Assembly (NCBI GenBank): GCA_964373045.1
Contig: CAYJSI010000004.1
Location: 194-64,193 of the forward strand
From: an uncultured bacterium
GTDB taxonomy: Bacteria > Omnitrophota > Omnitrophia > Omnitrophales > Aquincolibacteriaceae
DNA length: 64,000 bases
Direction of reading: 5' to 3'
This document shows, one piece after another, positions 1-64,000 of the stretch; within the stretch, counting starts at the first letter, position 1; each line of letters begins with the position of its first letter. The notes beneath the pieces were generated by a model that saw only the letters and a list, made by a program, of their open reading frames with translations, ran no database searches and was not told the DNA's origin. The translations under genes were made by a program, and so were the position numbers.

Positions 1-1623
1 AATGGGGCCCGCATCCTGGAAGGCAGCCCGCATGATCTGGAGCATCTCATCAAAACCGGGGAACTCGAGACGCTCAAGGGGATTGGAAAAGGAAGCATCT
101 CGCACATCCTGCACGAATTTTATGAAAAGGGAAAATCCAAAGACTACGAAAGCCTGAAAAAGGGTTTTCCGGAAACGCTTTTCGATCTCTTCAAAATTCC
201 GGGGCTTGGCGCCAAGCGCATCAAGGCCCTTTATGAAGAGCTCGACATCAAATCGGTGGGCGAATTGGAATATGCCTGCAAGGAAAACAGGCTTCTTGAT
301 CTTGATGGTTTTGGGTTAAAAAGTCAGGAGAAAATTCTTCAAGGGATCGAGCACCTTAAAAAATCGGCCGGGCAATTTCGCATCGATTTTGCCAAGGCTG
401 AGAGCGAAAGAATCGTTTCCTATCTTAGAAAACAAAAGGGAATTACAAAAATCGAAGTCGCGGGCAGTCTTCGCCGGCATAAGGAAATTATTAAAGACAT
501 TGATATTCTGGTGAGCGCCCGGGACCCCAAAAAAATCCATGAGGCCTTCGTGAAATATTCCGAAGCCGAAACCATAGTGGCCCACGGGGATACCAAATCA
601 AGCGTTACCTTAAAAAGCGGCATCAATTGCGATCTTCGCACGGTCTCCGAAAAAGAATTTCCTTTTGCCCTTTATTACTTCACCGGAAGCAAGGAACACA
701 ATGTGGTTGTCCGTACTCTGGCAAAAAAGAAGAATATCAAGGTGAATGAATACGGCCTCTTTAAAGGGAATCGTCCGTTGCCTTGTCAAGACGAAACCGA
801 TATTTTTAAAACCCTCGAGCTTCATTACATTCCTCCCGAAGCGCGCGAAAACATGGGCGAGGTCGAGTGGGCTCGGGAGCGTGAGTTTCCCAAGCTCTTG
901 GAAGAGAAAGACATTCGCGGCGTTTTTCATGTCCATTCTAATTACAGTGACGGCGTGGCGCCGCTTGAGGCTATGATCCGGACGGCAGAGGCAATGGGTT
1001 TGGAGTATGTCGGCATCTCGGACCACAGCCAGTCGGCCAAGTACGCCAAAGGCCTTGAACCCGAAAGGCTTCGGATTCAGTGGAAGGAAATCGATCAGCT
1101 TCAAAAGAAATTCAAGATCTGGATTTTTAAAGGCATTGAGTCCGATATCCTTGGGGACGGGAAATTGGATTATCCGGAAGCGATCCTCGCGCAATTTGAT
1201 TTTGTGATCGGCTCGATCCACAGCCGTTTCAATCTGCCGGAAAAAGAGATGACGGAGCGTATCCTTCGGGCCATGGAAAATAAGCATTTGACCTTTGTGG
1301 GGCATCCTACGGGAAGGTTGATTCTGGCGCGGGCGGGTTATCAAGTGAATCTAGAAAAGCTTCTTTCTTTCGCCAAAAAATCGGGGGTAGTGATGGAGCT
1401 CAATGCCAATCCGCACCGGCTTGATCTGGATTGGCGGGTTTGCCACGGCGCTAAGAAAGACGGCGTGCTTTTTAGCATTAATCCTGACGCCCATTCGATG
1501 GAAGGATTAAAAGACATCACTTACGGTGTGGGCATTGCCCGTAAAGCGTGGCTTGAGAAAAAAGACGTCGTGAATACTATGCCGGTTGCAGAAATCGAAA
1601 AATTTTTAAGGAAACGAAAATGA
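1..1623 (+). CDS. polX: DNA polymerase/3'-5' exonuclease PolX (family X polymerase with C-terminal PHP domain), 5' end truncated by window
   Basis: Frame 1 is open from nt 1. Tandem HhH motifs are present (GIGKGSISHI, IPGLGAKRIKAL, LKSQEKI). The C-terminal PHP signature (HVHSNYSDG ... GISDHS ... SIHS) is present. Confidence 0.8.
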   Translation, partial: NGARILEGSPHDLEHLIKTGELETLKGIGKGSISHILHEFYEKGKSKDYESLKKGFPETLFDLFKIPGLGAKRIKALYEELDIKSVGELEYACKENRLLDLDGFGLKSQEKILQGIEHLKKSAGQFRIDFAKAESERIVSYLRKQKGITKIEVAGSLRRHKEIIKDIDILVSARDPKKIHEAFVKYSEAETIVAHGDTKSSVTLKSGINCDLRTVSEKEFPFALYYFTGSKEHNVVVRTLAKKKNIKVNEYGLFKGNRPLPCQDETDIFKTLELHYIPPEARENMGEVEWAREREFPKLLEEKDIRGVFHVHSNYSDGVAPLEAMIRTAEAMGLEYVGISDHSQSAKYAKGLEPERLRIQWKEIDQLQKKFKIWIFKGIESDILGDGKLDYPEAILAQFDFVIGSIHSRFNLPEKEMTERILRAMENKHLTFVGHPTGRLILARAGYQVNLEKLLSFAKKSGVVMELNANPHRLDLDWRVCHGAKKDGVLFSINPDAHSMEGLKDITYGVGIARKAWLEKKDVVNTMPVAEIEKFLRKRK

Positions 1624-2264
1624 AGGAAACACCCGAACAAAAGAAAAAACGGGTTTTAAAAATTGTCGGGCGGCTGCGCAAGAGCAATCCGAATCCGAAA
1701 TGTGCCTTGGATTTTTCAAACCCTTTGGAGCTTCTGGTGGCGACGATTCTTTCGGCACAGTGTACGGATAAACGGGTGAACCTGGTAACGCCGGCTGTTT
1801 TTAAAAAATATAAGACCGCCCGGGATTATGCCAAGGCAAATCCCAGAGAGTTTGAAGAACTCATCCACTCAACGGGATTTTATAAGAACAAGGCTAAAAG
1901 TATTTTGGGGGCTGCGCGGGAAATCGTGAGGCGTTTTAAGGAGAAAATGCCGGATCGTCTCGAGGATCTTGTCACCCTTCCTGGGGTCGGAAGAAAAACG
2001 GCGAACGTGGTCCTGGGAAATGCCTTCGGGGTGCCTGGGCTCACAGTCGATACGCACATGATCCGCATCAATCGCCTGCTTGGGCTGACCAGAGAAAAGG
2101 ATCCGGTTAAAATCGAGTTCGACCTCATGAAGATCATACCCGAAAAGGAATGGACGGATTACTCGCATCGGATCATCCATCACGGCCGCGTGCGCTGCAT
2201 CGCTAGGCGCCCGGACTGCCCGCACTGCGAAATCAAAGACCTTTGCCCTTCCGCCAAAACCTAA
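1620..2264 (+). CDS. nth: endonuclease III (DNA glycosylase/AP lyase)
   Basis: HhH-GPD motif LPGVGRKTANVVL. C-terminal Cys cluster C-x6-C-x2-C-x5-C for a 4Fe-4S centre. Size fits (214 aa). The start overlaps the PolX stop. Confidence 0.9.
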   Translation: MKETPEQKKKRVLKIVGRLRKSNPNPKCALDFSNPLELLVATILSAQCTDKRVNLVTPAVFKKYKTARDYAKANPREFEELIHSTGFYKNKAKSILGAAREIVRRFKEKMPDRLEDLVTLPGVGRKTANVVLGNAFGVPGLTVDTHMIRINRLLGLTREKDPVKIEFDLMKIIPEKEWTDYSHRIIHHGRVRCIARRPDCPHCEIKDLCPSAKT

Positions 2265-3520
2265 TGAAAACCGCACCGGAAACAACAAGTCTTCTCAAAA
2301 ATCTGGCCCTTGAAATGGGATTTGATGTCGTAGGCGTGACGGTTCCCAAGGCGCTTCGCGAGGGCGAAGAAGCGATTCGCGCCTGGACGGAGGAAAAACG
2401 GCACGGCACCATGAAATATCTGGAGGATTTTGAAGCGCGCAGAAACCGTTTTTATCAAGATTTTCCGGATGCAAAAAGTGTGATTGTGCTCGGAGTGAAT
2501 TATTATTCGAACGAGAGGATAACACGTCATCCTGAGGAGTTTCGCCGCAGGCGAGACGACGAAGGATCTCGAGATTCTTCGTCCCGCAGCAGCGGGACTC
2601 AGAATGACGTTTACGGCCGTGTGGCGAGGTATGCGTGGGGCAAGGACTATCATCAGGTGATCCGGAAGAAGCATGAATTGTTGATTGAAAGGTTGAATGA
2701 AATATTTGTAAGGGCGAGGCAGGCCGTGCCCTTACGATTTCAGTCGTGCGTGGATACCCAGCCCCTCCCTGAGCGATTTGCCGCCAAGCAGGCCGGACTC
2801 GGCTTTATCGGAAAACATACGGGACTTTTAAGCCAAAAATTCGGGCCCTGGCTTTTTCTCTCGGAAATTGTGACCAATCTCGAACTCGAAGAAGATATGC
2901 CCTCTGAAGGAAATTGTGGAACATGCGTTCATTGTCAAAAAATTTGTCCGACCGGTGCGTTAGATGAGGATTACAAAATCGATGCAAAAAAATGCATTGC
3001 CTATCTTACGATCGAACACAAAGGAGTCATTGCGCGCGAGCTTCGTCCCAAGATCAAAAACTGGCTTTTTGGGTGTGACGAGTGCCTTGCGATCTGCCCT
3101 TTTACCTCCAAACAAAAAGAGGGAAGCTGGCCGGAACTCAAGGCCTCGGCCGGCTTCGGGGAATGGATCGATTTAAAAGAACTTTTCGAGATTCCATCCA
3201 ACGCCGCTTACGAACGAAAATTTTTTGGCACAGCGCTCATGCGTGTAAGCCGTAAGCAAATGCTTCGCAATGCCTGCCTTGTGCTCGGCAATATTGGCAG
3301 AGAAAATCCTGTAGGGGCGAGGCAGGCCGTGCCCTTACTTATGAAAGCCCTCAGGGATCCCGCTTCGCTTGTACGGCTTCACGCCGCCTGGGCGCTCGGC
3401 CAGCTTCCCTTTGAGGAGGCCAAAAAGGCCCTCAAGCGACACCAGCCCCTCGAAGAAGACACCGAGGTTTTAAGAGAGATCCGATCTTCTCTCACGCAGG
3501 CGTGCACAGTCATCCCATAA
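2264..3520 (+). CDS. queG: epoxyqueuosine reductase QueG (B12/4Fe-4S), with low-complexity and repeat-derived insertions
   Basis: The ATG overlaps the nth stop (TAATG). Ferredoxin-type motif CGTCVHCQKICPTGAL plus a second Cys cluster. HEAT-like C-terminus (LRDPASLVRLHAAWALGQL). It is longer than typical QueG because of RRRRDDEGSRDSSS and two copies of a 28-nt palindrome. Confidence 0.8.
   Translation: MKTAPETTSLLKNLALEMGFDVVGVTVPKALREGEEAIRAWTEEKRHGTMKYLEDFEARRNRFYQDFPDAKSVIVLGVNYYSNERITRHPEEFRRRRDDEGSRDSSSRSSGTQNDVYGRVARYAWGKDYHQVIRKKHELLIERLNEIFVRARQAVPLRFQSCVDTQPLPERFAAKQAGLGFIGKHTGLLSQKFGPWLFLSEIVTNLELEEDMPSEGNCGTCVHCQKICPTGALDEDYKIDAKKCIAYLTIEHKGVIARELRPKIKNWLFGCDECLAICPFTSKQKEGSWPELKASAGFGEWIDLKELFEIPSNAAYERKFFGTALMRVSRKQMLRNACLVLGNIGRENPVGARQAVPLLMKALRDPASLVRLHAAWALGQLPFEEAKKALKRHQPLEEDTEVLREIRSSLTQACTVIP
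2708..2735. repeat. GTAAGGGCGAGGCAGGCCGTGCCCTTAC hairpin element inside queG (copy 1)
   Basis: The 8-bp inverted repeat GTAAGGGC/GCCCTTAC is read directly. A near-identical copy lies at 3311-3338. It is translated in-frame as RARQAVPL. Confidence 0.7.
3311..3338. repeat. GTAGGGGCGAGGCAGGCCGTGCCCTTAC hairpin element inside queG (copy 2)
   Basis: 27 of 28 nt match 2708-2735. It is translated in-frame as GARQAVPL. Confidence 0.7.
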
Positions 3521-3719
3521 GGCTGTTCCGACTGTTACGTAGGTTATGACTCCGTCAATGCCGCCATTTTTAAAGATTGCCTTGAGATCCGGAATCCGGG
3601 TCTACTTTACGGTGATCTGACGATCGAAAAAATCACAAGCAAAATGGTCTCCGAGCGAATGAAGGGGGGGATTCTTTTGGCATTGAGACGTCAAGGGAAG
3701 AACGATAAAATCTATCCGC

Positions 3720-3752
3720 CCGCAGAAAATGACGAAATTTCCACGGGCAGTA
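3720..3752. repeat. 33-bp direct repeat (copy 1) CCGCAGAAAATGACGAAATTTCCACGGGCAGTA
   Basis: Identical 33-mer at 4204-4236. Each copy is followed by a short GC hairpin. The pair brackets the ORF6N gene. Confidence 0.8.
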
Positions 3753-3794
3753 CTCGCGCATAAGCGCGGGTGCGGTTCAGATTAGGGAATAGAG

Positions 3795-4172
3795 TTAAGA
3801 ATGGAAGCCGATTCGGCGTTTCGGCGGTACCGGAACGTCTGCGGGTGGCTCTAGCAATCGCATGACCTTGCGTAGAACATCCACAATGGCGAGTTCATGG
3901 ACGTCAAGGCGTTGGGTCAACTGCTTTTCCAGCTTTTTCAGCTCCTGTGCGAGTTCTCGGTTATTCGATAACAGGGTCCGCATCTTCACGAAGGCGCGCA
4001 CCACAAACACGCTCATTCGTGCCGCCGTCAGGCTGTTCAATACATTCGCAGCCATCAGGGCGCCTTGTTCCGTAAAGGCGAATGGCCGGAAGCGCGGATC
4101 CCGATGCTTCTTCGAACCGGTCACAAATTGTGACCGGTTCCCCTTGAGTTCCTGCCGGGAAAGCCGGAACAT
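3795..4172 (-). CDS. ORF6N-domain protein (phage/ICE-associated, KilA-N-like)
   Basis: The motif SQFVTGSKKHRDPRFRPFAFTEQGALMAANVLNS matches the conserved ORF6N core (S-Q-x-x-T-S-x-x-H-R-D-P-R-x-x-P-x-A-F-T-E-x-G). It is the only clear minus-strand gene in a + strand block. Confidence 0.6.
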   Translation of the reverse strand: MFRLSRQELKGNRSQFVTGSKKHRDPRFRPFAFTEQGALMAANVLNSLTAARMSVFVVRAFVKMRTLLSNNRELAQELKKLEKQLTQRLDVHELAIVDVLRKVMRLLEPPADVPVPPKRRIGFHS

Positions 4173-4203
4173 AAAATCAAACGGGAACCGGTCTTTGTTC
4201 CGT

Positions 4204-4236
4204 CCGCAGAAAATGACGAAATTTCCACGGGCAGTA
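4204..4236. repeat. 33-bp direct repeat (copy 2)
   Basis: Identical to 3720-3752. Confidence 0.8.
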
Positions 4237-4368
4237 TCAAGCCGCGGGGCTTGAGTATCTTAATAACCTGCTTTTGGAGAATAAACACGCGGTAAGGATG
4301 GAATCATGACCTACCCGGCCCTCGAAGAACTGCTCAGCCACTCATTGTTTCAATGTCCAATATAATAA

Positions 4369-4584
4369 ATGGAGAAAAGAGAAAAACTTATGCCCGGCAG
4401 AAAGACGCAAAATAAAGAAAAGACTTCAAATGGCGCCAACCTCGGATTTGAGGAAAAGCTTTGGAAAACAGCCGATAAACTCCGCAACAATATGGATGCT
4501 GCGGAATACAAGCATGTGGTGCTGGGTCTTATTTTCCTGAAATACATCTCAGATGCCGAGGTCTTAAACGAGATCCCATTCTAG
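4369..4584 (+). pseudogene. hsdM: N-terminal remnant of a type I restriction-modification methyltransferase HsdM
   Basis: [39 protein letters not shown] is the characteristic HsdM N-terminal helix. The ORF stops after 71 aa and nothing HsdM-like follows downstream. Confidence 0.55.
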
Positions 4585-4690
4585 ACAAAACTGTAGGGAA
4601 TATTGTATAGTACGCTCCCCTTAAGAGATGTGGATGGCATTATCCCTCCGCGGCTCACGGAATAGACCTAAGATACGGAGAATGCTGAAG

Positions 4691-5020
4691 ATGAGTAAGG
4701 AGAAAGTTGTTACGGACAGCAGTTTTAAAAGCGAGGTACTGGACTCCAAGACCCCTGTTTTGGTGGATTTTTGGGCGGAGTGGTGCGGCCCCTGCCGCAT
4801 GCTGGCCCCGGTGGTGGCCCGAATTGCCGAAGCCAACGACGGCAAGATCATTGTCGGTAAAATGAATGTGGATGACAATCAGGAAACGCCCCAGCGCTAC
4901 GGCATTCAAGGCATCCCGACCCTTCTTTTCTTCAAAGGCGGGGAGTTGGTTCAGCAAGTGGTGGGATTTCAATCGCAGGAGAATATTCAGCGTATCATTG
5001 ATGACATTATCGGTGCTTAA
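4691..5020 (+). CDS. trxA: thioredoxin
   Basis: WCGPC active site and FKGG motif. 109 aa from the internal ATG (MSKEKVV). The ORF extension upstream is unlikely to be real. Confidence 0.9.
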   Translation: MSKEKVVTDSSFKSEVLDSKTPVLVDFWAEWCGPCRMLAPVVARIAEANDGKIIVGKMNVDDNQETPQRYGIQGIPTLLFFKGGELVQQVVGFQSQENIQRIIDDIIGA

Positions 5021-5789
5021 CCCTAAACCTCTCACTCCTTTACAAGATGGCGCTGTCTACGGCCCCATTCGTTCCAGGCGCCTCGGATCATCGCTTGGAA
5101 TCAATCCGCTTCCCGTCAGTTACAAATTTTGCGATTTTGACTGCGTCTACTGTCAATATGGCTGGACGCCCGAAAAAGGAACGGGGGAAAAGTTAAAACG
5201 AGCTGCCGAACTTCTGGAAGAAATTGAACGCGCCTTTATCCATCACAAGCGGGTCGGAACGCCGGTCGATTGCATTACCATCGCAGGCAACGGCGAACCC
5301 ACCCTTCATCCCGAATTTCTAACATTAGTCGAGGGCCTGCTCAGTTTGCGGGATCAATTTTATCCCAAGGTCAAAATCGGTGTTCTCTCGGACTCCTCGC
5401 AGGCGCACCGGCCCGAAATTAAAGAGGCCCTTGTGATGTTAGATGAGCGTTACATGAAGCTCGATGCCGGCCACCGCGAACTTCACGAAAAAATCAATAA
5501 GCCGCGCGGGAATTTTGATTTTGAGCGCATGGTCAACGCCCTTCACTCGTTCCGTGATATCGTGATCCAAAGCCTCTTTATGCACGGGATTTACGATAAC
5601 ACCCATCGCGAAGACTTGGATCATTGGGTCGAGGTGCTTGGATTTATCCTGCCGCGTGAAGTACAGGTGTATACCGTGGACCGGGGTCCGGCGGATCCCT
5701 CGGTGACGGAAGTGAGCGCGGAAGAATTAAAAAAAATTGCGGAACTTTGTCAATCTATGACGGGAATCCCATCGCTCGTTTTTGAATAA
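5001..5789 (+). CDS. radical SAM protein (function unknown)
   Basis: CDFDCVYCQYG is a CxxxCxxC SAM-cluster motif. The start is uncertain; I take the first ATG, which overlaps the trx 3' end. Confidence 0.65.
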   Translation: MTLSVLNPKPLTPLQDGAVYGPIRSRRLGSSLGINPLPVSYKFCDFDCVYCQYGWTPEKGTGEKLKRAAELLEEIERAFIHHKRVGTPVDCITIAGNGEPTLHPEFLTLVEGLLSLRDQFYPKVKIGVLSDSSQAHRPEIKEALVMLDERYMKLDAGHRELHEKINKPRGNFDFERMVNALHSFRDIVIQSLFMHGIYDNTHREDLDHWVEVLGFILPREVQVYTVDRGPADPSVTEVSAEELKKIAELCQSMTGIPSLVFE

Positions 5790-5802
5790 TTGGAGGATTC
5801 GA

Positions 5803-6852
5803 ATGAATATCACGGAAGGAAAACTTAAGAAACTGGAAGCCTTGTCGGACTCACGCGGTATTATCCGGGCGGCGGCGATGGATCAGCGCGGTTCTTTAAG
5901 GAAGGCCATTGCCAAGGAAAAGGGCGTGGAAGCCAAAGAGGTGACGCGGGCCATGATGGAAGAATTCAAAGTGGCCGTAAGTAAAGTCCTCACACCTCAC
6001 GCAAGCGCCATTCTTCTTGACCCGGAATACGGACTTCCTGCAGCCAAGGCACGAAGCAAAAACGCCGGCCTCTTGCTCGCCTATGAATCGAGCGGCTATG
6101 ACAACACACGCCCGGGGAGAATTCCCGATCTCTTGGAAAATGAGACGGTGCGCACGATTAAAGAGGCGGGCGCGGATGCGATCAAGGTATTGATTTACTA
6201 CACGCCCCTTGATAAAAAAGAAGTGAATGACATCAAGCACGTTTTTACGGAGCGGATCGGCGCCGAATGCGCTGACCGCGATATTCCGTTCTTCCTCGAA
6301 TTTGTCGGCTACGATCCAAACGAAGGGGATGTGAATACGCTCGAATATGCCAAGCGCAAGCCCGAGGTCGTGGCAAAAAGCATGCAGGAATTTTCCAAGC
6401 CGGAGTATCAAGTGGATATCCTCAAGGTTGAAATCCCCATCAATATGAAATTCGTCGAAGGCGCGAAATCCTTTAAAGGGCAGAAGGCCTACACGAAAAA
6501 GGAAGCGATTAAGTATTTTCAGGAAACGGCGAAGGTCACGAAGAAACCCTTCATTTATTTGAGCGCGGGTGTGAGCGACGATGAATTCCGCGAGAGCCTT
6601 GAACTTGCGGCCGAGGCCGGCGTGAAATATAACGGGGTTCTTTGCGGACGCGCAACCTGGAAAGATGGGATACCCGTTTACGCCAGACAAGGTGTCAAGG
6701 CCCTTGAAAGTTGGCTCAAGGATCAGGGTGTTAAAAATATTCAGGCTTTGAACGCGGTGCTCGAGAAAAGCGCAAACCCCTGGTATGACGTCTACGGCGG
6801 GAAAAGCAACGTCAAACCCGTCGCAACAAAACGGCAAGCCGTTGGTGCTTGA
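5803..6852 (+). CDS. class I aldolase of the tagatose-1,6-bisphosphate aldolase (LacD/DeoC-like) family
   Basis: MDQRGSL ... LLDPEYG and the lysine-containing KVEIP region resemble LacD. The ATG at 5803 has an upstream GGAGG. Confidence 0.55.
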   Translation: MNITEGKLKKLEALSDSRGIIRAAAMDQRGSLRKAIAKEKGVEAKEVTRAMMEEFKVAVSKVLTPHASAILLDPEYGLPAAKARSKNAGLLLAYESSGYDNTRPGRIPDLLENETVRTIKEAGADAIKVLIYYTPLDKKEVNDIKHVFTERIGAECADRDIPFFLEFVGYDPNEGDVNTLEYAKRKPEVVAKSMQEFSKPEYQVDILKVEIPINMKFVEGAKSFKGQKAYTKKEAIKYFQETAKVTKKPFIYLSAGVSDDEFRESLELAAEAGVKYNGVLCGRATWKDGIPVYARQGVKALESWLKDQGVKNIQALNAVLEKSANPWYDVYGGKSNVKPVATKRQAVGA

Positions 6853-6855
6853 AAT

Positions 6856-6883
6856 GTAGGGGCGACTCGCGAGTCGCCCGTAC
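6856..6883. repeat. GTAGGGGC-family palindromic element (short form)
   Basis: GTAGGGGCGACTCGCGAGTCGCCCGTAC is a near-perfect hairpin in the spacer before the AKR gene. Confidence 0.7.
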
Positions 6884-6890
6884 TACCGCC

Positions 6891-7859
6891 ATGAAACACC
6901 GCATTCTCGGGAAAACGGGTCTTCGGGTTTCCGAAGTCGGTTTTGGCGCCTGGGCGATCGGGGGAACAAGCTATGGTCCCACCCGCGATGAAGATTCGCT
7001 CGATGCCCTCGAGGCCGCCTGGGAATCCGGGGTTAACTTTTTTGATACGGCCGATACCTACGGCCACGGTCACAGCGAAACTCTTCTCAGCCGTTTCCTA
7101 AAAAATAAACCGCGCCATCAAACCATCATCGCTTCAAAGGTGGGCTGGGATTTTTATCACGGCGCCAGCCGCAAAAATTTCGATCTCACTTATGTGCGTT
7201 TTGCGCTTGAGCAAAGCCTGAAGCGACTTGAACTTGAGACGATCGATCTTTATCAGCTTCACAACCCTTCGATTGAATTGATTAAGCGGGGTGAGCTCGT
7301 CGGCCTGCTTGAGGAGTTCAAAAGGGAAGGGAAGATCCGTTTCATCGGAACGTCCATCCATAGCAAAGACGAGGCCTTTGCCGCGATGGAGGATCCGCGG
7401 GTGGATACGCTTCAACTTGTCTTCAATCTCCTCGATCAGCGTATGGCCGAAGAGGTATTTCCTGAAGCTCAAGCGAAAAATATCGGCCTGATCGTGCGCG
7501 AACCCTTGGCCTTCGGCATGCTTACGGGCAAATACACGGCGGATCACGAGTTTCACAAAATAGATCACAGGCGCCGCTTCATGCGGGAGCAGCTGGAGAA
7601 CGATCTTAAAAAAATTGAAGCCGTCAAAGGTGTTTTATCAACGAAACATTTGCCGCTTGTGCGGGCAGCGCTTGAGTTTATTTTGAATTTTTATTCCCTT
7701 TCCACTGTGATCCCCGGCGCTAAATCAAGGGCTCAAGTGCTGGAGAATGTTCAGGCATCGAATGATCCGAAACTTCGGATGGAGGAATTGCGGCGTTTGA
7801 GGGAACTTTATTTGAAAGAACCGATTTTTCGGGAAATATTAAAATTTAAAATAATGTAG
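6891..7859 (+). CDS. aldo/keto reductase
   Basis: ILGKTGLRVSEVGFGAWAIGG and DTADTYGHGHSE are AKR signatures. Confidence 0.85.
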   Translation: MKHRILGKTGLRVSEVGFGAWAIGGTSYGPTRDEDSLDALEAAWESGVNFFDTADTYGHGHSETLLSRFLKNKPRHQTIIASKVGWDFYHGASRKNFDLTYVRFALEQSLKRLELETIDLYQLHNPSIELIKRGELVGLLEEFKREGKIRFIGTSIHSKDEAFAAMEDPRVDTLQLVFNLLDQRMAEEVFPEAQAKNIGLIVREPLAFGMLTGKYTADHEFHKIDHRRRFMREQLENDLKKIEAVKGVLSTKHLPLVRAALEFILNFYSLSTVIPGAKSRAQVLENVQASNDPKLRMEELRRLRELYLKEPIFREILKFKIM

Positions 7860-7918
7860 GGGCGCACCCGTGTGTGCGCCCTACGGATAGACGGGCAGAT
7901 ACATGGGTCTGCCCCTAC
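7856..7918. repeat. GTAGGGGC-family palindromic element (full two-hairpin form)
   Basis: GTAGGGGCGCACCCGTGTGTGCGCCCTAC followed by GGATAGACGGGCAGATACATGGGTCTGCCCCTAC. The outer ends are inverted (GTAGGGG/CCCCTAC). Confidence 0.75.
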
Positions 7919-7945
7919 AATTCACAACCGAGGTTTTGTCAAAAT

Positions 7946-9142
7946 ATGAAACACATCGTCATTGTTCCGGATGGTTTGGGGGATTGGCCGGTTGCTGAGC
8001 TCGGCAATAAAACACCGCTTGAGGCCGCCCACATTCCTCATCTTCATGCCCTTGCCAAAAAATATATACAGGGGACGCTGCGGACAACCCCTGAAGGGAT
8101 GTATCCGGGAAGCGACGTGTGCGGGCTCAGCCTCATGGGTTATGATCCGAAGGTCTGCTACACCGGCCGCGCACCGCTTGAAGCCGCTAATTTAAGTTTA
8201 GTGCTTGGGCCGGGCGAGCTTGCCTTCCGGACGAATCTTGTGAATGTGGAAAACGGCGTCCTCGCGGACTATAGCGCCGATCATGTAACAACCGAGGAAG
8301 CAGCCATCCTCATCCAGACGATTCAAAAGGAACTCGGGACGAAGGACATTCAGTTTTATCCCGGCAAGATGTACCGGCATATCATGATCTCTAGAAAACC
8401 TCTGACCTTTGACGTGAAGACGGATCAGCCGCATGATTTTCAGGGGGAGCCTTATGCCCAACACTTGCCGCGCGGCAAGGGAGCAGAAATCTTAATCGAT
8501 CTTACGGAAAAATCAAAAGCCGTGCTTGAAAATCACCCCGTCAATATTGAACGGGCAAGACGGGGGAAAAAGAAGGCCAATATGATTTGGTTTTGGGGCG
8601 GCGGCGGCGCGCCCAAGCTTGAGCGATTCGAAAAAAAATTCGGGGTGAAGGGCGGCGTGATTTCTGCCGTCGATCTTTTAAATGGTTTGGGCCGCTATCT
8701 CGGATGGGAAATTATATCGGTTCCCGGCGCCACGGGTTATTTTGACACGGATTACAGGGCGAAAGGGGAGTATGCCGTCAAGGCCCTGGAGCGCCTCGAC
8801 CTTGTGTTTGTGCATATCGAAGCGACGGACGAGGCGGGCCACTTAGGACTCGCCAAAGAAAAAGTGAAGGCCATCGAGGAAATCGACCGCCATGTGGTGG
8901 GCCCTCTCGTCAAACACACAAGCCGGTTAAAAGAGTGGCGCCTTTTCGTGGCCCCCGACCATTACACGCCGACGGCTAAAAAGACCCATGTGGGAGATCC
9001 CGTTCCCTTCATTTTTGCGGGTTCCGATGTGGCACGATCATCCCATTTGCCGTATACTGAAAAGGCCGCCGAGTCGACGGGTATCTATGTGGACCCCGGG
9101 CATGATCTCATGCGCCGGCTGATTCAAGGCTGGAATTATTAG
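7946..9142 (+). CDS. apgM: 2,3-bisphosphoglycerate-independent phosphoglycerate mutase, archaeal type
   Basis: VIVPDGLGD and HIEATDEAGH are metalloenzyme-superfamily motifs. Overall length and layout fit ApgM. Confidence 0.8.
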   Translation: MKHIVIVPDGLGDWPVAELGNKTPLEAAHIPHLHALAKKYIQGTLRTTPEGMYPGSDVCGLSLMGYDPKVCYTGRAPLEAANLSLVLGPGELAFRTNLVNVENGVLADYSADHVTTEEAAILIQTIQKELGTKDIQFYPGKMYRHIMISRKPLTFDVKTDQPHDFQGEPYAQHLPRGKGAEILIDLTEKSKAVLENHPVNIERARRGKKKANMIWFWGGGGAPKLERFEKKFGVKGGVISAVDLLNGLGRYLGWEIISVPGATGYFDTDYRAKGEYAVKALERLDLVFVHIEATDEAGHLGLAKEKVKAIEEIDRHVVGPLVKHTSRLKEWRLFVAPDHYTPTAKKTHVGDPVPFIFAGSDVARSSHLPYTEKAAESTGIYVDPGHDLMRRLIQGWNY

Positions 9143-9152
9143 GAGGATCTCA

Positions 9153-9554
9153 ATGGCAACGCTTACTTTGTTTCAGAAGAAAAAAGCAGCATCTCCCCGG
9201 GAAGGAAACGAGCGCTCCGAGCTCAGGCTTCCCATCCATGGATTTACGGTGGAGTTTAAACGCGGAAAAATTTTCAAGTGGATTGTAAGGGGAGAAGTCC
9301 GCGATCTTTCCATCCACGGGGTTCACTTTGTGACCTCAAAGAGATTTGCGCGGGGAAATCGTGTGAATCTCACCCTTTGCTTTCCTGAGGAGTTTCCGGG
9401 TCCGAAGAGATTGATGCTGGATGCCAAGGTGGTGCGGGTCATACGGCCGGAAGGGGCACGTGAATGGCGAGTGGCCTGCTGTCTTAGACATCCCGATGAT
9501 GCCACCCGAGAAACCATTCGGCAGTATTTGTGGTGGTATGAAACCCTTTCTTAA
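9153..9554 (+). CDS. PilZ-domain protein (c-di-GMP receptor)
   Basis: RxxxR (RSELR) and D-x-S-x-x-G (DLSIHG) motifs with appropriate spacing. Confidence 0.6.
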   Translation: MATLTLFQKKKAASPREGNERSELRLPIHGFTVEFKRGKIFKWIVRGEVRDLSIHGVHFVTSKRFARGNRVNLTLCFPEEFPGPKRLMLDAKVVRVIRPEGAREWRVACCLRHPDDATRETIRQYLWWYETLS

Positions 9555-9559
9555 AACTT

Positions 9560-10714
9560 ATGAATCTAACGCCTGAACAACTCACGCGCTACAGCCGCCA
9601 CTTCATCCTTCCTGAAATCGGGGAAGAGGGGCAGAAAAAACTCCTCAAGGCCAAGGTCTTATTGATCGGGGCCGGCGGGCTTGGCTCGCCCCTCGGGCTT
9701 TACCTTGCCGCCTCGGGTGTGGGGACGCTCGGGATTGTCGATTTTGACAATGTCGATCTTTCAAACCTCCAGCGCCAGATCCTTCACACCAATGATGAGA
9801 TCGGAAAGCCAAAAATCGATTCGGCCGAGAAACGCATCAAGGCCATGAATCCGGATACAAGGGTTGTGAAGTATCCGGTGCGCCTCGCCTCTGACAATGC
9901 GCTCGATATCCTGAAAGATTACGATATTGTGATTGACGGCACGGACAACTTTCCGACCCGCTATCTTACAAACGATGCCTGCGTTTTTTTAAAAAAACCC
10001 AATCTCTACGGCTCGATCTTCCGTTTTGATGGCCTCGCGACTGTTTTTTCCGCCGGAGGTCCTTGCTACCGGTGTCTTTATCCCGAGCCGCCTCCTCCCG
10101 GAATGGTCCCAAGCTGTGCCGAAGGGGGAGTGCTCGGAATTCTGCCGGGTGTGATTGGTCTTATCCAGGCCACGGAAGCGATCAAGCTGATTGTAGGGAT
10201 CGGCACGCCGCTCATTGGGCGTCTGCTTGTCTACGATGCCCTGCAGATGACCTTTCGCGAGCTTAAGATCCGCAAGGATCCGAATTGTCCCGTGTGCGGA
10301 AAAAACCCCACGGTTACAAAATTAATCGATTATGAAGTTTTCTGCGGTCTGGGACGGGGCGGGCAGGAAAACTCGGCCTCTGAAAATGGCGTGGCTGAAA
10401 TATCTGTCGAAGAGCTTAAGAAAAAGCTGGATCGCAAGGAAGATATTGTTTTCCTGGATGTTCGCGAAAACTTTGAATATCAAATCGCCAAAATCCCCGG
10501 GACAAAGCTCATTCCGCTGGGGCAGCTCCCAAATCACCTGGGCGAACTTGAGTCCTGCAAGGATAAAGAGGTGATTGCCCACTGCCATCACGGGGGCCGC
10601 AGCCGCCAAGCCCTTGAGTTTCTGAAGTCCAAGGGCTTCAAGAAACTCCGCAATGTCACAGGCGGTATCGACGAGTGGTCCCTTAAAGTCGATTCCTCCG
10701 TCCCCCGCTATTAG
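9560..10714 (+). CDS. ThiF/MoeB-family adenylyltransferase fused to a C-terminal rhodanese domain (MoeZ-like sulfur-carrier-protein activating enzyme)
   Basis: GAGGLGS nucleotide loop. CxxC ... CPVCG zinc motif. C-terminal rhodanese with active Cys (AHCHHGGRS). Confidence 0.85.
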   Translation: MNLTPEQLTRYSRHFILPEIGEEGQKKLLKAKVLLIGAGGLGSPLGLYLAASGVGTLGIVDFDNVDLSNLQRQILHTNDEIGKPKIDSAEKRIKAMNPDTRVVKYPVRLASDNALDILKDYDIVIDGTDNFPTRYLTNDACVFLKKPNLYGSIFRFDGLATVFSAGGPCYRCLYPEPPPPGMVPSCAEGGVLGILPGVIGLIQATEAIKLIVGIGTPLIGRLLVYDALQMTFRELKIRKDPNCPVCGKNPTVTKLIDYEVFCGLGRGGQENSASENGVAEISVEELKKKLDRKEDIVFLDVRENFEYQIAKIPGTKLIPLGQLPNHLGELESCKDKEVIAHCHHGGRSRQALEFLKSKGFKKLRNVTGGIDEWSLKVDSSVPRY

Positions 10715-10717
10715 TCC

Positions 10718-11815
10718 GTGCCTTCTCTCTGGCAAAAAATCCGCCTCGATTTTCCCATGGTAAAAAAATGGATTTACCTGGATCATGCCTCAGGGGGACC
10801 CATTCCGCGGCCCGTACTTCAAGCCTCCCGGCGCTATTTAAAAGAACATTTTGAATTGGGCGATCTCTCCTGGGCCGCGTGGATCAAACGCCGCGAGGAG
10901 GTCCGGAAAAAAGCAGCACGCTTGATCAACGCCGACCCCTCTGAAATTACATTTATTCAGAGCACCTCTCAGGGGATGAATCTTATTGCCGACCTTTTGG
11001 CGGATCAGGGCGCGGTTCTGACCAACGCAAGCGAATTTCCCGCGAGCACGCTTCCCTGGATTTGGCGGAAGGCCAGGATGATTTGGCAGAATCCCGAAAA
11101 TTCTGCCATCAGGCTTGATACGCTCAGGAAACTTTTGTCGCCTGAAGTTAAAACAATTCTTACGAGCTTCGTGCAATACGCGACCGGGTTTCGCCAGGAT
11201 TTGGAAGCCCTTGGCAGAATCAAAGGGAACCGCTTTCTGGTGGTCAATGCCACGCAGGGATTCGGCGCTTTTCCGATTAATGTGAAGCGCGCCAAAATCG
11301 ATTTCCTCTGCACCAATAGTTACAAGTGGCTTATGGCGGGCTACGGCGGCGGCATCCTTTATATGAAGAAGGATTGGATGCGAAAATTCAAACCCTCCCA
11401 AGTAGGGTGGCGGAGCATGCGGGAGCCTGAGCTCATGGACAATCGGCGCCTCGATCTTAAACCGGAGGCCTCCCGCTACGAACTTGGCTGCCCGAGTTTT
11501 CCCTCCATTTTTGCCTTGGGGGCGGCGGTGGATTATCTTTCGGAGATCGGCATCGAAAAAATCAGCCGCCGGATTTTAGAACTCACCGATTTCCTTATCG
11601 ACGGCCTTGAGCGAAGCGGGCTTGAAGTGGTTTCACCGCGCGAGCGGACGCATCGTTCGGGAATCGTTGTGTTTAAAATGAGCCACGCCGAAAAAGTATG
11701 CCGCCGGCTTCTTCGTGATCATATTTATGTCTCACCGCGCGGGGCCGGGATCCGCGTCGCGCCGCATTGTTATAATACATTTGAGGAAATTGAAACATTC
11801 CTAAATGCGCTGTAG
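10718..11815 (+). CDS. class V aminotransferase / cysteine desulfurase-like PLP enzyme
   Basis: Fold-type I PLP enzyme with a SYKW lysine region. It sits next to the MoeZ-like gene. Confidence 0.7.
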   Translation: MPSLWQKIRLDFPMVKKWIYLDHASGGPIPRPVLQASRRYLKEHFELGDLSWAAWIKRREEVRKKAARLINADPSEITFIQSTSQGMNLIADLLADQGAVLTNASEFPASTLPWIWRKARMIWQNPENSAIRLDTLRKLLSPEVKTILTSFVQYATGFRQDLEALGRIKGNRFLVVNATQGFGAFPINVKRAKIDFLCTNSYKWLMAGYGGGILYMKKDWMRKFKPSQVGWRSMREPELMDNRRLDLKPEASRYELGCPSFPSIFALGAAVDYLSEIGIEKISRRILELTDFLIDGLERSGLEVVSPRERTHRSGIVVFKMSHAEKVCRRLLRDHIYVSPRGAGIRVAPHCYNTFEEIETFLNAL

Positions 11816-11878
11816 GGGCGCACCTATGTGTGCGCCCGTTGTGCGGTCCACGAGTCGACACGTGGGTCGACCCCTGCA
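11812..11878. repeat. GTAGGGGC-family palindromic element
   Basis: GTAGGGGCGCACCTATGTGTGCGCCC ... GTCGACACGTGGGTCGACCCCTGCAGC. Confidence 0.75.
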
Positions 11879-11917
11879 GCCAATAAAAATGGACCTAGCC
11901 CCGTTAAAGGGAAGTTT

Positions 11918-12604
11918 ATGATGCCAAAAATCGGTGTTGTTTTATCCGGCTGCGGAGTCATGGATGGTTCTGAGATCCATGAATCGGTTTTGACGCTGCT
12001 TGCCTTGTCACAGGCGGGGGCCGAGGCGGTTTGCCTGGCCCCGAATGTGGACCAAGTGCAGGTCATCAATCACCTCACAGGGGAAGAGACGAAAGAAAAA
12101 CGCAATGTCCTTGTCGAGTCCGCCCGCATTGCCCGCGGAAAAATCAAAGACATCAAAACCGTAAAGGCGAGTGATTTCGACGCCCTCATTTTCCCCGGGG
12201 GTTACGGCGCGGCCAAAAATTTATGCACGTTTGCTTTCGACGGGGCCGATTGCAAGGTTCACCCGGAGGTGGCAAGGTTGGTGAAGGAAGTTCATCAAGC
12301 CGGGAAACCGATCGGGGCGATTTGCATTTCGCCCGCCCTCATGGCCAAGATTTTTCAAGGGGGAGCGGTGAAGCTTACGATCGGCGATGATCCCGAGACG
12401 GCGGGGGCGATCCAAAAAATGGGGCAAGAGCACGTACCATGCAACGTCCGCGAGACCTGTGTGGACGAAAAAAATAAAATAGTGACAACCCCCGCTTACA
12501 TGCTGGCTCAAAATCTTGCCGAGGCGTATGCGGGAATTGAAAAATTAGTGGGCGAGGTGCTCTCGCTTTCCAAAACCAAAGAGGTCAAAACCAAAGGAGT
12601 CTGA
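11918..12604 (+). CDS. elbB: DJ-1/PfpI-family protein ElbB (glyoxalase-like)
   Basis: MPKIGVVLSGCGVMDGSEIHE and the ICISPA cysteine are typical of ElbB. Confidence 0.8.
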   Translation: MMPKIGVVLSGCGVMDGSEIHESVLTLLALSQAGAEAVCLAPNVDQVQVINHLTGEETKEKRNVLVESARIARGKIKDIKTVKASDFDALIFPGGYGAAKNLCTFAFDGADCKVHPEVARLVKEVHQAGKPIGAICISPALMAKIFQGGAVKLTIGDDPETAGAIQKMGQEHVPCNVRETCVDEKNKIVTTPAYMLAQNLAEAYAGIEKLVGEVLSLSKTKEVKTKGV

Positions 12605-12636
12605 CCCTGCGGGGTCAGACTCCATCAGTTTTTATG
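12596..12636 (+). terminator. hairpin GGAGTCTGACCC-TGC-GGGTCAGACTCC plus T-run
   Basis: Read directly; it overlaps the elbB stop. Confidence 0.45.
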
Positions 12637-12638
12637 CC

Positions 12639-13868
12639 ATGATCAAGAAACGCATCCTTTTCCCGCTTTTGTTCCTCCTTTTTATTTTTCTCGCCAGGGG
12701 TTTTATTGTCGGGAGCGTCCTCGAGCCCTATTTCGAGAAAACATTGAGCGAGCTTTTCGGAATGCGGGTTGAAATTAAGGAACTCTTTCTCGATCCCCTC
12801 CATGGAAAGGTCCGGGCCTCGCGACTTACATTTCACCATCGCTCCGAGTTTGCCCCGGCGCCCCACCTGGACGCCAAGGGGATTGAATTTTCGATTCACC
12901 TCGGCGCCCTGCAAAATAAAAGCGTAGAAATTTCAAATCTTATTTTGAATCAGCCTTTCTATTTCATTGACCGCATCGCAACGCCCGAGGGCCCCCGCAA
13001 CAACGTGGTCACCTGGTTTCGCCATATCAAAAGCAGACGTCGACCCAGGGCAGCCGATGAGCCTGAGGATCCCAGGAAGTGGAAGGTCGCGATCGATAAA
13101 ATTTCACTGCGTGACACAACCTTTATCATCCATGACCGCAGCCCTAAGGAGGGTGAAAAGAAATTTGTCTTTCGCAAGATGGATGCCACACTCCTCGGTT
13201 TTGAGTGGCCTGCCGAGGACCCGGAGATTTTATCGCAGCGCGTGACAGTCAAGGGTCTCTTTGGGGAACATTACCCCGCCCCTTTTTGGATCACGGGAGA
13301 CGCTAATTTTGCCACGAGTCAGATCAATTTTGACTTGAAGGGCGCGATCAAGGAAGGAAATCTCCTTGAGCATAAACGGCTTTGGGAGGGGCTTCCGATT
13401 GAGATTAAGAAGGGAAGGTTTCAGCTTAAGATGCATGTCATTTGCGAAAAGCGGCAACTCAAGTCGATAAACCATTTAAGGCTCCAAACGCTGGAGGCAA
13501 AATCGGGTCCGGCAGCAGCGGATAAAATTTGGGGATTGCCGACGCTTGGGTTTATTGGGATCCTGCAGGACAAAAAAACGATCTCGCTTAAAGTTCCCGT
13601 GAAGGGCAATATTTCGGATCCGGAGTTTGGGTTTCACAAGGCTTTTCGTGAAGCCTTCCAGGTGTCTCTCAAAAAGCATACGACGGCAGGAATCAAGAAA
13701 GTAACGGAAGGGACGGCAAAAATCGCTACTCAAACCGGAGAACTCGTGCGCGAGACGCCGACCAAATTGGCCGAAAGTTTTGAAAAAGTAACCGGTCTTG
13801 TTTCCAGCATTTTGCCTCCGGCGGCGGAATCCGGTGCCTCGAAAGATCAGAAAGCGGTGCGTTCGTAA
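12639..13868 (+). CDS. membrane-anchored hypothetical protein (AsmA/DUF748-like?)
   Basis: N-terminal TM helix and a long ORF. Translationally coupled to era (TAATG). Confidence 0.5.
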   Translation: MIKKRILFPLLFLLFIFLARGFIVGSVLEPYFEKTLSELFGMRVEIKELFLDPLHGKVRASRLTFHHRSEFAPAPHLDAKGIEFSIHLGALQNKSVEISNLILNQPFYFIDRIATPEGPRNNVVTWFRHIKSRRRPRAADEPEDPRKWKVAIDKISLRDTTFIIHDRSPKEGEKKFVFRKMDATLLGFEWPAEDPEILSQRVTVKGLFGEHYPAPFWITGDANFATSQINFDLKGAIKEGNLLEHKRLWEGLPIEIKKGRFQLKMHVICEKRQLKSINHLRLQTLEAKSGPAAADKIWGLPTLGFIGILQDKKTISLKVPVKGNISDPEFGFHKAFREAFQVSLKKHTTAGIKKVTEGTAKIATQTGELVRETPTKLAESFEKVTGLVSSILPPAAESGASKDQKAVRS

Positions 13869-14779
13869 TGCCTTCCGAAAAACGCGCTCATCAACTCGGT
13901 TCCAGGCACTCCGGATTTGTCGCCATTATCGGCCGGCCGAATGTGGGAAAGTCGACACTTCTTAATTATCTCATCGGTGAAAAATTGGCCGGTGTATCTC
14001 CCAAGCCGCAAACCACGCGCGAAGTCATTCGAGGGATTCTCACGAAGCCGGAGGGGCAAATCGTCTTTCTCGATACCCCGGGATTTCATAAGCCGGAGGA
14101 TCTTCTCGGTCAATGGATGGTCCGCGAGGTCGAAAAAAGCCTGGAGGAGGCCGATCTCCTCTATTGGATGGTGATCCCGGAGGCCATGCGTCCCGAGGAA
14201 AGGAAAATCGCGGAAACGCTTAAGAGGGCGATGACGCCTGTCATTTTACTTGTGAATCAAATCGATCGTTATCCCAAGCCGCATCTCCTTCCCGTGCTGG
14301 CCGAATATCAATCGGCGCATCCCTTTCGCGAAATGATTCCCATTTCGGCCAAAACGGGCGATCAAGTGGAAGCGCTTCTTAAAAAAACCTTTGAGCTGCT
14401 CCCCGAGGGAGCGCCCCTTTTTCCCGAGGATCAAATCTCCGATCAACAGGAGCGGTTTCATGTGGGGGAAATCATCCGCGAAAAACTTTATCTTTTTACG
14501 GGCGAAGAAATCCCTTATGCGACGAGTGTGATGGTCGAATCTTTTAAAGATCGCAACGATCGCTTGACCGATATTCAGGCGACGATCATTGTGGAAAAAG
14601 ATTCTCAGAAGGGAATTGTGATCGGAAAAAATGGGGAAAAAATGAAACAAATCGGCCAAGCTGCCCGGCTCGATCTTGAAAGATTTCTCGGCCGCAAGGT
14701 CTTTCTCCAGCTTTGGGTTAAAACCCTGCCGCACTGGAAACGCGACAAGGCCGCTTTTCACCGCCTCGGCTATCACTAA
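13868..14779 (+). CDS. era: GTPase Era
   Basis: G1 motif GRPNVGKST, G3 DTPG and a C-terminal KH domain. Confidence 0.92.
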   Translation: MPSEKRAHQLGSRHSGFVAIIGRPNVGKSTLLNYLIGEKLAGVSPKPQTTREVIRGILTKPEGQIVFLDTPGFHKPEDLLGQWMVREVEKSLEEADLLYWMVIPEAMRPEERKIAETLKRAMTPVILLVNQIDRYPKPHLLPVLAEYQSAHPFREMIPISAKTGDQVEALLKKTFELLPEGAPLFPEDQISDQQERFHVGEIIREKLYLFTGEEIPYATSVMVESFKDRNDRLTDIQATIIVEKDSQKGIVIGKNGEKMKQIGQAARLDLERFLGRKVFLQLWVKTLPHWKRDKAAFHRLGYH

Positions 14780-14780
14780 C

Positions 14781-14840
14781 CACCAAATCAGTTGGTGCCA
14801 GGCACCGTGCCAGGCACGGTGCCTGGCACCATTAGGGTTT
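14781..14840. repeat. GGTGCCWGGCACC tandem palindrome element (terminator-like)
   Basis: GGTGCCAGGCACCGTGCCAGGCACGGTGCCTGGCACCATTAGGGTTT immediately 3' of era. Confidence 0.8.
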
Positions 14841-14855
14841 TAGGAATATTGATAT

Positions 14856-15653
14856 ATGAATAAAACAAATTTGTTGATGTGTCCGCCGGATTATTACGAA
14901 GTGGCCTACGAGATCAATCCCTGGATGCACGTGGAACGCAAAGTGGATTCCAAAAAGGCCGCGTGGCAGTGGAGGGCTTACTTCGATCTTCTCACCTCGA
15001 CCCTCCAAATTAAAGTCGAGCTCTTAAAACCCGTCAAGGGCCTGCCGGACCTTGTGTTTACCGCGAATGGAGGACTGGTGCGCAAAAGAACTTTTGTCCG
15101 CGGCAATTTCCGCCACCGCGAGCGTAAGGGTGAAGAGGTTCACTTTGAAACCTGGTTTAAGAAAAAAAATTATCTCGTGAAAACTATAGACCGCCCCTTT
15201 TGTTTCGAAGGGGAGGGCGACGCCCTTTTTATGGGCGATGAACTTTATACGGGATTTCATTTTAGGTCGGATGTGGAGGCCCACGATGCCGTCTCGGGGC
15301 TTCTTAAGACTTCCTACTTCGCCTTGGAGCTAAGTGACAAACGGTTTTATCACTTAGACACCTGCTTTGCCCCCTTGAATGATAAATCGGCCCTGGTTTA
15401 TCTCCCTGCCTTTGAGCCTTACGCCCAACTGGTGCTCTTAGAAAATATTCCGGATCCCATCAAGGTCTCCGAGAAGGAGGCCCTGAATTTTGCCTGCAAT
15501 GCCCTGGTGCTCGATCAAAATATTATTTTGCCGGAAGAGTGTCCGCAAACAACGAAAGAACTTGAAAAGCGGGGATTTCGCGTCTACCCTCTCGCCTTTT
15601 CCGAATTTATGAAGGCCGGCGCCGCCGCCAAGTGTTTGGTGTTGAGAATATGA
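14856..15653 (+). CDS. amidinotransferase/DDAH-superfamily protein
   Basis: A 265-aa protein ending in an active-site-like Cys (KCLVL). The family call is weak. Confidence 0.5.
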   Translation: MNKTNLLMCPPDYYEVAYEINPWMHVERKVDSKKAAWQWRAYFDLLTSTLQIKVELLKPVKGLPDLVFTANGGLVRKRTFVRGNFRHRERKGEEVHFETWFKKKNYLVKTIDRPFCFEGEGDALFMGDELYTGFHFRSDVEAHDAVSGLLKTSYFALELSDKRFYHLDTCFAPLNDKSALVYLPAFEPYAQLVLLENIPDPIKVSEKEALNFACNALVLDQNIILPEECPQTTKELEKRGFRVYPLAFSEFMKAGAAAKCLVLRI

Positions 15654-16267
15654 AAAAAAAGTGTCAGATCAAAACCATTATCTTCGACCTCGGAAACGTA
15701 CTTCTCAATTACGATGCGAGGAAGGCGGCTGCTCGATTTGCCAAGGTCTGCAAGGTCCCGCTTCTTAAAGTCTGGCTTCATTTTTTTACCTCGCCGACAG
15801 AAAAGGCCTACACGCGGGGTGAAATATCCTCCACTGAATTTTACCGCCACGCCAAGCAGGCGCTTCGTTTTCCCGTAAACTTCCGGACCTTCAAACATTA
15901 TTGGAACGATATTTTTTCGGAAAATCGGGAAATGGCCCCGGTCTTGCGGGCCCTCAAAAAAAATTATCCCCTATATCTCATCTCCAACACCAACCGCATG
16001 CACTTTGATTACGTGAAAAAAAAATTTAAGATCCTGCGTTATTTCAGCCGCACTTTTCCCTCGCATGAAGTGGGGCATCGGAAGCCTGAGATTGAAATTT
16101 ACCGAAAGGTGCTTCGCGCAATCTGCTGCCGCCCCGAGGAAACCGTTTTTATCGATGATGTCGCAAAGTTTGTGCAGGGGGCCCGCCGGGCGGGGATGCA
16201 CGCTATCCGTTTCCGAAACTTAAAACAACTGGTTCGTGACCTCAAAAAATTAGGGGTTATCATCTGA
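15650..16267 (+). CDS. HAD-family hydrolase
   Basis: IIFDLGNVLL is HAD motif I. The ATGA overlaps the upstream stop. Confidence 0.75.
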   Translation: MKKKCQIKTIIFDLGNVLLNYDARKAAARFAKVCKVPLLKVWLHFFTSPTEKAYTRGEISSTEFYRHAKQALRFPVNFRTFKHYWNDIFSENREMAPVLRALKKNYPLYLISNTNRMHFDYVKKKFKILRYFSRTFPSHEVGHRKPEIEIYRKVLRAICCRPEETVFIDDVAKFVQGARRAGMHAIRFRNLKQLVRDLKKLGVII

Positions 16268-16503
16268 CCATGTCTAAACGAGTTATGGAAACGCATCGGT
16301 CTTGTCCCAAAGAACTGGCCGACGGATAAAATTAAATTAGAGGTTTGGTCGCAAAATTAAAAAGGCACCCTTCCAAACGATCAAGGTTCACATCTGGGAC
16401 CCGCACAATTAGAAGGGGTACTTATACTTCTTGATTTTTGAGACTCGACCGTGTACCCTTTAGGTAGGAAAGTAAGGAAGTAATACCAAAGGAGCCTCCA
16501 GCC

Positions 16504-16767
16504 ATGACCATTATTGAAGCAACCAAAATGACCTCCAAGGGGCAGGTAACAATCCCGAACCGCGTCAGAAAACTTCTCCGTTTAGAGGAGGGCTCGTCGG
16601 TGGCTTTCACGGTCACAAGGCATGGTATTGTGCTTGTTCCGTGCGAAATCACCGCCCGGTCTCCCTACAGCCCGAACGAGTGGAAAAAGATCGAGAAATT
16701 AGCCGCCGAGGAAGGAAAGGCCTTTTCAAGTCCTGAAGCGGCCAAAAAACATCTTGCGGGGCTATGA
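16504..16767 (+). CDS. AbrB/MazE/SpoVT-family antitoxin
   Basis: SKGQVTIPNRVRKLL is a swapped-hairpin barrel motif. It overlaps the toxin by 4 nt. Confidence 0.75.
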   Translation: MTIIEATKMTSKGQVTIPNRVRKLLRLEEGSSVAFTVTRHGIVLVPCEITARSPYSPNEWKKIEKLAAEEGKAFSSPEAAKKHLAGL

Positions 16768-17042
16768 GATTTGAATTTAAGCCTTCTTTTGATCGTTCTC
16801 TCAAATGCCTACCTCCCGATGAAAAATCCGATGTCAAAGAAGCCGCCCTTGAGCTGATCAACATCCTTTCGAAGGACAGGCAGATTCACCGAGGCCTGGG
16901 GCTTAAGCGTTTAAGGAAAAATTTTTGGGAAGTTCGCCAGGGAATCAAGGTCAGAATCCTTTTCCGGTGGACAGGCGATCTGATTGAATTTGTGCTCGCC
17001 GGCAATCATGATGACGTTAAACGATTCCTCAAAAATGTTTGA
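16764..17042 (+). CDS. RelE/ParE-family toxin
   Basis: 92 aa, basic, partnered with the AbrB-like antitoxin. Confidence 0.65.
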   Translation: MRFEFKPSFDRSLKCLPPDEKSDVKEAALELINILSKDRQIHRGLGLKRLRKNFWEVRQGIKVRILFRWTGDLIEFVLAGNHDDVKRFLKNV

Positions 17043-17063
17043 ACATGTCCTTGAAATTGCGCC

Positions 17064-17930
17064 ATGACGAACTTACTTAAAACTACGTTTCTTTTAACGA
17101 CCCTGACGCTGCTTTTTGTTTTTGTGGGTCATCTGCTTGGCGGCGAAAGCGGAATGACCTCCGCTTTCCTGTTCGCCTGCCTCTTCAATCTGGGGGCCTA
17201 CTGGTTCAGTGATCGCATGGTGCTTGCGATTTATCGAGCGGTTCCGCTTGCGGAGTCAGATGCCCCTGAAATTTATTCGATGGTGCGCGAGCTCACTGAA
17301 AAGGCGAAGCTTCCCATGCCGAGAATTTATCTCATTCCAAGCGCGGCGCCAAATGCCTTTGCCACGGGCCGCAACCCCCGTCATGCGGTAGTGGCGGTTA
17401 CCAAGGGAATTGTGGATGTTTTAAACGAGGAAGAGCTGAAAGGCGTCTTGGCTCATGAGCTTGCGCATGTCGAGCACCGCGATATTCTTATTTCCACAAT
17501 GGCCGCGACACTGGCCGGGGCGATCAGCCTGCTGGCCGATATGGCGCGCTGGGCCTTGATGTTTGGAGGCTCACGGCGCGATGATCGCGGTGGCCGAAAC
17601 ACTCATCCGCTCGTGCTGATGTTGATGGTGATCCTTGTTCCACTCGCGGCGGCCTTGATTCAGCTTGCGGTTTCACGTTCGCGAGAATATGGAGCGGATG
17701 AAAAAGGGGGAGCGCTTTCCGGCAATCCTCTCTACCTAGCAAACGCCCTTCGCAAACTTGAGGCCGCCTCCAAACGGATTCCTTTACACGAGGCCAAGCC
17801 TTCCACCGCGCATTTATTCATTGTCAATCCCTTACGGGCCGATGCCTTTACCAAGCTCTTTAGTACCCATCCTCCGGTGGAGGATCGTGTGGCACGGCTT
17901 GAGGCCCAGGCCCGTGAAATGGGGCTCTAG
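17064..17930 (+). CDS. htpX: zinc metalloprotease HtpX (M48)
   Basis: [10 protein letters not shown] is an HExxH motif. Several TM helices. Confidence 0.88.
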
Positions 17931-18014
17931 CTTAAGCGATTCAGAATATTGACGATACTCCGAAACCACGTTACAATACGCGCAAATTACACCTTTGAAG
18001 AAGGAGATTAAACC

Positions 18015-18329
18015 ATGTCTTATGTGATTACTGAAAAGTGCTTAGGCGAACGTTACGCGTCCTGCGTGGCCGTCTGTCCAGTGGATTGCATCTACCCCGG
18101 TGATCACAAGGGGGAAGAATTCATGGTGATCGATCCCACGATTTGCATCACCTGCGGCGCGTGCTTGCCTGAGTGCCCGATCGGTGCCATTGTGGAGTCT
18201 GAGGATTACAGCCCGGAGTGGGCCAAGGTGAACGCGGAGCTTTCGCCCTCTTATAAAGAGAACCCCAAGGTTCCTGAGCGCGCCAAAAACGATCCTCCCC
18301 GCAAAGCAACCAACAAGCTGATTCAGTAA
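18015..18329 (+). CDS. 4Fe-4S ferredoxin
   Basis: CxxCxxCxxxCP appears twice (CITCGACLPECP). Confidence 0.8.
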   Translation: MSYVITEKCLGERYASCVAVCPVDCIYPGDHKGEEFMVIDPTICITCGACLPECPIGAIVESEDYSPEWAKVNAELSPSYKENPKVPERAKNDPPRKATNKLIQ

Positions 18330-18383
18330 AACATCCCTTTCCGAAAGTCTGTCTTTGCGGCAGCCTTCCGGAGTCTATGTCCT

Positions 18384-18611
18384 ATGCCAAAAGCCTTTGT
18401 CATGATCGATGTGCAGCCGGGGCAAGAAGACTTGGTGCGTGAGGCCGTCAAAAAAATTGCCGGCGTTCACATGATCTATGAGGTCACCGGTGAATTCGAT
18501 ATGATTGCCTTTATCGAGGCCGAACCCTACAATGCCTTTGCGCGGGTCGTGGATGTGATTCGCAAGACCCCCGGCATTCGCGATACTGACACCCAGCTCG
18601 TGCTTCGATAA
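18384..18611 (+). CDS. stand-alone Lrp/AsnC C-terminal (RAM) domain protein
   Basis: 75 aa with a beta-alpha-beta-beta-alpha-beta profile typical of AsnC_trans_reg. Confidence 0.55.
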   Translation: MPKAFVMIDVQPGQEDLVREAVKKIAGVHMIYEVTGEFDMIAFIEAEPYNAFARVVDVIRKTPGIRDTDTQLVLR

Positions 18612-18622
18612 TTGCAAGCAGT

Positions 18623-19273
18623 ATGCCGACCAAAAAAATAAACGTTAAATCCAAACCCGCATCAACGGGATCGAACGACCCCCTCGAAAAACTCCTCCAG
18701 GCTTATCTTTTGGACTTCATTGCCAATAATCATGCTGCGCGCGTGATCGCTGAAGGCCTGCGTGTCATAGGGATTGGTTTTCGCCCGATGATTGATCACC
18801 TTACTTTTCGGACGCTGGATGTTGAGAAGCGCGCCAAGGAATTTCTTGCCTTGGGTTACGTTTACGATGCCCAATTGGGCGTGATTGAGTATGATAACTG
18901 GTGGGCCAAGGTTTACCGGAAGCCCGGATACCCCGCCCTCTTTATCGATCAGGCCTTTCATGGGGAGCGCGGCAAAAAAAGCCTGATTCCCGATTGGGTT
19001 AAAACATTTGGCGATAAGACCCTGCATCATGTGGCGGTTCAAGTGGATGAAATTGAGAAGGCCATCTTTTTCTTAGAAAAGCAGGGCGTGGCATTTGCCG
19101 GCGAAATCGTAGGGGATAAAGTGACCGACCTCCGGCAAATTTTTACAAGACCCGAAATGAAAAAGAGCAAGGCCTTTAGCGTGATTGAGCTCACCGAGCG
19201 CCACCGCGGCTATGCCGGTTTTCTCCCTCCTCAGGCTGACGGCCTCATGGAATCCACGCGCGTTTCCTTTTAA
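18623..19273 (+). CDS. VOC/DUF1338-like hypothetical protein
   Basis: Weak similarity to metal-dependent dioxygenase folds (HHVAVQVDE). Confidence 0.4.
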   Translation: MPTKKINVKSKPASTGSNDPLEKLLQAYLLDFIANNHAARVIAEGLRVIGIGFRPMIDHLTFRTLDVEKRAKEFLALGYVYDAQLGVIEYDNWWAKVYRKPGYPALFIDQAFHGERGKKSLIPDWVKTFGDKTLHHVAVQVDEIEKAIFFLEKQGVAFAGEIVGDKVTDLRQIFTRPEMKKSKAFSVIELTERHRGYAGFLPPQADGLMESTRVSF

Positions 19274-19275
19274 GC

Positions 19276-20763
19276 GTGATCCGAAAAACCTCTCCTCAGG
19301 ATATTCAACCCTACCTTACGGATGCCTCTAACTTTCAAGGCGGTCATGCCGAGGGAGTTGCTTTTCCGGAGTCCGAGAAAGAAGTCGTTGAGTTTATAAA
19401 AGAGGCGCATGCACACGGAACCCCTGTAACTATTGCAGGGAATGGAACCGGTTTAACCGGCGCCCGCGTCCCGACAGGGGGCTGGGTGCTTGCCACGGAT
19501 CGCCTTTCAAAAATCAAGCGGATCGAAAAAGACCCGGTGCGAAGATCCTCTTACGCCGTTATCGAGCCGGGATGCCAGCTTAAAACCCTTCAAGACGCGC
19601 TTGGCTCGCTAGCTCTTTTTTATCCTCCGGACCCCACCTCCTTCAAATCTTTTTTGGGAGGCAATGTGGCCACGAACGCCTCGGGTCCGCGCTCCTTTCG
19701 CTATGGGCCGACGCGCGATTTCATTCGAAGATTGCGGATAGTACTGGCGGACGGATCCCTTCTTCATCTTGAGCGCGGAAAAATTTTTGCGAACGCCGTC
19801 GGTGAAATCGAAATCCCGGCCTCAGGTTCCAAAATTAAAATCAAGATCCCGAGTTATGCCATGCCTCCCATTAAACACACGGCGGGTTATTTTGCGAAAC
19901 CTAAGATGGATGCCATCGATCTTTTTATCGGGTCTGAGGGGACGCTGGGTATGGTGACAGAAATCGAAGTCGCCTTAGTGAATCCGCCCCGGGACTATTT
20001 TAGTTATGTCCTTTTTTTCGCAAGCGAGGAAGCTTCTTGGAATTTCGCGGAGGATGCGCGATTCGTGAGCCGCCGGCACCGGGGCGAGCGAAACGATGCC
20101 GCAATCCAAGCCCGCGCCTTGGAATATCTAGATGGCCCTTCTCTTGATTTCATCCGCGCAAAATATCCTACGGTGCCCCGTGAGGCCCGCGCCGCTATTT
20201 ATTTAGAGCAAGAGTGCCAGCCGGAAACGAAAGATTTATTGATCGATCGATGGGGCGCTCTCTTTGAAAAACATAAGGCGCTTGTGGAAGATGTGTGGCT
20301 GGGTGAAAGTGAGGAGGAACATGAAAAATTCAGAGCCTTCCGCCACGAAGTGCCGCTTGAAGTGAAGGCCTTCCTCGCCCAACACGGACAAAGCAAAGTC
20401 GGAACCGATATGGCGGTGCCTGAGAAGGCCTTTAAAGATTTAATGCTCTTTCAAAGAAAGCGACTGAATGACCTTGGGATTCGGAATATCACCTTTGGCC
20501 ACATCGGAGATTGCCATGTTCACCTCAATATTCTCGCGCAAAACGGGGAAGAGCATGCCCGGGCCTGGGGCCTCTACCATGAATTGATTCAAAAGGCCCT
20601 TCAGTTGGGGGGCACCATCGCCGCCGAGCATGGTGTCGGCAAGCTGAAAAAATGTTATCTTGTCGAAATGTTTGGCCAGAAGGGAATCGAAGAGATGGCG
20701 GCTGTCAAAAAAGCGTTTGACCCTAAGATAATCTTGGGGCGGGGGAATATATTGGATATGTAG
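19276..20763 (+). CDS. FAD-linked oxidase (GlcD/D-lactate dehydrogenase family)
   Basis: FAD_binding_4 motif VTIAGNGTGLTG. Confidence 0.8.
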   Translation: MIRKTSPQDIQPYLTDASNFQGGHAEGVAFPESEKEVVEFIKEAHAHGTPVTIAGNGTGLTGARVPTGGWVLATDRLSKIKRIEKDPVRRSSYAVIEPGCQLKTLQDALGSLALFYPPDPTSFKSFLGGNVATNASGPRSFRYGPTRDFIRRLRIVLADGSLLHLERGKIFANAVGEIEIPASGSKIKIKIPSYAMPPIKHTAGYFAKPKMDAIDLFIGSEGTLGMVTEIEVALVNPPRDYFSYVLFFASEEASWNFAEDARFVSRRHRGERNDAAIQARALEYLDGPSLDFIRAKYPTVPREARAAIYLEQECQPETKDLLIDRWGALFEKHKALVEDVWLGESEEEHEKFRAFRHEVPLEVKAFLAQHGQSKVGTDMAVPEKAFKDLMLFQRKRLNDLGIRNITFGHIGDCHVHLNILAQNGEEHARAWGLYHELIQKALQLGGTIAAEHGVGKLKKCYLVEMFGQKGIEEMAAVKKAFDPKIILGRGNILDM

Positions 20764-20822
20764 GGGCCGACCCATGTGTCGGCCCTGTGGTCCACGGGCG
20801 GACACGCGGGTCCGCCCCCTAC
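20760..20822. repeat. GTAGGGGC-family palindromic element
   Basis: GTAGGGGCCGACCCATGTGTCGGCCC ... GGGCGGACACGCGGGTCCGCCCCCTAC. Confidence 0.75.
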
Positions 20823-20860
20823 TTGCCAAAACTGTACTCTTTCGGTTATTATAACGTTCA

Positions 20861-21871
20861 ATGATTATCGGACTTACGGGAAAAAATGGGTCGGGGAAAG
20901 GGGAGGTTGCCAAGTACCTCCAGGAGCGAGGGTTCCGCTATTATTCCCTCTCGGATGTGCTTCGCGACGAAGCGAACAGGGAGGGGAAGGGCGTCACGCG
21001 TGATGTCTTAGTCGAGCTCGGCAATCGCCTTCGTGGGGAGCAGGGTCCCGGAGTCCTTGCCGAAAAGATCTTTGCCCGCCTGGATCCCGAAAAGTACTAC
21101 GTGGTTGATTCCATCCGCCACCCCTCCGAAGTCCAGGTCTTTCGCCGGCGAAGTGATTTTATCCTTGCCACGGTTCGAGCCCCCGAGAAGCTCCGCTTTG
21201 AGCGTTTGCGCCAGCGCGCCCGTGAAAATGATCCGAAGAGCTTCGATGATTTTAAGCAGCTTGAACAGAAAGAGGCAAAGAGCCAGCAATCAAGCGATCA
21301 GCAGCTCGACCAGGCCATTTCCATGGCCGATGTGGTGCTTGACAATACAAGCTCTCTTAAGATGCTTCACGATAAGGTGCGCGAGGTCTTACTTGAGTTT
21401 TCCAAAAAGCAGACGCGCCCTGATTGGGACGATTATTTCCTCGGCATTGCAAAAGTGGTGGCGCTTCGCTCGAATTGCATTAAGCGTAAGGTGGCGGCTG
21501 TGATCGTCAAAGATAAGCGCATTATTGCGACCGGTTACAACGGCACACCGCGCGGAGTTAAAAATTGCAGCGAAGGCGGATGTCCGCGCTGCAACCATAT
21601 CGATCCCTCGGGAAAAGGGTTGGATGAATGCGTCTGTTCGCACGCCGAGGAAAACGCCATTGTGCAGTCGGCCTACCACGGCGTCTCCATTAAAGATTCT
21701 GTGATTTATACAACTTTTTCTCCATGCCTGATGTGCACGAAGATGATCATTAACGCCGGCATCCGTGAAGTGGTTTACAATATCGATTACCCTTTAAGCG
21801 CTGTTTCGATCCAGCTTTTGAAAGAGGCCGGAATCACGGCGAAAAAATTGAGCCTCGGCGCCGCGGCTTAA
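20861..21871 (+). CDS. fusion protein: N-terminal P-loop nucleotide kinase domain plus C-terminal dCMP/cytidine deaminase domain
   Basis: Walker A motif GLTGKNGSGKG. Deaminase zinc motifs HAEENAI and PCLMCTKMI. Confidence 0.8.
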   Translation: MIIGLTGKNGSGKGEVAKYLQERGFRYYSLSDVLRDEANREGKGVTRDVLVELGNRLRGEQGPGVLAEKIFARLDPEKYYVVDSIRHPSEVQVFRRRSDFILATVRAPEKLRFERLRQRARENDPKSFDDFKQLEQKEAKSQQSSDQQLDQAISMADVVLDNTSSLKMLHDKVREVLLEFSKKQTRPDWDDYFLGIAKVVALRSNCIKRKVAAVIVKDKRIIATGYNGTPRGVKNCSEGGCPRCNHIDPSGKGLDECVCSHAEENAIVQSAYHGVSIKDSVIYTTFSPCLMCTKMIINAGIREVVYNIDYPLSAVSIQLLKEAGITAKKLSLGAAA

Positions 21872-21884
21872 AGGTCAAAATCTC

Positions 21885-23126
21885 ATGAGCCAAAAGTCCC
21901 CCATCATTCGAAAAAGCTTTGGCCTTAAAGAAGAGATCCGTCCGCAGCTCAAAGCCAGCTATCACAGCAACTTAATCGATCAGATTAAAACGAACGGATT
22001 TCAAATGAAATCCGGCCGCTTGACGCTCAAGCTCGCTGAGGAGTTTGGTTTTTGCTACGGAGTCGACCGGGCCATCGACTATGCCTATGAGACCCGTGCC
22101 CAATTTCCGGGCAAGCGAATTTTTATCACCAATGAAATCATCCACAATCCCCGCGTGAACGCCAAGCTTCAGGAAATGGGGATCCAGTTTCTCTCGGGCC
22201 CCTACGCTTGCGGGATTACCGCGGACGACATCCGCGAGGATGACGTCGTGATTTTCCCCGCCTTTGGAACCACGCTAAAAGAGCTCGATCAGCTTCAAAA
22301 ACGAGGCTGCGTGCTTGTGGACACGACCTGTGGCTCGGTGATGAGTGTGTGGAAGCGGGTCGAGTCTTACAGCCGTGATGCCTTTACCTCCGTCATTCAC
22401 GGCAAGTATGATCACGAAGAGACCATGGCCACAAGCTCTCGGGCCACCCAGTATCCCGGCGGTAAATATCTTATTGTGCGTGACAAAGTCCAGGCACAAA
22501 CCGTTTGTGATTATATTGAGGACCGGGGTGAGCGCGAAGCCTTCTTAAAGGAATTTGCCTCGAGTCTATCCGCCGGTTTTGATCCTGATCAGGATCTTGC
22601 GCATCTCGGCTGCGCGAATCAAACGACCATGCTTTCGAGCGAATCCTTGGAGATTGCCAGTATGCTTCAGGAATCCATGCGCAAGCGTTTTGGCGCCGAG
22701 GAGCTCCCCAAGCGATTCCGTCATTTTGATACGATTTGTTCGGCGACTCAGGAGCGCCAGGACGCTGTTTTTAAGCTCGTTCGCGCCGGTGTGGACCTCA
22801 TGATTGTGGTGGGCGGTTACAATTCGAGCAATACGGGGCACCTGGTGGAAATATCCCTCGATTTTTGTCCCGCCTTTCACGTGAAGGATGCCGAGTGCAT
22901 TATTTCGAGGAATCTCATTCAGCACAAAAAAGTTTTCAGCTCGGAGATTATCGAAACTGCAAACTGGCTTCCCGCGGGAGAGATGAGAATCGGTGTGACA
23001 GCCGGGGCCTCGACTCCGAATCGTGTGATTGAAGAAGTGATCGAACGAATCATTGCCGTAGGGGCCGACCCGCGTGTCGGCCCGTCAATCACAGGGCGGA
23101 CACATGGGTCCGCCCCTACGTTATGA
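21885..23126 (+). CDS. ispH: 4-hydroxy-3-methylbut-2-enyl diphosphate reductase IspH (long form); C-terminus runs into a palindromic repeat
   Basis: Conserved Cys residues are present, along with HNPRVN, the long insert, and TAGASTP near the end. The last ~22 aa are encoded by repeat 23058-23119. Confidence 0.85.
   Translation: MSQKSPIIRKSFGLKEEIRPQLKASYHSNLIDQIKTNGFQMKSGRLTLKLAEEFGFCYGVDRAIDYAYETRAQFPGKRIFITNEIIHNPRVNAKLQEMGIQFLSGPYACGITADDIREDDVVIFPAFGTTLKELDQLQKRGCVLVDTTCGSVMSVWKRVESYSRDAFTSVIHGKYDHEETMATSSRATQYPGGKYLIVRDKVQAQTVCDYIEDRGEREAFLKEFASSLSAGFDPDQDLAHLGCANQTTMLSSESLEIASMLQESMRKRFGAEELPKRFRHFDTICSATQERQDAVFKLVRAGVDLMIVVGGYNSSNTGHLVEISLDFCPAFHVKDAECIISRNLIQHKKVFSSEIIETANWLPAGEMRIGVTAGASTPNRVIEEVIERIIAVGADPRVGPSITGRTHGSAPTL
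23058..23119. repeat. GTAGGGGC-family palindromic element (forms the 3' end of the ispH ORF)
   Basis: GTAGGGGCCGACCCGCGTGTCGGCCC ... GGGCGGACACATGGGTCCGCCCCTAC. Confidence 0.75.
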
Positions 23127-23269
23127 GCGTTCAATTCCTCTGCTTGAACTGCGCCGCGCCGATGGCCGAACAGCAATGCAAGGTTCGTTGCCTTCGGTGC
23201 GGATATTTCGAAGATTGCTCAGACCTCGGCAATGATCAACCTAACATGGTGATACGGTAACGTTCCTGC

Positions 23270-23524
23270 ATGCCCCAAAACGTAACCCTCTACACAACCC
23301 GAACCTGCCCCCATTGCCGCCGCGCCAAACGGCTCCTCCAGTCCAAAAAGGCGGCTTTTCAGGAAATTGACCTGACGGACGATTCTGGAAAAAGGGAAAA
23401 GCTTGAAAAGCAAACCGGCTGGATGACCGTCCCCGTGATTTTTATCGGGGAGGAATTTATCGGGGGGGCGGATGATCTTTTTAAGCTTGAAGAGTCGGGA
23501 AAACTCGACGCAAAACTTGCTTGA
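23270..23524 (+). CDS. grxC: glutaredoxin
   Basis: CPHC active site, TVPVIFIG and GGxDD. Confidence 0.88.
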   Translation: MPQNVTLYTTRTCPHCRRAKRLLQSKKAAFQEIDLTDDSGKREKLEKQTGWMTVPVIFIGEEFIGGADDLFKLEESGKLDAKLA

Positions 23525-23528
23525 AAAG

Positions 23529-24752
23529 CTAAGGGTGCCTGGCACCTTTGGCTTTGGCGCCAGGCGCCTTTTGACTTAATAGCAGCACGATCGATCCCGC
23601 GGCTGCAGGAAAAACGAGTACCCGAAGGGCCGTAGGAAATCCCGCCTGATCGGCTACCACTGAAAAGATAAGGCTTCCCACCACGGAAACTTTGGTCGTA
23701 AGCCCGTAAAGCCCGAAGTATTCCCCCAGCCGGTCCGGCTCAACTAATTCGACGAGTGCTTTTCTTCCTGCCGTCCAAATGCCGGCAATGGCAAACGCCC
23801 CTGCGCTCAAGGTGATGGCCACAAATCCAGCGAAACTCGAAACCAAGGAAAGAGAGCCCAGCGTTAGGACCAAGAGAAATCCCGACAGAGTCAAAGTTTT
23901 TATCGCGCCCCACCGATCGGTGATCACGCCTGCGAGAAGACCGGCAAGAAAGGCAGCCGCATTTAAGGCGATCAGAAAACCGATCAAGAGATTCTGACCA
24001 GGGTGAAAAACCTCCCGCGCATAAACGGAGATCCAAAAAATAGCGCTATTTAAAGCGTCCACCACGAAAAAATTCCCCCCCAGAAAAAGAAGCAGCCTCG
24101 GCCGTTCGGAAAGTGAATAAATTGTTTTTGTTAATTTCTTCCATTCCCCTCGCCATGAAATTCGCTCAGGCACCCGCGGTCTGGAAAGAGGTCGTTCCGG
24201 CACCCAAAAAAAGAGGGGAAGGGAAAAAATAAAAAAAAGCAGGGCTCCCCCCAGAAAAACTTGCGATCTTCCAAAGGTCTGATCAACGGTATGGGCAATG
24301 GGAAGCGCGAAGACAACCCCAAGATAGCCGAGTCCTGTCCCCAGCCCCGAGGCGAATCCCTGCTTTTCGGGAGGCGCAACGACCACGAGAAGTGAATTAT
24401 AAAACACAAGCGAGGCGTGGTAGAAAAAACACGCCACAATAAAAATCATGATCAAAATTAAAGGCATGCGTGAAGCGGAGAGGAGGGCCATAAAACCGAT
24501 GCAAATAAGAGTGGATCGCAGGAGGTATTTTTTTGTTTTCCCGGTTTGATCGCTCAAGGCGCCGAAAAAGGGTATGGCAAGCCCCGCCAGGATCATGGCC
24601 GAGGTCGTGGCCGCACCCAGATACCAGTTGGCCCCTGTGAGCTCGGTTAAGTAAAGGGGGAAGTAGGCCGTTAGCACGACGGCAGAAAAAATGGTATTGG
24701 CAAAATCGTAAAGGGCCCAACTGGTGAGGGATAAGCGGGTGGGAGTTGTCAC
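23529..24752 (-). CDS. MFS transporter
   Basis: A 12-TM hydropathy profile is inferred from the sequence. Confidence 0.75.
   Translation of the reverse strand: MTTPTRLSLTSWALYDFANTIFSAVVLTAYFPLYLTELTGANWYLGAATTSAMILAGLAIPFFGALSDQTGKTKKYLLRSTLICIGFMALLSASRMPLILIMIFIVACFFYHASLVFYNSLLVVVAPPEKQGFASGLGTGLGYLGVVFALPIAHTVDQTFGRSQVFLGGALLFFIFSLPLFFWVPERPLSRPRVPERISWRGEWKKLTKTIYSLSERPRLLLFLGGNFFVVDALNSAIFWISVYAREVFHPGQNLLIGFLIALNAAAFLAGLLAGVITDRWGAIKTLTLSGFLLVLTLGSLSLVSSFAGFVAITLSAGAFAIAGIWTAGRKALVELVEPDRLGEYFGLYGLTTKVSVVGSLIFSVVADQAGFPTALRVLVFPAAAGSIVLLLSQKAPGAKAKGARHP
23533..23568. repeat. GGTGCCWGGCACC-family palindromes between convergent grx and the MFS gene (bidirectional terminator-like)
   Basis: GGGTGCCTGGCACC ... 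GGCGCCAGGCGCC. Confidence 0.7.
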
Positions 24753-24901
24753 GAGCGATACTTTCTAAAGGGAGGCATGAAAGTTTTTGCTAGGAATCGT
24801 GAATTGCAATTGTGTAGGAGGGTGCTATGCTTTAATTCAGAAGGCAAGAGTAACAATAGCAAAAAATCAACCATTTCTACCGTTGAGGGTTTGAGAGATA
24901 C

Positions 24902-25336
24902 GTGATGAATACGAATCCCAAAAAATTATATGCGAATCTGTGCGAAAAAGAAAAGGGTTTCACTTTGGTCGAAACGCTCGTCACGATTCTTGTGGTGGCG
25001 ACCGCGCTTCTGTCTTCGCTCATTGCGAGCACGGCGATTCAGAGAACGGCAGAAAGTATTCATGACCGCGCCGTGGCCATTCAAGATGCCAATCAAGTCG
25101 TGGAGCAAATGAGAAACACGGCCTTGACGGGAACATTTCCGGGTAATGTGACGGCGGCGTTTCCGGATGGGGCAGAGGTGGCCGGGTTTGACGATCTGAC
25201 CTATGAGGTGGTGACGGTTGATTTTGTGGACTCGAATGCCAATCCACTCGATGTGACAGTCACTGTTGCGTGGACCGACAACACGAATCGGGCCGTCACG
25301 CAGACACTCAGAACTCTCGTGACTCAAAGGACCTAA
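24902..25336 (+). CDS. type IV pilin-like minor pilin / pseudopilin (prepilin N-methylation motif)
   Basis: KGFTLVETLVTILVVA: G|FTLVE cleavage site with Glu+5. Confidence 0.8.
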   Translation: MMNTNPKKLYANLCEKEKGFTLVETLVTILVVATALLSSLIASTAIQRTAESIHDRAVAIQDANQVVEQMRNTALTGTFPGNVTAAFPDGAEVAGFDDLTYEVVTVDFVDSNANPLDVTVTVAWTDNTNRAVTQTLRTLVTQRT

Positions 25337-25337
25337 C

Positions 25338-25940
25338 ATGCAAAGAAACGAGCAAGGGTTTACCCTTCTTGAAGTGGTGGTGGCCGTGGCCATATCGTCT
25401 GTGATCTCTTACGCCCTTTTTCTTGCGCTTCGCATGGGGGATGAACAGATCCGAACCACGGACCTGAAAATGACGATTCAGGATTCCATGCGCGAGGGTC
25501 TTTACAAAATGATTCAGGAGATCCGCCAGTCGGCGCCCGGCAAAGTGAATATTGATTCCTCCGGCAACAGCATCTCCTTTTCTATACCGGACCCGAACAA
25601 TGCAGTCGGAGACGATTACAGCGCGAACTGGGACGATGCCATCCAAGTCTCTTATGCCTTAGGAGGAGACGACGGCAATCAAATCATGCGAACGGTGTCC
25701 AATGACGTAACCACGAAGGTGATGGCCAATGATGTGACGGGCGTAACGTTCGCGGGCAATGCCGGCAATCCGACGCTCGTGACCCTTACCATGAATGTTC
25801 AGCGGACGCTAACCAACGGGCGGCTTGTTCCGAGTACGCCCCTGCAGATGACGGGGCAGGCCGAGGTTCGAAATGTCTCCAATGTTGACGATTGCACTGA
25901 TGATGACAACGATAACGTTTGTGACGAGAATGAAACCTAA
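25338..25940 (+). CDS. type IV minor pilin (PilW/PilV-like)
   Basis: QGFTLLEVVVAVAISS is a class III signal. Confidence 0.8.
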   Translation: MQRNEQGFTLLEVVVAVAISSVISYALFLALRMGDEQIRTTDLKMTIQDSMREGLYKMIQEIRQSAPGKVNIDSSGNSISFSIPDPNNAVGDDYSANWDDAIQVSYALGGDDGNQIMRTVSNDVTTKVMANDVTGVTFAGNAGNPTLVTLTMNVQRTLTNGRLVPSTPLQMTGQAEVRNVSNVDDCTDDDNDNVCDENET

Positions 25941-25953
25941 GGGGGAGAAAAGA

Positions 25954-27156
25954 ATGATTCCATCAAAAGAGATGAAAGGTGTTTTAGGGAACCGGAAAGG
26001 ATTCATTTTACTTACGAGCTATCTCTTAATTTCGATGCTCTCCATTTTTTCTCTCGGGCTTTTTGCCAGGAGCGCGGCCTTTATTCAATCGGTCGAGCGA
26101 AATAAAAATAAGATCATCGCCTTCCAAAAAGCCGAGGCGGGGCTCGATCAAGCGATCGTAGAACTCACAGACGACCAAAACTATTCAGGGATGGCTTACA
26201 TCCCGCTGGGAGACGAGGGAGGCTACAGCGTTACGGTTTGTCCGCCGACCTGCGGGGGTGATCTCACCGAGCCGACGGATGCCAATGTACGTATGATTCA
26301 AACCACGGGTTTTGCTCCTGACAATGACCCAACCTCCACGGCCTATAGCAGCCGTTCCGTGATTTCTCATGTCAATGTAGCAGGCTCCTCGGGTTTCGAT
26401 TTTGCTATCTTTGCCGGAGATGATATCTCCATGAGCGGGAACGCAGTGGTTGATAGTTACAACTCTGACGAGGGTGCTTACAATGCAGCCACGGCGTACG
26501 ATAACGGAAATATCGGAACGGATAGCACAACGGCTGATACTGTGTCGTTATCAGGGAATGTCGCAGTGAATGGGGATGTGACCGTGGGCCCGAATGGAAA
26601 CCCCAGCAGCGTTGTCACGACCACTGGCAATGCTGTCATCTCCGGAACGGGGTCATCCGCGACCCAAGCTAAAAACTACCAGCTGATCGGAAGCAGCGAT
26701 ACCTCCCTTGGCGCCCTTAGTTTAAGCGGGAATACGAATTATGTCTTGCCCACAGGAAGCTACCGCTACAGCTCCTTAAAAATTAGCGGAAACGCTAAAC
26801 TGACGACCACCGGGGCGGTCAAGATTTATGTGGATGGCACCATCAGCATTTCGGGAAATGGTGTTTCTACGGCCAGCAACAAGCCGTCTAATTTCCTGCT
26901 CTATTCCACGGCCGGTGCGAGTGTCAGCTTATCAGGCAACGGAAATTTTTATGGGGCTGTTTACGCGCCCGAGTCTGATGTGAGCATCTCCGGAAACGGG
27001 CAGACTTACGGTGCGGTGGTTTCCGAAACCTATTCGCAAACCGGAAACGGTAAAGTCCATTTTGATGAATCTTTGAACGATTTAGAAGGCGCCACAGACA
27101 GCAATAGCACGCCCAATCTGCTTGCCTGGCGGGAGACGAATACGGCGGCTGCTTAG
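25954..27156 (+). CDS. PilX-like minor pilin with a Gly/Asn/Ser-rich beta-solenoid-like C-terminal domain (paralog A)
   Basis: PilX_N-like signature KGFILLTSYLL ... RNKNKIIAFQKAEAGLDQAI. The repeats are SGNxxxxGAVYAP. RBS GGGGGAG. Confidence 0.7.
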   Translation: MIPSKEMKGVLGNRKGFILLTSYLLISMLSIFSLGLFARSAAFIQSVERNKNKIIAFQKAEAGLDQAIVELTDDQNYSGMAYIPLGDEGGYSVTVCPPTCGGDLTEPTDANVRMIQTTGFAPDNDPTSTAYSSRSVISHVNVAGSSGFDFAIFAGDDISMSGNAVVDSYNSDEGAYNAATAYDNGNIGTDSTTADTVSLSGNVAVNGDVTVGPNGNPSSVVTTTGNAVISGTGSSATQAKNYQLIGSSDTSLGALSLSGNTNYVLPTGSYRYSSLKISGNAKLTTTGAVKIYVDGTISISGNGVSTASNKPSNFLLYSTAGASVSLSGNGNFYGAVYAPESDVSISGNGQTYGAVVSETYSQTGNGKVHFDESLNDLEGATDSNSTPNLLAWRETNTAAA

Positions 27157-27174
27157 GGGGAGCGGGAGGGTGAA

Positions 27175-28374
27175 GTGATGAACGACATGACAGGAAAAAA
27201 GATAACCCGCGCGGGCCAGAAGGGATTTATCCTGCTCACAAGTTATCTTTTAATCTCCATGATTTCCATTTTTTCTCTCGGGCTTTTTGCCAGGAGCGCG
27301 GCCTTTATTCAATCGGTCGAGCGAAATAAAAATAAGATCATCGCCTTCCAAAAAGCCGAGGCGGGGCTCGATCAAGCGATCGTAGAACTCACAGACGACC
27401 AAAACTATTCAGGGATGGCTTACATCCCGCTGGGAGACGAGGGAGGCTACAGCGTTACGGTTTGTCCGCCGACCTGCGGGGGTGATCTCACCGAGCCGAC
27501 GGATGCCAATGTACGTATGATTCAAACCACGGGTTTTGCTCCTGACAATGACCCAACCTCCACGGCCTATAGCAGCCGTTCCGTGATTTCTCATGTGAAT
27601 ATCGCCGGTTCTTCGGGTTTTGACTTTGCTGTTTTTGCCGGAGACAGCGTTACCTTGAACGGGACCACCTCTATCGATAGTTACAATTCCAACGACGGGC
27701 CTTACGGCGCAAACACGGCCTCAGCGAATGGCGATGTTGGAACGGATAGCGTGACCACTTCCACCGTGAGCTTGAACGGAAGTTCGACCATCAATGGCGA
27801 TGTGACGGTGGGCCCCAGCGGCAATCCAACGGATGTCATCTCCGCTTCGAGCCAATCGCTCATTACGGGCTCTCAAACGTCGGCATCCACCGAAAAAAAT
27901 TATCAGGTGATGACAAGCAGCAGCACTTCGCTTGGATCCCTTTCGGTTTCAGGGAGCACGAAGCTTACTTTGGCGGCCGGAACCTACCGCTACAGCTCGC
28001 TTAAGATTACGGGAAACGCTAAAATAACAACAACGGGTGCGGTCAAAATTTATGTCGACGGCACGGTGAATATCGGCGGAGGAGGCATTGTGAATGCGAC
28101 CGCGACACCAAGCAACCTGCTTGTTTACGCAACGACGAGCGCCAGCGTCAGCGTTTCCGGGAACAGCGATTTTTACGGGGCCGTTTACGCCCCCGCCTCG
28201 GCCGTAAGCGTTTCCGGGGCCTCTGATTTCTACGGGGCCGTGGTGGCAGACTCCTTTACTCAAAGCGGTGAATTCCATTACGATGAGGCCTTAAACGATT
28301 TAGAAGGCGCCACAGACAGCAATAGCACGCCCAATCTGCTTGCCTGGCGGGAGACGAATACCTCGGCCGCGTAA
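27175..28374 (+). CDS. PilX-like minor pilin (paralog B)
   Basis: Same architecture as paralog A. 332 nt at the 5' end and 68 nt at the 3' end are identical to paralog A. Confidence 0.7.
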   Translation: MMNDMTGKKITRAGQKGFILLTSYLLISMISIFSLGLFARSAAFIQSVERNKNKIIAFQKAEAGLDQAIVELTDDQNYSGMAYIPLGDEGGYSVTVCPPTCGGDLTEPTDANVRMIQTTGFAPDNDPTSTAYSSRSVISHVNIAGSSGFDFAVFAGDSVTLNGTTSIDSYNSNDGPYGANTASANGDVGTDSVTTSTVSLNGSSTINGDVTVGPSGNPTDVISASSQSLITGSQTSASTEKNYQVMTSSSTSLGSLSVSGSTKLTLAAGTYRYSSLKITGNAKITTTGAVKIYVDGTVNIGGGGIVNATATPSNLLVYATTSASVSVSGNSDFYGAVYAPASAVSVSGASDFYGAVVADSFTQSGEFHYDEALNDLEGATDSNSTPNLLAWRETNTSAA

Positions 28375-28463
28375 CTGTTTTCATTCCCTCGGGGGCCATC
28401 GGACCTAGGCCCTTGGCTCCCGAGGCTTCACCCCCCTTGACCCTCCCCGAGTAAGTCGATATC

Positions 28464-29222
28464 ATGCGGTTGATGAATCTCCAGGGGAAAACCGTACTCA
28501 TTACAGGGGCAGCACGGCGCATTGGCCGCGAAATCGCCCTGACATTAGTGCGCCGCGGCGCGCGAATCTTAATCCATTACCGCGATTCCAAAGCCGATGC
28601 CCTTTTACTTCAAGCCGAGATTCAAACCATGGGGGGAGAGGCCCTTAGGGTTAAGGCTGATTTTTCTCACCGTCCAAGACCCTTACTTCCGGTCATTCAA
28701 AAATTCATTAACGAGATCTATCAAAAAGTTGCGAATATCGATGTCTTGGTAAACAACGCCTCCCTTTTTTATCCTACCCCCTTTGGCGCCATTAAGGAAT
28801 CGGATTGGGATGCTTTTTTAGCCGTGAATCTGAAAGTGCCTTTTTTTCTCTCGCAGGAAATCGGGAAACGCATGATGCAACAAAAAAGAGGAAAGATTAT
28901 CAATCTGGTGGATTGGACCGCCCGGCGCCCCCATCCGAAGTATCTTCCCTACGCCATTTCAAAGGCGGGGCTTGCCGCCGCAACCGAAGGGTTGGCCAAG
29001 GCGCTTGCTCCTCATGTGCAGGTGATTTCCGTGGCGCCGGGCCCCATCCTTCCCACCAAGGATATGAAACCGAACGAAAAAAAGGCGGTGGCGGGGCGCA
29101 CGCTCCTAAAGCGTTTTGGCCACCCCAAGGATATTGCCAATACGGTTCGATTTTTGATCGAAGACACGGATTTTATGACCGGCGCCTTCATTCCTGTGGA
29201 GGGAGGAAGCCTGCTCTGCTGA
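28464..29222 (+). CDS. short-chain dehydrogenase, pteridine reductase (FolM/PTR1)-like
   Basis: TGAARRIGREIA with an Arg in the Gly-rich loop is typical of pteridine reductases. Confidence 0.7.
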   Translation: MRLMNLQGKTVLITGAARRIGREIALTLVRRGARILIHYRDSKADALLLQAEIQTMGGEALRVKADFSHRPRPLLPVIQKFINEIYQKVANIDVLVNNASLFYPTPFGAIKESDWDAFLAVNLKVPFFLSQEIGKRMMQQKRGKIINLVDWTARRPHPKYLPYAISKAGLAAATEGLAKALAPHVQVISVAPGPILPTKDMKPNEKKAVAGRTLLKRFGHPKDIANTVRFLIEDTDFMTGAFIPVEGGSLLC

Positions 29223-29290
29223 TACCGTGTTCACAAACTTAATGCAATTTGGGTCTGACCCCCTCGGTTTTGGGTGGAGTCAAAAGAGAC

Positions 29291-29692
29291 ATGTTTAGGA
29301 TTACACGTGAAATAAATTTTAGTTACGCGCACCGCCTGATCCACTATCAGGGAAAGTGCGCCAATCTTCATGGCCACAATGCCCGCGTGCTCGTAGAAGT
29401 TTCAAGCGAGAAATTAAATCACCAGGGCATGGTCATGGATTTTTGTGAGATCCGGGAAGTGGTGGAAAAATGGATCAATCAAAACCTGGATCATAAAACC
29501 ATTTTATGTGCGGACGATCCTCTCACGGAGGTTCTGCAAAAGTCAGGGGAGCCCATTGTCGTGATCAAGGAAAATCCGACGGCAGAAGTGCTCGCCAAGT
29601 GGATTTTTGAAGAGGCCAGAAAGGCGCGGCTTCCCGTTTCGCGGGTGACGTTGTGGGAGACAGAAGATAGTGCCGCTACGTATCACGAATGA
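29291..29692 (+). CDS. queD: 6-carboxy-5,6,7,8-tetrahydropterin synthase / 6-pyruvoyl-tetrahydropterin synthase (QueD-like)
   Basis: Zinc-binding His residues are present, along with the CxxxHGH motif (KCANLHGH). Confidence 0.8.
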   Translation: MFRITREINFSYAHRLIHYQGKCANLHGHNARVLVEVSSEKLNHQGMVMDFCEIREVVEKWINQNLDHKTILCADDPLTEVLQKSGEPIVVIKENPTAEVLAKWIFEEARKARLPVSRVTLWETEDSAATYHE

Positions 29693-29720
29693 AATGTAGC
29701 TTAAAAAGCTTCAGGCAAAT

Positions 29721-29757
29721 GGTGCCAGGCACGGTGCCAGGCACCGTGCCTGGCACC
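29721..29757. repeat. GGTGCCWGGCACC tandem palindrome element
   Basis: GGTGCCAGGCACGGTGCCAGGCACCGTGCCTGGCACCATTAGG, between queD and addB. Confidence 0.8.
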
Positions 29758-29767
29758 ATTAGGTTCT

Positions 29768-32700
29768 ATGAGTAAAATTCTTTTAGTAGGTCCTGCCGGC
29801 TGTGGGAAGACCCGCCTCCTCTTAAACGAATTTGTCGAAGCCCTTGAAAAGGCCCCGGATCCGCTTGCGGACGACTCCTTTTTTATTTTGCCCTCCGCCG
29901 AACACACCGAACGCGTCACATCCCTTCTTTTGCAGCGGGGTCTTAAAGGTTTTTTCCACCGCCGTGTGACAACCCTCTCGGAACTCCTTTACCGCTTTCT
30001 GGGTCTCGGGCAGGAACATTTTATTTCGGGAGGTGTGCGTACCTTTCTGCTTCAGGACATCTTAAGGCAAAACCCATGGGACTATTTTTGCGAGGTTCAG
30101 GGGATGCCCGGATTTCACGCGCTCGTGGCCCGCTTTCTCGACGAGCTTAAAGATTCTCTTTTTTCCGCTGCACACTTCCGCGAGCGGATGAATCACTTGA
30201 AAAAGATCGAGCCGGATCTCGCCCCCAAATATGAATCACTCGCCGGGATCTACGAGGCCTACCAGGGAAGACTCGCCGAAGAAGGACTTCGTGACCGCAA
30301 AGATGCCTGGACGCTTTTCCTTGAAGAGAGGCCGAAGGCGCTTGCCAGAAAAAAGCGCTACCGGAAAATTTGGCTCGACGGATTTTTTGATTTCACTCCG
30401 CTTCAGCTGGCCTATTTGAGGGAACTTGCGGAATCCTCCGAAGAAGTAACCGTCACCTTGACGAAAGATCAAGGGGACTCACGCTCGGGTCTTTTTGAAT
30501 CGATTCAGCAGACCGAGGCCGCGCTTCTCGAAATGGGTTTTAAAATGGAGTCTCTTAAACCGGTCTACCACAGAAGCACAAAACCCGCCCTGGTATTCCT
30601 TGAAAGGCGCTTATTTTCAGAATCAAACTCCACTCCCTCGCCGCCGCCAAACGATGCCCTCATGATTTTTGAGGCCGTGGGCATTCAAGGGGAGGTTGAG
30701 ATGATGGCTCGCGAAATTCACCGCCTCTATCAAACCGGCTCCTATCGATTGAGCGATTTTGCCCTTCTGTTTCGGCAAATCGGCAGTTATGAAGCAGTTA
30801 TTCGCTCAGTCTTCAATCATTACGACATCCCTTTCGAGATTCATGAGCGTGAGCGGCTAAAGCTCTCGCCTATGGTCCACGCCCTTGTCCTTCTTCTGCG
30901 GGTTATGAAAGACGGCTGGAAGCGCTCCGACCTTCTCAATTTTTTCAAATCATCTTATGTGGCTGCGGTGGGAGAGACGCCAAAAAATTATGAATGGGTG
31001 GGGGAGTTTGAACATCGTTCGCTTCGCGAGGGTGCTTTGGCGGGAAGGGAGGTGTGGCTCACGGATTGGACTCATCAGGGTTTTGGAGGTCCGGGAGAGG
31101 ACCTTGAGCGTTTCAACCAGATAAAAAGCGTCACCCTTGCGCCGCTTAGGGATCTTGAAGACGAATTGCGGTCCTCGGAAGATTTTAATCGGTTACGAAC
31201 CTTAATCTCCGAGGCCCTCCAAAAAACCTTCCGGATTATTCAGATTCAGGATTCTCTTGAGACCTCGGTGCGTAGAGAGGCCTTAAGTTTTCGCAGGCTG
31301 GAGTCACTTTTCGAGGAAATGAAATCACACCTGCGAATTTCCGGCCGTGCAAAAGTGAGCTTTGACGATTTTGCGGACTATCTTTTACGCTTAATCGAGC
31401 TTGATCTTTACTCGCTTCATGAGCAGGATAAAAACCGAGTGCAGATTTACGATGCCTCGCTTGCCCGCCAGAAGGAATACCGTATTGTTTTTGTGGCCGG
31501 GCTCCTGGAAAAGGGATTTCCCGTTCAAATCAAAGAAGACCCGCTTCTCTCAGATTGGGAGAGGCGGTTACTCAATGCGCACTCCGAGGCAAGGCTGGCG
31601 GAGCGATTACCCCGCCAGAGCCTCGAGCGCTATCTCTTTTACCTTGCCGTGACGCGCGCCAGCGAAAGGGTCACCCTTTGTTATCCCAGCCTCGACCGCG
31701 AGGGAAAACAAGCGCTTCCTTCTTTTTATGTGGAGGAGGTGCAATCGATTTTCGGAGGCAAGGTCCCAGTCCAAAAACAGAACCTCGCCCATCCCTTTCC
31801 GCGTCCCGAGGAAGCAGTCAATCTCCGCGAACTCGAGATCGCGGTTGTGGGCGAACTTTGCAATCCCGAAACTGAGGAGAAGCGCGAACCCGCGCTGCTT
31901 TATTTAACGCACACCCTCCTGAAGGACCCCGGAAGCCGTACCAGAATCCGGCGCTCCTTTGCGGAAATTAAGGCGGAACTGACCGATCCTCGCCTCCGGG
32001 AAATGGATGCCTTGCGCTCACATGAAACCAGCTCCACGCGCCTTGAGGAATACGGAAAATGTCCCTATCGATACTTTGCGAACCGCATTTTAAAACTGCA
32101 GGACCCGGACGAGGAAATCAATTTGAAACGCAAAGGCACCATCCTTCACCTCGTGCTTGAAAACTATTTTAGGTTTCAGCGGGAGCATGCGGGCACAGAC
32201 TTATCCTGGGAAAAGGTGGAGCGGCTCATCCTCCAGGAGCTCGAGGCCTCACTTGCCCAATACCCCCTGAACTATGAAAAGAAATACCAAGTCGAGCTCA
32301 ACCGGGAGGAGTTAAAAGATATGCTGTTACGATTTATGCGCTCAGAGCTTAAGCGGCTCCGCGATTCCAAGCTCAAGCCGCGTTATTTTGAATTCAGCTT
32401 CGGAGACAAAGATGGAGACGCGGCCCCTGCCTACGTGCTCGAGACGGAAGGGGAACCTGTGAAGATTTCGGGGAAAATCGACCGCATCGACACCGACGCG
32501 GAGGAGCATTTTGGGCTTGTGATCGATTACAAGCGCTCCGCCGAATTTAAAAAAGATGATTTGGAATTCGGCACCTCGCTGCAGCTTCCCATCTACCTTA
32601 CTGCCGTGGAAAAATTCCTGGCACTCAAACCCGTCGGGGGGGAGCTTTATTCCTTGAGAAAGTGCCAGAAAAAAGGATTTTATCACGCCGAAAACGCGGC

Positions 32701-32974
32701 CTCCCAAATGTCCTTATCGGCCCGGGCGCTTCAATTTTCTGAAAAAGAATACCGGGAACTGATAGAGCGAAGCCTTGGTTTTGCGCGGCGATACGTCTCG
32801 AGCGTCGCCAACCTTGAAATCCCGGTGCGGCCGAGATATTGTGACCCCTATTGCCCCTTTCCCGCTGTTTGCCGCATCGAAAAATGGAAACTTCCTTCCA
32901 TAGAAGAAGAGATCAAAGAAGAGGATCGAAAAAGGCAACGCGCTACTGCCGATGCTGAGAAAGTTGCAAAATGA
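29768..32974 (+). CDS. addB: helicase-nuclease complex subunit AddB-like (PD-(D/E)XK nuclease with Fe-S cluster)
   Basis: N-terminal Walker A motif GPAGCGKT. C-terminal CDPYCPFPAVC cysteines typical of the AddB nuclease domain. 1068 aa. Confidence 0.8.
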   Translation: MSKILLVGPAGCGKTRLLLNEFVEALEKAPDPLADDSFFILPSAEHTERVTSLLLQRGLKGFFHRRVTTLSELLYRFLGLGQEHFISGGVRTFLLQDILRQNPWDYFCEVQGMPGFHALVARFLDELKDSLFSAAHFRERMNHLKKIEPDLAPKYESLAGIYEAYQGRLAEEGLRDRKDAWTLFLEERPKALARKKRYRKIWLDGFFDFTPLQLAYLRELAESSEEVTVTLTKDQGDSRSGLFESIQQTEAALLEMGFKMESLKPVYHRSTKPALVFLERRLFSESNSTPSPPPNDALMIFEAVGIQGEVEMMAREIHRLYQTGSYRLSDFALLFRQIGSYEAVIRSVFNHYDIPFEIHERERLKLSPMVHALVLLLRVMKDGWKRSDLLNFFKSSYVAAVGETPKNYEWVGEFEHRSLREGALAGREVWLTDWTHQGFGGPGEDLERFNQIKSVTLAPLRDLEDELRSSEDFNRLRTLISEALQKTFRIIQIQDSLETSVRREALSFRRLESLFEEMKSHLRISGRAKVSFDDFADYLLRLIELDLYSLHEQDKNRVQIYDASLARQKEYRIVFVAGLLEKGFPVQIKEDPLLSDWERRLLNAHSEARLAERLPRQSLERYLFYLAVTRASERVTLCYPSLDREGKQALPSFYVEEVQSIFGGKVPVQKQNLAHPFPRPEEAVNLRELEIAVVGELCNPETEEKREPALLYLTHTLLKDPGSRTRIRRSFAEIKAELTDPRLREMDALRSHETSSTRLEEYGKCPYRYFANRILKLQDPDEEINLKRKGTILHLVLENYFRFQREHAGTDLSWEKVERLILQELEASLAQYPLNYEKKYQVELNREELKDMLLRFMRSELKRLRDSKLKPRYFEFSFGDKDGDAAPAYVLETEGEPVKISGKIDRIDTDAEEHFGLVIDYKRSAEFKKDDLEFGTSLQLPIYLTAVEKFLALKPVGGELYSLRKCQKKGFYHAENAASQMSLSARALQFSEKEYRELIERSLGFARRYVSSVANLEIPVRPRYCDPYCPFPAVCRIEKWKLPSIEEEIKEEDRKRQRATADAEKVAK

Positions 32975-35900
32975 AACTGACTAAAATTCAAAAGCTCATT
33001 GTCGAATCGAAAGGAAAAAATATTCTTGTCTCGGCCGGCGCCGGCACCGGAAAAACACGCGTGTTGGTGGAGCGTTTTTTGAGTTTAGTGAAAACGCAGG
33101 GGGTCCTTGTGAACGAGATCCTGGCGCTTACGTTTACGGACAAGGCAGCCATGGAAATGAAATCAAGGATTCTTGCGGGGCTCAAGGCACTTCACCTCGA
33201 GGCCGCCCGCCGAGAATTGGAGTCAGCCTACATCTCCACCATCCACGCCTTCGCGGCCAGGGTCTTGAGGGAGCATCCGATTGAAGCCGAAGTCGATCCT
33301 GATTTCAGCGTGATTGAGCCCGAAGAGGCCGAGGCCATGAAAGAGTCAGCCCTTGATACGGCCATTGAAAGCGGCTGCGCGGCCGGGGACGGCACCTTCG
33401 AGCTTCTTAAAACTTATGAGGAGCACGTGATTCGCCAGGGTGTGCTCAAAATCTTTGGGGCGGCCCGCAATCAAGGCCAGCCCCTCGGCACTTTTTTTAC
33501 CCAAACCAAGAACCGGCTTGCCGGGATTGGATTTCGCGAAGGAGATCTCCTCGCTTCCCTTTTTGAGCAAACAGGGGAGGAAGAATTTGCCCTGGCGTGG
33601 AAGAGGTTTGCCGCCCAACCCCTCATGGATTGGAAGCCAATCGAAGACTTTCGGGAGTGGTCCCGGAATTTCAACCGCCGCGGCGGAAAAAAAGATAAGG
33701 CCCTGTGGAAGGACATTGCGCGGCTTTCACGGAAATTCCTCGGAAGCCAGCTTGATCTTTTGGCTCAGAGCGAGCGGGAGAAGTTTGAAACATTAGCGCT
33801 CTCTTTTGAAGCCCTCTACGAGGCCGCGAAAAAAGAAAGGCGTTTTCTTGATTTCGATGACCTTCAGAGCCGTGTCCTTGACCTCTTCAGGAGGGAGACC
33901 TCTCCCAATCGAAAACTGCGGGAGCGTTACCAGCGTCAATTTAAACATGTGATGATGGATGAACTGCAGGATACGAATCCTCTCCAGGTTCAACTGGTTG
34001 AACTCCTGTCCTCGGAGGGGAATCAATTTTACGTGGGGGATTTCAGGCAATCTATCTACGGCTTTCGCGGTACCTCGCCCGAGCATTTTCTTGCCAAGAA
34101 AAGAGAATATGAATCGAATGAGGAAAAAGGCGTGTGCGTTTTTTTACCCGAAAACTTCCGGACCGAGCCGCCCTTACTTGAATTTATCAATACCCTCTTC
34201 CGTAAGATTTGGGCCGAGGACGGTTTTCAATTTGAAGATTTAATGCCGGGGATTGAAGCATCATCGCCGCCGCCTGAAAAGGGGGCCTCATGGGTTGAGC
34301 TCCTTGCTGTCCCGCTTCGTACCGAGGAGAAGGAATCGATGAATCACGCGCGGCTTCGTGAGGCGGCGGGGATCGCCGAGCGGATTTTGCGCTTGAGGGA
34401 TGCGGGAGTGCCCTACGGGGATATGGTGATCCTTTTTCAGGCCATGACCGTAAGCGGAATCTATGAACAGGCCTTGAAAGGCGCGGGGATTCCCTATTTT
34501 GTCGTGGCGGGAAGAGGTTTTTATCATCAGAGCGAGATCCGGGACATGATGAGCCTGCTTGCCTGTCTCGAAAATCCGCTTTCGGATATTCCGCTGGCCG
34601 CCACCCTGCGCTCGCCTTTCTTTCAAGTGAAAGATGATACGCTTTACTGGCTTTCTCATTATGCGAAAAAGACGGACAACAGAAACCCGCTCTTCTCCTC
34701 CCTGAAGGATCTTGAAAAGATCAACGAAGTGAGCGGCGAGGAAAAAGAAAAACTCCGGACCTTTAACAAGCTGCTTGAAGAACTGCTTGAAAAAAAAGAC
34801 CGTCTTAGACTGACCGAGCTTCTGGGTCAGATTCTCCATAAAACCTCTTTTGACCTCGCGGCCCTTGCCCATCCTCAGGGGGTGCGCCGCTACGCTAATC
34901 TAAAAAAATTAATGGACCTGGCGCGGGAATATGAATCCCGGGAGGTCCTCACCTTAAGCGATTTTATCCACATGATTCGCGGACTCGAATCGCGGGAGGT
35001 GCGTGAGTCCGAGGCCCCCATCGAAGCTGAAAAGGGTTCCCGCGCCGTGCGTCTTATGACGATTCACGCCGCCAAAGGCCTCGAGTTTCCGGTCGTGTTC
35101 GTTGCCGACCTCGCGCACGAACGCCGGTCCTTCGAATCCAAAACCTTTCTTGCGGAGGCGGGGAGGGGTTATGCCTTGGCACTGATTCATCCCGAGACGC
35201 AGAAAAAGGAAGCCCCTCTTTCATGGACGGAGATGGATGAAGCGCTTTCGCTTCGCGAGCATCAGGAGTGGAAAAGGCTTTTTTATGTCGCGTTGACGCG
35301 CTCCCGCTCCCGGCTCATTTTGAGCGGTGTGCACAAAGAAAGTGAAACCGTCAAAAAATCATTTTATGAGATGTCCTCTTGGATGGATTGGCTGATGGCC
35401 TGCCGGGAGGCGCTCAGTGACAAAATGCAGATTTCCTGGATGGAGCCATCGATGCCCTCTGGCCGCCCGGCGCTCTTGACGGCTGAGAAAAAGGCGTTTC
35501 AAGAGCTGCTGAGAGGCGACCCGCCGCAAGCGGCCGAAGATCTTTTTGAAAATTCAACCGAGTGGGCGGGCATCGCATCTCAAGCCGCGCCGCTTTTAAA
35601 AAATTTGGAAGTTCGCGCCAGGGTGCCGGCGCGCGCCGTCGATCTTTCGGTATCGGCCTACGTGGCCTTTATGAAAGACCACGAAAACTATCGCCGCTCT
35701 TATGAAATAGGATACCCCGCCGAGGTCCCGGAAAAAGCCGAAGAGATGTCTCCTGAAGAGGAACTCAGTCCGGCCGATTTTGGTACGGCTGTCCACCGCG
35801 TCCTCGAACGGCTCGATTTCGGGAATCCCGCCCAGAGTTTAAAGGCCATCCTTCCCGAGGTCTTTCGCGGCCTGAGTGCGGTTCATGCGAAAGAGGCGGG

Positions 35901-36303
35901 TGACCTCGTGGAAAAATTTGTCCAAAGCGCCGTCTTTCGTGAAATTCAAAAGGCCAAGAGGGTGTACCGCGAACTTCCCTTCACTTTGAATGAGCGTCAC
36001 GGCAGGGTGTATGGCGTGATCGATCTTCTTTTTCAAGATGCCTCGGGGCGGTGGCACCTTCTGGATTATAAAACAACGGTGGGGGATCCCTCCAAAATCA
36101 GGGAGGCGCTCTACGACCAACAGATCTCCCTTTACGGGCTTGCCGTGCATAACCTCTTGAGAATCGCCCCTCATTCGGCTATCATCTACTTCTTGAAAAA
36201 CCATTGGGAGCATCGAAGCGTGTTTCCAAAAGGTTTTTTTGAAAAGTCGGCGCAAGATTTTAGAAAAATTCAAGAAGAGGTTCTAGCCTTTAATGTTTTG
36301 TAA
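32971..36303 (+). CDS. addA: ATP-dependent helicase/nuclease AddA (UvrD-family SF1 helicase with C-terminal nuclease)
   Basis: GAGTGKT Walker A. UvrD motifs are present. C-terminal PD-(D/E)XK region (DLLFQD ... DYK). 1110 aa. Translationally coupled to addB. Confidence 0.85.
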   Translation: MKLTKIQKLIVESKGKNILVSAGAGTGKTRVLVERFLSLVKTQGVLVNEILALTFTDKAAMEMKSRILAGLKALHLEAARRELESAYISTIHAFAARVLREHPIEAEVDPDFSVIEPEEAEAMKESALDTAIESGCAAGDGTFELLKTYEEHVIRQGVLKIFGAARNQGQPLGTFFTQTKNRLAGIGFREGDLLASLFEQTGEEEFALAWKRFAAQPLMDWKPIEDFREWSRNFNRRGGKKDKALWKDIARLSRKFLGSQLDLLAQSEREKFETLALSFEALYEAAKKERRFLDFDDLQSRVLDLFRRETSPNRKLRERYQRQFKHVMMDELQDTNPLQVQLVELLSSEGNQFYVGDFRQSIYGFRGTSPEHFLAKKREYESNEEKGVCVFLPENFRTEPPLLEFINTLFRKIWAEDGFQFEDLMPGIEASSPPPEKGASWVELLAVPLRTEEKESMNHARLREAAGIAERILRLRDAGVPYGDMVILFQAMTVSGIYEQALKGAGIPYFVVAGRGFYHQSEIRDMMSLLACLENPLSDIPLAATLRSPFFQVKDDTLYWLSHYAKKTDNRNPLFSSLKDLEKINEVSGEEKEKLRTFNKLLEELLEKKDRLRLTELLGQILHKTSFDLAALAHPQGVRRYANLKKLMDLAREYESREVLTLSDFIHMIRGLESREVRESEAPIEAEKGSRAVRLMTIHAAKGLEFPVVFVADLAHERRSFESKTFLAEAGRGYALALIHPETQKKEAPLSWTEMDEALSLREHQEWKRLFYVALTRSRSRLILSGVHKESETVKKSFYEMSSWMDWLMACREALSDKMQISWMEPSMPSGRPALLTAEKKAFQELLRGDPPQAAEDLFENSTEWAGIASQAAPLLKNLEVRARVPARAVDLSVSAYVAFMKDHENYRRSYEIGYPAEVPEKAEEMSPEEELSPADFGTAVHRVLERLDFGNPAQSLKAILPEVFRGLSAVHAKEAGDLVEKFVQSAVFREIQKAKRVYRELPFTLNERHGRVYGVIDLLFQDASGRWHLLDYKTTVGDPSKIREALYDQQISLYGLAVHNLLRIAPHSAIIYFLKNHWEHRSVFPKGFFEKSAQDFRKIQEEVLAFNVL

Positions 36304-36529
36304 TTTCTGCGGCAAAAATTTTGACGCCCTGGAAGGATTCGAAGAGACCAACCGCAGCGGTCATCATCTTGTACGCTGCGAGAAATGCGTTTATGAACAG
36401 CGCGAGGAAGAATATGACTGGCGCTCCGAGATGTACGGCCCGAGGCCGTTTCATCCCCGGCAGTCTCAGGGAGGTTGAAGGTCCGCTATTTAGCGGTTAC
36501 ACTTTTAAAAGAAGAGGAGCGTTGATCGG

Positions 36530-36892
36530 ATGGCGAAGAAAATCCTTGTGGTGGATGATGAAGATGATGTGAGGCTCTTCTTGCAGGACTTCCTGTCGGA
36601 AAGAGACCTCGAGGTGGAGGCTGCCGCCAACGGTGAAGAAGCGCTCAAAAAGGTCAACACCTGGCAGCCGGATGTGGTGCTCCTTGATATCATGATGCCC
36701 GGTATTGACGGCCTGGAATGCTTAAAGCAGATCAAATCAAAATTCCCTAAAACCATCGTCATTATGATTACGGCTCTTAAGGATGAAGCGCGGATCGCAA
36801 TGGCTAAGAAATTGGGCGCCCACGATTACATCGTCAAGCCCTTCAGCCTGACTTACCTCGAAGAAGAGATCGGCAAACTCCTCCCGTCCTAA
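36530..36892 (+). CDS. single-domain response regulator (CheY-like receiver)
   Basis: DDEDD acid pocket. Phospho-acceptor Asp (VLLDIMMP). Conserved Lys (KPF). Confidence 0.85.
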   Translation: MAKKILVVDDEDDVRLFLQDFLSERDLEVEAAANGEEALKKVNTWQPDVVLLDIMMPGIDGLECLKQIKSKFPKTIVIMITALKDEARIAMAKKLGAHDYIVKPFSLTYLEEEIGKLLPS

Positions 36893-36969
36893 CTTACCTT
36901 TTATTTTTTCTGATGTTGATGGCAGGCCCCTGAGGGGTACTTTTCGTTTTAACCCCAAAAAGAGCAAAG

Positions 36970-37620
36970 ATGAAACGGCTCATCATTTACGATCTGGACG
37001 GAACGCTGGTGGATACCCGCGAAGATATTGCCTGCGCTGCGAATGACATGCTGAAAAAACTGGGGGGAAGCCCATTAACCACGGCCGCGGTGGCCGCCTT
37101 TGTGGGAAAAGGGCTCCATGCCCTCATCCGGGGTTGTCTCAAAACGGAAGATCCCAAAAAAATCGAGCAGGGATCTAAAATTTATCGCGCCTATTATGCC
37201 GAGCACATGCTGGATCATAGTAAGCTTTACCCCGGTGCGGTCGAATTTCTCGAGTATTTTAAACTGCGCAAACAGGCCGTGATCACGAATAAACCTAATC
37301 CCTATTCGCGGGAAATCCTGGAAGCACTCGGCATCGCCCGATATTTTATCGAAATTGTGGCGGGGGACTCGGACTATCCCAAAAAGCCGGACCCGGCCGC
37401 AGTTCTTTCCGTCATGAAACGCGAAAAGGTCAACCCCTCTTCAACCCTCTTTGTGGGGGATAGCGCCATTGATATTGAAACCGCGCGCAACGCGGGGATT
37501 TCAGCGGCTGTGGTGACGCATGGATTTTCGCACCGAGATGAGCTACAATCAAAGCGTCCCGACGCCCTGGTGAAGGACTTTTTTGAGCTCCTTTCCCAGG
37601 CGCGGAAAGAAAGGTGGTAA
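36970..37620 (+). CDS. gph: HAD-family phosphatase, phosphoglycolate phosphatase-like
   Basis: IYDLDGTLVDT is motif I. VGDSxxD is motif IV. Confidence 0.75.
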   Translation: MKRLIIYDLDGTLVDTREDIACAANDMLKKLGGSPLTTAAVAAFVGKGLHALIRGCLKTEDPKKIEQGSKIYRAYYAEHMLDHSKLYPGAVEFLEYFKLRKQAVITNKPNPYSREILEALGIARYFIEIVAGDSDYPKKPDPAAVLSVMKREKVNPSSTLFVGDSAIDIETARNAGISAAVVTHGFSHRDELQSKRPDALVKDFFELLSQARKERW

Positions 37621-38435
37621 AGCGCATGTCTTTATCTTCAAGCGAACCCATTGTTGCCGCGGGCGGCCTCCGCATTGCCGAGGGCGACCTTGTCCTTCTC
37701 TGGTTTGAGGAAGAGACGAGCTATCTCGTGGAGGTGGTTCGTGGAAAACGGGTCAGCATCCACTGCGGAAAACCCCTCCTCGCGGATGAGTGGATTGGGC
37801 AGGAATTCGGTAAGAAAGTGATTTGCGACCACGGCGCCGGCTATCTTCTGAAACCCACGGTGGAAGATTTAATGATGAAGGCCACGCGCGAAAGCGGCAT
37901 TATTTATCCCAAAGATGCCGGGCTTTTAATCCTGAAAGCCGGCATCCGTCCCGGCTCCAAGGTGCTGGAAGTGGGGACAGGATCCGGGGCCCTGACCCTT
38001 GCCCTGGCGGAGGCCGTGCGGCCTTACGGGAAGGTTTTTACTTTTGACCGGCGTACCGATTTACCCAAGAATGCGGTTAAAAATATCACCCGCGCAGGCC
38101 TTGCGGAATATGTTTCCTTCGAACAACGAGTGTCTTCAGAGCCCTTTCCGGAAGGGGGATTTGACGCCGCCATCCTCGACATTCCAACTCCCTGGGAAGA
38201 GGTAGCGGTGGTCAAAGACGCTCTTCGGGGAGGGGGAAAAATCGTGAGCCTTAATCCGACGTTCAATCAAATTGAGCGAATGGCGGAGGCGCTCCGAGCC
38301 CATGGATTCATTCAAGTGGAGGCCTTGGAACTTCTTGAACGGCCCATTTTGGCCCGGGAAGGCAAGACGCGGCCTGTTCAACGGATGGTTTCCCACACTG
38401 AATTCATGCTCTTTGCCACCCATCCCGCTGATTAG
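37614..38435 (+). CDS. trmI: tRNA (adenine-N1)-methyltransferase TrmI/GCD14 family
   Basis: N-terminal beta-barrel domain. SAM motif VLEVGTGSGALT. Confidence 0.75.
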   Translation: MVKRMSLSSSEPIVAAGGLRIAEGDLVLLWFEEETSYLVEVVRGKRVSIHCGKPLLADEWIGQEFGKKVICDHGAGYLLKPTVEDLMMKATRESGIIYPKDAGLLILKAGIRPGSKVLEVGTGSGALTLALAEAVRPYGKVFTFDRRTDLPKNAVKNITRAGLAEYVSFEQRVSSEPFPEGGFDAAILDIPTPWEEVAVVKDALRGGGKIVSLNPTFNQIERMAEALRAHGFIQVEALELLERPILAREGKTRPVQRMVSHTEFMLFATHPAD

Positions 38436-38524
38436 CTGATTAGCGGTTGATTTCAAAATATTGTTTTGCTAGACTACCACTGTTTTGCAGTTGCATCATT
38501 TTCGCCAAAAGGAGAGAAGAACCT

Positions 38525-39022
38525 ATGAATGTTCCGCGTTTAAGTTTTTTAAGCCTATTGGGGATCCTGCTTGTGACGACAGGATGTGCCTCCAAGAAAC
38601 AAACCGCTCGTCAAATCAATACCATTCAAGCCCAAGTCGGCGCCCTTACGGATGAAGTGGCGCGGCTCGATCGATCGCTTCAGGAAACTCGGGCTGCCAT
38701 TCAAGCCGAGGAAAATAAAGGCCAGGACCTTCAGAGTCAGCTGGGACAGTCTCGCTCCCGACTTCGTTCGCTGCGGGAAGAAGAGTCTGTGATCCGGGGA
38801 ATTTATCGGACCCCTTCCGGTTTCGAACTTCCCTCGATTAACATCCAGGAAGCGCTTAAGAATGCGGGCTATTATCAAGGGTCTCTGGATGGAAAAATCG
38901 GTCCCGGAACCCGCGAGGCCATTCGTTCCTTTCAAAACGATAACGGTCTTGATGCCGATGGCGTTGTCGGCCGGCGCACCTGGGCCAAATTGAAAGGGCA
39001 CTTGGAGAATCCGGGTAAGTAA
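38525..39022 (+). CDS. lipoprotein with coiled coil and C-terminal peptidoglycan-binding (PG_binding_1) domain
   Basis: Lipobox LLVTTGC. C-terminal GYYQGSLDGKIGPGTREAIRSFQNDNGLDADGVVG. Confidence 0.7.
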   Translation: MNVPRLSFLSLLGILLVTTGCASKKQTARQINTIQAQVGALTDEVARLDRSLQETRAAIQAEENKGQDLQSQLGQSRSRLRSLREEESVIRGIYRTPSGFELPSINIQEALKNAGYYQGSLDGKIGPGTREAIRSFQNDNGLDADGVVGRRTWAKLKGHLENPGK

Positions 39023-39052
39023 TTTTTCTGTTTTTAAGGTTCTTCACTCCGG

Positions 39053-39090
39053 AAAGGCCGGTACACCTCAGTGTATCGGCCTTTTATTTT
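39053..39090 (+). terminator. rho-independent terminator
   Basis: GGCCGGTACAC-CTCA-GTGTATCGGCC followed by TTTTATTTT. Confidence 0.6.
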
Positions 39091-39241
39091 CAACTGCTTC
39101 ATTCATAGAGACTTACACCCTCTCCTTTCCATGCCCTGCTTCGGCCAAAAGGCCTTCCGGTTCCGGGGGGCGTAATTTTTCTTATCACTAATCGTCCTTA
39201 GACGATATAATAGCGCGTCTTAAAAAAGGAGGTTTGAGAAA

Positions 39242-39790
39242 GTGACTCAAACCGATTTTGATTCGCTCAACAATCTCTCGCCCGGGCAGCATCGCTACCA
39301 ATTTTATAAATCAGAAGACGATTACGTGGAAAGCATGAGCCGCTTTTTCCGGGCAGGTCTTGAAAAAGGAGATGCCTGTCTCTGGCTCGCTTCCGAAAAA
39401 ATGGGTTTGGAGCGAATCTCCGGTCTCCTAGAAACTCTCATCCCGAACTTTCTTTTTTACCTGAGTGCCGGCCAGTTTCAGATTCGCTCGGCTGAAGAGT
39501 GGTACCTGCGGGACGGTTATTTCTCGGAAGAGCAGGCGCTGGCCAATGCGGCAAATTACATGGAATACGTTCAAAAAATAGGTTTCAATCGATTGCGCGG
39601 GGCGGGAGACGCAAGCGCCATTCCCCGCGCCGAATGGCCCAAATTAAAATCGTACGAAAAGAAAGTCGATGAAATAATCAAATCCTCGCCCATCATGGCC
39701 GTCTGCGCCTATCCCATTTTGGAATGCACGCTTCAAGACACCAAGATGGTGCTGGACTGCCATGACGGTGTGCTGAGCGGAAAGCTGTAA
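39242..39790 (+). CDS. MEDS-domain-like sensory protein
   Basis: N-terminal HRYQFYKSEDDY ... ACLWLA resembles the MEDS/DcmR domain. GTG start with an AAAGGAGG RBS. Confidence 0.5.
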   Translation: MTQTDFDSLNNLSPGQHRYQFYKSEDDYVESMSRFFRAGLEKGDACLWLASEKMGLERISGLLETLIPNFLFYLSAGQFQIRSAEEWYLRDGYFSEEQALANAANYMEYVQKIGFNRLRGAGDASAIPRAEWPKLKSYEKKVDEIIKSSPIMAVCAYPILECTLQDTKMVLDCHDGVLSGKL

Positions 39791-39834
39791 CCCTTTTTCT
39801 TTTCCCACTTCTTCCTTCAACCTTCCTTCCTTTA

Positions 39835-41040
39835 TTGTTACAATACGCGCCTATGTTTTGGCTTAAATGTTTCCTCATTCTTTCTGTTTCCTTTTGGCCT
39901 TTGGGGGGTTCCGAGGAAACGAAGGGTGGCCCTCCGAAGAAGACTTCGCTGGATCTTCCGCGCAACCCGTCTGATTTTAATTCCATCCGCATCTTGCTTG
40001 CCAAGGGACTCTCGCAGATTTCTGTTTCCACTCGCTCGCCCTACGTCTTAACGGACCCAGTGGGAAGAACGCTTTTAAATGGTGATGGGATTGCGGGGAC
40101 TCAGATTCGCTCCGGGGCGGCGGGGATTCAGTTCGGTGGTCAAACCTTTGGAGACAACCCGCTTCGCATCGAGAGCCAGGGAGAGGGGATCAAAGTCGAT
40201 AGCCGTCTTTATCGGGAAACGATTGAGATTTGGCAGGAGGCGAACGGCAAACTTTCCTTAATTAACGAGATTTTAATCGAAGACTATCTTAAAGGAGTCC
40301 TCCCCTGGGAGGCCAATCCGAAGTGGTCCTCCGAGGCCCTGATGGCCCAGGCCATCGCGGCCCGGACCTACGCGCTTTTCAAGGCCATCGAAAACCGAAA
40401 CGAGCGCTTTACCCTCTCCAAAGATGTTCTGAGTCAAGTTTATGGGGGAAAGAGTTCTGAAAAATCGGCGACCTCGCAAGCGGTAGATCTTACGCGCGGA
40501 CAAATCCTGACCTTTAAGGGGAAAATTTTCCCCGCCTATTTCCACTCCACCTGCGGCGGGGCCACTACACGGGCAGAATATATTTGGAAGGTAGAGCCAC
40601 ACCCCTCGCTTGAAGGAGTGGCCTGCAATTTTTGCCGTCCCTCCAAGCATTATCGCTGGGAGGCTACTTTTTCGGCTTTTGATATCGAAGCGAAACTAAA
40701 AAAACAGGGTTTTTCCATCTCGGGTATTCGGGATGTTTTTCTGCGTGACAAAGACGCCACGGGCCGGGTTCGCGAGATTGACATTGAGCATTCCAAAGGA
40801 AAAACTCAATTTCAATCCAACGATTTTCGCCTTTGGCTGGATCCCGGGCGCCTCAAGAGCACGTTAATCCCATCGATCGAAAGAGAGGGAGACCGATATC
40901 ATTTTCGCGGTCGGGGATGGGGACATGGAGTGGGTCTTTGCCAATATGGGATGAAAGAATTGGCGGATCTCGGATATTCCCACGAACAAATTTTGCTGTA
41001 CTATTATCCCGGTGCTCAGATTACCAATCTCAACGAGTAA
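39835..41040 (+). CDS. SpoIID/LytB-domain protein (peptidoglycan amidase enhancer/lytic transglycosylase-like)
   Basis: SpoIID core motifs (MAQAIAARTYA, FHSTCGGAT) and a signal peptide. Confidence 0.75.
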   Translation: MLQYAPMFWLKCFLILSVSFWPLGGSEETKGGPPKKTSLDLPRNPSDFNSIRILLAKGLSQISVSTRSPYVLTDPVGRTLLNGDGIAGTQIRSGAAGIQFGGQTFGDNPLRIESQGEGIKVDSRLYRETIEIWQEANGKLSLINEILIEDYLKGVLPWEANPKWSSEALMAQAIAARTYALFKAIENRNERFTLSKDVLSQVYGGKSSEKSATSQAVDLTRGQILTFKGKIFPAYFHSTCGGATTRAEYIWKVEPHPSLEGVACNFCRPSKHYRWEATFSAFDIEAKLKKQGFSISGIRDVFLRDKDATGRVREIDIEHSKGKTQFQSNDFRLWLDPGRLKSTLIPSIEREGDRYHFRGRGWGHGVGLCQYGMKELADLGYSHEQILLYYYPGAQITNLNE

Positions 41041-41131
41041 AAGCTTCTTGCGCCCGTAGCTCCCGCCACAAATCATGGCGGGCAGGCAATTGGAACAATC
41101 CAATCTCGCTACGGGCACTGAAAAAGATTAC

Positions 41132-41205
41132 GCGCCCGTAGCTCAATTGGATAGAGCGTCACCCTCCGAAGGTGAAGGTTACGTGTTCAACTCACGTCGG
41201 GCGCA
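41132..41205 (+). tRNA. tRNA-Arg (anticodon CCG)
   Basis: Cloverleaf read by hand: acceptor GCGCCCG/CGGGCGC, D-arm GCTC/GAGC, anticodon stem TCACC/GGTGA with loop CTCCGAA, T-arm ACGTG/CACGT with TTCAACT, discriminator A. CCA is not encoded. Confidence 0.85.
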
Positions 41206-41220
41206 TTCTCAATAAAGATC

Positions 41221-42357
41221 ATGAATTTATCCGATTTTGATTTTAAACTTCCCGAAGGGCGTATCGCGGTTTTCCCGCCCGAAGATCGAGCCAGCGCCCG
41301 TCTCCTCAGAGTCGACAAACAGTCAGGAACTATTTCGCACCACGTTTTCCGCGACCTTCCTCAATTTCTTCAAGCCGGAGATCTGCTTGTGCTGAATGAT
41401 ACGAAAGTGATTCCCGCAAGAATTTTCGGCCAAAAAGAGACCGGAGGCCGGGTGGAGGCCCTCCTCCTTGAGGATTTGGGAGAAGGGAAGTGGGAAGCCT
41501 TGCTCCGTTCCGGAGGACGAATTAAAAAAAATTCGATGCTCGCTTTTGGAGAAAACGGCCTGAGGGTTGAGGCCGAGGTTTTAGATGACGCAAGGCCGGA
41601 TTCAGGGGAACGCCTTTTGGATTTCAATGTAGGGGCCGATCTGCGCCCGCCCACCGGCGAGGCGGGTGTCGGCCCGCATACGGGCGGACACATGGGTCCG
41701 TCCCTACGACAAATTTTTAAAAAAATCGGGCATATACCCCTGCCGCCCTACATCGACCGCCCGGATTCTCCGATCGATCGGAAAATGTACCAAACGGTTT
41801 TTGCTGAAAAAGAGGGGGCGGTAGCATCGCCCACCGCCGGTCTTCATTTTGATGAAAAACTTCTCGATAAGATTCGAGCCAAAGGAATCGAAATAGCTTT
41901 TGTCACACTTCACGTCAGTTACGGGACGTTTCAGCCCATTGCAGTCGAAAATTTAGCCGAGCACAAAATGTTTGAAGAACGATTTGAAATCACTGCCGAA
42001 ACTGCCGGCCAAATCAACCGTGCCTTGAGCGAAAAGCGGCGAATCATTGCTTGCGGGACTACGGTGGTAAGGGTATTAGAGTCTGCCTGTAGGGGCGCGG
42101 TCCCCGCGCCCGGGACTCAGGGCGGGGGAACTTTACCCCTGCAACCCATGAAGGGCAGGACCCGGCTTTTTATTTATCCTCCCTATGAATTTAAAATCGT
42201 GCAGGGGCTGATTACCAATTTTCATCTGCCCAAAAGTTCTCTTCTGCTTTTGGTGAGCGCGTTCTTGGGCCGCCAAAAATTATTAAATGCCTATGACGAA
42301 GCGATCCGTGAAGGATATCGTTTTTATAGTTACGGGGATGCGATGGTGATCTTGTGA
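41221..42357 (+). CDS. queA: S-adenosylmethionine:tRNA ribosyltransferase-isomerase QueA, carrying two in-frame palindromic-element insertions
   Basis: Collinear with E. coli QueA (GHIPLPPYIDRPD, TAGLHFDE, TNFHLP, YRFYSYGDAM). It is about 25-30 aa longer, with the extra residues at 41629-41707 and 42089-42146. Confidence 0.9.
   Translation: MNLSDFDFKLPEGRIAVFPPEDRASARLLRVDKQSGTISHHVFRDLPQFLQAGDLLVLNDTKVIPARIFGQKETGGRVEALLLEDLGEGKWEALLRSGGRIKKNSMLAFGENGLRVEAEVLDDARPDSGERLLDFNVGADLRPPTGEAGVGPHTGGHMGPSLRQIFKKIGHIPLPPYIDRPDSPIDRKMYQTVFAEKEGAVASPTAGLHFDEKLLDKIRAKGIEIAFVTLHVSYGTFQPIAVENLAEHKMFEERFEITAETAGQINRALSEKRRIIACGTTVVRVLESACRGAVPAPGTQGGGTLPLQPMKGRTRLFIYPPYEFKIVQGLITNFHLPKSSLLLLVSAFLGRQKLLNAYDEAIREGYRFYSYGDAMVIL
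41629..41707. repeat. GTAGGGGC-family palindromic element inside queA
   Basis: GTAGGGGCCGATCTGCGCCCGCCCACCGGCGAGGCGGGTGTCGGCCCGCATACGGGCGGACACATGGGTCCGTCCCTAC. Confidence 0.75.
42089..42146. repeat. GTAGGGGC-family palindromic element inside queA (second copy)
   Basis: GTAGGGGCGCGGTCCCCGCGCCC ... CCCCTGCAAC; the end type matches the element at 11812. Confidence 0.65.
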
Positions 42358-43547
42358 AAGTTGAACAAGAAAGACGAGGAAAGAAAGACGATGGACGAAT
42401 CAAGGAGGCGCTCCTCGTCTCTCGTCCGTCATCCTTCGCTTTTTCCATTACCGCTCACGATGCCCACACATCCGCCCGTATCGGCGTGATCAAAACCGCA
42501 CACGGGGTTTTCGAAACCCCTGTTTTCATGCCGGTCGGAACCCAGGGGACCGTGAAGGCCTTGACGCCGCGCGATCTTTTGGACGCGGGCTCCACGATCA
42601 TCCTAGCCAATGCCTATCACCTTTACATTCGACCCGGAATCGATATAATCCGTCAATTCGGCGGCCTGCACCGCTTCATGGGATGGCCCGGCCCCATCTT
42701 GACGGATAGCGGCGGCTATCAGGTTTTTTCTTTGAGCCGCCTCAGGAAAATTTCAGAAGAGGGTGTTCGGTTTCATTCCCATTTTGACGGCCGAGAGATC
42801 TTTCTCAGCCCTGAAAAAGTGATCGAGATTCAGGAAGCCATTGCCAGCGACATCGCCATGGCGTTTGACGAATGTCCGCCGCCGACGCGGGACCGCAAAA
42901 AAATTAAAGAGTCTCTCGAATTAACGCTCCGTTGGTCGAGGCGGGCAAAAAAATGCCACAGGCTTAAAACGCAGGCCTTGTTCGGTATTGTGCAGGGAGG
43001 CATTTTTCCGGATCTACGCCGCGAATCACTCGAGCGAACGGTGGAAATCGGTTTTGACGGCTATGCCTTGGGCGGGCTTTGCGTGGGGGAAGATAAAAAA
43101 GAAACTCTCGAAGTTTTAGACGCGGTTCTGCCCCTTATGCCGAAAGAAGCTCCCCGCTATCTTATGGGGGTGGGAACACCGCTTGATTTTCTCGAGGCTG
43201 TGGAGCGCGGCGCCGATCTGTTTGATTGCGTCAATCCCACTCGCTACGGAAGAACGGGGAGTGCCTTTAGCGCGGAAGGTTTGGTCGTGGTTCGCAATGC
43301 CAAATATCAGAAAGACGAAGACCCAATCGCTCAGGATTGCGGCTGTTACACCTGCCGCCATTTTTCCAGAAGTTACCTCCGCCACCTTTTCAATACGGAG
43401 GAGATGCTGGGTCCGCAGCTTGTTTCGCTGCATAATATCCATTTCTTTGTGAATTTTTTGAAAACGATTCGCGAGAAAATTCTGGACGGCAGCTTTCTTA
43501 AATTTAAAAAGGATTTTTTCAACCAGTTTGACCCGGAAGGCCGGTAA
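42354..43547 (+). CDS. tgt: queuine tRNA-ribosyltransferase
   Basis: FMPVGT and LTDSGG motifs. Zn site CxCxxC ... H. GTG start overlapping the queA stop. Confidence 0.9.
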   Translation: MKVEQERRGKKDDGRIKEALLVSRPSSFAFSITAHDAHTSARIGVIKTAHGVFETPVFMPVGTQGTVKALTPRDLLDAGSTIILANAYHLYIRPGIDIIRQFGGLHRFMGWPGPILTDSGGYQVFSLSRLRKISEEGVRFHSHFDGREIFLSPEKVIEIQEAIASDIAMAFDECPPPTRDRKKIKESLELTLRWSRRAKKCHRLKTQALFGIVQGGIFPDLRRESLERTVEIGFDGYALGGLCVGEDKKETLEVLDAVLPLMPKEAPRYLMGVGTPLDFLEAVERGADLFDCVNPTRYGRTGSAFSAEGLVVVRNAKYQKDEDPIAQDCGCYTCRHFSRSYLRHLFNTEEMLGPQLVSLHNIHFFVNFLKTIREKILDGSFLKFKKDFFNQFDPEGR

Positions 43548-43559
43548 AGGAGTATTCTT

Positions 43560-43871
43560 ATGTTTGAAAAAGTAGCGTACGCAGCAGACACTCAAGCCGC
43601 CGCCCCCATGAATCCCTTCATGAATTTCCTGCCGTTTGTGCTTGTTTTCTTTATCTTTTATTTTTTGATGATTCGTCCCCAGCAGAAGCGCCAGCAGGAG
43701 CTTCAAAAAATGGTGCAAGATCTTAAAAAAGGGGATCGTATTGTCACGGCGGGAGGCATTATCGGTTCGGTCACGAGCGTTCAAAATGATTATGTTGTGA
43801 TCAAAGTGGGCGATAACGAAAATATGAAGATGGAAATTCTAAAAAGCGCCATTACCGGATTAAGACAATAA
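43560..43871 (+). CDS. yajC: preprotein translocase subunit YajC
   Basis: Single TM helix followed by MIRPQQKRQ. Lies between tgt and secD as in many genomes. Confidence 0.88.
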   Translation: MFEKVAYAADTQAAAPMNPFMNFLPFVLVFFIFYFLMIRPQQKRQQELQKMVQDLKKGDRIVTAGGIIGSVTSVQNDYVVIKVGDNENMKMEILKSAITGLRQ

Positions 43872-43886
43872 AATCAAAGGGGAATC

Positions 43887-46058
43887 ATGGACAAATTCTA
43901 TAAGTGGAAGGTCCTACTGATCATTGCGGCCGTAGCTTTCTCCATCTGGCGGGCCTACCCTCCTCAGGAGAAAATCAATCTCGGTCTTGACCTGCAAGGC
44001 GGCATGCAGCTTTTGCTTGAGATTGATACTCAGAGTATTTCTGAGGAGGCCAAAGAGGACGCGACCGAGCGGGTTGTAGAAATCATCCGCAATCGTATCG
44101 ATGAATTAGGAGTTCGCGAACCTGTGATCACGAAGCAGGGAAGCATCCATGTCGTGGTCCAGCTTCCCGGCGTCACGGATCGTGAACGCGCCAAAGAAAT
44201 TGTCGGCAAAACCGCCCACCTTGAATTCAAACTGGTTTCTGAAAGTACGGATCTCATTAAAAAAGCCGAAGAGGGCGCCGTCCCTGAGGGTTTCGAATAT
44301 AAAGAAATGAAGGGCGAGCTTGGGACGACCTCCGTTCTGATGGCAAAAGAGAGCGTTGTCACGGGAGATCATCTGACCACGGCCTCTGTGGGCTTCGATC
44401 AGTACGGACAGTCCATCGTCCAGCTTCAGTTTGATAAGGAAGGTGCCAAGCTCTTTGAAAAGGCGACTTACGAAAATATCGGCAAACAACTGGCCATTGT
44501 GCTTGATGGTAAGGTGCATTCGGCCCCTGTGATCCGGGACCGGATTCCGAATGGTCAGGCGCAGATCTCGGGCAATTTTACTCCCGAGGATGCAAGCGAT
44601 CTCGCCCTGGTGCTCCGTGCCGGCGCCCTGCCTGCTCCCGTTCACATCGTCGAAGAAAGAACGGTGGGACCCAGCCTCGGCCGCGATTCCATTGAAAAGG
44701 GCGTCAAGTCAGGCCTTGCGGGAACGGTTCTTGTTTTTCTTTCCATGCCACTTTATTACCTGCTTGCCGGGTTCATCTCAAGTCTTGGGCTCATCGTTTA
44801 TGTAGTGGTCGTGATCGGCGCCCTGGCGGCCTTTCAGGCGTCCCTTACGCTCCCCGGTATTGCCGGCTTCATTCTTTCCGTCGGCATGGCTGTCGACGCC
44901 AACGTCCTCATTTTTGAACGTATGCGCGAAGAATTGCAAACGGGGAAAACGCCCCGCGCTGCCATCTCAGCGGGGTATCACAAGGCCTTTGCCGCGATCC
45001 TGGATTCCAACATCACAACGCTCATAACCTCCGTGTTGCTTTTTATCTTCGGCACGGGTCCGGTCAAAGGTTTTGCCGTCACGCTTACCATTGGTATTCT
45101 GGCCAGCATGTTTTCGGCGCTTCTTGTTACGCGCGTCATTTTTGATTTTTTCGCGAGCCGCAATCCCCATCTCAACCTTAAAATGTTTCAACTCATCCAT
45201 GCCACGCACATCCCGTTTTTGCGCGGCCGTTTCCTCGCTTACGGGTTTTCCCTTCTTGCAGTCGGACTCGGGATCACTTCGTTTGTGATGCGCGGACAGC
45301 AGAACTTTGGCGTGGAATTCACGGGGGGCACGCTGGTCCAGGTGCAATTCCAAAAACCCATTGAAGTCGGCGCACTTCGTAAGGCCATCGAAAACAAAAA
45401 AATCACCGGCGCCTCCATTCAGCACTACGGAGAAGATGCGGAAAATCAATACATCATTAAAACGGCCGAGAAGGATTCCAAAATCATCGAAGAAGCGGCG
45501 CGGGATGCGGCTCCCGAAAATTCCTTTCAGGTCCAGCGCGTTGACCAGGTGGGACCGGCGGTCAGCGGCGGCCTTAGAGAAAAAGCCCTTTTGGCTGTTT
45601 TTTGGTCCTGCATCGGGATTTTGGTGTACCTGGGGTGGCGTTTTGAGTGGAAGTTTGCGCTGGCGGCCGTTGCCGCGCTCCTTCACGACACGCTCTTTAC
45701 CTTTGGGGTTTATGCCCTAAGCGGCCGCGAGATCAATCTTCCGATTGTGGCCGCAATCCTCACCATCATGGGTTATTCGGTGAATGATACCATCGTGACT
45801 TTTGATCGGGTGCGGGATAATCTCAAACTGATGCGCAAAACCCCTTTTTCCCAGATCGTGGAGACGAGCATCAACCAGACCTTAAGCCGGACCCTTCTCA
45901 CAAGCTTTACGGTTTTAGTCGCGACCGCGGCCCTTTTCTTTTTTGGCGGCAGCGGAATCAATGATTTTGCCTTTTGTCTTTTGGTTGGATTTTCAATCGG
46001 AATTTACTCGACTGTCTTTGTGGCCTCCGCCCTCGTGGTGGATTGGAAGGCGCATTGA
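43887..46058 (+). CDS. secDF: protein-export membrane protein, fused SecD-SecF
   Basis: 723 aa with two 6-TM bundles and a periplasmic domain. Both the SecD and SecF signatures are present. Confidence 0.9.
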   Translation: MDKFYKWKVLLIIAAVAFSIWRAYPPQEKINLGLDLQGGMQLLLEIDTQSISEEAKEDATERVVEIIRNRIDELGVREPVITKQGSIHVVVQLPGVTDRERAKEIVGKTAHLEFKLVSESTDLIKKAEEGAVPEGFEYKEMKGELGTTSVLMAKESVVTGDHLTTASVGFDQYGQSIVQLQFDKEGAKLFEKATYENIGKQLAIVLDGKVHSAPVIRDRIPNGQAQISGNFTPEDASDLALVLRAGALPAPVHIVEERTVGPSLGRDSIEKGVKSGLAGTVLVFLSMPLYYLLAGFISSLGLIVYVVVVIGALAAFQASLTLPGIAGFILSVGMAVDANVLIFERMREELQTGKTPRAAISAGYHKAFAAILDSNITTLITSVLLFIFGTGPVKGFAVTLTIGILASMFSALLVTRVIFDFFASRNPHLNLKMFQLIHATHIPFLRGRFLAYGFSLLAVGLGITSFVMRGQQNFGVEFTGGTLVQVQFQKPIEVGALRKAIENKKITGASIQHYGEDAENQYIIKTAEKDSKIIEEAARDAAPENSFQVQRVDQVGPAVSGGLREKALLAVFWSCIGILVYLGWRFEWKFALAAVAALLHDTLFTFGVYALSGREINLPIVAAILTIMGYSVNDTIVTFDRVRDNLKLMRKTPFSQIVETSINQTLSRTLLTSFTVLVATAALFFFGGSGINDFAFCLLVGFSIGIYSTVFVASALVVDWKAH

Positions 46059-47704
46059 GGGTCGCCCCCGCCATCGAAATCTCGCCTCTTTTTTCCCGCC
46101 TATTGGCCAAGCGTGGGCTGATCGACCCCCTCGAAATTGATACCTTCCTGCGATCTGATTTAAAAGACCTCGAAGATCCCTTCCTGATGAAGGGGATGAA
46201 AGAGGCCGTTTTACGCATTCAAGAAGCCCTTCGCCGCCGCGAAAAAATTATGATCCACGGAGATTACGATGTGGACGGCATCACGGGCGCTGCGATTCTC
46301 ACGAGAACGCTGAATATCCTCGGCGCCGATCACTTTGCCTTTCTCCCCGAACGAACCAAGGATGGTTATGGGGTGAGCGAAGCCGCGCTCCGTGAAGCGC
46401 ACCAGAAAGGTGTGACCCTTGTCATCACCGTTGACTGCGGCATTAGCGCGCGCGAAGAGATTACCGTTGCCCGCTCCCTCGGTCTGGATGTGATTGTGAT
46501 CGACCATCACCGGCTGCCCGCCGAGGGCCTGCCTCCGGCCACGGTGATTTTAAATCCGCTTCAAGAAAATTGCGCCTATCCCTTTAAAGAGCTTTCCGCA
46601 GGCGGACTTGCCTTCAAGCTGAGCCAAGCCCTCGTGGGAGATCGCGCCTTTGCGCTCCTCGATCTTACGGCCCTTTCAACGGTTTGCGATGTGGCGCCGC
46701 TTAAGGGTGAAAATCGGATTTTGGTGAAACATGGTCTCGAGGTTCTCTCGAAGCGGACCAACCCGGGCATCAAGGCCTTGGCTGAAATCGCAGGACTTAA
46801 GAGCCGCGAAATGAATACCGGTCATATTGGATTTGTCCTTGGCCCCCGTATCAATGCCGCAGGCCGGATGAGCTCGGCTGAGATTGCCCTTCGGCTGCTC
46901 TTAACGGATCATATCAAAGAGGCTGAAAGTTTGGCTGCGGTTTTAAATGAGGAAAATAAGACCCGCCAGCGCGAGGAGCGCGAAATGGTGAAGGAGGCCA
47001 TCTGCGAAGTTGAGCGCACGGTCAATTTTAATCGGGATCGCGTGATTGTCGTGGGCCGGGAAGGCTGGCATGCCGGGGTGATTGGGATCGTGGCCTCACG
47101 CCTCGCAGAAAAATACTATCGCCCCGCGGTCGTCGCGGCTTTTGAAAAGGGAATCGGGAAGGCCTCCGGCCGCTCGGTTAAAAATTTTCATCTCTTTCAT
47201 GCCTTCGAGGCCTGCAGGGAAGATCTTGCCGAATTCGGCGGTCACGCTCAGGCCGCAGGGCTTTCGATTCACCAGGAAAAATTTAATTCCTTCCGAACCC
47301 GGATCAATCAACATGCCCGCGAGTATCCGGCCGAAACCTTTATCCGGGAAATCCCTATTGACCTTGAGCTTAAGTTGGAGGATCTGGGCCCCCACTTTAT
47401 CCGGGAGCTTGCGCTCCTTGAGCCGCTCGGCGCCGGCAATCCACGCCCTGTCTTTCTTACCCGCGCTCTTCGCATGAGAACTCAGGGTCAGGGCGGCGCG
47501 TTTGCAAGCACTCCCTCTTCACGTCGATTTTGGGTTACAGACGGCGCTTTAACTTATCAGGCCGAGTGGCGCCCCAAGGAAGGAGAGCAAGGGCGGCTTC
47601 AAAGCGCACCAACGTTTGACTTAATTTATTCGATTAAAACGAGCGTCTGGGACGGCATTGAAAGCCTGACGCTTGAAGTGAAGGAAGTTAAGCCGCAGCT
47701 TTAA
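46055..47704 (+). CDS. recJ: single-stranded-DNA-specific exonuclease RecJ
   Basis: DHH motifs (IHGDYDVDGITG, DHH). DHHA1 domain. C-terminal OB fold. A TTG start overlapping the secDF stop is preferred over the long ORF beginning at 45974. Confidence 0.85.
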   Translation: MRVAPAIEISPLFSRLLAKRGLIDPLEIDTFLRSDLKDLEDPFLMKGMKEAVLRIQEALRRREKIMIHGDYDVDGITGAAILTRTLNILGADHFAFLPERTKDGYGVSEAALREAHQKGVTLVITVDCGISAREEITVARSLGLDVIVIDHHRLPAEGLPPATVILNPLQENCAYPFKELSAGGLAFKLSQALVGDRAFALLDLTALSTVCDVAPLKGENRILVKHGLEVLSKRTNPGIKALAEIAGLKSREMNTGHIGFVLGPRINAAGRMSSAEIALRLLLTDHIKEAESLAAVLNEENKTRQREEREMVKEAICEVERTVNFNRDRVIVVGREGWHAGVIGIVASRLAEKYYRPAVVAAFEKGIGKASGRSVKNFHLFHAFEACREDLAEFGGHAQAAGLSIHQEKFNSFRTRINQHAREYPAETFIREIPIDLELKLEDLGPHFIRELALLEPLGAGNPRPVFLTRALRMRTQGQGGAFASTPSSRRFWVTDGALTYQAEWRPKEGEQGRLQSAPTFDLIYSIKTSVWDGIESLTLEVKEVKPQL

Positions 47705-47951
47705 GTTCAGCTTTTCGGTAGGAGATGGCCTTGGTGACTCGACCCGCCTGAATGCAGCTTGCGCAAACCCAAACACGCCTTACCGTTCCATTCAAAAAAC
47801 GAACCTTGATCCGCTGGAGATTGGGGAAGAAGCGGCGGCGGGTAATCCCGGTCGTTTTTAAACCAACCCCGCCTGTTTTCTTGGGCAAACCGCGCCGTGC
47901 AATGGAGCGGCCGACAATAGGCTTTTTATCGCAGATGGCACAGTGGTTCAT
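47688..47951 (-). CDS. rpmB: 50S ribosomal protein L28
   Basis: C-x-x-x-GK-x-P ... TRRRFFPNLQ is conserved bL28 sequence. Confidence 0.8.
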   Translation of the reverse strand: MNHCAICDKKPIVGRSIARRGLPKKTGGVGLKTTGITRRRFFPNLQRIKVRFLNGTVRRVWVCASCIQAGRVTKAISYRKAELKAAA

Positions 47952-47981
47952 AGGCGGTGCATTATAGGGGTGAGATCCATC

Positions 47982-48010
47982 TTGGCAAGGCCTTTTTTCT
48001 GAGTTATACT
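47982..48010 (+). promoter_or_regulatory. sigma-70-like promoter for the CBM48-glgA operon
   Basis: TTGGCA, a 17-nt spacer, then TATACT. AAGGAGG RBS lies 6 nt before the ATG at 48045. Confidence 0.45.
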
Positions 48011-48044
48011 CACAACCCTCACCGACAAGTTAAGGAGGTCTTCT

Positions 48045-48344
48045 ATGGTGACTAATATCTTCCGCACTGCCCCCAAACCCAAGCTGGGAAGAAAGATCGA
48101 GTTTGAATTCTACGCGCCTCAAACAAAAAAGGTTGAGCTTGCCGCCGCCTTTAATGATTGGAATGCTTCCGAGAGCCCTCTCAAGAAAGATCGGGATGGA
48201 AAATGGAGGATTACAGTGAACCTCCCGCCCGGCCGGTACGAATACCGCTTTCTTGTGGACGGTGATTGGCAAAATGATCAGCGCCCTGTTGAGTGCATTC
48301 CGAATGCCTTTGGCACCTGGAACTGCGTCCTCGAAGTTCAGTAA
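48045..48344 (+). CDS. stand-alone glycogen-binding module (CBM48 / AMPK-beta GBD-like) protein
   Basis: EFEFYAPQTKKVELAAAFNDWN ... GRYEYRFLVDGDW is the CBM48 signature. Confidence 0.75.
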   Translation: MVTNIFRTAPKPKLGRKIEFEFYAPQTKKVELAAAFNDWNASESPLKKDRDGKWRITVNLPPGRYEYRFLVDGDWQNDQRPVECIPNAFGTWNCVLEVQ

Positions 48345-48376
48345 GGACTGATCGTTAGGCCGTTCCCCCTTCTTCC

Positions 48377-49846
48377 GTGAAAATTGTTTTCGCAGCTTCC
48401 GAGATGGTCCCGTTTGCCAAGACGGGTGGTTTGGCAGATGTCATCGGAGCCCTTCCCGACGAAATTCATCGTTTAGGTCACGAGGCGGCGGTTTTCATCC
48501 CTCGCTATAAAAGCCTGAATCTTGAAAGAGGCGGTTTTCATTCCGAAATCGACCGGCTTGAAGTTCCGCTTGGCAGCGATCAGGAGACAGGGCGGATTTT
48601 CAAATGCGTCCTTCCGAGCGGGCTTGTGGTTTATGCGGTGGATCATCCCGAATTTTTCTGCCGCGACGGCATCTACGGAACCGTGCTGGGCGATTATCCG
48701 GATAATGACCGGCGTTTCATTTTTTTTCAGCGGGCGCTTTTAGAGTCGCTCAAGCTCTTGGGTTTTAAGCCGGATGTCATTCATTGTCATGATTGGCAGA
48801 CAGGTCTGATACCGGTTTATATCAAAACATTCTATGCCAATGACTCGTTCTTTCAAAAAACCAAGACCGTTTTTACGATTCACAATTTAGGCTATCAAGG
48901 TAATTTCCCGCCGGACTCGCTTCCGGCCACGAACCTATCCTGGGATCAATTTCGGATCGAGCGCCTCGAATTCTACGGCAAGTTCAGCTCGATGAAGGGC
49001 GGGATCCTCGATGCCGACGCCGTGACAACCGTAAGCGAACGCTACGCGCGCGAAATCCAGTCCAAGGAATTCGGCTGTGGCCTGGAAGGCGTACTCTCGA
49101 AGCGCCATTCCACGATTTCCGGTATCTTGAACGGGATCGACCACGAGGAGTGGGACCCGGAAAAAGATCCTGATATTGCGAGTCCTTACGGTTTAAAGAA
49201 GCTCGATGGGAAGGCGCTTAATAAAAGCGCGCTTCAAAAGGAAAACGATCTTGCGCCGGATCCCAGGGCCCCGTTGATCGGGATGGTCTCACGCCTTACG
49301 GATCAGAAGGGGATCGATATCTTGATTCCTGCGATCACAACACTTCTGAGGCGGGGAGCGCAATTTGTTTTGCTCGGGACCGGCGAAGAAAGATACCACC
49401 AAGTTTTTCGTGAGTTTGCCAAAAAACATAAAGGGGTCTGCGCCGTTCATATCTTATTTGATGCCAAAATGGCGAAGCGTATTTATGCCGGCTGCGATAT
49501 GATGTTCTGGCCTTCCTATTACGAACCCTGCGGCCTCGGGCAGTTGATCGCCCTTCGCTACGGAACGATCCCGGTGGTCCGAGCCACGGGAGGGTTGGCA
49601 GACACAGTGAAGGATTTTGATCCCAAATCGGGAGAGGGAAACGGATTTTCCTTTTTGGAATACACAAGCGATGCATTTCTTGAGGCCGCCGACCGCGCCA
49701 TCGGCATTTACCGGAATCCGGAGAAGTGGCAGCGTGTGATCCAAAATGCCATGGAAAGTGATTACTCCTGGACGGTCTCAGCCAAGAAATATGTGGCACT
49801 TTACGAAAAGACAAAACGCCGCATGGTCGAAAATTTAGAAAGTTGA
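48377..49846 (+). CDS. glgA: glycogen synthase
   Basis: KTGGLADV motif. GT-B fold, 489 aa. Confidence 0.9.
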
Positions 49847-49857
49847 GGGTGAAAAAT

Positions 49858-50637
49858 ATGCTGGATGTTTTAAAAATTGGCCGCTATGAACTTCGTTCCC
49901 CCTTGATCCTGGGGACAGGGAAGTACACGACTTTCGAGGTGATGGTGCGTGCCCTTGAGGCCTCGGGGACCGAGATGGTGACTGTCGCGATCGGGCGGGT
50001 CAATCTTGCGAACAGAAATGAGAAAAACATTTTGGATTATATCGATCGCGATAAATTCACCCTGCTTCCCAACACCGCGGGGGCCTACACGGCAGAAGAT
50101 GCCATCCGCATTGCAAGGCTGGCCCGGGCAGCGGGGATCGGGGACCTCGTGAAACTCGAAGTCCTGGGGAATCAAAAAACCCTGCTTCCGGATACCGTGG
50201 CACTTCTGGAAGCGACCAAGGTTTTGGTGAAGGAGGGTTTCACGGTGATGCCCTACACGAACGATGATCCGATTATGGCCAAGAGATTGGAAGACGCGGG
50301 TGCGGCGTGTGTCATGCCGCTTGCCGCTCCCATCGGTTCCGGGCGTGGCATTCAAAACCGGCTCAATCTGAAATTTATTTTGGAATCTGTTTCCTGCCCC
50401 GTGATTATCGATGCGGGGGTTGGTACGGCCTCAGATGCAGCGATTTGTATGGAGCTTGGCGCCGACGGCGTTTTAATGAATACGGCGATCGCCGAGGCGA
50501 AGGATCCTATCCTTATGGCAGAGGCCATGCGTGAGGCGATTTCGGCCGGCCGCAAGGCGTACTTCGCCGGCCGCATGCCGATCAAAGAATACGCCTCCGC
50601 CTCGAGTCCGCAGGAAGGGTTGGCGATTAAAACGTAA
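49858..50637 (+). CDS. thiG: thiazole synthase
   Basis: TIM-barrel ThiG motifs ([20 protein letters not shown]). Confidence 0.88.
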
Positions 50638-50643
50638 TGCGAT

Positions 50644-50760
50644 GTAGGGGTCGACCCATGTGTCGACCCGTGTTATCTCGCCCACCCATATTGGGCGGGG
50701 CAACCCCGCCCCTACAATCCAATTGCATTATGACGGGCAGACACGCGGGTCTGCCCCTAC
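50644..50760. repeat. compound GTAGGGGC-family palindromic element (three hairpins)
   Basis: GTAGGGGTCGACCCATGTGTCGACCC ... GCCCACCCATATTGGGCGGGG ... GACGGGCAGACACGCGGGTCTGCCCCTAC. Confidence 0.75.
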
Positions 50761-50781
50761 ATATTTAAAGAGGAATGATTC

Positions 50782-51855
50782 ATGTACAAAATCTTAATCT
50801 TACCCGGCGACGGAATCGGCCCCGAAGTCACGGAACAAGCCGTCAAGGTTCTCCGCAAACTCGCCAAAACCTTTCATCTGGTTTTTGAAACGGAAGAAGC
50901 CTTGATGGGTGGGTGTTCGATCGACCGCACCGGCGAACCCATCACCCAAGAGACACTTCTGCGCGCTCAAAAAGCGGATGCCGTTTTCTTGGGCGCAGTC
51001 GGTGGTCCCAAGTGGGATGAGGTCGATCCCTCTCGCCGCCCCGAAAAAGGATTGCTTCAAATTAGAAAGACACTCGAGGTTTTTGCAAACTTAAGGCCGG
51101 TCAAAATGTTCGATGAGCTTGCAGGCATCTCTCCTTTAAAAGAAGAGGTGGTGAAGGGCGTCGATTTTCTCATCCTGCGCGAACTTGTGGGCGGGATTTA
51201 TTTTGGGATCCCGCGCGGCATCGAAACCCTTCCGGGCGGGGGTGAAAAAGGGGTGAATACGGAAGTTTATACGACGAAGGAAATCGAGCGGATCGCACAC
51301 AAGGCCTTTGAATTTGCCAGGAAGCGCCGCCGCAAAGTCACTTCGGTCGATAAAGCAAACGTCCTTGAATCAAGCCGCCTGTGGCGAAAAGTCGTCACCG
51401 AAGTTCATCAACAGTATTCAGACGTGGTGCTTGATCACCGCTACGTGGATGAGTGCGCCATGCAATTTATCAAGAATCCCAAACAATTTGATGTGGTGGT
51501 GACCACGAATCTCTTTGGCGACATCCTGAGCGACGAATCGGCCATGCTTGCGGGATCGATCGGGATGCTGCCCTCGGCCTCTGTCGGTGCCAAGCACGCG
51601 CTTTACGAGCCTGTGCACGGTTCAGCGCCTGATATTGCGGGCCGTGACGTGGGAAATCCCTTGGCCGCCATCTTGTCAATGGCCATGATGATGGAGTATA
51701 GCTTTCAGCTCTTCGAGCTTGCCGAAGTCATCCGGAAGGCTGTGGCAAGTGTGCTCCGCGATGGCTGCCGCACGGCGGATATTTATCAGGAAGGAACCCG
51801 AAAGGTCAGCTGCTCCAAAATGGGGGATCTCGTTTGCGAAAGGATTAAAGCGTAA
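50782..51855 (+). CDS. leuB: 3-isopropylmalate dehydrogenase
   Basis: NLFGDILSDE is the IDH/IMDH signature. Confidence 0.9.
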   Translation: MYKILILPGDGIGPEVTEQAVKVLRKLAKTFHLVFETEEALMGGCSIDRTGEPITQETLLRAQKADAVFLGAVGGPKWDEVDPSRRPEKGLLQIRKTLEVFANLRPVKMFDELAGISPLKEEVVKGVDFLILRELVGGIYFGIPRGIETLPGGGEKGVNTEVYTTKEIERIAHKAFEFARKRRRKVTSVDKANVLESSRLWRKVVTEVHQQYSDVVLDHRYVDECAMQFIKNPKQFDVVVTTNLFGDILSDESAMLAGSIGMLPSASVGAKHALYEPVHGSAPDIAGRDVGNPLAAILSMAMMMEYSFQLFELAEVIRKAVASVLRDGCRTADIYQEGTRKVSCSKMGDLVCERIKA

Positions 51856-51886
51856 ATCAAATGCTAAACGCTCCACGCTCACCGCT

Positions 51887-52894
51887 ATGAAAAAGTTAAA
51901 TGTTGCGATTTTAGGTGTGACTGGTGCTGTCGGTCAGGAGTTTCTTTCTATTTTAGAAGAAAGGAAATTTCCGATTGCGAGCCTCAAATTACTCGCCTCC
52001 AAAAAATCAGCCGGTAAAAAAATTAAATTTCAAGACCGCGAACTTACGATTGAAGAAGCGACCCCTACATCTTTCAAAGGCGTCGAACTTGTTTTATCGA
52101 GCGCCGGAAGTGCCGTGAGCCGCGAACTTGCTCCGCCTATCGTAAAGGCCGGGGCCGTCATGGTGGATAACACAAGCGCTTTCCGCATGGATCCTGACGT
52201 GCCGCTTGTGGTGCCTGAGATCAACCCCGAAGACGTTAAAAAACAAAAGGGGATTATCGCAAACCCCAACTGCTCGACCATCATTATGCTCGTTCCGCTT
52301 TTTCCGCTTCACATAGCGGCAAAGATTCGCCGTGTCGTGGCCGCCACTTATCAGGCTGCTAGTGGTGCCGGGGCCCAGGCCATGAAAGAGCTTGAGAATC
52401 AATCGCGCGAAATTTTAGCGGGGCAAAAGCCAACTAAAAAAGTTTTCCCTCATCAGGCGGCCTTTAATCTTTTTTCGCACAACAGCCCCATCCAAGAAGG
52501 CGGTTACTGCGAAGAAGAAATCAAGATGGCGGAGGAAACGAAAAAGATTTTTCATGATGACCGCATTCAGGTCACTGCGACCTGTGTGCGCGTACCCGTT
52601 TTCCGCGCTCATTCAGAGGCCCTTGTCATCGAGACCGAAAAAAAGCTTTCGGTCAAAGAAGCCCGTGAAATCCTCGCGAAGGCGCCCGGCGTCACCGTAA
52701 TCGATGAGCGCGAGAAAAATTATTTCCCCATGCCGATTGAGGCCACCGGAAAAGACAATGTGCTAGTCGGAAGGCTCCGCGAAGACTTAAGCTCTCCGAA
52801 CGGCCTTGCTCTTTTTGTTTCGGGCGATCAGCTGCGCAAAGGCGCCGCTTTGAACGCCATCCAAATCGCCGAACTCTGGGTCAGAAGAGGATAA
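51887..52894 (+). CDS. asd: aspartate-semialdehyde dehydrogenase
   Basis: NVAILGVTGAVGQ is the Rossmann fold. Active-site NPNCSTI. The ORF extension upstream of this ATG is unlikely. Confidence 0.9.
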   Translation: MKKLNVAILGVTGAVGQEFLSILEERKFPIASLKLLASKKSAGKKIKFQDRELTIEEATPTSFKGVELVLSSAGSAVSRELAPPIVKAGAVMVDNTSAFRMDPDVPLVVPEINPEDVKKQKGIIANPNCSTIIMLVPLFPLHIAAKIRRVVAATYQAASGAGAQAMKELENQSREILAGQKPTKKVFPHQAAFNLFSHNSPIQEGGYCEEEIKMAEETKKIFHDDRIQVTATCVRVPVFRAHSEALVIETEKKLSVKEAREILAKAPGVTVIDEREKNYFPMPIEATGKDNVLVGRLREDLSSPNGLALFVSGDQLRKGAALNAIQIAELWVRRG

Positions 52895-52899
52895 TTTTT

Positions 52900-52968
52900 A
52901 GGCTCCAAAATACGCGACGTCGCGTATTTTGGAGCCTAACCCCAAAACGCTCGACGTCGAGCCTTTTT
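52900..52968 (+). terminator. two consecutive hairpins ending in a T-run
   Basis: Perfect 38-nt palindrome AGGCTCCAAAATACGCGACGTCGCGTATTTTGGAGCCT, then GCTCGACGTCGAGC followed by CTTTTT. Confidence 0.6.
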
Positions 52969-53359
52969 GAAAAACGATTAAGTGTGTCCCTTTTGGGGCT
53001 GTCCTCGGATGTCTAGCGCTCATCAAACCTTAATGAGCCCCCTGCATACCTTACAGCTTCAAGATGAAAACCCTCTGGCCTTTCTCAAAAAGGCTTATCT
53101 CAAACACCGCCAGGGAAATCCTCTCCCCCTCCTCAGGATCGCTTCAAGCAGCTAAATAGTTACGCGCCCTCGGGTTTCGCCTGAGTGACTTTTTTAGGGA
53201 GTTTGAAGAGGGTGAAAAAAAGCGGTTGATTTTATCCCGCCGCCGTCTCGAAGGCATCGCGCTCACCATCGTTTCAGGAAAACCCTGCATCTCTCAATTG
53301 GAAGAAGGTCACGCATTCACTACCTGGATTACCGGAAAACCGCGATCCCTTACAAAAAA

Positions 53360-53656
53360 GTGGGCAGGCTCGAAATTCGATTGATCGCGCCCGGGCATTG
53401 GACCATTGGCAAAATGGCGAGGTTCCTCGAGCTTGATATTCAAGATATGGCCAAGATGATCCGAAGAAAAAAACTCAGGGCGGCCTCCTTGATTCACCTT
53501 TGGGCAAAGGCGCTTAACGCCAGCGATCTTTCCTTAGAGCTCGACCAGTTCCGGGACCACGTCGTCCTCTTTCTGAAACGCTACAGCCAGCACCTTTGGG
53601 GGAAGAGGGCGGATCCCGAATCCCTCATCCAAAGCTTCCTCAGGCAGATCGCTTAG
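53360..53656 (+). CDS. hypothetical protein (possibly part of a disrupted gene)
   Basis: 98-aa ORF. Upstream frames hold further ORF fragments that overlap its start. Confidence 0.3.
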   Translation: MGRLEIRLIAPGHWTIGKMARFLELDIQDMAKMIRRKKLRAASLIHLWAKALNASDLSLELDQFRDHVVLFLKRYSQHLWGKRADPESLIQSFLRQIA

Positions 53657-53689
53657 AATTCCTCGAAATCGGGGGTGTAATTTGATATC

Positions 53690-54757
53690 ATGCCCCCCAC
53701 GATGCAGCCCATCCTGGCTCAAAAATTCCTGGGAAATTCGCTTCAGAGTTATCTGACGGTGCTCGCCGTCTTTCTCGGGGCGGCCCTCCTTCTCAAATTT
53801 TTGAGCCGAAGAGCGTTGCATCAGCTGAAACTTGCCCAGTCAAAAACCCCTTCGAAGCTTTTCCATCTCTTCTCAGAGTTAGGCTCAAAGGCCGTCCTTC
53901 CGCTTCTTTATCTCGGGGCTTTTTATTTTTCGTCCCGGCAGCTTCGATTGAGCGCGAGCGTGGATCAAGCCATTCGATCGTTCGCCTTGATCCTTCTCAC
54001 CTTTCAACTGACGCGAATTGTGCTGGCGCTTGCCCTCCATTTTATGGAAGAGTCCTGGTTTAAGCGTGAAGCCCAAACCGGGGTGACGCCCGTCTCCAAG
54101 AGCATTCTCACCGTGACCAAGGTCGTAATTTGGGCCGTGGCCCTCACTTTCCTCCTCGATAACCTGGGGTTTAATGTCTCGGCCGTGGTGGCGGGCCTTG
54201 GGATCGGAGGCGTGGCGGTGGCCCTTGCCGCTCAAACCATCCTGGGAGATCTCTTCAATTATTTTGTCATCTTTTTTGATAAGCCTTTTGAAGAGGGCGA
54301 CTTTGTGATTGTCGATGATTATCGGGGGACGATCGAGCACGTGGGGATCAAATCGACTAGGATCCGCTCGGCGGGCGGGGAGCAAATCGTCATTTCAAAT
54401 TCCAATCTGACTTCAAGCCGCATTCGTAATTACAAACGCATGCACGAGAGGCGTGTTTCCTTTAAGATCGGGGTCGTCTATGAGACGCCGCTTGAGCAGC
54501 TTAAGAAAATTCCGGTGATCATGAAACAAATCATCGAAGGGGCGGGAGGCGCCCGTTTTGATCGCTCTCACTTTAAAGATTTCGGCGACTTCAGCCTCAA
54601 TTTTGAGGTGGTTTATAATGTGCTCACCCCGGATTACGTGATTTATATGGACATCCAGCAGAAAATCAACCTTGCGATTAAGGAAGCCTTCGAGCGTGAG
54701 GGAATTGAATTCGCCTACCCCACGCAAGTCGCCATTCAAAAACAAACGCATAATTAA
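53690..54757 (+). CDS. mechanosensitive ion channel, MscS family
   Basis: TM helices, then the MscS beta-domain (GDLFNYFVIFFDKPFEEGDFV ... TRIRSAGGEQIVISNS). Confidence 0.85.
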   Translation: MPPTMQPILAQKFLGNSLQSYLTVLAVFLGAALLLKFLSRRALHQLKLAQSKTPSKLFHLFSELGSKAVLPLLYLGAFYFSSRQLRLSASVDQAIRSFALILLTFQLTRIVLALALHFMEESWFKREAQTGVTPVSKSILTVTKVVIWAVALTFLLDNLGFNVSAVVAGLGIGGVAVALAAQTILGDLFNYFVIFFDKPFEEGDFVIVDDYRGTIEHVGIKSTRIRSAGGEQIVISNSNLTSSRIRNYKRMHERRVSFKIGVVYETPLEQLKKIPVIMKQIIEGAGGARFDRSHFKDFGDFSLNFEVVYNVLTPDYVIYMDIQQKINLAIKEAFEREGIEFAYPTQVAIQKQTHN

Positions 54758-54764
54758 AAAAATC

Positions 54765-54800
54765 ATTTGGGTCAGACCCAGTTGGGTCTGACCCAAATGG
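54765..54800 (+). terminator. hairpin TTGGGTCAGACCCA-GT-TGGGTCTGACCCAA
   Basis: Read directly 3' of mscS. Confidence 0.5.
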
Positions 54801-54818
54801 GGTTTTAGGAAATTAAAA

Positions 54819-55358
54819 ATGGATATTCAGAAATCCTGGGAAAGGGCCTTGAAGGCAACGGAGATTATCCGTTCGCGGATTCAGCCCCTCTCGGTTCACG
54901 CCGAAACGCACCTGCCGTATATTTTTCTGGCGGAGTCCTCCGTCAATTTGGGCGACAGCCTGGTGCGCAAAGGGGAGATTATGGTGGAGAAACCCTCCAT
55001 TATCCTGCCGCCTCATCTTCCGCAATTTGAGGGTTTTGATTCGGAGGACGTTAAAACAAAAGACCTGGACATGCTCACCACTTTTTTCATGGTCCGCGGC
55101 ATCAAATTTCCCTCCTTCAAATACAACAATAAAACTTTTTCTCTGGATGTCCACGAAGGAAAGTTGCACACCGCCATCGAACATTACAAACACGAACTCG
55201 AAAAAGAAGAAAATATTTCAGCCGGCCTCGTGATCGGCCCCGAGGACTGCTGGCAGTTTTCCATTCTGATCTTTGTGGCAAGCCAGGTGATCCGCCAGGC
55301 CGATGGCGATATCCGCAAGCTGCTGGATGAATTCAGGAAAGGAGAAGCGGGTGGATAA
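54819..55358 (+). CDS. hypothetical protein
   Basis: 179-aa ORF with no recognisable motifs. Coding-like composition. Confidence 0.5.
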   Translation: MDIQKSWERALKATEIIRSRIQPLSVHAETHLPYIFLAESSVNLGDSLVRKGEIMVEKPSIILPPHLPQFEGFDSEDVKTKDLDMLTTFFMVRGIKFPSFKYNNKTFSLDVHEGKLHTAIEHYKHELEKEENISAGLVIGPEDCWQFSILIFVASQVIRQADGDIRKLLDEFRKGEAGG

Positions 55359-56268
55359 GGGTTTGCTTGGTTGGATTATTTTTGGGCTTGTCATTGTTTC
55401 GATGCTGGTCTTGGATCTCCGGCGCAAGGTGCATGAGATTAAGCTCAAAGAGGCTCTCCTCTGGAGCGCGGTTTGGATCGGCCTGGCACTTCTTTTTAAT
55501 GTGGGTGTCTTCATTTTTAAAGGACACGATGCCGCGCTTAAATTTTTTACGGGGTATTTGCTGGAAGAATCGCTTAGTATCGATAATCTTTTTGTTTTTA
55601 TCCTGATCTTTTCCTTTTTTCGCGTCCCCGCAGTCTATGAACACGAAGTGCTCTTTTGGGGAATTGTGGGGGCCATTGTGATGCGCGCCTTTTTTATTGC
55701 GGCGGGCGTGACTCTCCTTCATCACTTTCACTGGGTGATTTACATCTTTGGGGCCATCCTCGTTCTGACCGGTTTTAAGCTCATCTCGGGCAAAGGAAAG
55801 AAAATGGACCCTTCCAAGAATCCTGTGATAAAAATCTTTCGGCGTTTCATGCCCTTGACGGAGGAATACCATGGCGGAAAATTTTTTATCCGGAAAAATG
55901 GCAAACTCTTTGCCACCCCGCTCTTTATTGTGCTCCTTGTGATTGAAAGCACAGACGTGGTTTTTGCCATTGACTCCATCCCCGCGATTCTAGGTATCAC
56001 GACGGACCCCTTTATTGTTTATACCTCCAACATCTTCGCCATTTTAGGGCTGCGATCGCTTTATTTTTCCCTGGCGGGTGTGATGAAGCTTTTTGCTTAC
56101 CTTAACTACGGCCTGGCTGTCATCCTGATCTTTATCGGGGTGAAGATGCTTATCTCCGAATACGTCAAGATTCCGATTGCCCTTGCCCTTGGCGTGATTG
56201 CAGGGGTGTTATTGACGACCATCGTAGCGTCTATTTTATGGCCGCCCAAGGGTAAAGGTCATTCTTAA
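55345..56268 (+). CDS. TerC-family integral membrane protein
   Basis: Multiple TM helices with conserved acidic residues (LSIDNLFVF, DSIPA). GTG start with an AGGAAAGGAG RBS. An upstream ATG at 55303 is also possible. Confidence 0.75.
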   Translation, partial: KRVDKGLLGWIIFGLVIVSMLVLDLRRKVHEIKLKEALLWSAVWIGLALLFNVGVFIFKGHDAALKFFTGYLLEESLSIDNLFVFILIFSFFRVPAVYEHEVLFWGIVGAIVMRAFFIAAGVTLLHHFHWVIYIFGAILVLTGFKLISGKGKKMDPSKNPVIKIFRRFMPLTEEYHGGKFFIRKNGKLFATPLFIVLLVIESTDVVFAIDSIPAILGITTDPFIVYTSNIFAILGLRSLYFSLAGVMKLFAYLNYGLAVILIFIGVKMLISEYVKIPIALALGVIAGVLLTTIVASILWPPKGKGHS

Positions 56269-56378
56269 AAGGGCCGATCTTTGAAGGCGGTGTTCGGCGG
56301 TCAGAATGACGGTTCACTTAGGTTTATTAATGAGGAGGAACAATGACAGTCTTAACACAATTTAGCCAGGGGGAAGTG

Positions 56379-58556
56379 ATGGCCCTTTGGTCGGTTTTGG
56401 GAACAGCCATTTTAGGGCTGCTTTATGCAGGATTTTTAATGGGCCAGGTCCTGCGCGAGGACCGGGGCACTGCGGAAATGATCAAGATCAGTGATGCCAT
56501 CCGTTCGGGGGCCAATGCCTACCTCGCGAAGCAATTTAAAACCATCACCTTCTTTATTCTTATTTTGACAGGCGTTCTTTATTTTACGGCGCATGAGCAT
56601 CACATTGCGATCGGACGAGCCTGCGCCTTTCTCATGGGTTCTATTTTTTCCGCGACCGTGGGTTTTGTAGGAATGAATCTTGCCGTGCGCGGCAACGTGC
56701 GCGTGGCCGCCGCCGCGAATCGTAATAGTTTCAGCAGCGCGCTTAAAATTGCTTACCGCACCGGCACGATCACAGGCATGCTCACCGACGGCCTCGGGCT
56801 TTTGGGCGGCACGCTCATTTTTATGATTTATGGGGAAAAGGCCTATGAAGTCCTGCTCGGATTCGGGTTCGGCGGCACCCTCCTTGCGCTTTTTATGCGT
56901 GTCGGCGGCGGAATTTTCACCAAGGCAGCGGACGTAGGCGCCGACCTTGTGGGAAAGATTGAAAAAAATATTCCGGAAGACGATCCCCGCAATGCGGCCA
57001 CGATTGCGGATAATGTAGGCGATAACGTGGGGGACTGCGCCGGGATGGCGGCCGATATTTTTGAATCCTATGAAGTCACCATTGTCTCGGCCATGATTTT
57101 GGGATACGCCTCTTACGGCCATAAGGGAGTCATTTTCCCGCTTCTGGTGCGCGCCATTGGTGTCATTAGCTCCATCATTGGGACTTATGCCGTGCGCACC
57201 AAAGAAGAGGTGCGCGATGCCATGAAGGCGATCAATGTTGGCTTCGTGCTTTCCGCCGCGGTGTCTATCGTCGGGTTTATCTTCGTTGGCTATTATTACC
57301 TTCGGTTTCCGGATGCGGCCCAGCTTCCCGCCTGGCTTAGTTTTGGAGTGGCGGGGCTCGATCTTCGCCCGGTCTATACCACAATGGTGGGGATCCTTCT
57401 TGCGATTACGATCAACCGCATCACCGAATATTTCACGGATACGCACAAACCCCCCGTGCAATTTGTGGCTGATTCCTGCCAAACCGGCCACGCCACCAAT
57501 ATCATTGCGGGACTCGCCATCGGCCTTGAAAGTACGGTCTGGGCGATTCTGGTGATCGCGGTCTCAATTGTGATCTCCGCCTTCATCTATCAGGGGATGA
57601 GCCCGACTTATATCGCCTACGGGGTTTCGATGGCGGGGATCGGGCTCCTCACTCTTACCGGCAACAATATTTCCATGGATGTCTTTGGCCCGGTGGCGGA
57701 TAACGCGAATGGGATCGGTGAAATGGCGCATTTGCCTAAGCCGGCGCGCCAGATCCTGGCGGATCTTGATGCGGTAGGCAATACCACAAAGGCCATTACC
57801 AAGGGTGTGGCCATTGCTTCCGCCGTGGTGGCCGCCATCTCGCTTTTCAACGCCTTCATCACGGATATCAGCCACATTACGAACCAAACTTACGAACAGA
57901 TTGCCGCCGCGCTCTCCATTGCCGATCATAATGTTTTTATCGGCCTGTTGATCGGGGGAGCGATTCCCTTCCTCTTTAGTTCGCTCACGATTAAGGCCGT
58001 GGGCCGCGCCGCCTCTCTTATCGTCAACGAAGTACGCACTCAGTTGCAGGACAAGGCTATTTGGGAGGGGAAGAAGCTGCCGGATTATGCGCGTGTCGTC
58101 TCGATTTGCACGGCGGCGGCACAAAAAGAACTCATTCGGCCGGGCTTGCTCGCCATCCTGGCGCCGATTTTCATCGGAGTGCTTCTTCAAAAAGAAGCCC
58201 TGGGAGGTTTTTTGGCGGGGATGATTCTCTCCGGGCAGCTACTGGCGGTCTTTATGGCGAATGCGGGCGGCGCTTGGGATAACGCCAAGAAATTTATTGA
58301 AGACGGCCACTACGGCGGCAAGGGATCCGAGACCCACAAGGCCTCCGTCACGGGGGATACCGTCGGCGATCCTTTAAAAGACACGGCAGGCCCGGCCTTA
58401 AATCCGCTCATCAAGGTGATGAACATGGTGGCCCTGTTGGCCATTCCGCTCATCATCCGTTTTCAAGGCAATGCGTCCGCTTTTTGGATCGCGGCGGCGG
58501 GCTCCGTCTTTCTCGTGTTTTTGGTGCTCCATGATCCAAAACCGAAAAAGGCATAA
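56379..58556 (+). CDS. hppA: membrane-bound proton/sodium-translocating pyrophosphatase
   Basis: GGG ... DVGADLVGK and DNVGDNVGD motifs. About 15 TM helices, ~725 aa. Confidence 0.92.
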
Positions 58557-58574
58557 ACATTAATCGTAACTATC

Positions 58575-58603
58575 GGTGCCCGGCACCGTCGGTGCCTGGC
58601 ACC
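58575..58603. repeat. GGTGCCWGGCACC tandem palindrome element
   Basis: GGTGCCCGGCACCGTCGGTGCCTGGCACC, 3' of hppA. Confidence 0.8.
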
Positions 58604-58624
58604 GTCTGGTTTACATAAACCGGC

Positions 58625-60283
58625 ATGCCCCTTTATTGGATTGCGCTTGTTGTCTGCCCTCTTTTTTTAGCGGCCTACTTCACTTACGGGCGATTTCTCA
58701 GCCGCCACTTTGACCTTAAGCGAAATCGCAAAACCCCTGCCCATGAAATAAACGACGGCGTTGATTTTGTCCCCACCGAAGCCGGCTTTCTCCTCGGCCA
58801 GCACTTCTCAGCCATTGCCGCCGCGGGCCCCATTGTGGGACCCATCCTCGCCGGGCTCTGGTTTGGATGGCTGCCCGTACTGCTTTGGATTGTAGGCGGG
58901 GCTATTTTTTTCGGAGCCGTTCACGACTTTTCAAGTCTCATCGGTTCCGTCCGCCACAAGGCGGCCTCGATCGTTGAAATCGTCAAAGATATTTTAGGGG
59001 CGAGAGGCCACCTTCTCTTTCTTATCTTTGTCTGGCTTTCGCTGATTTATGTGATCACGGCTTTCACGGATCTGACCAGCAGTTCCTTTGTCAATCCGGA
59101 GCTGGGGGGCGGGGTGGCCACCTCTTCCCTCCTTTATCTTTTAATCGGTCTTGCCATGGGCGTTGCCCTTTATCGCTTTAAAATGCCGCTTCTTCCCGCC
59201 ACGCTTTTTTTTCTGGTCCTTGTCGTAGCCGCGATTTGGCTCGGCCGCCTCATCCCCATCCGCATTCCGGAAAATCCATTCATCCGTCCGCAGCAAGCCT
59301 GGAATATCATTCTCCTTGGTTATTGTTTTGTCGCCTCCATCATCCCGGTGTGGCTACTCCTTCAGCCGCGCGGTTATCTGGGCGGATTTTTCCTTTACGT
59401 GACCCTTGCGGCAGGCATCGTCGGACTTTTCTTGGGTGCGGAGAAAATTCAATATCCGGCGTTTGTGGGTTTTACGAGCGCCAAAGGGGTTCCTCTTTTC
59501 CCCTTTCTTTTTGTCACCGTGGCCTGCGGGGCCTGTTCCGGGTTTCACGGCATCGTAAGCTCGGGCACGACCTCCAAGCAAATTTCCAAAGAAACGGATT
59601 GTCACTTAGTGGGGTACGGAGGGATGCTTTTGGAGGGGCTTGTGGCCTTGGTGGCGCTTTCAACTGTCATGATCCTTGCGCCCGGCGATGCGCTCACAAG
59701 CGCCTCTCCCGATCGAGTTTATGCGGAAGGCTTAAGCCGATTCGTGGAGCATTTCGGAATCCCGCGCGCGTTTGCCCGTTCGTTTACGCTTCTTGCTTTT
59801 ACAACGTTCATCTATGACACGCTCGATGTCTCAACCCGTCTTTGCCGCTATATTTTTCAGGAGCTTACGGGATGGAAGGACTCGCGCGGGAGGATCGTCG
59901 CGACTTTGATCAGTCTTGCCGTGCCCTTGTGTTGTGTGAGTATCCAAATGACGGATGCGAGCGGCCAGCTCGTGCCGGCCTGGCGCGTTTTCTGGACCAT
60001 CTTCGGGACCTCCAATCAATTGCTTGCGGCGCTCACCCTTATGATTTTGTCGCTTTGGCTTATGAGAAGCGGAAAATCCTGGTGGATGGGGGGTTTTCCT
60101 ATGGTTTTTATGATGATGATGACGCTTTGGTCGCTTACCCTCACGATTCAACCTGCTCTCTCGAAACTCTTTTCTACGGCTCCCCAATTCGATATCATAG
60201 GGTTTGTCGCGCTCTTGCTCTTTAGCCTGGCGGTTCTGTTGATTCTCGAAGCGCTCAAAGTAGTAAGAGTCGGCCGACTCTAG
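58625..60283 (+). CDS. cstA: carbon starvation protein CstA-family transporter
   Basis: N-terminal CstA motifs (GQHFSAIAAAGPIVGP, HDF). 552 aa, polytopic. Confidence 0.8.
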   Translation: MPLYWIALVVCPLFLAAYFTYGRFLSRHFDLKRNRKTPAHEINDGVDFVPTEAGFLLGQHFSAIAAAGPIVGPILAGLWFGWLPVLLWIVGGAIFFGAVHDFSSLIGSVRHKAASIVEIVKDILGARGHLLFLIFVWLSLIYVITAFTDLTSSSFVNPELGGGVATSSLLYLLIGLAMGVALYRFKMPLLPATLFFLVLVVAAIWLGRLIPIRIPENPFIRPQQAWNIILLGYCFVASIIPVWLLLQPRGYLGGFFLYVTLAAGIVGLFLGAEKIQYPAFVGFTSAKGVPLFPFLFVTVACGACSGFHGIVSSGTTSKQISKETDCHLVGYGGMLLEGLVALVALSTVMILAPGDALTSASPDRVYAEGLSRFVEHFGIPRAFARSFTLLAFTTFIYDTLDVSTRLCRYIFQELTGWKDSRGRIVATLISLAVPLCCVSIQMTDASGQLVPAWRVFWTIFGTSNQLLAALTLMILSLWLMRSGKSWWMGGFPMVFMMMMTLWSLTLTIQPALSKLFSTAPQFDIIGFVALLLFSLAVLLILEALKVVRVGRL

Positions 60284-60315
60284 GCATTCGTCATTCCCGC
60301 GCATAGGGCGCCAGG

Positions 60316-60396
60316 CACCTTCTGGGTTTTGAAAGCACGCGGGGATGACGTTGTAGGGTGCCAGGCTCCGACGGTGCCTGGCACCATCTGGGTTTC
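60316..60396. repeat. two GGTGCCWGGCACC-family palindromes with TCTGGGTTT tails
   Basis: GCGCCAGGCACCTTCTGGGTTTT ... GGGTGCCAGGCTCCGACGGTGCCTGGCACCATCTGGGTTTCGG. Confidence 0.75.
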
Positions 60397-60420
60397 GGAT
60401 TCCTGGGGCGCACCGTCAAT

Positions 60421-62958
60421 ATGGATTCCATGTCCGAGAAAAAAATCTACCTAGCCATCCACGGTCACTTCTATCAGCCGCCGCGCGAAAATCCCTGGCT
60501 CGAGGCCATTGAGCTTCAGGAGAGCGCAAGTCCTTTCCACGATTGGAATGAGCGCATCCACCATGAGTGCTATCTTCCGAACGCCGAAGCCCGTGTGCTC
60601 GATGAAAAAGGTTTGATCCTTGATATCGTGAACAATTTTGAGGATATCAGTTTTAACTTTGGGCCTACCCTGATGTCCTGGCTTCGGAGCCATCACCCTG
60701 AGACCTATCGGCGCATTCTGGAGGTCGATCGCATCAGCCAGGTCGAGCACGCGGGACACGGCAATGCCATGGCCCAGGTCTATCATCACATCATTATGCC
60801 GCTTGCAAGCCGACGCGATCAGGTCACGCAGGTGCGCTGGGGGATCGAGGATTTTCGTTTTCACTTCCGCCGGGATCCGGAATCCATTTGGCTGCCTGAA
60901 ACGGCTTGTCATCAGGAAACACTCGAAGTCTTGATGGAGGCGGGAATCCGCTTCGTCATTCTTGACGCCCATCAAGCGGAGGCGGTGCGTGTCATGGGGG
61001 CTGAGGATTGGCAGGATGTCTCTGTCGGCACCCTTGACCCGCGATTTCCCTACCGTGCCTTTTCTAAAAATGACCCTGAAAAATTCATCGACATTTTTTT
61101 CTATGACGGCCCCGTTGCCCGGGCTGTCGGTTTTGGAGATCTGGCTTTTGATGCCAAGCGCTTTGCGGAGCGTCTTCAAGGGTCGGTGCGTAAGGATCTC
61201 AATGCTCCCCAGTTGATTCATGTGGCCACCGATGGCGAAACCTACGGCCATCACAAGCCCTTTGGGGACCGTGTCCTGGCTTATTTAACACGCGTGGAAG
61301 CCCCCCGGCGGGGGTTTCGGCTTGTGAACTATGGGGAATTTCTTGATCTTTCGCCGCCCGAATTCGAGGTGCGCTTAAAGCCGGGCGAGGAAGGGGAAGG
61401 GACCTCCTGGAGTTGTGCGCACGGGGTTAGGCGCTGGAAGGATCACTGCGGTTGCCGGGGCGGCGGTCCCGCAGAGTGGAAACAACACTGGCGAGGGCCG
61501 CTTCGAGATTCCTTGGATTGGCTGAGAGATCAGCTCGCCACTATTTTTGAAACCGTGGGTTCAAGGTATTTGAGGGATGTATGGGAGGTGCGTGATCACT
61601 ATATTCAAGTCCTCCTCAACCCGACGGAGGATGCCCTCCAGCTCTTTTTTGATCGGGAGGCAAGGCATTCCTTAAATCGGGAAGAAAAAGTGGTGTGTCT
61701 TAAGCTCCTTGAGATGCAGCGTCACGCCATGATGATGTACACAAGCTGCGGGTGGTTTTTTACGGAAATCTCAGGCATTGAAACCGTTCAGATTCTGCAG
61801 TATGCGGCCCGCGCCCTTGAGCTGGCGGAAGAATTGACCGAAAGCGGCGGGGAGCTGGAGGAGGAATTCTTAAGTTATTTGTCTTCTGCCCCGAGCAATG
61901 TGCCGGAGTTTCGTGACGGACGGGGTGTTTACGAGCGTTTCGTTCGGCCGACTAAAGCCTCCCAGGCGCATCTTGTGAGCGCTTATGCGATCGAGTCTCT
62001 TTTTGAAGATTATTTTGGCAACAGAACCCAATTTGATTTTTATACGTCTCACCTGGAGGTCCTTGACCGCCGTAAGGAATCCTCGGGTAATAGCACGCTT
62101 CACTTTGGAAGGGTGAAGGCAGCTTCGATGAAGACCCTGGAGGAGCGGGATTTTGTTTTTGCGGTGGTTCAAATCGGGCTCTATGATTTCCGCTGTTCGC
62201 TTTGCCCCTTTGCCGAGATTCAGGAGATTGAGGCGGTGGAAAAAAAGCTCTTTCACGCGCTGCACAAGTTGCACCTTGTGGATTTGCTGAAACAAATCGA
62301 CGAGACCTTTGGCGAAAAATACTTTACGCTAAAAGATCTACCCATGCTCGAGCGGAGAAAATTGATCGCCTACCTCACCCGCGAAGTGATTGAAAAAATA
62401 GGATCTGTTTATGAAAACCTTTATGATGAAAATAAAAGGATGAACGAAATCTACCGATCGATTCAACTTCCCATCCCGGAGCAGGTCCGCTATGCCGTGG
62501 AGCATACCCTCCGTAAGCGATTAAAAATCGCCGTCGAACAGCTTGCCCTTGCGGGCTTTGATCCCCATAAGGTGACGCCCCTTTACCGCGTCCTGGAAGC
62601 GGCCCATTCTTTCGATGCGGAGCTCAAAACCAAGAATGAAGAAATCGCACGTTTGCTCAGCGAAGAACTGGCTGCACGCACAAAAAAACTTTTGGGGAAG
62701 CTCGAGCCGGAGGTTTTGGCAGAATGCCTTTATATTCCGAGGATTGCCCGAAAAATCGGAGTCGAGCTTGATCTCAGAAGCGCCCAAAATGATCTTTTTT
62801 TTCTTGCCAGACGCTGGTGCGAGCATCCCGAGACACTTCCTGAAGGAATCCATTCTTTAGCCGATACCCTTTTGCAGCTCATGCAGGAGCTTTATCTTCA
62901 TTCCGGAGAGTTTCAAAAACTTATGCATCATCCAAAACCAAGCGCCTTGTCTTTATGA
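60421..62958 (+). CDS. glycoside hydrolase family 57 enzyme (alpha-glucan branching/4-alpha-glucanotransferase-like) with long C-terminal extension
   Basis: HGHFYQPPREN and the catalytic DGETYGHH are GH57 signatures. 846 aa from the ATG at 60421. Confidence 0.8.
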   Translation: MDSMSEKKIYLAIHGHFYQPPRENPWLEAIELQESASPFHDWNERIHHECYLPNAEARVLDEKGLILDIVNNFEDISFNFGPTLMSWLRSHHPETYRRILEVDRISQVEHAGHGNAMAQVYHHIIMPLASRRDQVTQVRWGIEDFRFHFRRDPESIWLPETACHQETLEVLMEAGIRFVILDAHQAEAVRVMGAEDWQDVSVGTLDPRFPYRAFSKNDPEKFIDIFFYDGPVARAVGFGDLAFDAKRFAERLQGSVRKDLNAPQLIHVATDGETYGHHKPFGDRVLAYLTRVEAPRRGFRLVNYGEFLDLSPPEFEVRLKPGEEGEGTSWSCAHGVRRWKDHCGCRGGGPAEWKQHWRGPLRDSLDWLRDQLATIFETVGSRYLRDVWEVRDHYIQVLLNPTEDALQLFFDREARHSLNREEKVVCLKLLEMQRHAMMMYTSCGWFFTEISGIETVQILQYAARALELAEELTESGGELEEEFLSYLSSAPSNVPEFRDGRGVYERFVRPTKASQAHLVSAYAIESLFEDYFGNRTQFDFYTSHLEVLDRRKESSGNSTLHFGRVKAASMKTLEERDFVFAVVQIGLYDFRCSLCPFAEIQEIEAVEKKLFHALHKLHLVDLLKQIDETFGEKYFTLKDLPMLERRKLIAYLTREVIEKIGSVYENLYDENKRMNEIYRSIQLPIPEQVRYAVEHTLRKRLKIAVEQLALAGFDPHKVTPLYRVLEAAHSFDAELKTKNEEIARLLSEELAARTKKLLGKLEPEVLAECLYIPRIARKIGVELDLRSAQNDLFFLARRWCEHPETLPEGIHSLADTLLQLMQELYLHSGEFQKLMHHPKPSALSL

Positions 62959-64000
62959 GCCTGCGAAGGGGTGTCAAAAAGCGATGCGTTTCGTTGACCG
63001 CTCACAGCGCGCGAAAGATCCTTAAATTCTTGGAGCGTCGGAAGAGTTCTCTCTCGCCTCTCCTGATTCTGACGCACGACTATCCCGACCCGGATGCCCT
63101 GGCGAGCGCCGTTTGTCTCCACTATATCGCAGAAAAAAAATTTAGGATCGAATCCCGGGTTGTGTTTGGGGGCATCATCGGCCGCATGGAAAATCGCGCC
63201 ATGGTGAACATCCTTAAGCTGCCTGTTCACAAAATCAAGGCCGCTGATTTCAAAAAATATCCTCACGTGGCCTTGATGGACACGCAGCCTGATTTTGAAA
63301 ACAATTCCTTTCCCAAGGATCGTGAGGCCACGATCGTGATCGACCAGCATCCTTCGGTCACCAAGCCCTCGGCGGACCTTGTCATTGTAGATACGGAATG
63401 CGCGGCCACAAGCGTGATTTTGGCGGAGGCCCTTTTGATGCTCAAGATCGAAATCCCCGAGATGATCGCAACGGCCCTGGCCTATGGCATCTTATCTGAC
63501 ACCTTGAATCTCTACCGCTCCGGGCGGCCCGATGTGGTTCAAACCTACCTGGATCTACTTCCTTTCTGCAATTTAAAGGCCTTGGCGCGGATTCAAAACC
63601 CGCCCCGCTCGCGCAAGTTTTTTGCCACCCTCGCTCACGGTATCCGCTTAGCCCTGGTGGGGAGGGGACTTATTTATTCCCATCTGGGTTTCGTGGAAAG
63701 CCCCGACCTGGTCGCTCAAATTGCGGATTTTCTCCTCACCTATAAAAACATCCGCTGGTCGCTTTGCACGGGCCGTTTCAATGGAAAGCTACACGTCTCT
63801 TTTCGCACCGCTGCCACCCAGGCGCAGGCGGCTGAAATTTTGCGCGATGCCTTTTGGGTTCGGGAAGAGGCCGGAGGCCATGACACGATTGCCGGAGGAA
63901 GTTTTAAAGTGGGAAAAAATGTTGCGGAAAGACATTGGCAAGAAGCAGAAGAATCCTTTGTCCAAAGGCTTCGCAAACGGCTCCGCATTCCGCGCAGAAG
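62955..64000 (+). CDS. DHH/DHHA1-family phosphoesterase (NrnA-like), 3' end truncated by window
   Basis: ILTHDYPDPDALAS and IVIDQHP are DHH motifs. Found by manual translation; it is absent from the ORF track because there is no stop before the window end. ATGA overlaps the GH57 stop. Confidence 0.7.
   Translation, partial: MSLRRGVKKRCVSLTAHSARKILKFLERRKSSLSPLLILTHDYPDPDALASAVCLHYIAEKKFRIESRVVFGGIIGRMENRAMVNILKLPVHKIKAADFKKYPHVALMDTQPDFENNSFPKDREATIVIDQHPSVTKPSADLVIVDTECAATSVILAEALLMLKIEIPEMIATALAYGILSDTLNLYRSGRPDVVQTYLDLLPFCNLKALARIQNPPRSRKFFATLAHGIRLALVGRGLIYSHLGFVESPDLVAQIADFLLTYKNIRWSLCTGRFNGKLHVSFRTAATQAQAAEILRDAFWVREEAGGHDTIAGGSFKVGKNVAERHWQEAEESFVQRLRKRLRIPRR

Follow-up and report, generated by a model that had tools for sequence, protein, structure and literature searches.

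Does the fusion of a P-loop kinase-like domain to a zinc-dependent deaminase identify an anti-phage defence gene, or can the same architecture belong to the ordinary nucleotide metabolism of its host? The question is raised by a 336-residue open reading frame with an ATG start in an uncultured bacterium of the Omnitrophota, located at positions 20861..21871 (+ strand) of the 64,000-nucleotide stretch of contig CAYJSI010000004.1 analysed here (the window). The open reading frame is real and complete, and its start codon appears correct because the N-terminal sequence MIIGLTG is also seen in more than 100 homologues. Pfam and the sequence itself agree with the original prediction that a Walker A kinase fold is joined to a zinc deaminase. 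The kinase-like N-terminal domain (residues 1 to ~180; 20861..21400, +), delimited by Pfam, fold and homology, matches AAA_18 (39.7 bits) and AAA_17 (37.4 bits) over residues 1-130, both above their cutoffs, and carries a canonical Walker A sequence, GLTGKNGSGKG, at residues 4-14 (20870..20902, +). The deaminase domain (residues 186-336; 21416..21868, +) matches dCMP_cyt_deam_1 over residues 188-306 with 88 bits against a cutoff of 25, and contains HAEENAI (residues 261-267) and PCLMCTKMI (residues 288-296). For structural comparison, an AF2 model of the fusion protein (mean pLDDT 79.7) was searched with Foldseek.

Sequence and predicted fold both assign the C-terminal domain to the DCTD/ComEB-type zinc dCMP deaminases. 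The dCMP deaminase of S. mutans (2HVV) matches the domain with an E-value of 8.5e-26, and the top Foldseek matches are 2HVV, 2HVW, 5C2O, 1VQ2, 4P9C/E, 2W4L and 7FH4, with E-values of 4e-14 to 1e-9 and target-normalised TM-scores of 0.66-0.89 for solved dCMP deaminases. Both zinc/catalytic motifs of this type, HxE and PCxxC, are present, as an HAE motif (21641..21649, +) in which H261 is the zinc ligand and E263 the proton shuttle, and as PCLMC at residues 288-292 (21722..21736, +). In our alignment A1, E263 is invariant and P288, C289 and C292 are each at least 90% conserved. The sequence GYNG at residues 225-228 (21533..21544, +) fits the pattern G(Y/W)N(A/G) that marks the allosteric site in DCTD enzymes (PMC12088426); it is kept in all of 120 close relatives, and G(Y/W)N(A/G) occurs in 47 of 74 distant representatives that retain the catalytic motifs. 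An HMM comparison with ComEB, proposed alongside the original prediction, returned 120.6 bits for the ComEB equivalog TIGR02571, below its cutoff of 219, which makes the domain DCTD-type by sequence but not a ComEB equivalog. Judged by sequence identity, the domain is also nearer to stand-alone dCMP deaminases (37-46% identity, E-values of 1e-23 to 5e-29) than to the deaminases of defence proteins (22-28%).

The N-terminal domain most resembles Sulfolobus solfataricus SSO1041, a UPF0200 protein (PDB 3H0K, 3LW7), with an E-value of 4.5e-17 over residues 2-175 against 2-171, and the AMP-bound structure 3LW7 superposes on the modelled domain with a Foldseek TM-score of 0.81. Membership of UPF0200/PRK08356 brings with it the Walker A motif GxxGxGK and an NMP-kinase fold with a lid, both of which are present. 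Its motifs LSxSDxLR and DSIR appear to resemble those at the NMP site in adenylate kinases and UMP-CMP kinases. Several NCBI records name relatives of the protein 'dephospho-CoA kinase', which would make the fusion a CoaE enzyme joined to a deaminase. Some of the weaker fold matches are indeed CoaE structures (TM 0.58-0.63) and the Pfam CoaE family (PF01121) scores 26.6 bits over residues 1-90, but this falls just short of the cutoff of 27 and covers only positions 1-90 of a 180-position profile, the NCBIfam equivalogs reach 26 bits against 65.6 (TIGR00152) and 28.7 against 215 (PRK03333), and SSO1041/3LW7 is far better in both sequence and fold. A pairing of CoA synthesis with dCMP deamination has no biochemical rationale either. 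We discarded the annotation on the Pfam and NCBIfam scores and regard it as scarcely credible.

One rival reading leaves the housekeeping role of the protein as it is and differs only in what the N-terminal domain does. That domain could be a non-catalytic module for nucleotide sensing or oligomerisation that tunes a housekeeping dCMP deaminase. The N-terminal domain of the defence enzymes is required for deamination even though it is without the Walker A lysine, suggesting a binding or regulatory role. Every specific kinase equivalog scores below cutoff, CoaE and PRK08356 (73.3 bits against 189) included, so that no known kinase specificity can be assigned, and GxxxxGK is absent from 11 of 78 (~14%) distant representatives of the short form of the fusion (relatives of ~335 residues). 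Against this, all of 120 close relatives carry GxxGxGK (as opposed to none of 120 defence proteins), G12 and K13 are invariant in a 33-sequence alignment that reaches down to 33% identity, and the N-domain alignments show conservation of the D83/R86 motif and of two lid arginines, R112 and R115. Together these conserved positions form the pattern expected of a catalytic kinase, and the closest solved structure holds AMP in its NMP site. We therefore consider a purely sensory domain unlikely. A search of the literature on UPF0200, SSO1041 and PRK08356 returned nothing relevant to function.

Anti-phage dCTP deaminases, also known as AvcD or DcdV, were described in two preprints (Tal et al., 2021, 10.1101/2021.04.26.441389; Hsueh/Severin et al., 10.1101/2021.03.31.437871). 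The studied proteins are 576 and 532 residues long, and both need their N-terminal domain for activity. We compared the fusion with this family by pairwise identities, motif counts and HMM scores, for which the family is represented by NCBIfam NF041025 (cutoff 400 bits) and the PADLOC dCTPase model. The original prediction was right that the architecture is like that of the defence family: the two domains occur in the same order, full-length alignment to annotated anti-phage dCTP deaminases gives 23-26% identity over 85-93% of the protein, and both models match. The PADLOC match reaches 209 bits (E-value 3e-62), compared with 527-601 for true members and 111-244 for members of the short family. 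The NF041025 match reaches 153.6 bits (E-value 8e-45) in two separate stretches. Three further short-family members score 150-162 bits, whereas the positive controls, taken from Vibrio, E. coli and Rhizobium plasmids, are matched end to end with 504, 498 and 427 bits. The HMM comparison with the defence family that had been suggested as a check thus leaves the protein far below the family cutoff.

The sequence hallmarks point the same way. Tal et al. (2021) used a size of more than 350 residues as a family criterion and, for location near defence genes, a defence score above 0.33 (10.1101/2021.04.26.441389). The fusion has 336 residues; among 120 defence-family matches the median length is 526 residues (range 398-621), and all but two have at least 486. 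The spacings within and after the deaminase motifs differ as well: 36 residues separate GxNx from HAE, compared with a defence median of 82 (range 78-123), and 48 residues follow PCxxC, compared with 123, although the insertion and C-terminal extension are a hallmark observed in this analysis and not a published definition. On these sequence criteria, the fusion shares homology with the anti-phage dCTP deaminase/AvcD family but falls outside it.

A core-genome version of the defence hypothesis can nonetheless be formulated, in which an AvcD/DcdV-type dCTP deaminase has become fixed in the chromosome, stays silent until infection, and then depletes dCTP and dCMP to starve phage replication. The shared domain order, the significant homology and the signature DSIRHPxEV common to defence N-domains would accord with it, and because the defence gene is carried by 69% of V. 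cholerae genomes, high prevalence alone is no bar to a defensive role. The need of both studied defence enzymes for their N-terminal domain also leaves room for a shared mechanism. Opposed to these points are the model scores, length and spacings given above, as well as a Walker A motif and a GYNG motif that differ from those of the defence family. The genomic setting weighs further against it.

First, the locus offers no place for an antitoxin. The defence gene is preceded directly at its 5' side by AvcI/DifV, a cis-encoded small RNA antitoxin of 174 nt. Here the upstream spacer is 97 nt long and holds a REP-like hairpin, and the spacers of syntenic relatives are mostly 18-102 nt, with a few up to ~200 nt, and are not conserved, leaving no room for an RNA of this size. 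Judged by spacer size and conservation, no AvcI/DifV-like RNA lies 5' of the gene, and an Rfam search of the whole window found one tRNA only and nothing near the gene. A sigma-70-like promoter match (TTGCCA-18 nt-TATTAT; 20823..20852, +), a consensus match only, agrees with the consensus at 10 of 12 positions; since its -10 hexamer ends 8 nt ahead of the ATG, the mRNA may be leaderless.

Second, the gene is not an isolated unit. It had been described as a single-gene unit bounded by palindromic elements, and a repeat search did recover a 59-nt double-hairpin element in the intergenic spacer that follows the FAD-oxidase gene (20760..20818, strand unassigned) and a second copy at 23058..23116 within the 3' end of the ispH open reading frame. 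The two copies bracket the gene together with ispH, however, and the hairpin motif also occurs at 7860, 11816, 41682 and 50735 (11 matches compared with 0.02 expected), so it is a dispersed REP-like repeat and not a cassette boundary. Identity between the IspH of the window and its relatives stops at about residue 379 of 413. The ispH (LytB) gene (21885..23126, +; Pfam LYTB, 240 bits) starts 13 nt after the fusion gene, and is followed by a glutaredoxin gene (23270..23524, +), the conserved third gene of the block, and by a terminator-like hairpin at 23556-23568. Nothing resembling a terminator was seen between the fusion gene and ispH, and in most relatives the two genes are separated by anything from an overlap to 41 nt. 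The fusion gene is probably co-transcribed with ispH and the glutaredoxin gene.

Third, this arrangement is conserved. A homologue search returned more than 100 protein clusters of ~334 residues at 69-84% identity, the range across Omnitrophota being 67-84%, and a block in the order HtpX-Fer4-(AsnC)-glyoxalase-like-(FAD oxidase)-fusion gene-IspH-Grx is found again in metagenome and MAG contigs of independent origin. Of the 12 GTDB species whose fusion gene is closest, 11 have the same block, and the contig of the twelfth ends just past the gene. The ispH gene lies directly downstream at 18 loci (L001, L002, L007-L010, L012-L017, L019-L022, L030 and L174), the first of them on contig JACKFM010000001.1 (810 kb) of assembly GCA_020632475.1. 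Among 15 relatives, identity to the protein of the window tracks IspH identity (r = 0.93), with means of 72.3% for the fusion protein and 67.4% for IspH. A search of metagenomes with IspH gave three loci, one of which has the glyoxalase-like, fusion and IspH genes in order and another of which, at 52% IspH identity, is without the fusion gene. Within the first 50 kb of the window, each open reading frame that was scanned is a housekeeping gene, and the ten flanking proteins have no PADLOC matches save weak generic GTPase ones for Era. The neighbours are indeed metabolic genes of unrelated function, as first described, but their arrangement is not incidental, being conserved across relatives. 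A conserved core-genome fusion at the same locus without defence-island context, the situation named in advance as refuting the defence idea, is what the comparison revealed.

The wider distribution gives a similar picture. In a GTDB survey based on an alignment of close relatives, relatives of ~335 residues were found in at least 598 species, among them members of the Omnitrophota, Acidobacteriota, Myxococcota, Elusimicrobiota and DPANN archaea. Housekeeping neighbourhoods that are locally conserved surround the gene in Acidobacteriota and Micrarchaeota too, with acetyl-CoA synthetase, acyl-CoA dehydrogenase, ProC, NamZ, aIF5B and a cluster that by eye resembles PCNA next to it. Bacterial and DPANN archaeal members share 54-60% identity, which implies some horizontal transfer in the history of the family. 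No mobile defence locus with a short-form fusion turned up in viral and plasmid collections; viral contigs yielded stand-alone deaminase domains and one partial kinase match, and no full-length short fusion. Ten longer relatives (407-699 residues) scanned for extra domains of the ThyA, Dut and Tmk types gave none that were informative, and a literature search on kinase-dCMP deaminase fusions in Omnitrophota and on dCTPdeaminase calls for these phyla gave no relevant result. With synteny, co-divergence with IspH, housekeeping neighbours, the lack of antitoxin space and the absence from mobile defence loci in those collections set beside the sequence evidence, a core-fixed AvcD-type effector is very improbable, and the designation of the locus as a defence gene, the headline of the original prediction, finds no support.

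The best explanation, to which we assign a probability of roughly three in four, is that this is a vertically inherited Omnitrophota housekeeping gene encoding a two-domain enzyme of pyrimidine deoxynucleotide metabolism and not an anti-phage effector. The original prediction had allowed that the gene might equally encode a housekeeping dCMP deaminase carrying a kinase domain for salvage, and the evidence favours that option. The most likely function of the protein, as read from sequence, would be to balance dNTP pools by linking dCMP deamination to the phosphorylation of a pyrimidine (d)NMP. We hypothesize that the deaminase converts dCMP to dUMP for thymidylate synthesis and that the substrate of the kinase domain is a pyrimidine (d)NMP, most plausibly dCMP, as the motifs and fusion partner of that domain suggest. 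A single polypeptide would then stand at the dCMP branch point, from which one route leads through dCDP to dCTP and the other through dUMP to dTTP, and feedback from dCTP and dTTP would decide how much dCMP takes each.

The signature DSI[RK]HPxEV in both N-domains suggests that the fusion and the AvcD-type defence enzymes share a common ancestry; on this view the Walker A lysine and the allosteric motif disappeared later in the defence lineage, which also acquired insertions. One may tentatively go further and propose that the defence family arose by recruitment of the short fusion, a housekeeping enzyme at the outset. We consider this scenario possible though less probable than its alternatives taken together; it would give an immune effector that works by nucleotide depletion a plausible origin in housekeeping metabolism. 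Moonlighting is conceivable as well, because the short family would be a sister or progenitor of AvcD-type effectors and has kept the dCTP/dTTP-sensing site. In that case the protein would act as a dCMP branch-point enzyme during growth and turn to runaway deamination of deoxycytidine nucleotides when infection perturbs the pools. This is a long shot, but if true it would represent a core-encoded nucleotide-depletion defence without an antitoxin RNA in small-genome Omnitrophota and DPANN archaea.

The housekeeping reading removes a false lead, as architecture alone, even with an E-value of 3e-62 to PADLOC dCTPase, does not make a defence gene. Since the short family occurs in hundreds of species and its PADLOC scores exceed 100 bits, surveys of defence systems in uncultivated lineages that rely on E-values could over-count dCTP deaminases. 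Protein length, the Walker A lysine, GYNG as opposed to GAND, and the spacing from GxNx to HAE provide simple discriminators. The analysis also points to a widespread, uncharacterised bifunctional enzyme of dNTP metabolism.

Like the anti-phage dCTP deaminases, the fusion combines in a single chain an N-terminal domain of P-loop fold and, after it, a zinc deaminase with HAE and PCxxC; homology is detectable in both domains (23-28% identity), and the N-domains share DSI[RK]HPxEV (DSIRHPxEV here). Only the defence family has an insertion of at least ~45 residues between GxNx and HAE and a C-terminal extension of ~75 residues, its Walker A position reads GAVGT[DE], without lysine, where the fusion has canonical GxxGxGK, and its allosteric position reads GAND where the fusion has GYNG. 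The fusion is core and syntenic, with no upstream space for an antitoxin RNA, whereas the defence family is sparse, island-borne and equipped with one. With the DCTD/ComEB enzymes, represented by S. mutans 2HVV/2HVW, T4 Cd (1VQ2), cyanophage S-TIM5 (4P9C), human DCTD (2W4L) and PBCV-1 bi-DCD (7FH4), the C-terminal domain shares fold, HAE, PCxxC, G(Y/W)N(A/G) and a similar domain length. These known enzymes are stand-alone proteins of 140-190 residues, while here a 180-residue kinase-like domain lies N-terminal, and unlike them the fusion has a cysteine-rich loop before HAE (C236, C241, C244, C257 and C259), a low-confidence region of the AF2 model. UPF0200/SSO1041 proteins (3H0K, 3LW7) align with the N-terminal domain end to end and have the same type of Walker A motif, but they and the PRK08356 proteins are stand-alone, not fused to a deaminase. 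In phage T4 the dCMP deaminase Cd works beside the dNMP kinase gp1 in dNTP synthesis. The pairing of pathway steps is alike, but Cd and gp1 are separate proteins in a complex, and the likeness is meant as an analogy of roles.

The fusion gene lies at positions 20861–21871 of the window, on the forward strand, and from an ATG start encodes a 336-aa protein with a Walker A motif (GLTGKNGSGKG, aa 4–14) near its N-terminus and the deaminase motifs HAEENAI (aa 261–267) and PCLMCTKMI (aa 288–296) in its C-terminal part. Pfam models AAA_18 and AAA_17 scored above their cutoffs over aa 1–130, CoaE fell just under its own (26.6 bits; cutoff 27), and dCMP_cyt_deam_1 matched aa 188–306 with 88 bits. An AlphaFold2 model built on 33 homologues reached a mean pLDDT of 79.7, with a Cys-rich loop (aa 239–258) as the only poorly modelled stretch. 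Foldseek searches with this predicted model matched the C-terminal half to solved dCMP deaminases (S. mutans, T4, cyanophage S-TIM5, human, and PBCV-1; target TM 0.66–0.89) and the N-terminal half to the AMP-bound, adenylate-kinase-related SSO1041 of S. solfataricus (3LW7; TM 0.81), and a PDB sequence search was consistent with these matches for both halves. Because the Pfam, Foldseek, and PDB sequence matches agree, the kinase–deaminase pairing described in the original prediction stands as a real two-domain architecture. The DCTD-type catalytic site is intact in the sequence and the allosteric motif is present, while homologue alignments of the N-domain, which has an NMP-kinase fold, show invariant G12 and K13 and conserved arginines R35, R58, R86, R112, and R115.

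The fusion protein is related to the AvcD-type anti-phage dCTP deaminases but falls outside their family. The PADLOC dCTPase model matches it at E 3e-62 (209 bits), the NCBIfam model NF041025 (anti-phage dCTP deaminase) at E 8e-45, and plasmid genes annotated as anti-phage dCTP deaminases share 23–26% identity over 85–93% of its length (tblastn, plasmids). An N-domain motif, DSI[RK]HPxEV, is common to the defence family and to the short family (the ~335-aa relatives of the fusion protein), which argues for common ancestry of the fusion and not convergence. The NF041025 score is 153.6 bits, split over two separate stretches and below the curated cutoff of 400, and three further short-family proteins score 150–162 bits; the Vibrio, E. 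coli, and Rhizobium plasmid proteins used as positive controls aligned end to end with 504, 498, and 427 bits. On the PADLOC model, true defence members score 527–601 bits and the short family 111–244. Tal et al. (10.1101/2021.04.26.441389) set a family criterion of >350 aa and studied a 576-aa protein, AvcD/DcdV has 532 aa (10.1101/2021.03.31.437871), and the median of 120 retrieved defence-family proteins is 526 aa, compared with 336 aa here. In pairwise alignment, the defence family has a large insert between G-x-N-x and HAE as well as N- and C-terminal extensions; the GxNx-to-HAE spacing is 82 residues (78–123) in the defence family and 36 in the short family, with 123 and 48 residues, respectively, following PCxxC (120 sequences each).

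The two families also differ in their nucleotide-binding motifs. Canonical Walker A (GxxGxGK) occurs in 120/120 short-family sequences, whereas G....GK[ST] is absent anywhere before the deaminase in all 120 defence-family sequences (P0286–P0405; loci L004, L005, and L006), which carry a GAVGT[DE]-type loop without lysine in its place. DCTD enzymes carry an allosteric-site motif, G(Y/W)N(A/G) (PMC12088426); at that position the short family reads GYNG (120/120) and the defence family GAND (109/118). With no Walker A lysine and with GAND in place of the allosteric GYNG, the defence enzymes are, judged from these motifs, unlikely to have a conventional kinase in their "kinase" domain. The fusion deaminase domain is 37–46% identical to stand-alone ComEB/dCMP deaminases (E 1e-23 to 5e-29) and farther from defence deaminases (22–28%). 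Membership of the defence family was therefore rejected on NF041025 and PADLOC scores, size, insertions, Walker A, and allosteric motif.

The genomic setting is that of a conserved metabolic locus. In the window the genes run HtpX, ferredoxin, AsnC-type regulator, glyoxalase-like protein, FAD-linked oxidase, fusion gene, IspH, and glutaredoxin, with 13 nt between fusion gene and ispH and no terminator-like site found there in a scan of the window. Four independent long-contig relatives and one further metagenome contig share the block, in which the AsnC and FAD-oxidase genes may be absent, and so do 11 of the 12 GTDB species ranked closest by fusion gene, the contig of the twelfth stopping just past the gene. 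IspH directly follows the fusion gene in relatives, in most cases at distances from an overlap to ~40 nt. Across 15 relatives, fusion-protein identity to the window copy tracks IspH identity (Pearson r = 0.93) at a higher mean (72.3% vs 67.4%), so the fusion gene has diverged in parallel with its essential neighbour, under constraint at least as strong. A sigma-70-type promoter-like match (20823–20852, 10/12 positions) has its -10 hexamer ending 8 nt before the fusion ATG, and no Shine-Dalgarno is visible before the gene in the window sequence; together these suggest that the fusion-ispH-grx unit has a leaderless mRNA. A second Omnitrophota clade (L023, L025, and L026; 61–63% identity) has a polyprenyl synthetase gene, not ispH, after the fusion gene, giving two clades with two different isoprenoid-pathway genes downstream. 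These neighbours may be coincidental, or the MEP pathway's use of cytidine nucleotides may connect them with the fusion gene.

The original prediction also took the gene for a single-gene unit between palindromes, a description that does not hold. The palindromes belong to a dispersed REP-like repeat, a GC-rich hairpin of GGGCGGAC-N5-GGTCCGCCC type with 11 matches in the window against 0.02 expected by chance. It is doubled to 59 nt in some copies, one upstream of the fusion gene (20760–20818) and one inside the 3' end of ispH (23058–23116); single hairpins lie near 7860, 11816, 41682, and 50735. Translated in frame, the element yields a peptide of the "GADPRVGP...GRTHGSAPT" type. The window ispH ORF (21885–23126) is ~34 aa longer than in relatives, with identity ending at ~aa 379; the element, inserted at the 3' end, encodes the additional residues and seems to have taken the place of the native stop region.

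Defence genes are missing from the scanned surroundings. PADLOC returned nothing for ten flanking proteins except weak generic GTPase matches for Era, and the ORFs scanned over the window's first 50 kb belong to ordinary housekeeping functions (among them PolX, QueG, DeoC, phosphoglycerate mutase, ThiF, Era, AddAB, QueA, Tgt, SecDF, RecJ, glycogen synthase, and ThiG). The AvcI/DifV antitoxin RNA spans 174 nt 5' of the defence gene (10.1101/2021.03.31.437871); spacers upstream of the fusion gene in syntenic relatives are mostly 18–102 nt (a few up to ~200 nt) and unconserved, so that, judged by space and conservation, a similar RNA is not part of this locus. Just upstream of htpX, a 92-aa ORF (16764–17042) resembles a RelE/ParE-type toxin by eye; it had no Pfam or PADLOC match at E < 1e-3 and is missing from the relatives' syntenic blocks. 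A type IV pilin-like cluster (24902–28374) includes one gene with an N-terminal methylation motif and two paralogous ~400-aa proteins with DUF7305 and pAdhesive_15 (ice-binding-like adhesin) domains; relatives have other genes (SDR, PTPS, and glutamate synthase) in this grx-addB interval. Rfam, at gathering threshold, matched a single feature of the 64-kb window, a tRNA gene (41132–41205) just upstream of queA and tgt.

Close relatives comprise more than 100 cluster representatives (~334 aa, 69–84% identity), from Omnitrophota where named. HMMER, run exhaustively against 1.84 billion representatives, gave 684 clusters at E < 1e-30, many full-length (320–350 aa, 35–55% identity), and a species-genome scan found relatives in at least 598 GTDB species. 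The best 80 of these species matches (54–80% identity) include Omnitrophota, Acidobacteriota (Terriglobia, Bryobacterales), Myxococcota and other "Deltaproteobacteria," Elusimicrobiota, Armatimonadota, and Gemmatimonadota, and, among archaea, the DPANN groups Micrarchaeota and Iainarchaeota. Beyond the Omnitrophota clade in which ispH is adjacent, that linkage is gone, yet neighbourhoods are still housekeeping and conserved per lineage: acetyl-CoA synthetase, acyl-CoA dehydrogenase, an HD protein, NamZ, CYTH, ProC, and glycogen synthase in Acidobacteriota, and aIF5B with a cluster that is PCNA-like by eye in Micrarchaeota. Viral contigs yielded stand-alone deaminase domains and one partial kinase match, and no full-length short fusion. 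DPANN copies (L038, L041, L046, L065, L068, L087, and others) are 54–60% identical to the Omnitrophota protein, as close as copies from other bacterial phyla; this identity suggests some inter-domain transfer deep in the family's history, and the pattern within lineages is vertical. Some distant short-form members (P0155, P0173) have lost HAE and/or PCxxC and kept the kinase Walker A, and are possibly pseudo-deaminase derivatives. Source annotations of relatives are inconsistent ("dephospho-CoA kinase," "deaminase," "AAA family ATPase," and "dCMP deaminase").

We put the probability that the fusion gene is a housekeeping gene at about three in four, and consider a true defence gene very improbable. 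The defence reading fails on family score, size, and motifs, and on a conserved block with housekeeping neighbours; what the original prediction had named as evidence against it, a core gene conserved at the same locus with no defence context, is what we observed. Its hedge, a housekeeping dCMP deaminase with a salvage kinase domain, agrees with the conserved synteny and the co-divergence with IspH. The DcdV preprint (10.1101/2021.03.31.437871) reports PLK+DCD homologues outside Proteobacteria and a few in archaea, and we found no literature description of the short, canonical-kinase, core-genome form. Protein length, the Walker A lysine, GYNG versus GAND, and the GxNx-to-HAE spacing offer a simple way to screen out false-positive dCTP-deaminase defence calls in uncultivated phyla, and this ordinary conserved metabolic gene points to a widespread, predicted bifunctional enzyme awaiting characterisation.

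We propose that the N-domain phosphorylates a pyrimidine (d)NMP, dCMP being the most economical choice, because its LSxSDxLR (aa 28–35) and DSIR (aa 83–86) resemble motifs that bind the NMP phosphate in adenylate and UMP-CMP kinases. Models of (d)CMP kinase, UMP-CMP kinase, and adenylate kinase gave weak, sub-threshold matches. The main alternative is a purely nucleotide-sensing N-domain, a role that may also apply to the defence enzymes with their lysine-less P-loop. With a (d)NMP kinase, one protein would control both exits of the dCMP pool, toward dCDP/dCTP or toward dUMP/dTTP, and dCTP/dTTP feedback would govern the split. The fusion protein would then work like a DCTD enzyme with an NMP kinase attached, and is a candidate housekeeping ancestor of a nucleotide-depletion immune effector.

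Follow-up and report, generated by a model that had tools for sequence, protein, structure and literature searches.

Two adjacent genes of an uncultured Omnitrophales bacterium, here called A and B, are identical at the nucleotide level towards both of their ends and strongly diverged in between. What do these genes encode, which process has made their ends identical, and is it the ends or the middle that calls for a special explanation? We addressed these questions in a stretch of 64,000 nucleotides from contig CAYJSI010000004.1, hereafter the window, to which all position numbers refer. The two genes form part of a four-gene minor-pilin operon lying amid housekeeping genes, in which a PilV-like and a PilW-like gene precede two tandem genes for predicted PilX/ComZ-type tip pilins:

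24902..25336, plus strand: minor pilin 1, 144 aa, PilV/GspI-like; prepilin motif KG/FTLVE, Glu5 present
25338..25940, plus strand: minor pilin 2, 200 aa, PilW/GspJ-like; prepilin motif QG/FTLLE, Glu5 present
25954..27156, plus strand: gene A, 400 aa, predicted PilX/ComZ-type tip minor pilin; pilin fold with an inserted beta-solenoid; Thr at +5, no Glu
27157..27177, plus strand: A-B intergenic junction, 21 nt of unique sequence carrying the gene B ribosome-binding site (RBS) gggagg, read directly from the sequence
27178..28374, plus strand: gene B, 398 aa, paralogue with the same architecture as A (DUF7305, pAdhesive_15, AF2)

An earlier sequence-only reading had placed the tandem paralogues after two prepilin-type minor pilins. 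In good agreement with this, both upstream genes match Pfam N_methyl (GFTLVE in minor pilin 1, E 7e-5; GFTLLE in minor pilin 2, E 8e-8), and NCBIfam adds weak N-terminal matches to PilV, GspI and ComGE for the former and to PRK10557 and GspJ for the latter. In most of 18 related loci that we checked, a gene resembling minor pilin 1 in size and motif lies 5' of the PilX-like genes; minor pilin 2 keeps its place in related loci, and the order pilin–pilin–PilX-like is shared by locus L001 and the majority of these 18. We place the start of gene A at ATG 25954, preceded by the RBS agggggag (the NCBI call starts at ATG 25972, giving 394 aa), and that of gene B at ATG 27178, preceded by gggagg (an alternative GTG at 27175 would give 399 aa). 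Both genes are probably expressed. No pilB, pilC, pilM–Q, tad or gsp genes were found in the 64-kb window, and the neighbouring genes in the window and in locus L007, inspected for a pilus system, are housekeeping genes only. Scans for promoters and terminators at the locus stayed at chance level, and base composition is uniform, with no compositional anomaly.

The two exact blocks claimed by the sequence-only reading are there, at 332/332 and 68/68 nt, and they partition the genes as follows (R1 and R2 denote the longer and the shorter repeat):

26041..26372, plus strand: R1 copy in A, 332-nt exact repeat; codes for aa 30-140, which the AF2 model maps to the remainder of the alpha1 helix and four pilin-fold beta-strands
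26373..27075, plus strand: diverged core of A; end of strand 4, linker and whole beta-solenoid
27076..27143, plus strand: R2 copy in A, 68-nt exact repeat; codes for aa 375-397, the post-solenoid linker and last beta-strand (LLAWRETN)
27265..27596, plus strand: R1 copy in B, 332/332 nt identical to 26041-26372
27597..28293, plus strand: diverged core of B, the beta-solenoid
28294..28361, plus strand: R2 copy in B, 68/68 nt identical to 27076-27143

Between and around the repeats the genes are only 62–67% identical, and synonymous sites are saturated. The cores share 62% of nucleotides (also when only 26373-27030 is compared with B) and about 58% of amino acids, with pS at about 0.71, i.e. saturated, and pN at 0.28; pS falls to 0.05 in the pilin module. 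In sliding NG86 windows dS is zero inside R1, whereas outside it is about 1–2 or saturated, with dN at 0.3–0.5. Synonymous saturation extends to the solenoid, to the leader with the first half of alpha1 and to the last codons. The edges are accordingly abrupt: identity is 67% over the 33 nt 5' of R2 and 62% over the 13 nt 3' of it. The 56 nt upstream of R1, earlier put at about 75% identity, measure 66%, so that figure has to be lowered while the sharp boundary it served to illustrate stands, at least as sharp as claimed.

Could the blocks simply encode a docking surface, common to both proteins, that purifying selection holds constant without any recombination? The pilin module must suit the same partners, and the codons flanking R1 are indeed identical in amino acids though not in nucleotides. 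It is this flanking sequence that speaks against the idea. Among the 14 codons just 5' of R1, 13 encode the same amino acid and yet 10 codons differ; on its 3' side, 9 of the adjoining 17 codons differ although 15 of the 17 amino acids agree. Since conserved residues beside R1 are encoded by differing codons, purifying selection alone does not yield nucleotide identity here. Within the repeats, not one synonymous difference occurs in about 133 codons, although conserved codons next to them are saturated at synonymous sites, and part of R2 encodes a linker less conserved than any other segment of the family. The synonymous-site pattern thus refutes pure purifying selection, to which we assign a negligible probability; judged from the sequences, the nucleotide identity of the blocks far exceeds both chance and protein-level constraint. 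A single recent tandem duplication is rejected as well, the leader, junction and tail having diverged as much as the core. What the exact repeats beside saturated synonymous sites support is the earlier proposal of recent gene conversion or recombination with sharp boundaries.

To see what the repeats encode, we turned to the proteins. Both carry a short basic leader that ends in Gly(-1) and is followed by a hydrophobic alpha1N helix of about 20 aa (A, ...NRKG/FILLTSYLLISMLSIF; B, ...GQKG/FILLTSYLLISMISIF); G16 is nearly invariant across the family. The mature N-terminus is F-I-L-L-T in both, with Thr at position 5 and Glu5 absent. Pfam N_methyl matches neither protein, and both have a class III, type IV pilin-like signal peptide. 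DUF7305 (PF23981) is matched by A with E 6e-21 and by B with E 6e-23 (75.6 and 82.2 bits against a Pfam gathering cut-off of 27), as well as by 40/40 homologues, and pAdhesive_15 (PF20597) with E 3.5e-6 and 2.5e-8, respectively (27.6 and 34.6 bits against a cut-off of 23.8).

The AF2 models (pLDDT 87.9 for A and 88.2 for B) bear out the beta-solenoid suspected in the core, for which structure prediction of both proteins had been suggested as a check. In A, a helix at 14-73 is followed by strands within 79-141, a solenoid at about 152-371 and a last strand at 388-395, and the layout of B is the same: helix, four long strands, solenoid, linker and one long final strand. From the topology of ComZ and of cyanobacterial PilX, we infer that the last strand completes the pilin sheet, in a region where pLDDT reaches only 65–75. 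Foldseek returned the minor pilin ComZ (6qvi) as the top match of both A (E 2.9e-6) and B (E 6.7e-7), with DUF3494 ice-binding proteins ranking next among PDB structures, although global TM-scores to ComZ are low, at 0.2–0.3. At the sequence level, a profile built from 40 family members did not match ComZ at E<=1 when run against the complete set of PDB sequences; it gave only chance-level matches, to T4 gp5 beta-helix repeats.

The label 'PilX-like' given earlier therefore needs to be split. As a role it is backed by the missing Glu5, the gene order, the homologues and ComZ as the best structure; as a match of the proteins themselves it fails, since Pfam PilX_N (PF14341) matched neither A nor B, even at E<=10 with the N-terminal 149 aa. 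It is matched by 4/40 aligned homologues, with a best E of 6.9e-13, and so A and B are linked to PilX_N by transitive homology only. Taken together with the structural models, this makes A and B predicted PilX/ComZ-type tip minor pilins in which a DUF7305/ice-binding-like solenoid is inserted into the pilin fold before the last strand; a tip location is probable by analogy with ComZ, and an adhesive function is plausible.

Superimposed on this architecture, the repeats fall on the pilin fold and the diverged sequence on the solenoid. We consider it probable, and clearly the best account of the locus, that recent intragenomic gene conversion limited to the docking module has acted on two old paralogues. 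A and B would have started as paralogues already saturated at synonymous sites, and very recently two short non-reciprocal tracts, of 332 nt and 68 nt, would have homogenised the segments that form the pilin fold, namely alpha1C with four strands on one side of the solenoid and the linker with the last strand on the other. Divergence of the solenoids probably blocks heteroduplex extension, and loss of one solenoid type is probably selected against, which together would account for the sharp tract ends. In structural terms, an alpha1 devoid of Glu5 is the hallmark of a terminal GspK/PilX subunit, here bearing a predicted triangular solenoid of roughly 220 aa. Both proteins would then offer one docking surface to shared PilV/PilW partners and to the filament, and two solenoid surfaces would cap the pilus, so that a single priming complex would carry two tip specificities.

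The contig is a metagenome-assembled NCBI record, and exact identity between paralogues is the kind of signal that an assembler may create by collapsing similar segments into a consensus or by joining strain variants into a chimera. The 332-nt repeat is longer than common k-mer sizes, consensus or bubble merging could slightly overstate exact identity, the pairing of the 29-codon leader with its core across the repeat hinges on read-pair or long-read resolution, and a scan for a second assembly of the source organism returned none. Against this, the unique junction at 27144-27264 links a gene end to an RBS-bearing gene start, so that two tandem genes must exist and their arrangement is not the product of repeat collapse. 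Assemblers never merge sequences of ~65% identity, and collapse would need blocks that were nearly identical beforehand. Both reading frames are intact and co-linear, the uniform base composition also argues against an artefact, and tandem copies with raised pilin-module similarity recur in independent assemblies. We regard an assembly artefact as very unlikely.

The same end state, equal arms around a foreign-looking core, would also arise if a long conversion or duplication had spanned 26041-27143 and one solenoid had then been swapped for an imported divergent allele through crossovers located in R1 and R2. Genomes of Omnitrophota carry genes for type IV pili (PMC10066038), appendages that can serve DNA uptake in other bacteria (PMC6561018; bioRxiv 10.64898/2026.02.12.705559), and this lends the import some plausibility. 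Two events and an external donor are required, however, and the locus is compositionally unremarkable. The two cores are each other's nearest relatives, grouping as sisters in 44/50 and 86/100 bootstraps, and the databases contain no donor-like sequence, the nearest homologue being 54% identical. An imported solenoid is accordingly unlikely. Metagenome contigs scanned with protein A for other strains yielded no relatives.

If conversion of the docking module is the correct reading, related loci might carry its trace. Copy number varies from 1 to 3 among related genomes, with 2–3 tandem copies in about 10 related Omnitrophota loci. The ratio of pilin-module to core identity has a median of 1.22 within genomes versus 0.80 between genomes (Mann-Whitney p=1.3e-7, window excluded). 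In neighbour-joining trees, co-resident copies group by genome in the pilin module and not in the core, with bootstraps of 98 versus 0 in locus L005, 98 versus 37 in L002 and 81 versus 0 in L001, and the core types form paralogue lineages common to several genomes. Since pilin modules group by genome and solenoids by paralogue type, module-specific concerted evolution looks family-wide, as far as these trees and identities go. At the nucleotide level, pS is lowered only in the pilin module of L014 and L004 (0.48 and 0.58, against 0.72–0.79 in the core), where cross-paralogue nucleotide identity reaches 82–84% in the region corresponding to R1; in most other genomes pilin-module pS is also saturated, so that protein-level co-adaptation is there inseparable from old conversion.

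The same comparison bears on the suggestion that the exposed core is hypervariable under diversifying selection, with the identical flanks serving as arms for cassette swapping as in pilE/pilS. Identical ends around a divergent middle, a solenoid that is probably exposed at the tip by analogy with ComZ, and a copy number that differs between related genomes would all fit. The core itself does not behave as expected: dN/dS stays below 1 throughout (pairwise dN 0.3–0.5 against saturated dS), and over 582 between-genome pairs the core is the best-conserved part of the protein, at 46% identity compared with 38% for the pilin module and 32% for the C-terminus, so positive selection on it is rejected. 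From the low dN/dS and the high conservation between genomes it follows that the differences between the cores are old and ordinary, and that it is the ends that are anomalous. The persistence of core types as lineages across genomes points the same way. Nor does the locus contain the parts of a switching device for antigenic variation: blastn and tblastn revealed no silent or partial copies of A or B in the 64-kb window, both copies are complete genes with an RBS each, and there are no phase-variable repeats, an A7 run at 27893 being the only simple-sequence or tandem repeat at the locus. A pilS-like cassette system is thus rejected, and the proposal as a whole is improbable. That A and B are two alternative tip adhesins is plausible.

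How does module-limited conversion in a predicted tip pilin compare with known systems? ComZ of Thermus thermophilus (PDB 6QVI; PMC6561018) is the closest structural counterpart. Like A and B it is pilin-like but missed by standard pilin predictors, combines a GspK-like pilin fold with a large triangular beta-solenoid resembling ice-binding proteins, is encoded beside minor pilins and has been proposed to cap the pilus tip. It differs in lacking detectable sequence similarity, in its longer and more irregular solenoid of about 380 aa and in being a single gene tied to DNA uptake rather than one of a tandem pair, and the TM-scores given above are low. Both ComZ and the cyanobacterial PilX proteins have been proposed as tip subunits (PMC6561018; bioRxiv 10.64898/2026.02.12.705559). 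Cyanobacteria encode several such paralogues per genome (PilX1-3, PilX-Com and the HpsA-like PilX-EPS), each of which goes with particular PilV partners, so that different types of pilus arise (bioRxiv 10.64898/2026.02.12.705559). Those genes are dispersed and occur with different PilV subfamilies, whereas A and B lie side by side behind one PilV/PilW pair and are identical in their pilin module.

GspK/PilX (PilK) of T2SS pseudopili and T4a pili likewise follows I/J-like (V/W-like) minor pilins, lacks Glu5 and has a long alpha1, a beta-sheet head with an extra domain and a capping role, but the insert of GspK is alpha-helical and sits at another position. The adhesin recruited by the small proteobacterial PilX is a protein of its own, PilY1/PilC, which extends the PilK sheet with its C-terminal strand (bioRxiv 10.64898/2026.09.18.752573); in A and B, by contrast, the adhesin-like domain and the last strand belong to one polypeptide. 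In Neisseria the last strand of the PilK sheet comes from the C-terminal plug of the adhesin (bioRxiv 10.64898/2026.09.18.752573), which shows that function depends critically on how well sheet and last strand fit.

At the level of genes, the babA/babB/babC family of Helicobacter pylori offers the nearest parallel: near-identical 5' and 3' parts flank a divergent middle, the presumed determinant of specificity, and intragenomic gene conversion keeps and reshuffles this pattern (PMC4552749). A and B show the same kind of mosaic, with identical ends, a divergent middle and nucleotide-level evidence of conversion. The bab products, however, are outer-membrane proteins, and their genes lie at scattered loci, undergo phase variation through CT repeats and are known to form chimeras, while A and B are tandem and without repeats, and no chimeras were observed in the one strain at hand. 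Neisseria pilE/pilS also combines gene conversion in pilus genes with conserved and variable segments. There, one expressed major pilin receives sequence from many silent partial cassettes that lack promoters; A and B are both complete minor-pilin genes, without silent copies in the window, and it is the conserved part that was converted, not the variable one. Otherwise, the locus represents a standard case of tandem paralogues of a known protein class that have undergone partial gene conversion.

A more far-reaching idea is that the direct repeats R1 and R2 act as a RecA-dependent switch of copy number and tip type, which we consider a long shot. Frequent deletion, duplication or exchange between them would then yield subpopulations bearing solenoid A, solenoid B, both, or amplified arrays, all of which would plug into one invariant priming complex, and an ultra-small, possibly host-dependent bacterium would change the targets of its pili heritably and reversibly. 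Over the long term, such a switch would have left its trace in pilin modules homogenised within each genome, solenoid types common to several genomes and a copy number of 1–3.

The locus can be read as a natural experiment on pilus-tip architecture. In a predicted PilX/ComZ-type protein, recombination appears to mark alpha1C, the sheet of four strands and the last strand far along the chain as one unit, leaving the solenoid as the part that would be free to differ. This pattern agrees with the recent view that the sheet of a tip subunit needs a matching terminal strand. It predicts that A and B would dock identically on one PilV/PilW pair and bind different targets. Pili of Omnitrophota are suspected to serve in host attachment, and tandem solenoid pilins are candidate determinants of its specificity.

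The tandem PilX-like genes A and B close a row of four genes that run in one direction, with gaps between them short or absent:

24902-25336, + strand, minor pilin 1 (144 aa; Pfam N_methyl, G|FTLxE motif with Glu5)
25338-25940, + strand, minor pilin 2 (200 aa; Pfam N_methyl, G|FTLxE motif with Glu5)
25954-27156, + strand, gene A (400 aa; DUF7305 and pAdhesive_15)
27178-28374, + strand, gene B (398 aa; DUF7305 and pAdhesive_15)

The two upstream pilins show weak NCBIfam similarity to PilV/GspI and GspJ-type pseudopilins. In the public annotation gene A begins at ATG 25972 (394 aa); ATG 25954 has the stronger Shine-Dalgarno sequence (agggggag, 25940-25947) and gives a leader equal in length to that of B. 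In our scan promoter-like and terminator-like sites occurred at chance frequency, and no compositional anomaly was found at the operon locus. The remaining genes of the window are housekeeping ones (IspH, AddAB-like, queuosine genes, SecDF, RecJ, H+-PPase and others), as in the similar neighbourhood of the related locus L007; pilus, Tad or T2SS machinery is absent from these 64 kb. Gene orientation is almost wholly +, the exception being an MFS transporter (23529-24752). Queuosine-related genes (QueG-like, PTPS/QueD-like, QueA and Tgt) are spread over the window (2243-3520, 29249-29692, 41221-43547), and a perfect palindrome (29718-29760; 21+21 nt with a 1-nt spacer, AATGGTGCCAGGCACGGTGCC / GGCACCGTGCCTGGCACCATT) lies between the PTPS/QueD-like and addB-like genes.

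Both blocks of exact identity between A and B that the sequence-only reading had claimed hold to the nucleotide: R1 (26041-26372 = 27265-27596) matches at 332/332 nt and R2 (27076-27143 = 28294-28361) at 68/68 nt. Elsewhere, nucleotide identity is 38% in the leader codons, 66% in the 56 nt before R1, 62% in the core between the repeats, 67% in the 33 nt before R2 and 62% in the 13 nt after it. Just 5' of R1, 13 of 14 codons specify the same amino acid and 10 differ in sequence; just 3' of it, 15 of 17 do so and nine differ. Since these flanking codons differ despite encoding the same amino acids, nucleotide identity in A and B is not a product of protein-level constraint. In a sliding Nei-Gojobori comparison dS is 0 within R1 and ~1-2 or saturated elsewhere, with dN of 0.3-0.5; when the genes are partitioned, the pilin module (alpha1 helix and sheet part) has a pS of 0.05 and the core one of 0.71. 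The idea that selection without recombination made the ends identical is refuted by these synonymous sites, and zero differences over the ~133 codons of R1 and R2 require recent recombination. The exactness of the repeats and the pairing of each leader with its core are given as read from the assembled contig. We consider an assembly artefact very unlikely: the join from the end of one gene to the start of the next is unique and carries an RBS, so the tandem arrangement must be genuine, and stretches ~65% identical are not collapsible. Identical antisense 61-aa ORFs within the two R1 copies (26185-26370 and 27409-27594, both on the - strand) are a mechanical by-product of the repeat and do not count as evidence of genes.

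The sequence-only reading had also proposed diversifying selection on the core with cassette switching, a model that our results do not support. Pairwise dN/dS is <1 across the core. In 582 comparisons of family members from different genomes, identity is highest in the solenoid core (46%), followed by the pilin module (38%) and the C-terminal segment (32%). Core identity between A and B is 58%, compared with 43-59% for tandem paralogues in other genomes. As this value is ordinary and the core is well conserved, it is the ends that are anomalous. Regarding switching, neither A nor B recurs elsewhere in the 64-kb window, whether whole or as a fragment. The only tandem or simple repeat in the operon is an A7 run in gene B (27893-27899, codons E-K-N), which is not long enough to point to phase variation.

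A and B are best described as predicted PilX/ComZ-type tip minor pilins. Both exceed the gathering thresholds of DUF7305 (E 6e-21 for A, 6e-23 for B) and of the ice-binding-like adhesive domain pAdhesive_15. Neither matches Pfam PilX_N even at E<=10; the domain is recognisable in 4/40 aligned homologues, and some sources label homologues 'Tfp pilus assembly protein PilX'. The N-termini (...KG|FILLTSYLLISM...) are class III signal peptide-like with Thr at mature position 5, absence of Glu5 being the hallmark of the terminal GspK/PilX subunit (bioRxiv 10.64898/2026.02.12.705559). Clustered at 50% identity, the family has 5,126 representatives at E<=1e-3 and still 1,916 at the stricter E<=1e-10, its close relatives coming mainly from Omnitrophota MAGs; B aside, no homologue of A is >54% identical, and a metagenome contig search with protein A found no other strain carrying the locus. 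A two-cysteine CPPTC motif (26239-26253 and 27463-27477, aa 96-100 of A and B) sits in a ~17-aa insertion of the pilin module (family alignment A1, columns about 175-200) limited to a subset of homologues (P0003, P0006-8, P0010, P0028, P0040) and may give the docking module a disulfide-bonded loop.

AlphaFold2 models built from a 40-sequence alignment (pLDDT 87.9 for A, 88.2 for B) share one layout: a helix (14-73), four long strands (79-141), a beta-solenoid (~152 to ~371), a short helix with a low-confidence linker, and a last long strand (388-395). Foldseek against the PDB ranks Thermus ComZ (6QVI) first for both (E 2.9e-6 and 6.7e-7; global TM-scores low, 0.2-0.3), followed by DUF3494 ice-binding proteins such as FfIBP. 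For a protein of ComZ architecture, the pilus tip has been argued to be the sole possible location (PMC6561018), and the same architecture has been reported for all cyanobacterial PilX proteins (bioRxiv 10.64898/2026.02.12.705559). R1 covers residues 30-140: it takes in what remains of alpha1 and each of the four strands in the pilin sheet, and stops at the end of strand 4. R2 covers the post-solenoid linker and last strand (residues 375-397), and what has diverged is the solenoid. If the ComZ/cyanobacterial PilX topology applies, R1 and R2 would together specify the pilin fold as a single structural unit, and the divergent block would be the domain inserted in it. The last strand would then pair with the N-terminal sheet, a pairing that gains weight from Neisseria, where the C-terminal plug of the adhesin provides the last strand of the PilK sheet (bioRxiv 10.64898/2026.09.18.752573). 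Sheet and terminal strand have to match each other, and such matching is also a reason to keep R1 and R2 alike together.

The history that we favour, and hold to be probable, is that A and B are old tandem paralogues between which two recent gene-conversion tracts, limited to the pilin fold, would have yielded two alternative tip caps with one common docking surface. A rival history, in which one long conversion came first and a foreign core was imported later, is less parsimonious. The two cores are sisters, mutual nearest relatives in 44/50 and 86/100 bootstraps, and no foreign donor is needed.

The order small pilin, second pilin, PilX-like gene is kept in related loci, some ten of which (L001, L002, L004-L007, L013-L015, L029) have two or three PilX-like genes in tandem. 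Long exact repeats were not found among these copies, the longest exact matches being 20-79 nt. With the window excluded, pilin-module identity divided by core identity has a median of 1.22 among co-resident copies; pairs from different genomes give 0.80 (Mann-Whitney p=1.3e-7). In neighbour-joining trees, bootstrap support for genome-specific clades is 98% on the pilin module vs 0 on the core for L005, 98% vs 37 for L002 and 81% vs 0 for L001; on the core tree, co-resident copies sort into paralogue lineages common to several genomes. Lowered pS is confined to the pilin module in L014 (0.48) and L004 (0.58), vs 0.72-0.79, and the copy 2 module of L014 (9352-9614, the R1-homologous region) is 82-84% identical in nucleotides to the copy-1 modules of its relatives (8071-8333). 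Together, the results for co-resident copies indicate module-specific concerted evolution. The L003, L004, L009 and L014 locus (about 6850-10500) comes from roughly 85% identical genomes with unequal copy number: two intact copies in L014, one each in L003 and L009, and a frameshifted copy 2 in L004 (ORFs 9191-9667 and 9445-10431). Exact 3'-terminal matches of tandem paralogues in L005 (7923-7957 = 9118-9152) and L007 (6711-6736 = 9108-9133) span the last 26-35 nt, which encode the last strand, with synonymous sites elsewhere saturated; either short conversion tracts like R2 or strong local constraint could account for them. L001 has a further minor-pilin set directly downstream of the first (4522-7098; a 145-aa ORF and a 209-aa ORF that hits N_methyl), ending with a 497-aa ORF that scores 38 bits against the family HMM, has no Pfam match and may be a highly divergent third PilX-like protein.

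The protein class is already known (ComZ, cyanobacterial PilX, Pfam DUF7305), as are mosaic adhesin paralogues with identical ends upheld by gene conversion, such as H. pylori babA/babB (PMC4552749). Searching full texts for DUF7305 gave no papers, and a search on minor pilins together with gene conversion and paralogues gave nothing of relevance. A match between conversion tracts and the split pilin fold of a tip pilin that bears a solenoid appears to be unreported, as does the recurrence of module-specific homogenisation across Omnitrophota. Concerted evolution restricted to the docking module seems to be a family trait, of which the A/B pair is the newest instance.

Follow-up and report, generated by a model that had tools for sequence, protein, structure and literature searches.

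The 64-kb window (the whole stretch of DNA that was analysed), from a metagenome-assembled genome of Candidatus Omnitrophota, contains queA on the forward strand, preceded by a tRNA gene and followed by tgt, the start of which (42354) overlaps the end of queA by 4 nt; the gene order queA-tgt-yajC-secDF is also that of the relative L084. Two palindromic repeat elements lie inside the queA open reading frame, and the features of this part of the window are:

41132-41205: tRNA-Arg(CCG), upstream of queA
41221-42357, plus strand: queA open reading frame, 378 aa, intact, host of both elements
41629-41707, plus strand: element 1, 79 nt, two REP units in a composite, REPIN-like doublet; folding energy as DNA -25.3 kcal/mol (z = -2.67)
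41629-41675, plus strand: left arm of element 1, GTAG and the stem GGGCCGA/TCGGCCC
41682-41707, minus strand: right arm of element 1, an inverted REP unit reading GTAGGGACGGACCCATGTGTCCGCCC on the minus strand, with one mismatch to the 26-nt pattern
42089-42142, plus strand: element 2, 54 nt, encoding 18 aa; whole-element fold z = -2.65
42089-42111, plus strand: left arm of element 2, a 23-nt REP variant, GTAG GGGCGCGG TCC CCGCGCCC, with a perfect 8-bp stem and no mismatches
42112-42142, plus strand: spacer and decayed right arm of element 2, GGGCGGGGGAACTTTACCCCTGC

Residues 3-377 of the queA product align with the whole of the Pfam profile Queuosine_synth (PF02547, positions 1-322 of 322, E = 1.8e-127), and the protein matches the solved QueA structures 1vky, 1yy3 and 1wdi both in alignments to the PDB entries (E of 1e-85 to 1e-81) and when a structure model of it is compared with them by Foldseek (E of about 1e-30). 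Its best-named homologues are all from Omnitrophota, a phylum of which very few members have been cultured. The shared residue is present at all 62 of the columns that are invariant across 120 homologues, and the reading frame runs across both inserts without a stop or a frameshift; judged by its sequence, the gene encodes a full-length and apparently functional QueA in which the family-invariant residues are kept. The PDB alignments are interrupted at the two places named in the preliminary description of this DNA: residues 136-162 of the query are unmatched where the Thermotoga maritima protein has about five residues, and 10-12 extra residues are present in the query at about residues 290-305.

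Element 1 comprises codons V137 to L162 and the first base of R163, reads GTA GGG ... CCC CTA C in the frame of queA, and encodes the 26-residue peptide VGADLRPPTGEAGVGPHTGGHMGPSL. The stem of its left arm is identical to that of the copies at 20760 and 23058, and the left-arm loop is 29 nt long, being swollen by an additional CCCGCC..GGCGGG hairpin. The right arm is identical at 25 of 26 positions to the copy at 23094-23119 of the window, as against 11-19 of 26 for the arms found in relatives at the same site (site 1; the loop that holds element 2 is site 2). Element 2 begins at the second base of C290 and ends with the first base of Q308. The intact form of its right part occurs at site 1 of the related gene in L002, as GGGCGGGGGAACCCCACCCCTAC (z = -4.40 for the L002 copy), and by comparison the right arm in the window has CCCCA changed to TTTA and CTAC changed to CTGC. 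Both copies in queA fold more weakly than the intergenic copies of the window. The limits previously assigned to element 1 prove correct, as does the start of element 2; the end of element 2, earlier placed at 42146, overshoots by 4 nt.

Together the elements encode 26 + 18 = 44 residues of QueA. Compared with those of the closest relatives with empty sites, the loops measure 33 against 11 aa at site 1 and 25 against 14 aa at site 2, giving a net gain of about 22 and about 11 residues, or about 33 in all. Since 44 residues are encoded but only about 33 are gained, about 11 native loop residues are missing and the elements are not pure insertions, in which respect the preliminary description is corrected. 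In an AlphaFold model based on 120 homologues (mean pLDDT 89.3), insert 1 is coil between the strand at residues 130-136 and the helix at 162-169, and insert 2 is coil between the helix at 280-293 and the strand at 310-314, with pLDDT values by ten-residue block of 53 and 49 (residues 141-160) and of 57 (residues 291-300). Mapped in this way onto the QueA structure, both inserts are low-confidence coil between predicted secondary-structure elements, at what the model indicates to be structurally permissive sites.

The two elements belong to a repeat family with ten loci in the window, whose members open with GTAGGGGC and close with GCCCCTAC. The opening sequence occurs 13 times in the window where 1.08 occurrences are expected, the 26-nt pattern GTAGGGGCNNACCCNNGTGTNNGCCC, with up to three mismatches, ten times (0 expected), and the 23-nt variant twice (0.08 expected); the match of the queA inserts to the family is far above chance. 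A unit consists of GTAG, an 8-bp stem GGGCNNAC, a 6-nt loop CCRYGT and GTNNGCCC, and the two variable positions of the stem always compensate (CC/GG, CG/CG, GC/GC, AG/CT, TC/GA). Units are 23-28 nt long, with stems of 7-8 bp and loops of 3-8 nt, and in the window the z values for folding lie between -2.65 and -5.47. The listed units bear the GTAG head, with GTAA, GCAG or GTAC in a few. Inverted doublets, with the heads facing outwards, are common, 62-66 nt in length and folding as a single long hairpin (z of -3.7 and -5.5); doublets are found at 41629-41707 and at the four loci so described below, where the members of the family outside queA are listed:

2708-2735, plus strand: single 28-nt palindrome in queG, in frame (VRARQAVPL)
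3311-3338, plus strand: second 28-nt copy in queG, in frame (VGARQAVPL), 97% identical to the copy at 2708
6856-6883, plus strand: single 28-nt palindrome, intergenic, 3 nt past the stop of the open reading frame 5782-6852
7856-7918, plus strand: REP doublet; TAG at 7857-7859 is the stop of the aldo/keto reductase open reading frame 6849-7859
11812-11877, plus strand: REP doublet; TAG at 11813-11815 is the stop of the aminotransferase open reading frame 10718-11815
20760-20822, plus strand: REP doublet; TAG at 20761-20763 is the stop of the FAD-oxidase open reading frame 19276-20763; z = -3.72
23058-23119, plus strand: REP doublet encoding the last 21 aa of IspH/LytB (VGADPRVGPSITGRTHGSAPT); z = -5.47
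50644-50760, plus strand: three or four clustered REP units in the intergenic region that separates thiG from an isopropylmalate/isocitrate dehydrogenase gene

Five of the ten loci are translated (two in queA, two in queG and one in ispH) and three more overlap a stop codon, while the only cleanly intergenic ones in the window are 6856-6883 and the cluster at 50644-50760; the predominantly extragenic location that is a trait of REPs does not hold for the family within the window. Both copies in queG (2243-3520) coincide with gaps in the alignment to Bacillus subtilis QueG, and the stop codon of ispH lies 5 nt past the end of its doublet. Neither a target-site duplication nor an extended target motif was found, there being no consistent direct repeat beside any copy, and the signal in the flanks is limited to a pyrimidine at position -1, seen in 86% of 162 units. 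A search of the window against Rfam gave no match at the elements, its sole hit being a tRNA. Removal of the elements at the RNA level, in the manner of introns, was considered and rejected, the copies in confirmed genes all keeping the reading frame.

The best explanation of these results, to which we would give a probability of about 0.8, is that the extra segments of QueA are translated copies of a GTAG-headed REP/REPIN family, of the kind that RayT-type enzymes mobilise in trans. In the work on GTAG REPs, REPINs and RayT (Nunvar 2010, PMC2817692; Bertels & Rainey 2011, PMC3116915; Di Nocera 2013, PMC3733652), such repeats have a 5' GTAG head followed by a GC-rich interrupted palindrome, form inverted doublets, exist in many dispersed copies, hug the 3' ends of genes and donate the TAG of the head as a stop codon, the last being a property of the GTAG superfamily in Di Nocera 2013; all of these features are shared by the family described here. 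RayT genes flanked by the same repeats are found here in metagenomic relatives. The window family differs in that 5 of its 10 loci lie in coding sequence and in that no RayT was found in the window. When the window unit GTAGGGGCNNACCCRYGTGTNNGCCC was compared, by peptide, with the peptides listed in the supplement for 24 published GTAG families there was no match, and none of the papers searched links Omnitrophota with REP-type repeats.

Location inside genes is itself a documented minority behaviour of REPs. According to Di Nocera 2013 (PMC3733652), REPs lying wholly within open reading frames are most numerous in Opitutus terrae, intragenic dimers encode 20-30 aa, and two inserts per open reading frame occur. 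The O. terrae cases resemble those in the window in that single units and dimers, contributing 7-30 aa, lie inside the reading frames of known proteins, sometimes twice in the same one, and QueA is among the hosts: Additional file 3 of that paper lists it both in O. terrae (Oter_2037, aa 101-124 of 398, a GTAG-19 dimer) and in Rickettsia conorii (RC0283, aa 170-178). The O. terrae QueA insert differs in belonging to another REP family with another peptide (GTGVPPV...RAGRPCH), and its position, judged by residue number, is probably different; nor is recurrence at a single site across lineages described in that paper. Intragenic GTAG and CGTC REPs are listed there in many species, and the earlier remark that such behaviour is rarely reported outside Rickettsia was overstated.

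The preliminary description had likened the queA inserts to Rickettsia palindromic elements (RPEs), and as regards behaviour the likeness holds, but as regards identity the elements are GTAG-headed REP/REPIN units and not relatives of RPEs. RPEs are hosted by an alphaproteobacterial intracellular lineage, and we know of no transposase for them. They too are palindromic selfish repeats that lie in frame in housekeeping genes at fold-compatible positions, with R. conorii QueA among the hosts according to the table of Di Nocera 2013 (PMC3733652). By their descriptions the two are set apart, and no kinship in sequence is expected, the elements in the window being 28-79 nt long and GTAG-headed, whereas RPEs were about 150 bp as first reported (Ogata 2000 and 2002, in PMC10969869) and RPE-4 and RPE-6 are assigned to the CGTC-tagged class in PMC3733652. 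The same 2024 review (PMC10969869) calls in-frame fusions of MITEs 'not unusual' and RPEs the extreme case. MITEs such as ERIC, BOX, QMITE1 and those of Anabaena are likewise small non-autonomous repeats that can be read as part of host open reading frames, but they have terminal inverted repeats derived from DDE-type insertion sequences and target-site duplications, neither of which is seen in the window family.

If the elements are indeed REPs and REPINs, they would be short non-autonomous palindromes of the sort that RayT (Y1, IS200-like) transposases move in trans, and mobilisation in this organism, which we infer, would depend on a RayT whose gene lies in another part of the genome. Three circumstances may account for their persistence inside queA: the GC-rich unit would present a stop (TAG) in one forward frame only; the two loops are probably the most length-tolerant places in QueA; and selection would have purged every disruptive insertion. 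The surviving copies would then behave as near-neutral, slowly decaying passengers, of which element 2 appears to have lost its right hairpin already.

No RayT was detected in the window by tblastn with the RayT of the metagenomic locus L151 and two further RayT/IS200 sequences. The same two further queries gave one weak hit in L151, which led to the RayT open reading frames. The exact 26-nt REP pattern retrieved at least 120 metagenomic stretches, and four of these loci (L112, L151, L160 and L205) contain open reading frames with the Pfam domain Y1_Tnp, with REPs immediately outside and inside them; many of the homologues carry the JGI name 'REP element-mobilizing transposase RayT'. In each of the four RayT reading frames the HuH motif is followed at once by a pair of in-frame REPs. 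Homologues were sought with a query from which the REP-encoded segment had been deleted, and a loop of 15-97 aa (median 46) follows HuH in 110 of the 111 hits that have both anchors, the sole exception, P0271, having a short loop of 4 aa. Among the RayT loops listed, those shown carry peptides of REP type (VGADLRVCP...GAHAGAPL, VGAPPCGCP...GRPHGAAPT and RRGEPCVRP...GDHKDRPYG), and some of the loops found in a first search, with a query that retained the segment, contain tandem arrays. No mention of an in-frame REP inside RayT was found in Nunvar 2010 (PMC2817692) or in the passages of Di Nocera 2013 (PMC3733652) that were consulted. Among the metagenomic REP units as a whole, 31 of 163 (19%) lie inside long open frames; this figure was dismissed, most of these frames being spurious and GC-rich or the units lying upstream of the real start, and the only convincing in-frame REPs among these loci are those in L110 (in an OEP protein) and in the RayTs.

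Inserts of at least 6 aa cluster at three loops of QueA in an alignment of 120 homologues, mostly from Omnitrophota. Such inserts occur at site 1 in 11 of the proteins, at site 2 in about 38, and in about 18 at a third loop, which follows AAFL. Four insert-bearing relatives (L002, L003, L085 and L086) were compared with the window at the DNA level. At site 1 all four have GTAGGG...CCCCTAC elements (CCCTTAC in L086) in the same frame and at the same codon position after F-[DNH]; three of the four have an element at site 2 as well, and share the 3' junction CCC CTA CAA there. A doublet of the 23-nt type is common to site 1 of L002 and site 2 of the window, while L085 has one single-hairpin variant at both sites, a 12-bp stem with z = -8.35, and an additional copy near residue 88. 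The closest relatives of the window QueA, P0003, P0004 and P0005 (63% identity by search and 68-69% over aligned columns), have native loops that are short (11 and 14 aa), and neither GTAGGGG nor CCCCTAC occurs in 21 kb of L084, the locus of P0003. The pattern statistics, the identity between copies within the genome, these empty sites in P0003/L084 and the coil in the structure model together bear out the principal claim made earlier, that queA contains two in-frame, stop-free copies of a palindromic repeat; relatives with extra residues at the two sites do carry the palindromic signature, and there is no frameshift in queA.

The relationships of these genes were assessed with a neighbour-joining tree (200 bootstrap replicates, 313 core columns, both loops excluded). 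The carriers of an element at site 1 are monophyletic in 0 of 200 replicates. A clade of 12 taxa, most of them REP-bearing, has 100% bootstrap support, and the window sequence falls inside it in 0.5% of replicates. Around the window sequence the tree is weakly resolved, the best sister group having 21% support; its recurrent sister groups, which were listed for 161 of the 200 replicates, all consist of empty-site QueAs. Because the carriers are scattered, the sister groups have empty sites and the elements are lineage-specific, we read this pattern of sequences as occupation or re-occupation of the same two QueA loops on more than one occasion, and not as a single inherited relic.

The junctions of the elements are strikingly regular. 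In all five genes with an element at site 1 a single residue separates the conserved Phe from the element, and six residues (eight in L003) separate the element from the IG[HR] motif, so that the residual native residues are alike in four of the five genes; such regularity would be odd for fully independent insertions and fits better with shared ancestry or replacement. It is possible, if on the whole unlikely, that one ancient insertion per site took place in an early Omnitrophota queA and was inherited vertically, its sequence being refreshed by gene conversion or by RayT-mediated replacement from the current REP variant, and that the empty alleles represent secondary losses. The identity of the 3' junctions across lineages, CCC CTA C (P-L-[RHQ]) at site 1 and CCC CTA CAA (PLQ) followed by [PS]x[KR]G at site 2, would be explained in this way, as would the almost wholly REP-bearing state of the 12-taxon clade at site 2 and the apparent decay intermediates within that clade, such as VGARHAVSLQ, LGARCPSSLQ and LGRDIKSSQGK. 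However, the scatter of the carriers over the QueA tree speaks against it, and excision from the filled form cannot yield the empty-site alleles, in which the native loops are longer and of ordinary kind. Moreover, element 1 has a right arm far closer to its own-genome copy than to its counterparts at that site in relatives, which means that an input of new REP sequence is needed under any model.

At least four other divergent Omnitrophota queA genes have their own REP variants in the same loops, which we read as repeated re-occupation or turnover of permissive, and perhaps REP-seeded, sites. Since the RayTs almost always contain an in-frame cognate REP, the family could be regarded as pre-adapted for read-through, and it is tempting to suggest, tentatively and at somewhat less than even odds, that it is 'born translated', the REP being carried in frame by its own RayT and re-occupying permissive host loops with lineage-specific variants by homing to, or replacing, the resident copies. 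If this were true, REP and RayT together would long have been generating variation in protein loops in different phyla, and the RayT-internal copy could be a master copy or a site of autoregulation.

It is improbable that the inserts have been domesticated, either as Gly/Pro/Arg-rich loops that aid QueA, for example in contacting tRNA, or as DNA or RNA hairpins that control the queA-tgt operon, be it by attenuation, by pausing or by protection from RNase. The recurrent occupancy of the same two loops in several lineages and the perfect stems kept in some relatives, including that of L085, would be in keeping with a function, and REPs are known to act as structural elements in RNA and DNA (PMC3733652). 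Against this, the peptides are wholly different between lineages in sequence and in length (9 to 34 aa), inserts are absent from many close QueAs, and the same family decorates unrelated genes and gene ends; the window copies in queA fold worse than the intergenic ones, element 2 being without one of its hairpins, and model confidence in the inserts is low. That a repeat-induced misassembly placed REPs in queA, or that queA is a decaying pseudogene, is very improbable indeed: REPs are repeats, the source is a metagenome-assembled genome and the exact sequence is known from one sample only, but a contig from a second assembler (Logan assembly L001, run ERR4904390) is 100% identical to the window over 1772 nt that include both inserts, queA genes from four other samples have elements at the same sites, and the full-length, in-frame reading frame keeps all invariant columns and overlaps tgt in a conserved operon.

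The finding is a real new example of an already described behaviour, in a new phylum, and concerns a REP family for which no published match was found; the behaviour was known already from the intragenic GTAG and CGTC REPs, including those in QueA, that appear in Di Nocera 2013 (PMC3733652). In-frame 'protein-coding palindromes' are thereby extended to Omnitrophota, and the agent is an ordinary GTAG REP/REPIN family with nothing about it that is specific to Rickettsia. QueA emerges as a repeated host across three phyla: the case described here is from Omnitrophota, and the tables of the 2013 paper add Verrucomicrobia and Alphaproteobacteria. For annotation, an insert rich in G, P, A and R that fits VGA...PL[RHQ], in a protein otherwise conserved, can be identified as a REP that is read through, and need not be mistaken for an error or a new domain. 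The occupation of the same codon in divergent lineages and the near-universal in-frame REP in RayT also bear on how REPINs choose their targets and how they persist.

A second palindromic family, with sequences beginning GGTGCCAGGCACC, was also noticed in the window; it is intergenic at three of its four loci there, and the fourth overlaps the start of a listed open reading frame.

In-frame units of their own REP were found directly after the HuH motif of RayT-type Y1 transposases of the GTAG REP family, among proteins P0121-P0293 and in four ORFs on retrieved metagenomic stretches (L-numbers):
L151 2291-2959, minus strand, RayT ORF with internal REP
L112 5600-6187, plus strand, RayT ORF with internal REP
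L160 ~189-818, plus strand, RayT ORF with internal REP
L205 6942-7641, minus strand, RayT ORF with internal REP

The arrangement around the internal unit is HFHGI.. VGADLRVCP ... GAHAGAPL ..VQWFKT. When the REP segment was removed from the query of a protein search, 110 of the 111 anchored RayT homologues carried such a loop after HuH, of median length 46 aa; the sole short loop, of 4 aa, was that of P0271. Some RayT homologues (P0142, P0144) contained 5-8 REP units in tandem. No mention of an in-frame REP within RayT was found in the REP/RAYT papers checked, PMC2817692 and passages of PMC3733652.

Within the window, queG (epoxyqueuosine reductase, ORF 2243..3520) hosts two in-frame GTAG-family palindromes:
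2708-2735, 28 nt, encoding VRARQAVPL
3311-3338, 28 nt, encoding VGARQAVPL

The second copy overlaps the stretch A-V-P-L-L, which falls in the HEAT-repeat region (Pfam match) and whose aligned counterpart in B. subtilis QueG is S-A-L-P-E-L. At gene ends, the C-terminal 21 aa of IspH are encoded by a REP doublet (23058-23119), and the TAG of a GTAG head provides the stop codon of three genes:
7857-7859, aldo/keto reductase gene
11813-11815, class-V aminotransferase gene
20761-20763, FAD-linked oxidase gene

A second palindromic family of the window, TGGTGCCAGGCACCGTGCCAGGCACGGTGCCTGGCACCA, contrasts in location with the GTAG family, three of its four copies lying between ORFs:
14793-14836, TGGTGCCAGGCACCGTGCCAGGCACGGTGCCTGGCACCA copy
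29720-29763, TGGTGCCAGGCACCGTGCCAGGCACGGTGCCTGGCACCA copy
58575-58612, TGGTGCCAGGCACCGTGCCAGGCACGGTGCCTGGCACCA copy
60348-60394, TGGTGCCAGGCACCGTGCCAGGCACGGTGCCTGGCACCA copy, overlapping the listed GTG start of ORF 60358..62958

In other Omnitrophota, additional QueA loops hold inserts too, and some inserts derive from different repeat families (L085 4320-4383; L005 ~1870-1985; proteins P0020, P0062, P0043 and P0108). For example, the L005 insert reads SCHPERSEGS...AGRQGAQNDK, and that of P0020 and P0062 PLPKRERG...SPSLREKAGM. Across the phylum, QueA appears to act as a general sink for short repeats.

The spoIID/tRNA-Arg gap (41050-41118) contains an inverted repeat, GCCCGTAGC...GCTACGGGC, with an inner hairpin CCCGCC/GGCGGG. 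Its outer arm is formed by the 13 nt GCGCCCGTAGCTC, a copy of the tRNA 5' end (41132-41144). The structure may represent either a GTAG element that has degenerated or the scar of an old integration.

Two direct repeats of 38 nt (3715-3752 and 4199-4236, 97% identical) bracket a minus-strand ORF, which has a second feature beside it:
3795-4172, minus strand, 125-aa ORF
4391-4583, plus strand, next to that ORF, by eye only resembling the N-terminal part of a type I restriction-modification methylase (HsdM) that has been truncated

Repeats, ORF and HsdM-like fragment together may be the remnant of a mobile cassette. Elsewhere, two paralogous genes lie side by side (25873-27156 and 27175-28374); the repeats they share, up to 300 nt long and 95% identical (25992-26291 and 27216-27515), indicate a recent tandem duplication.
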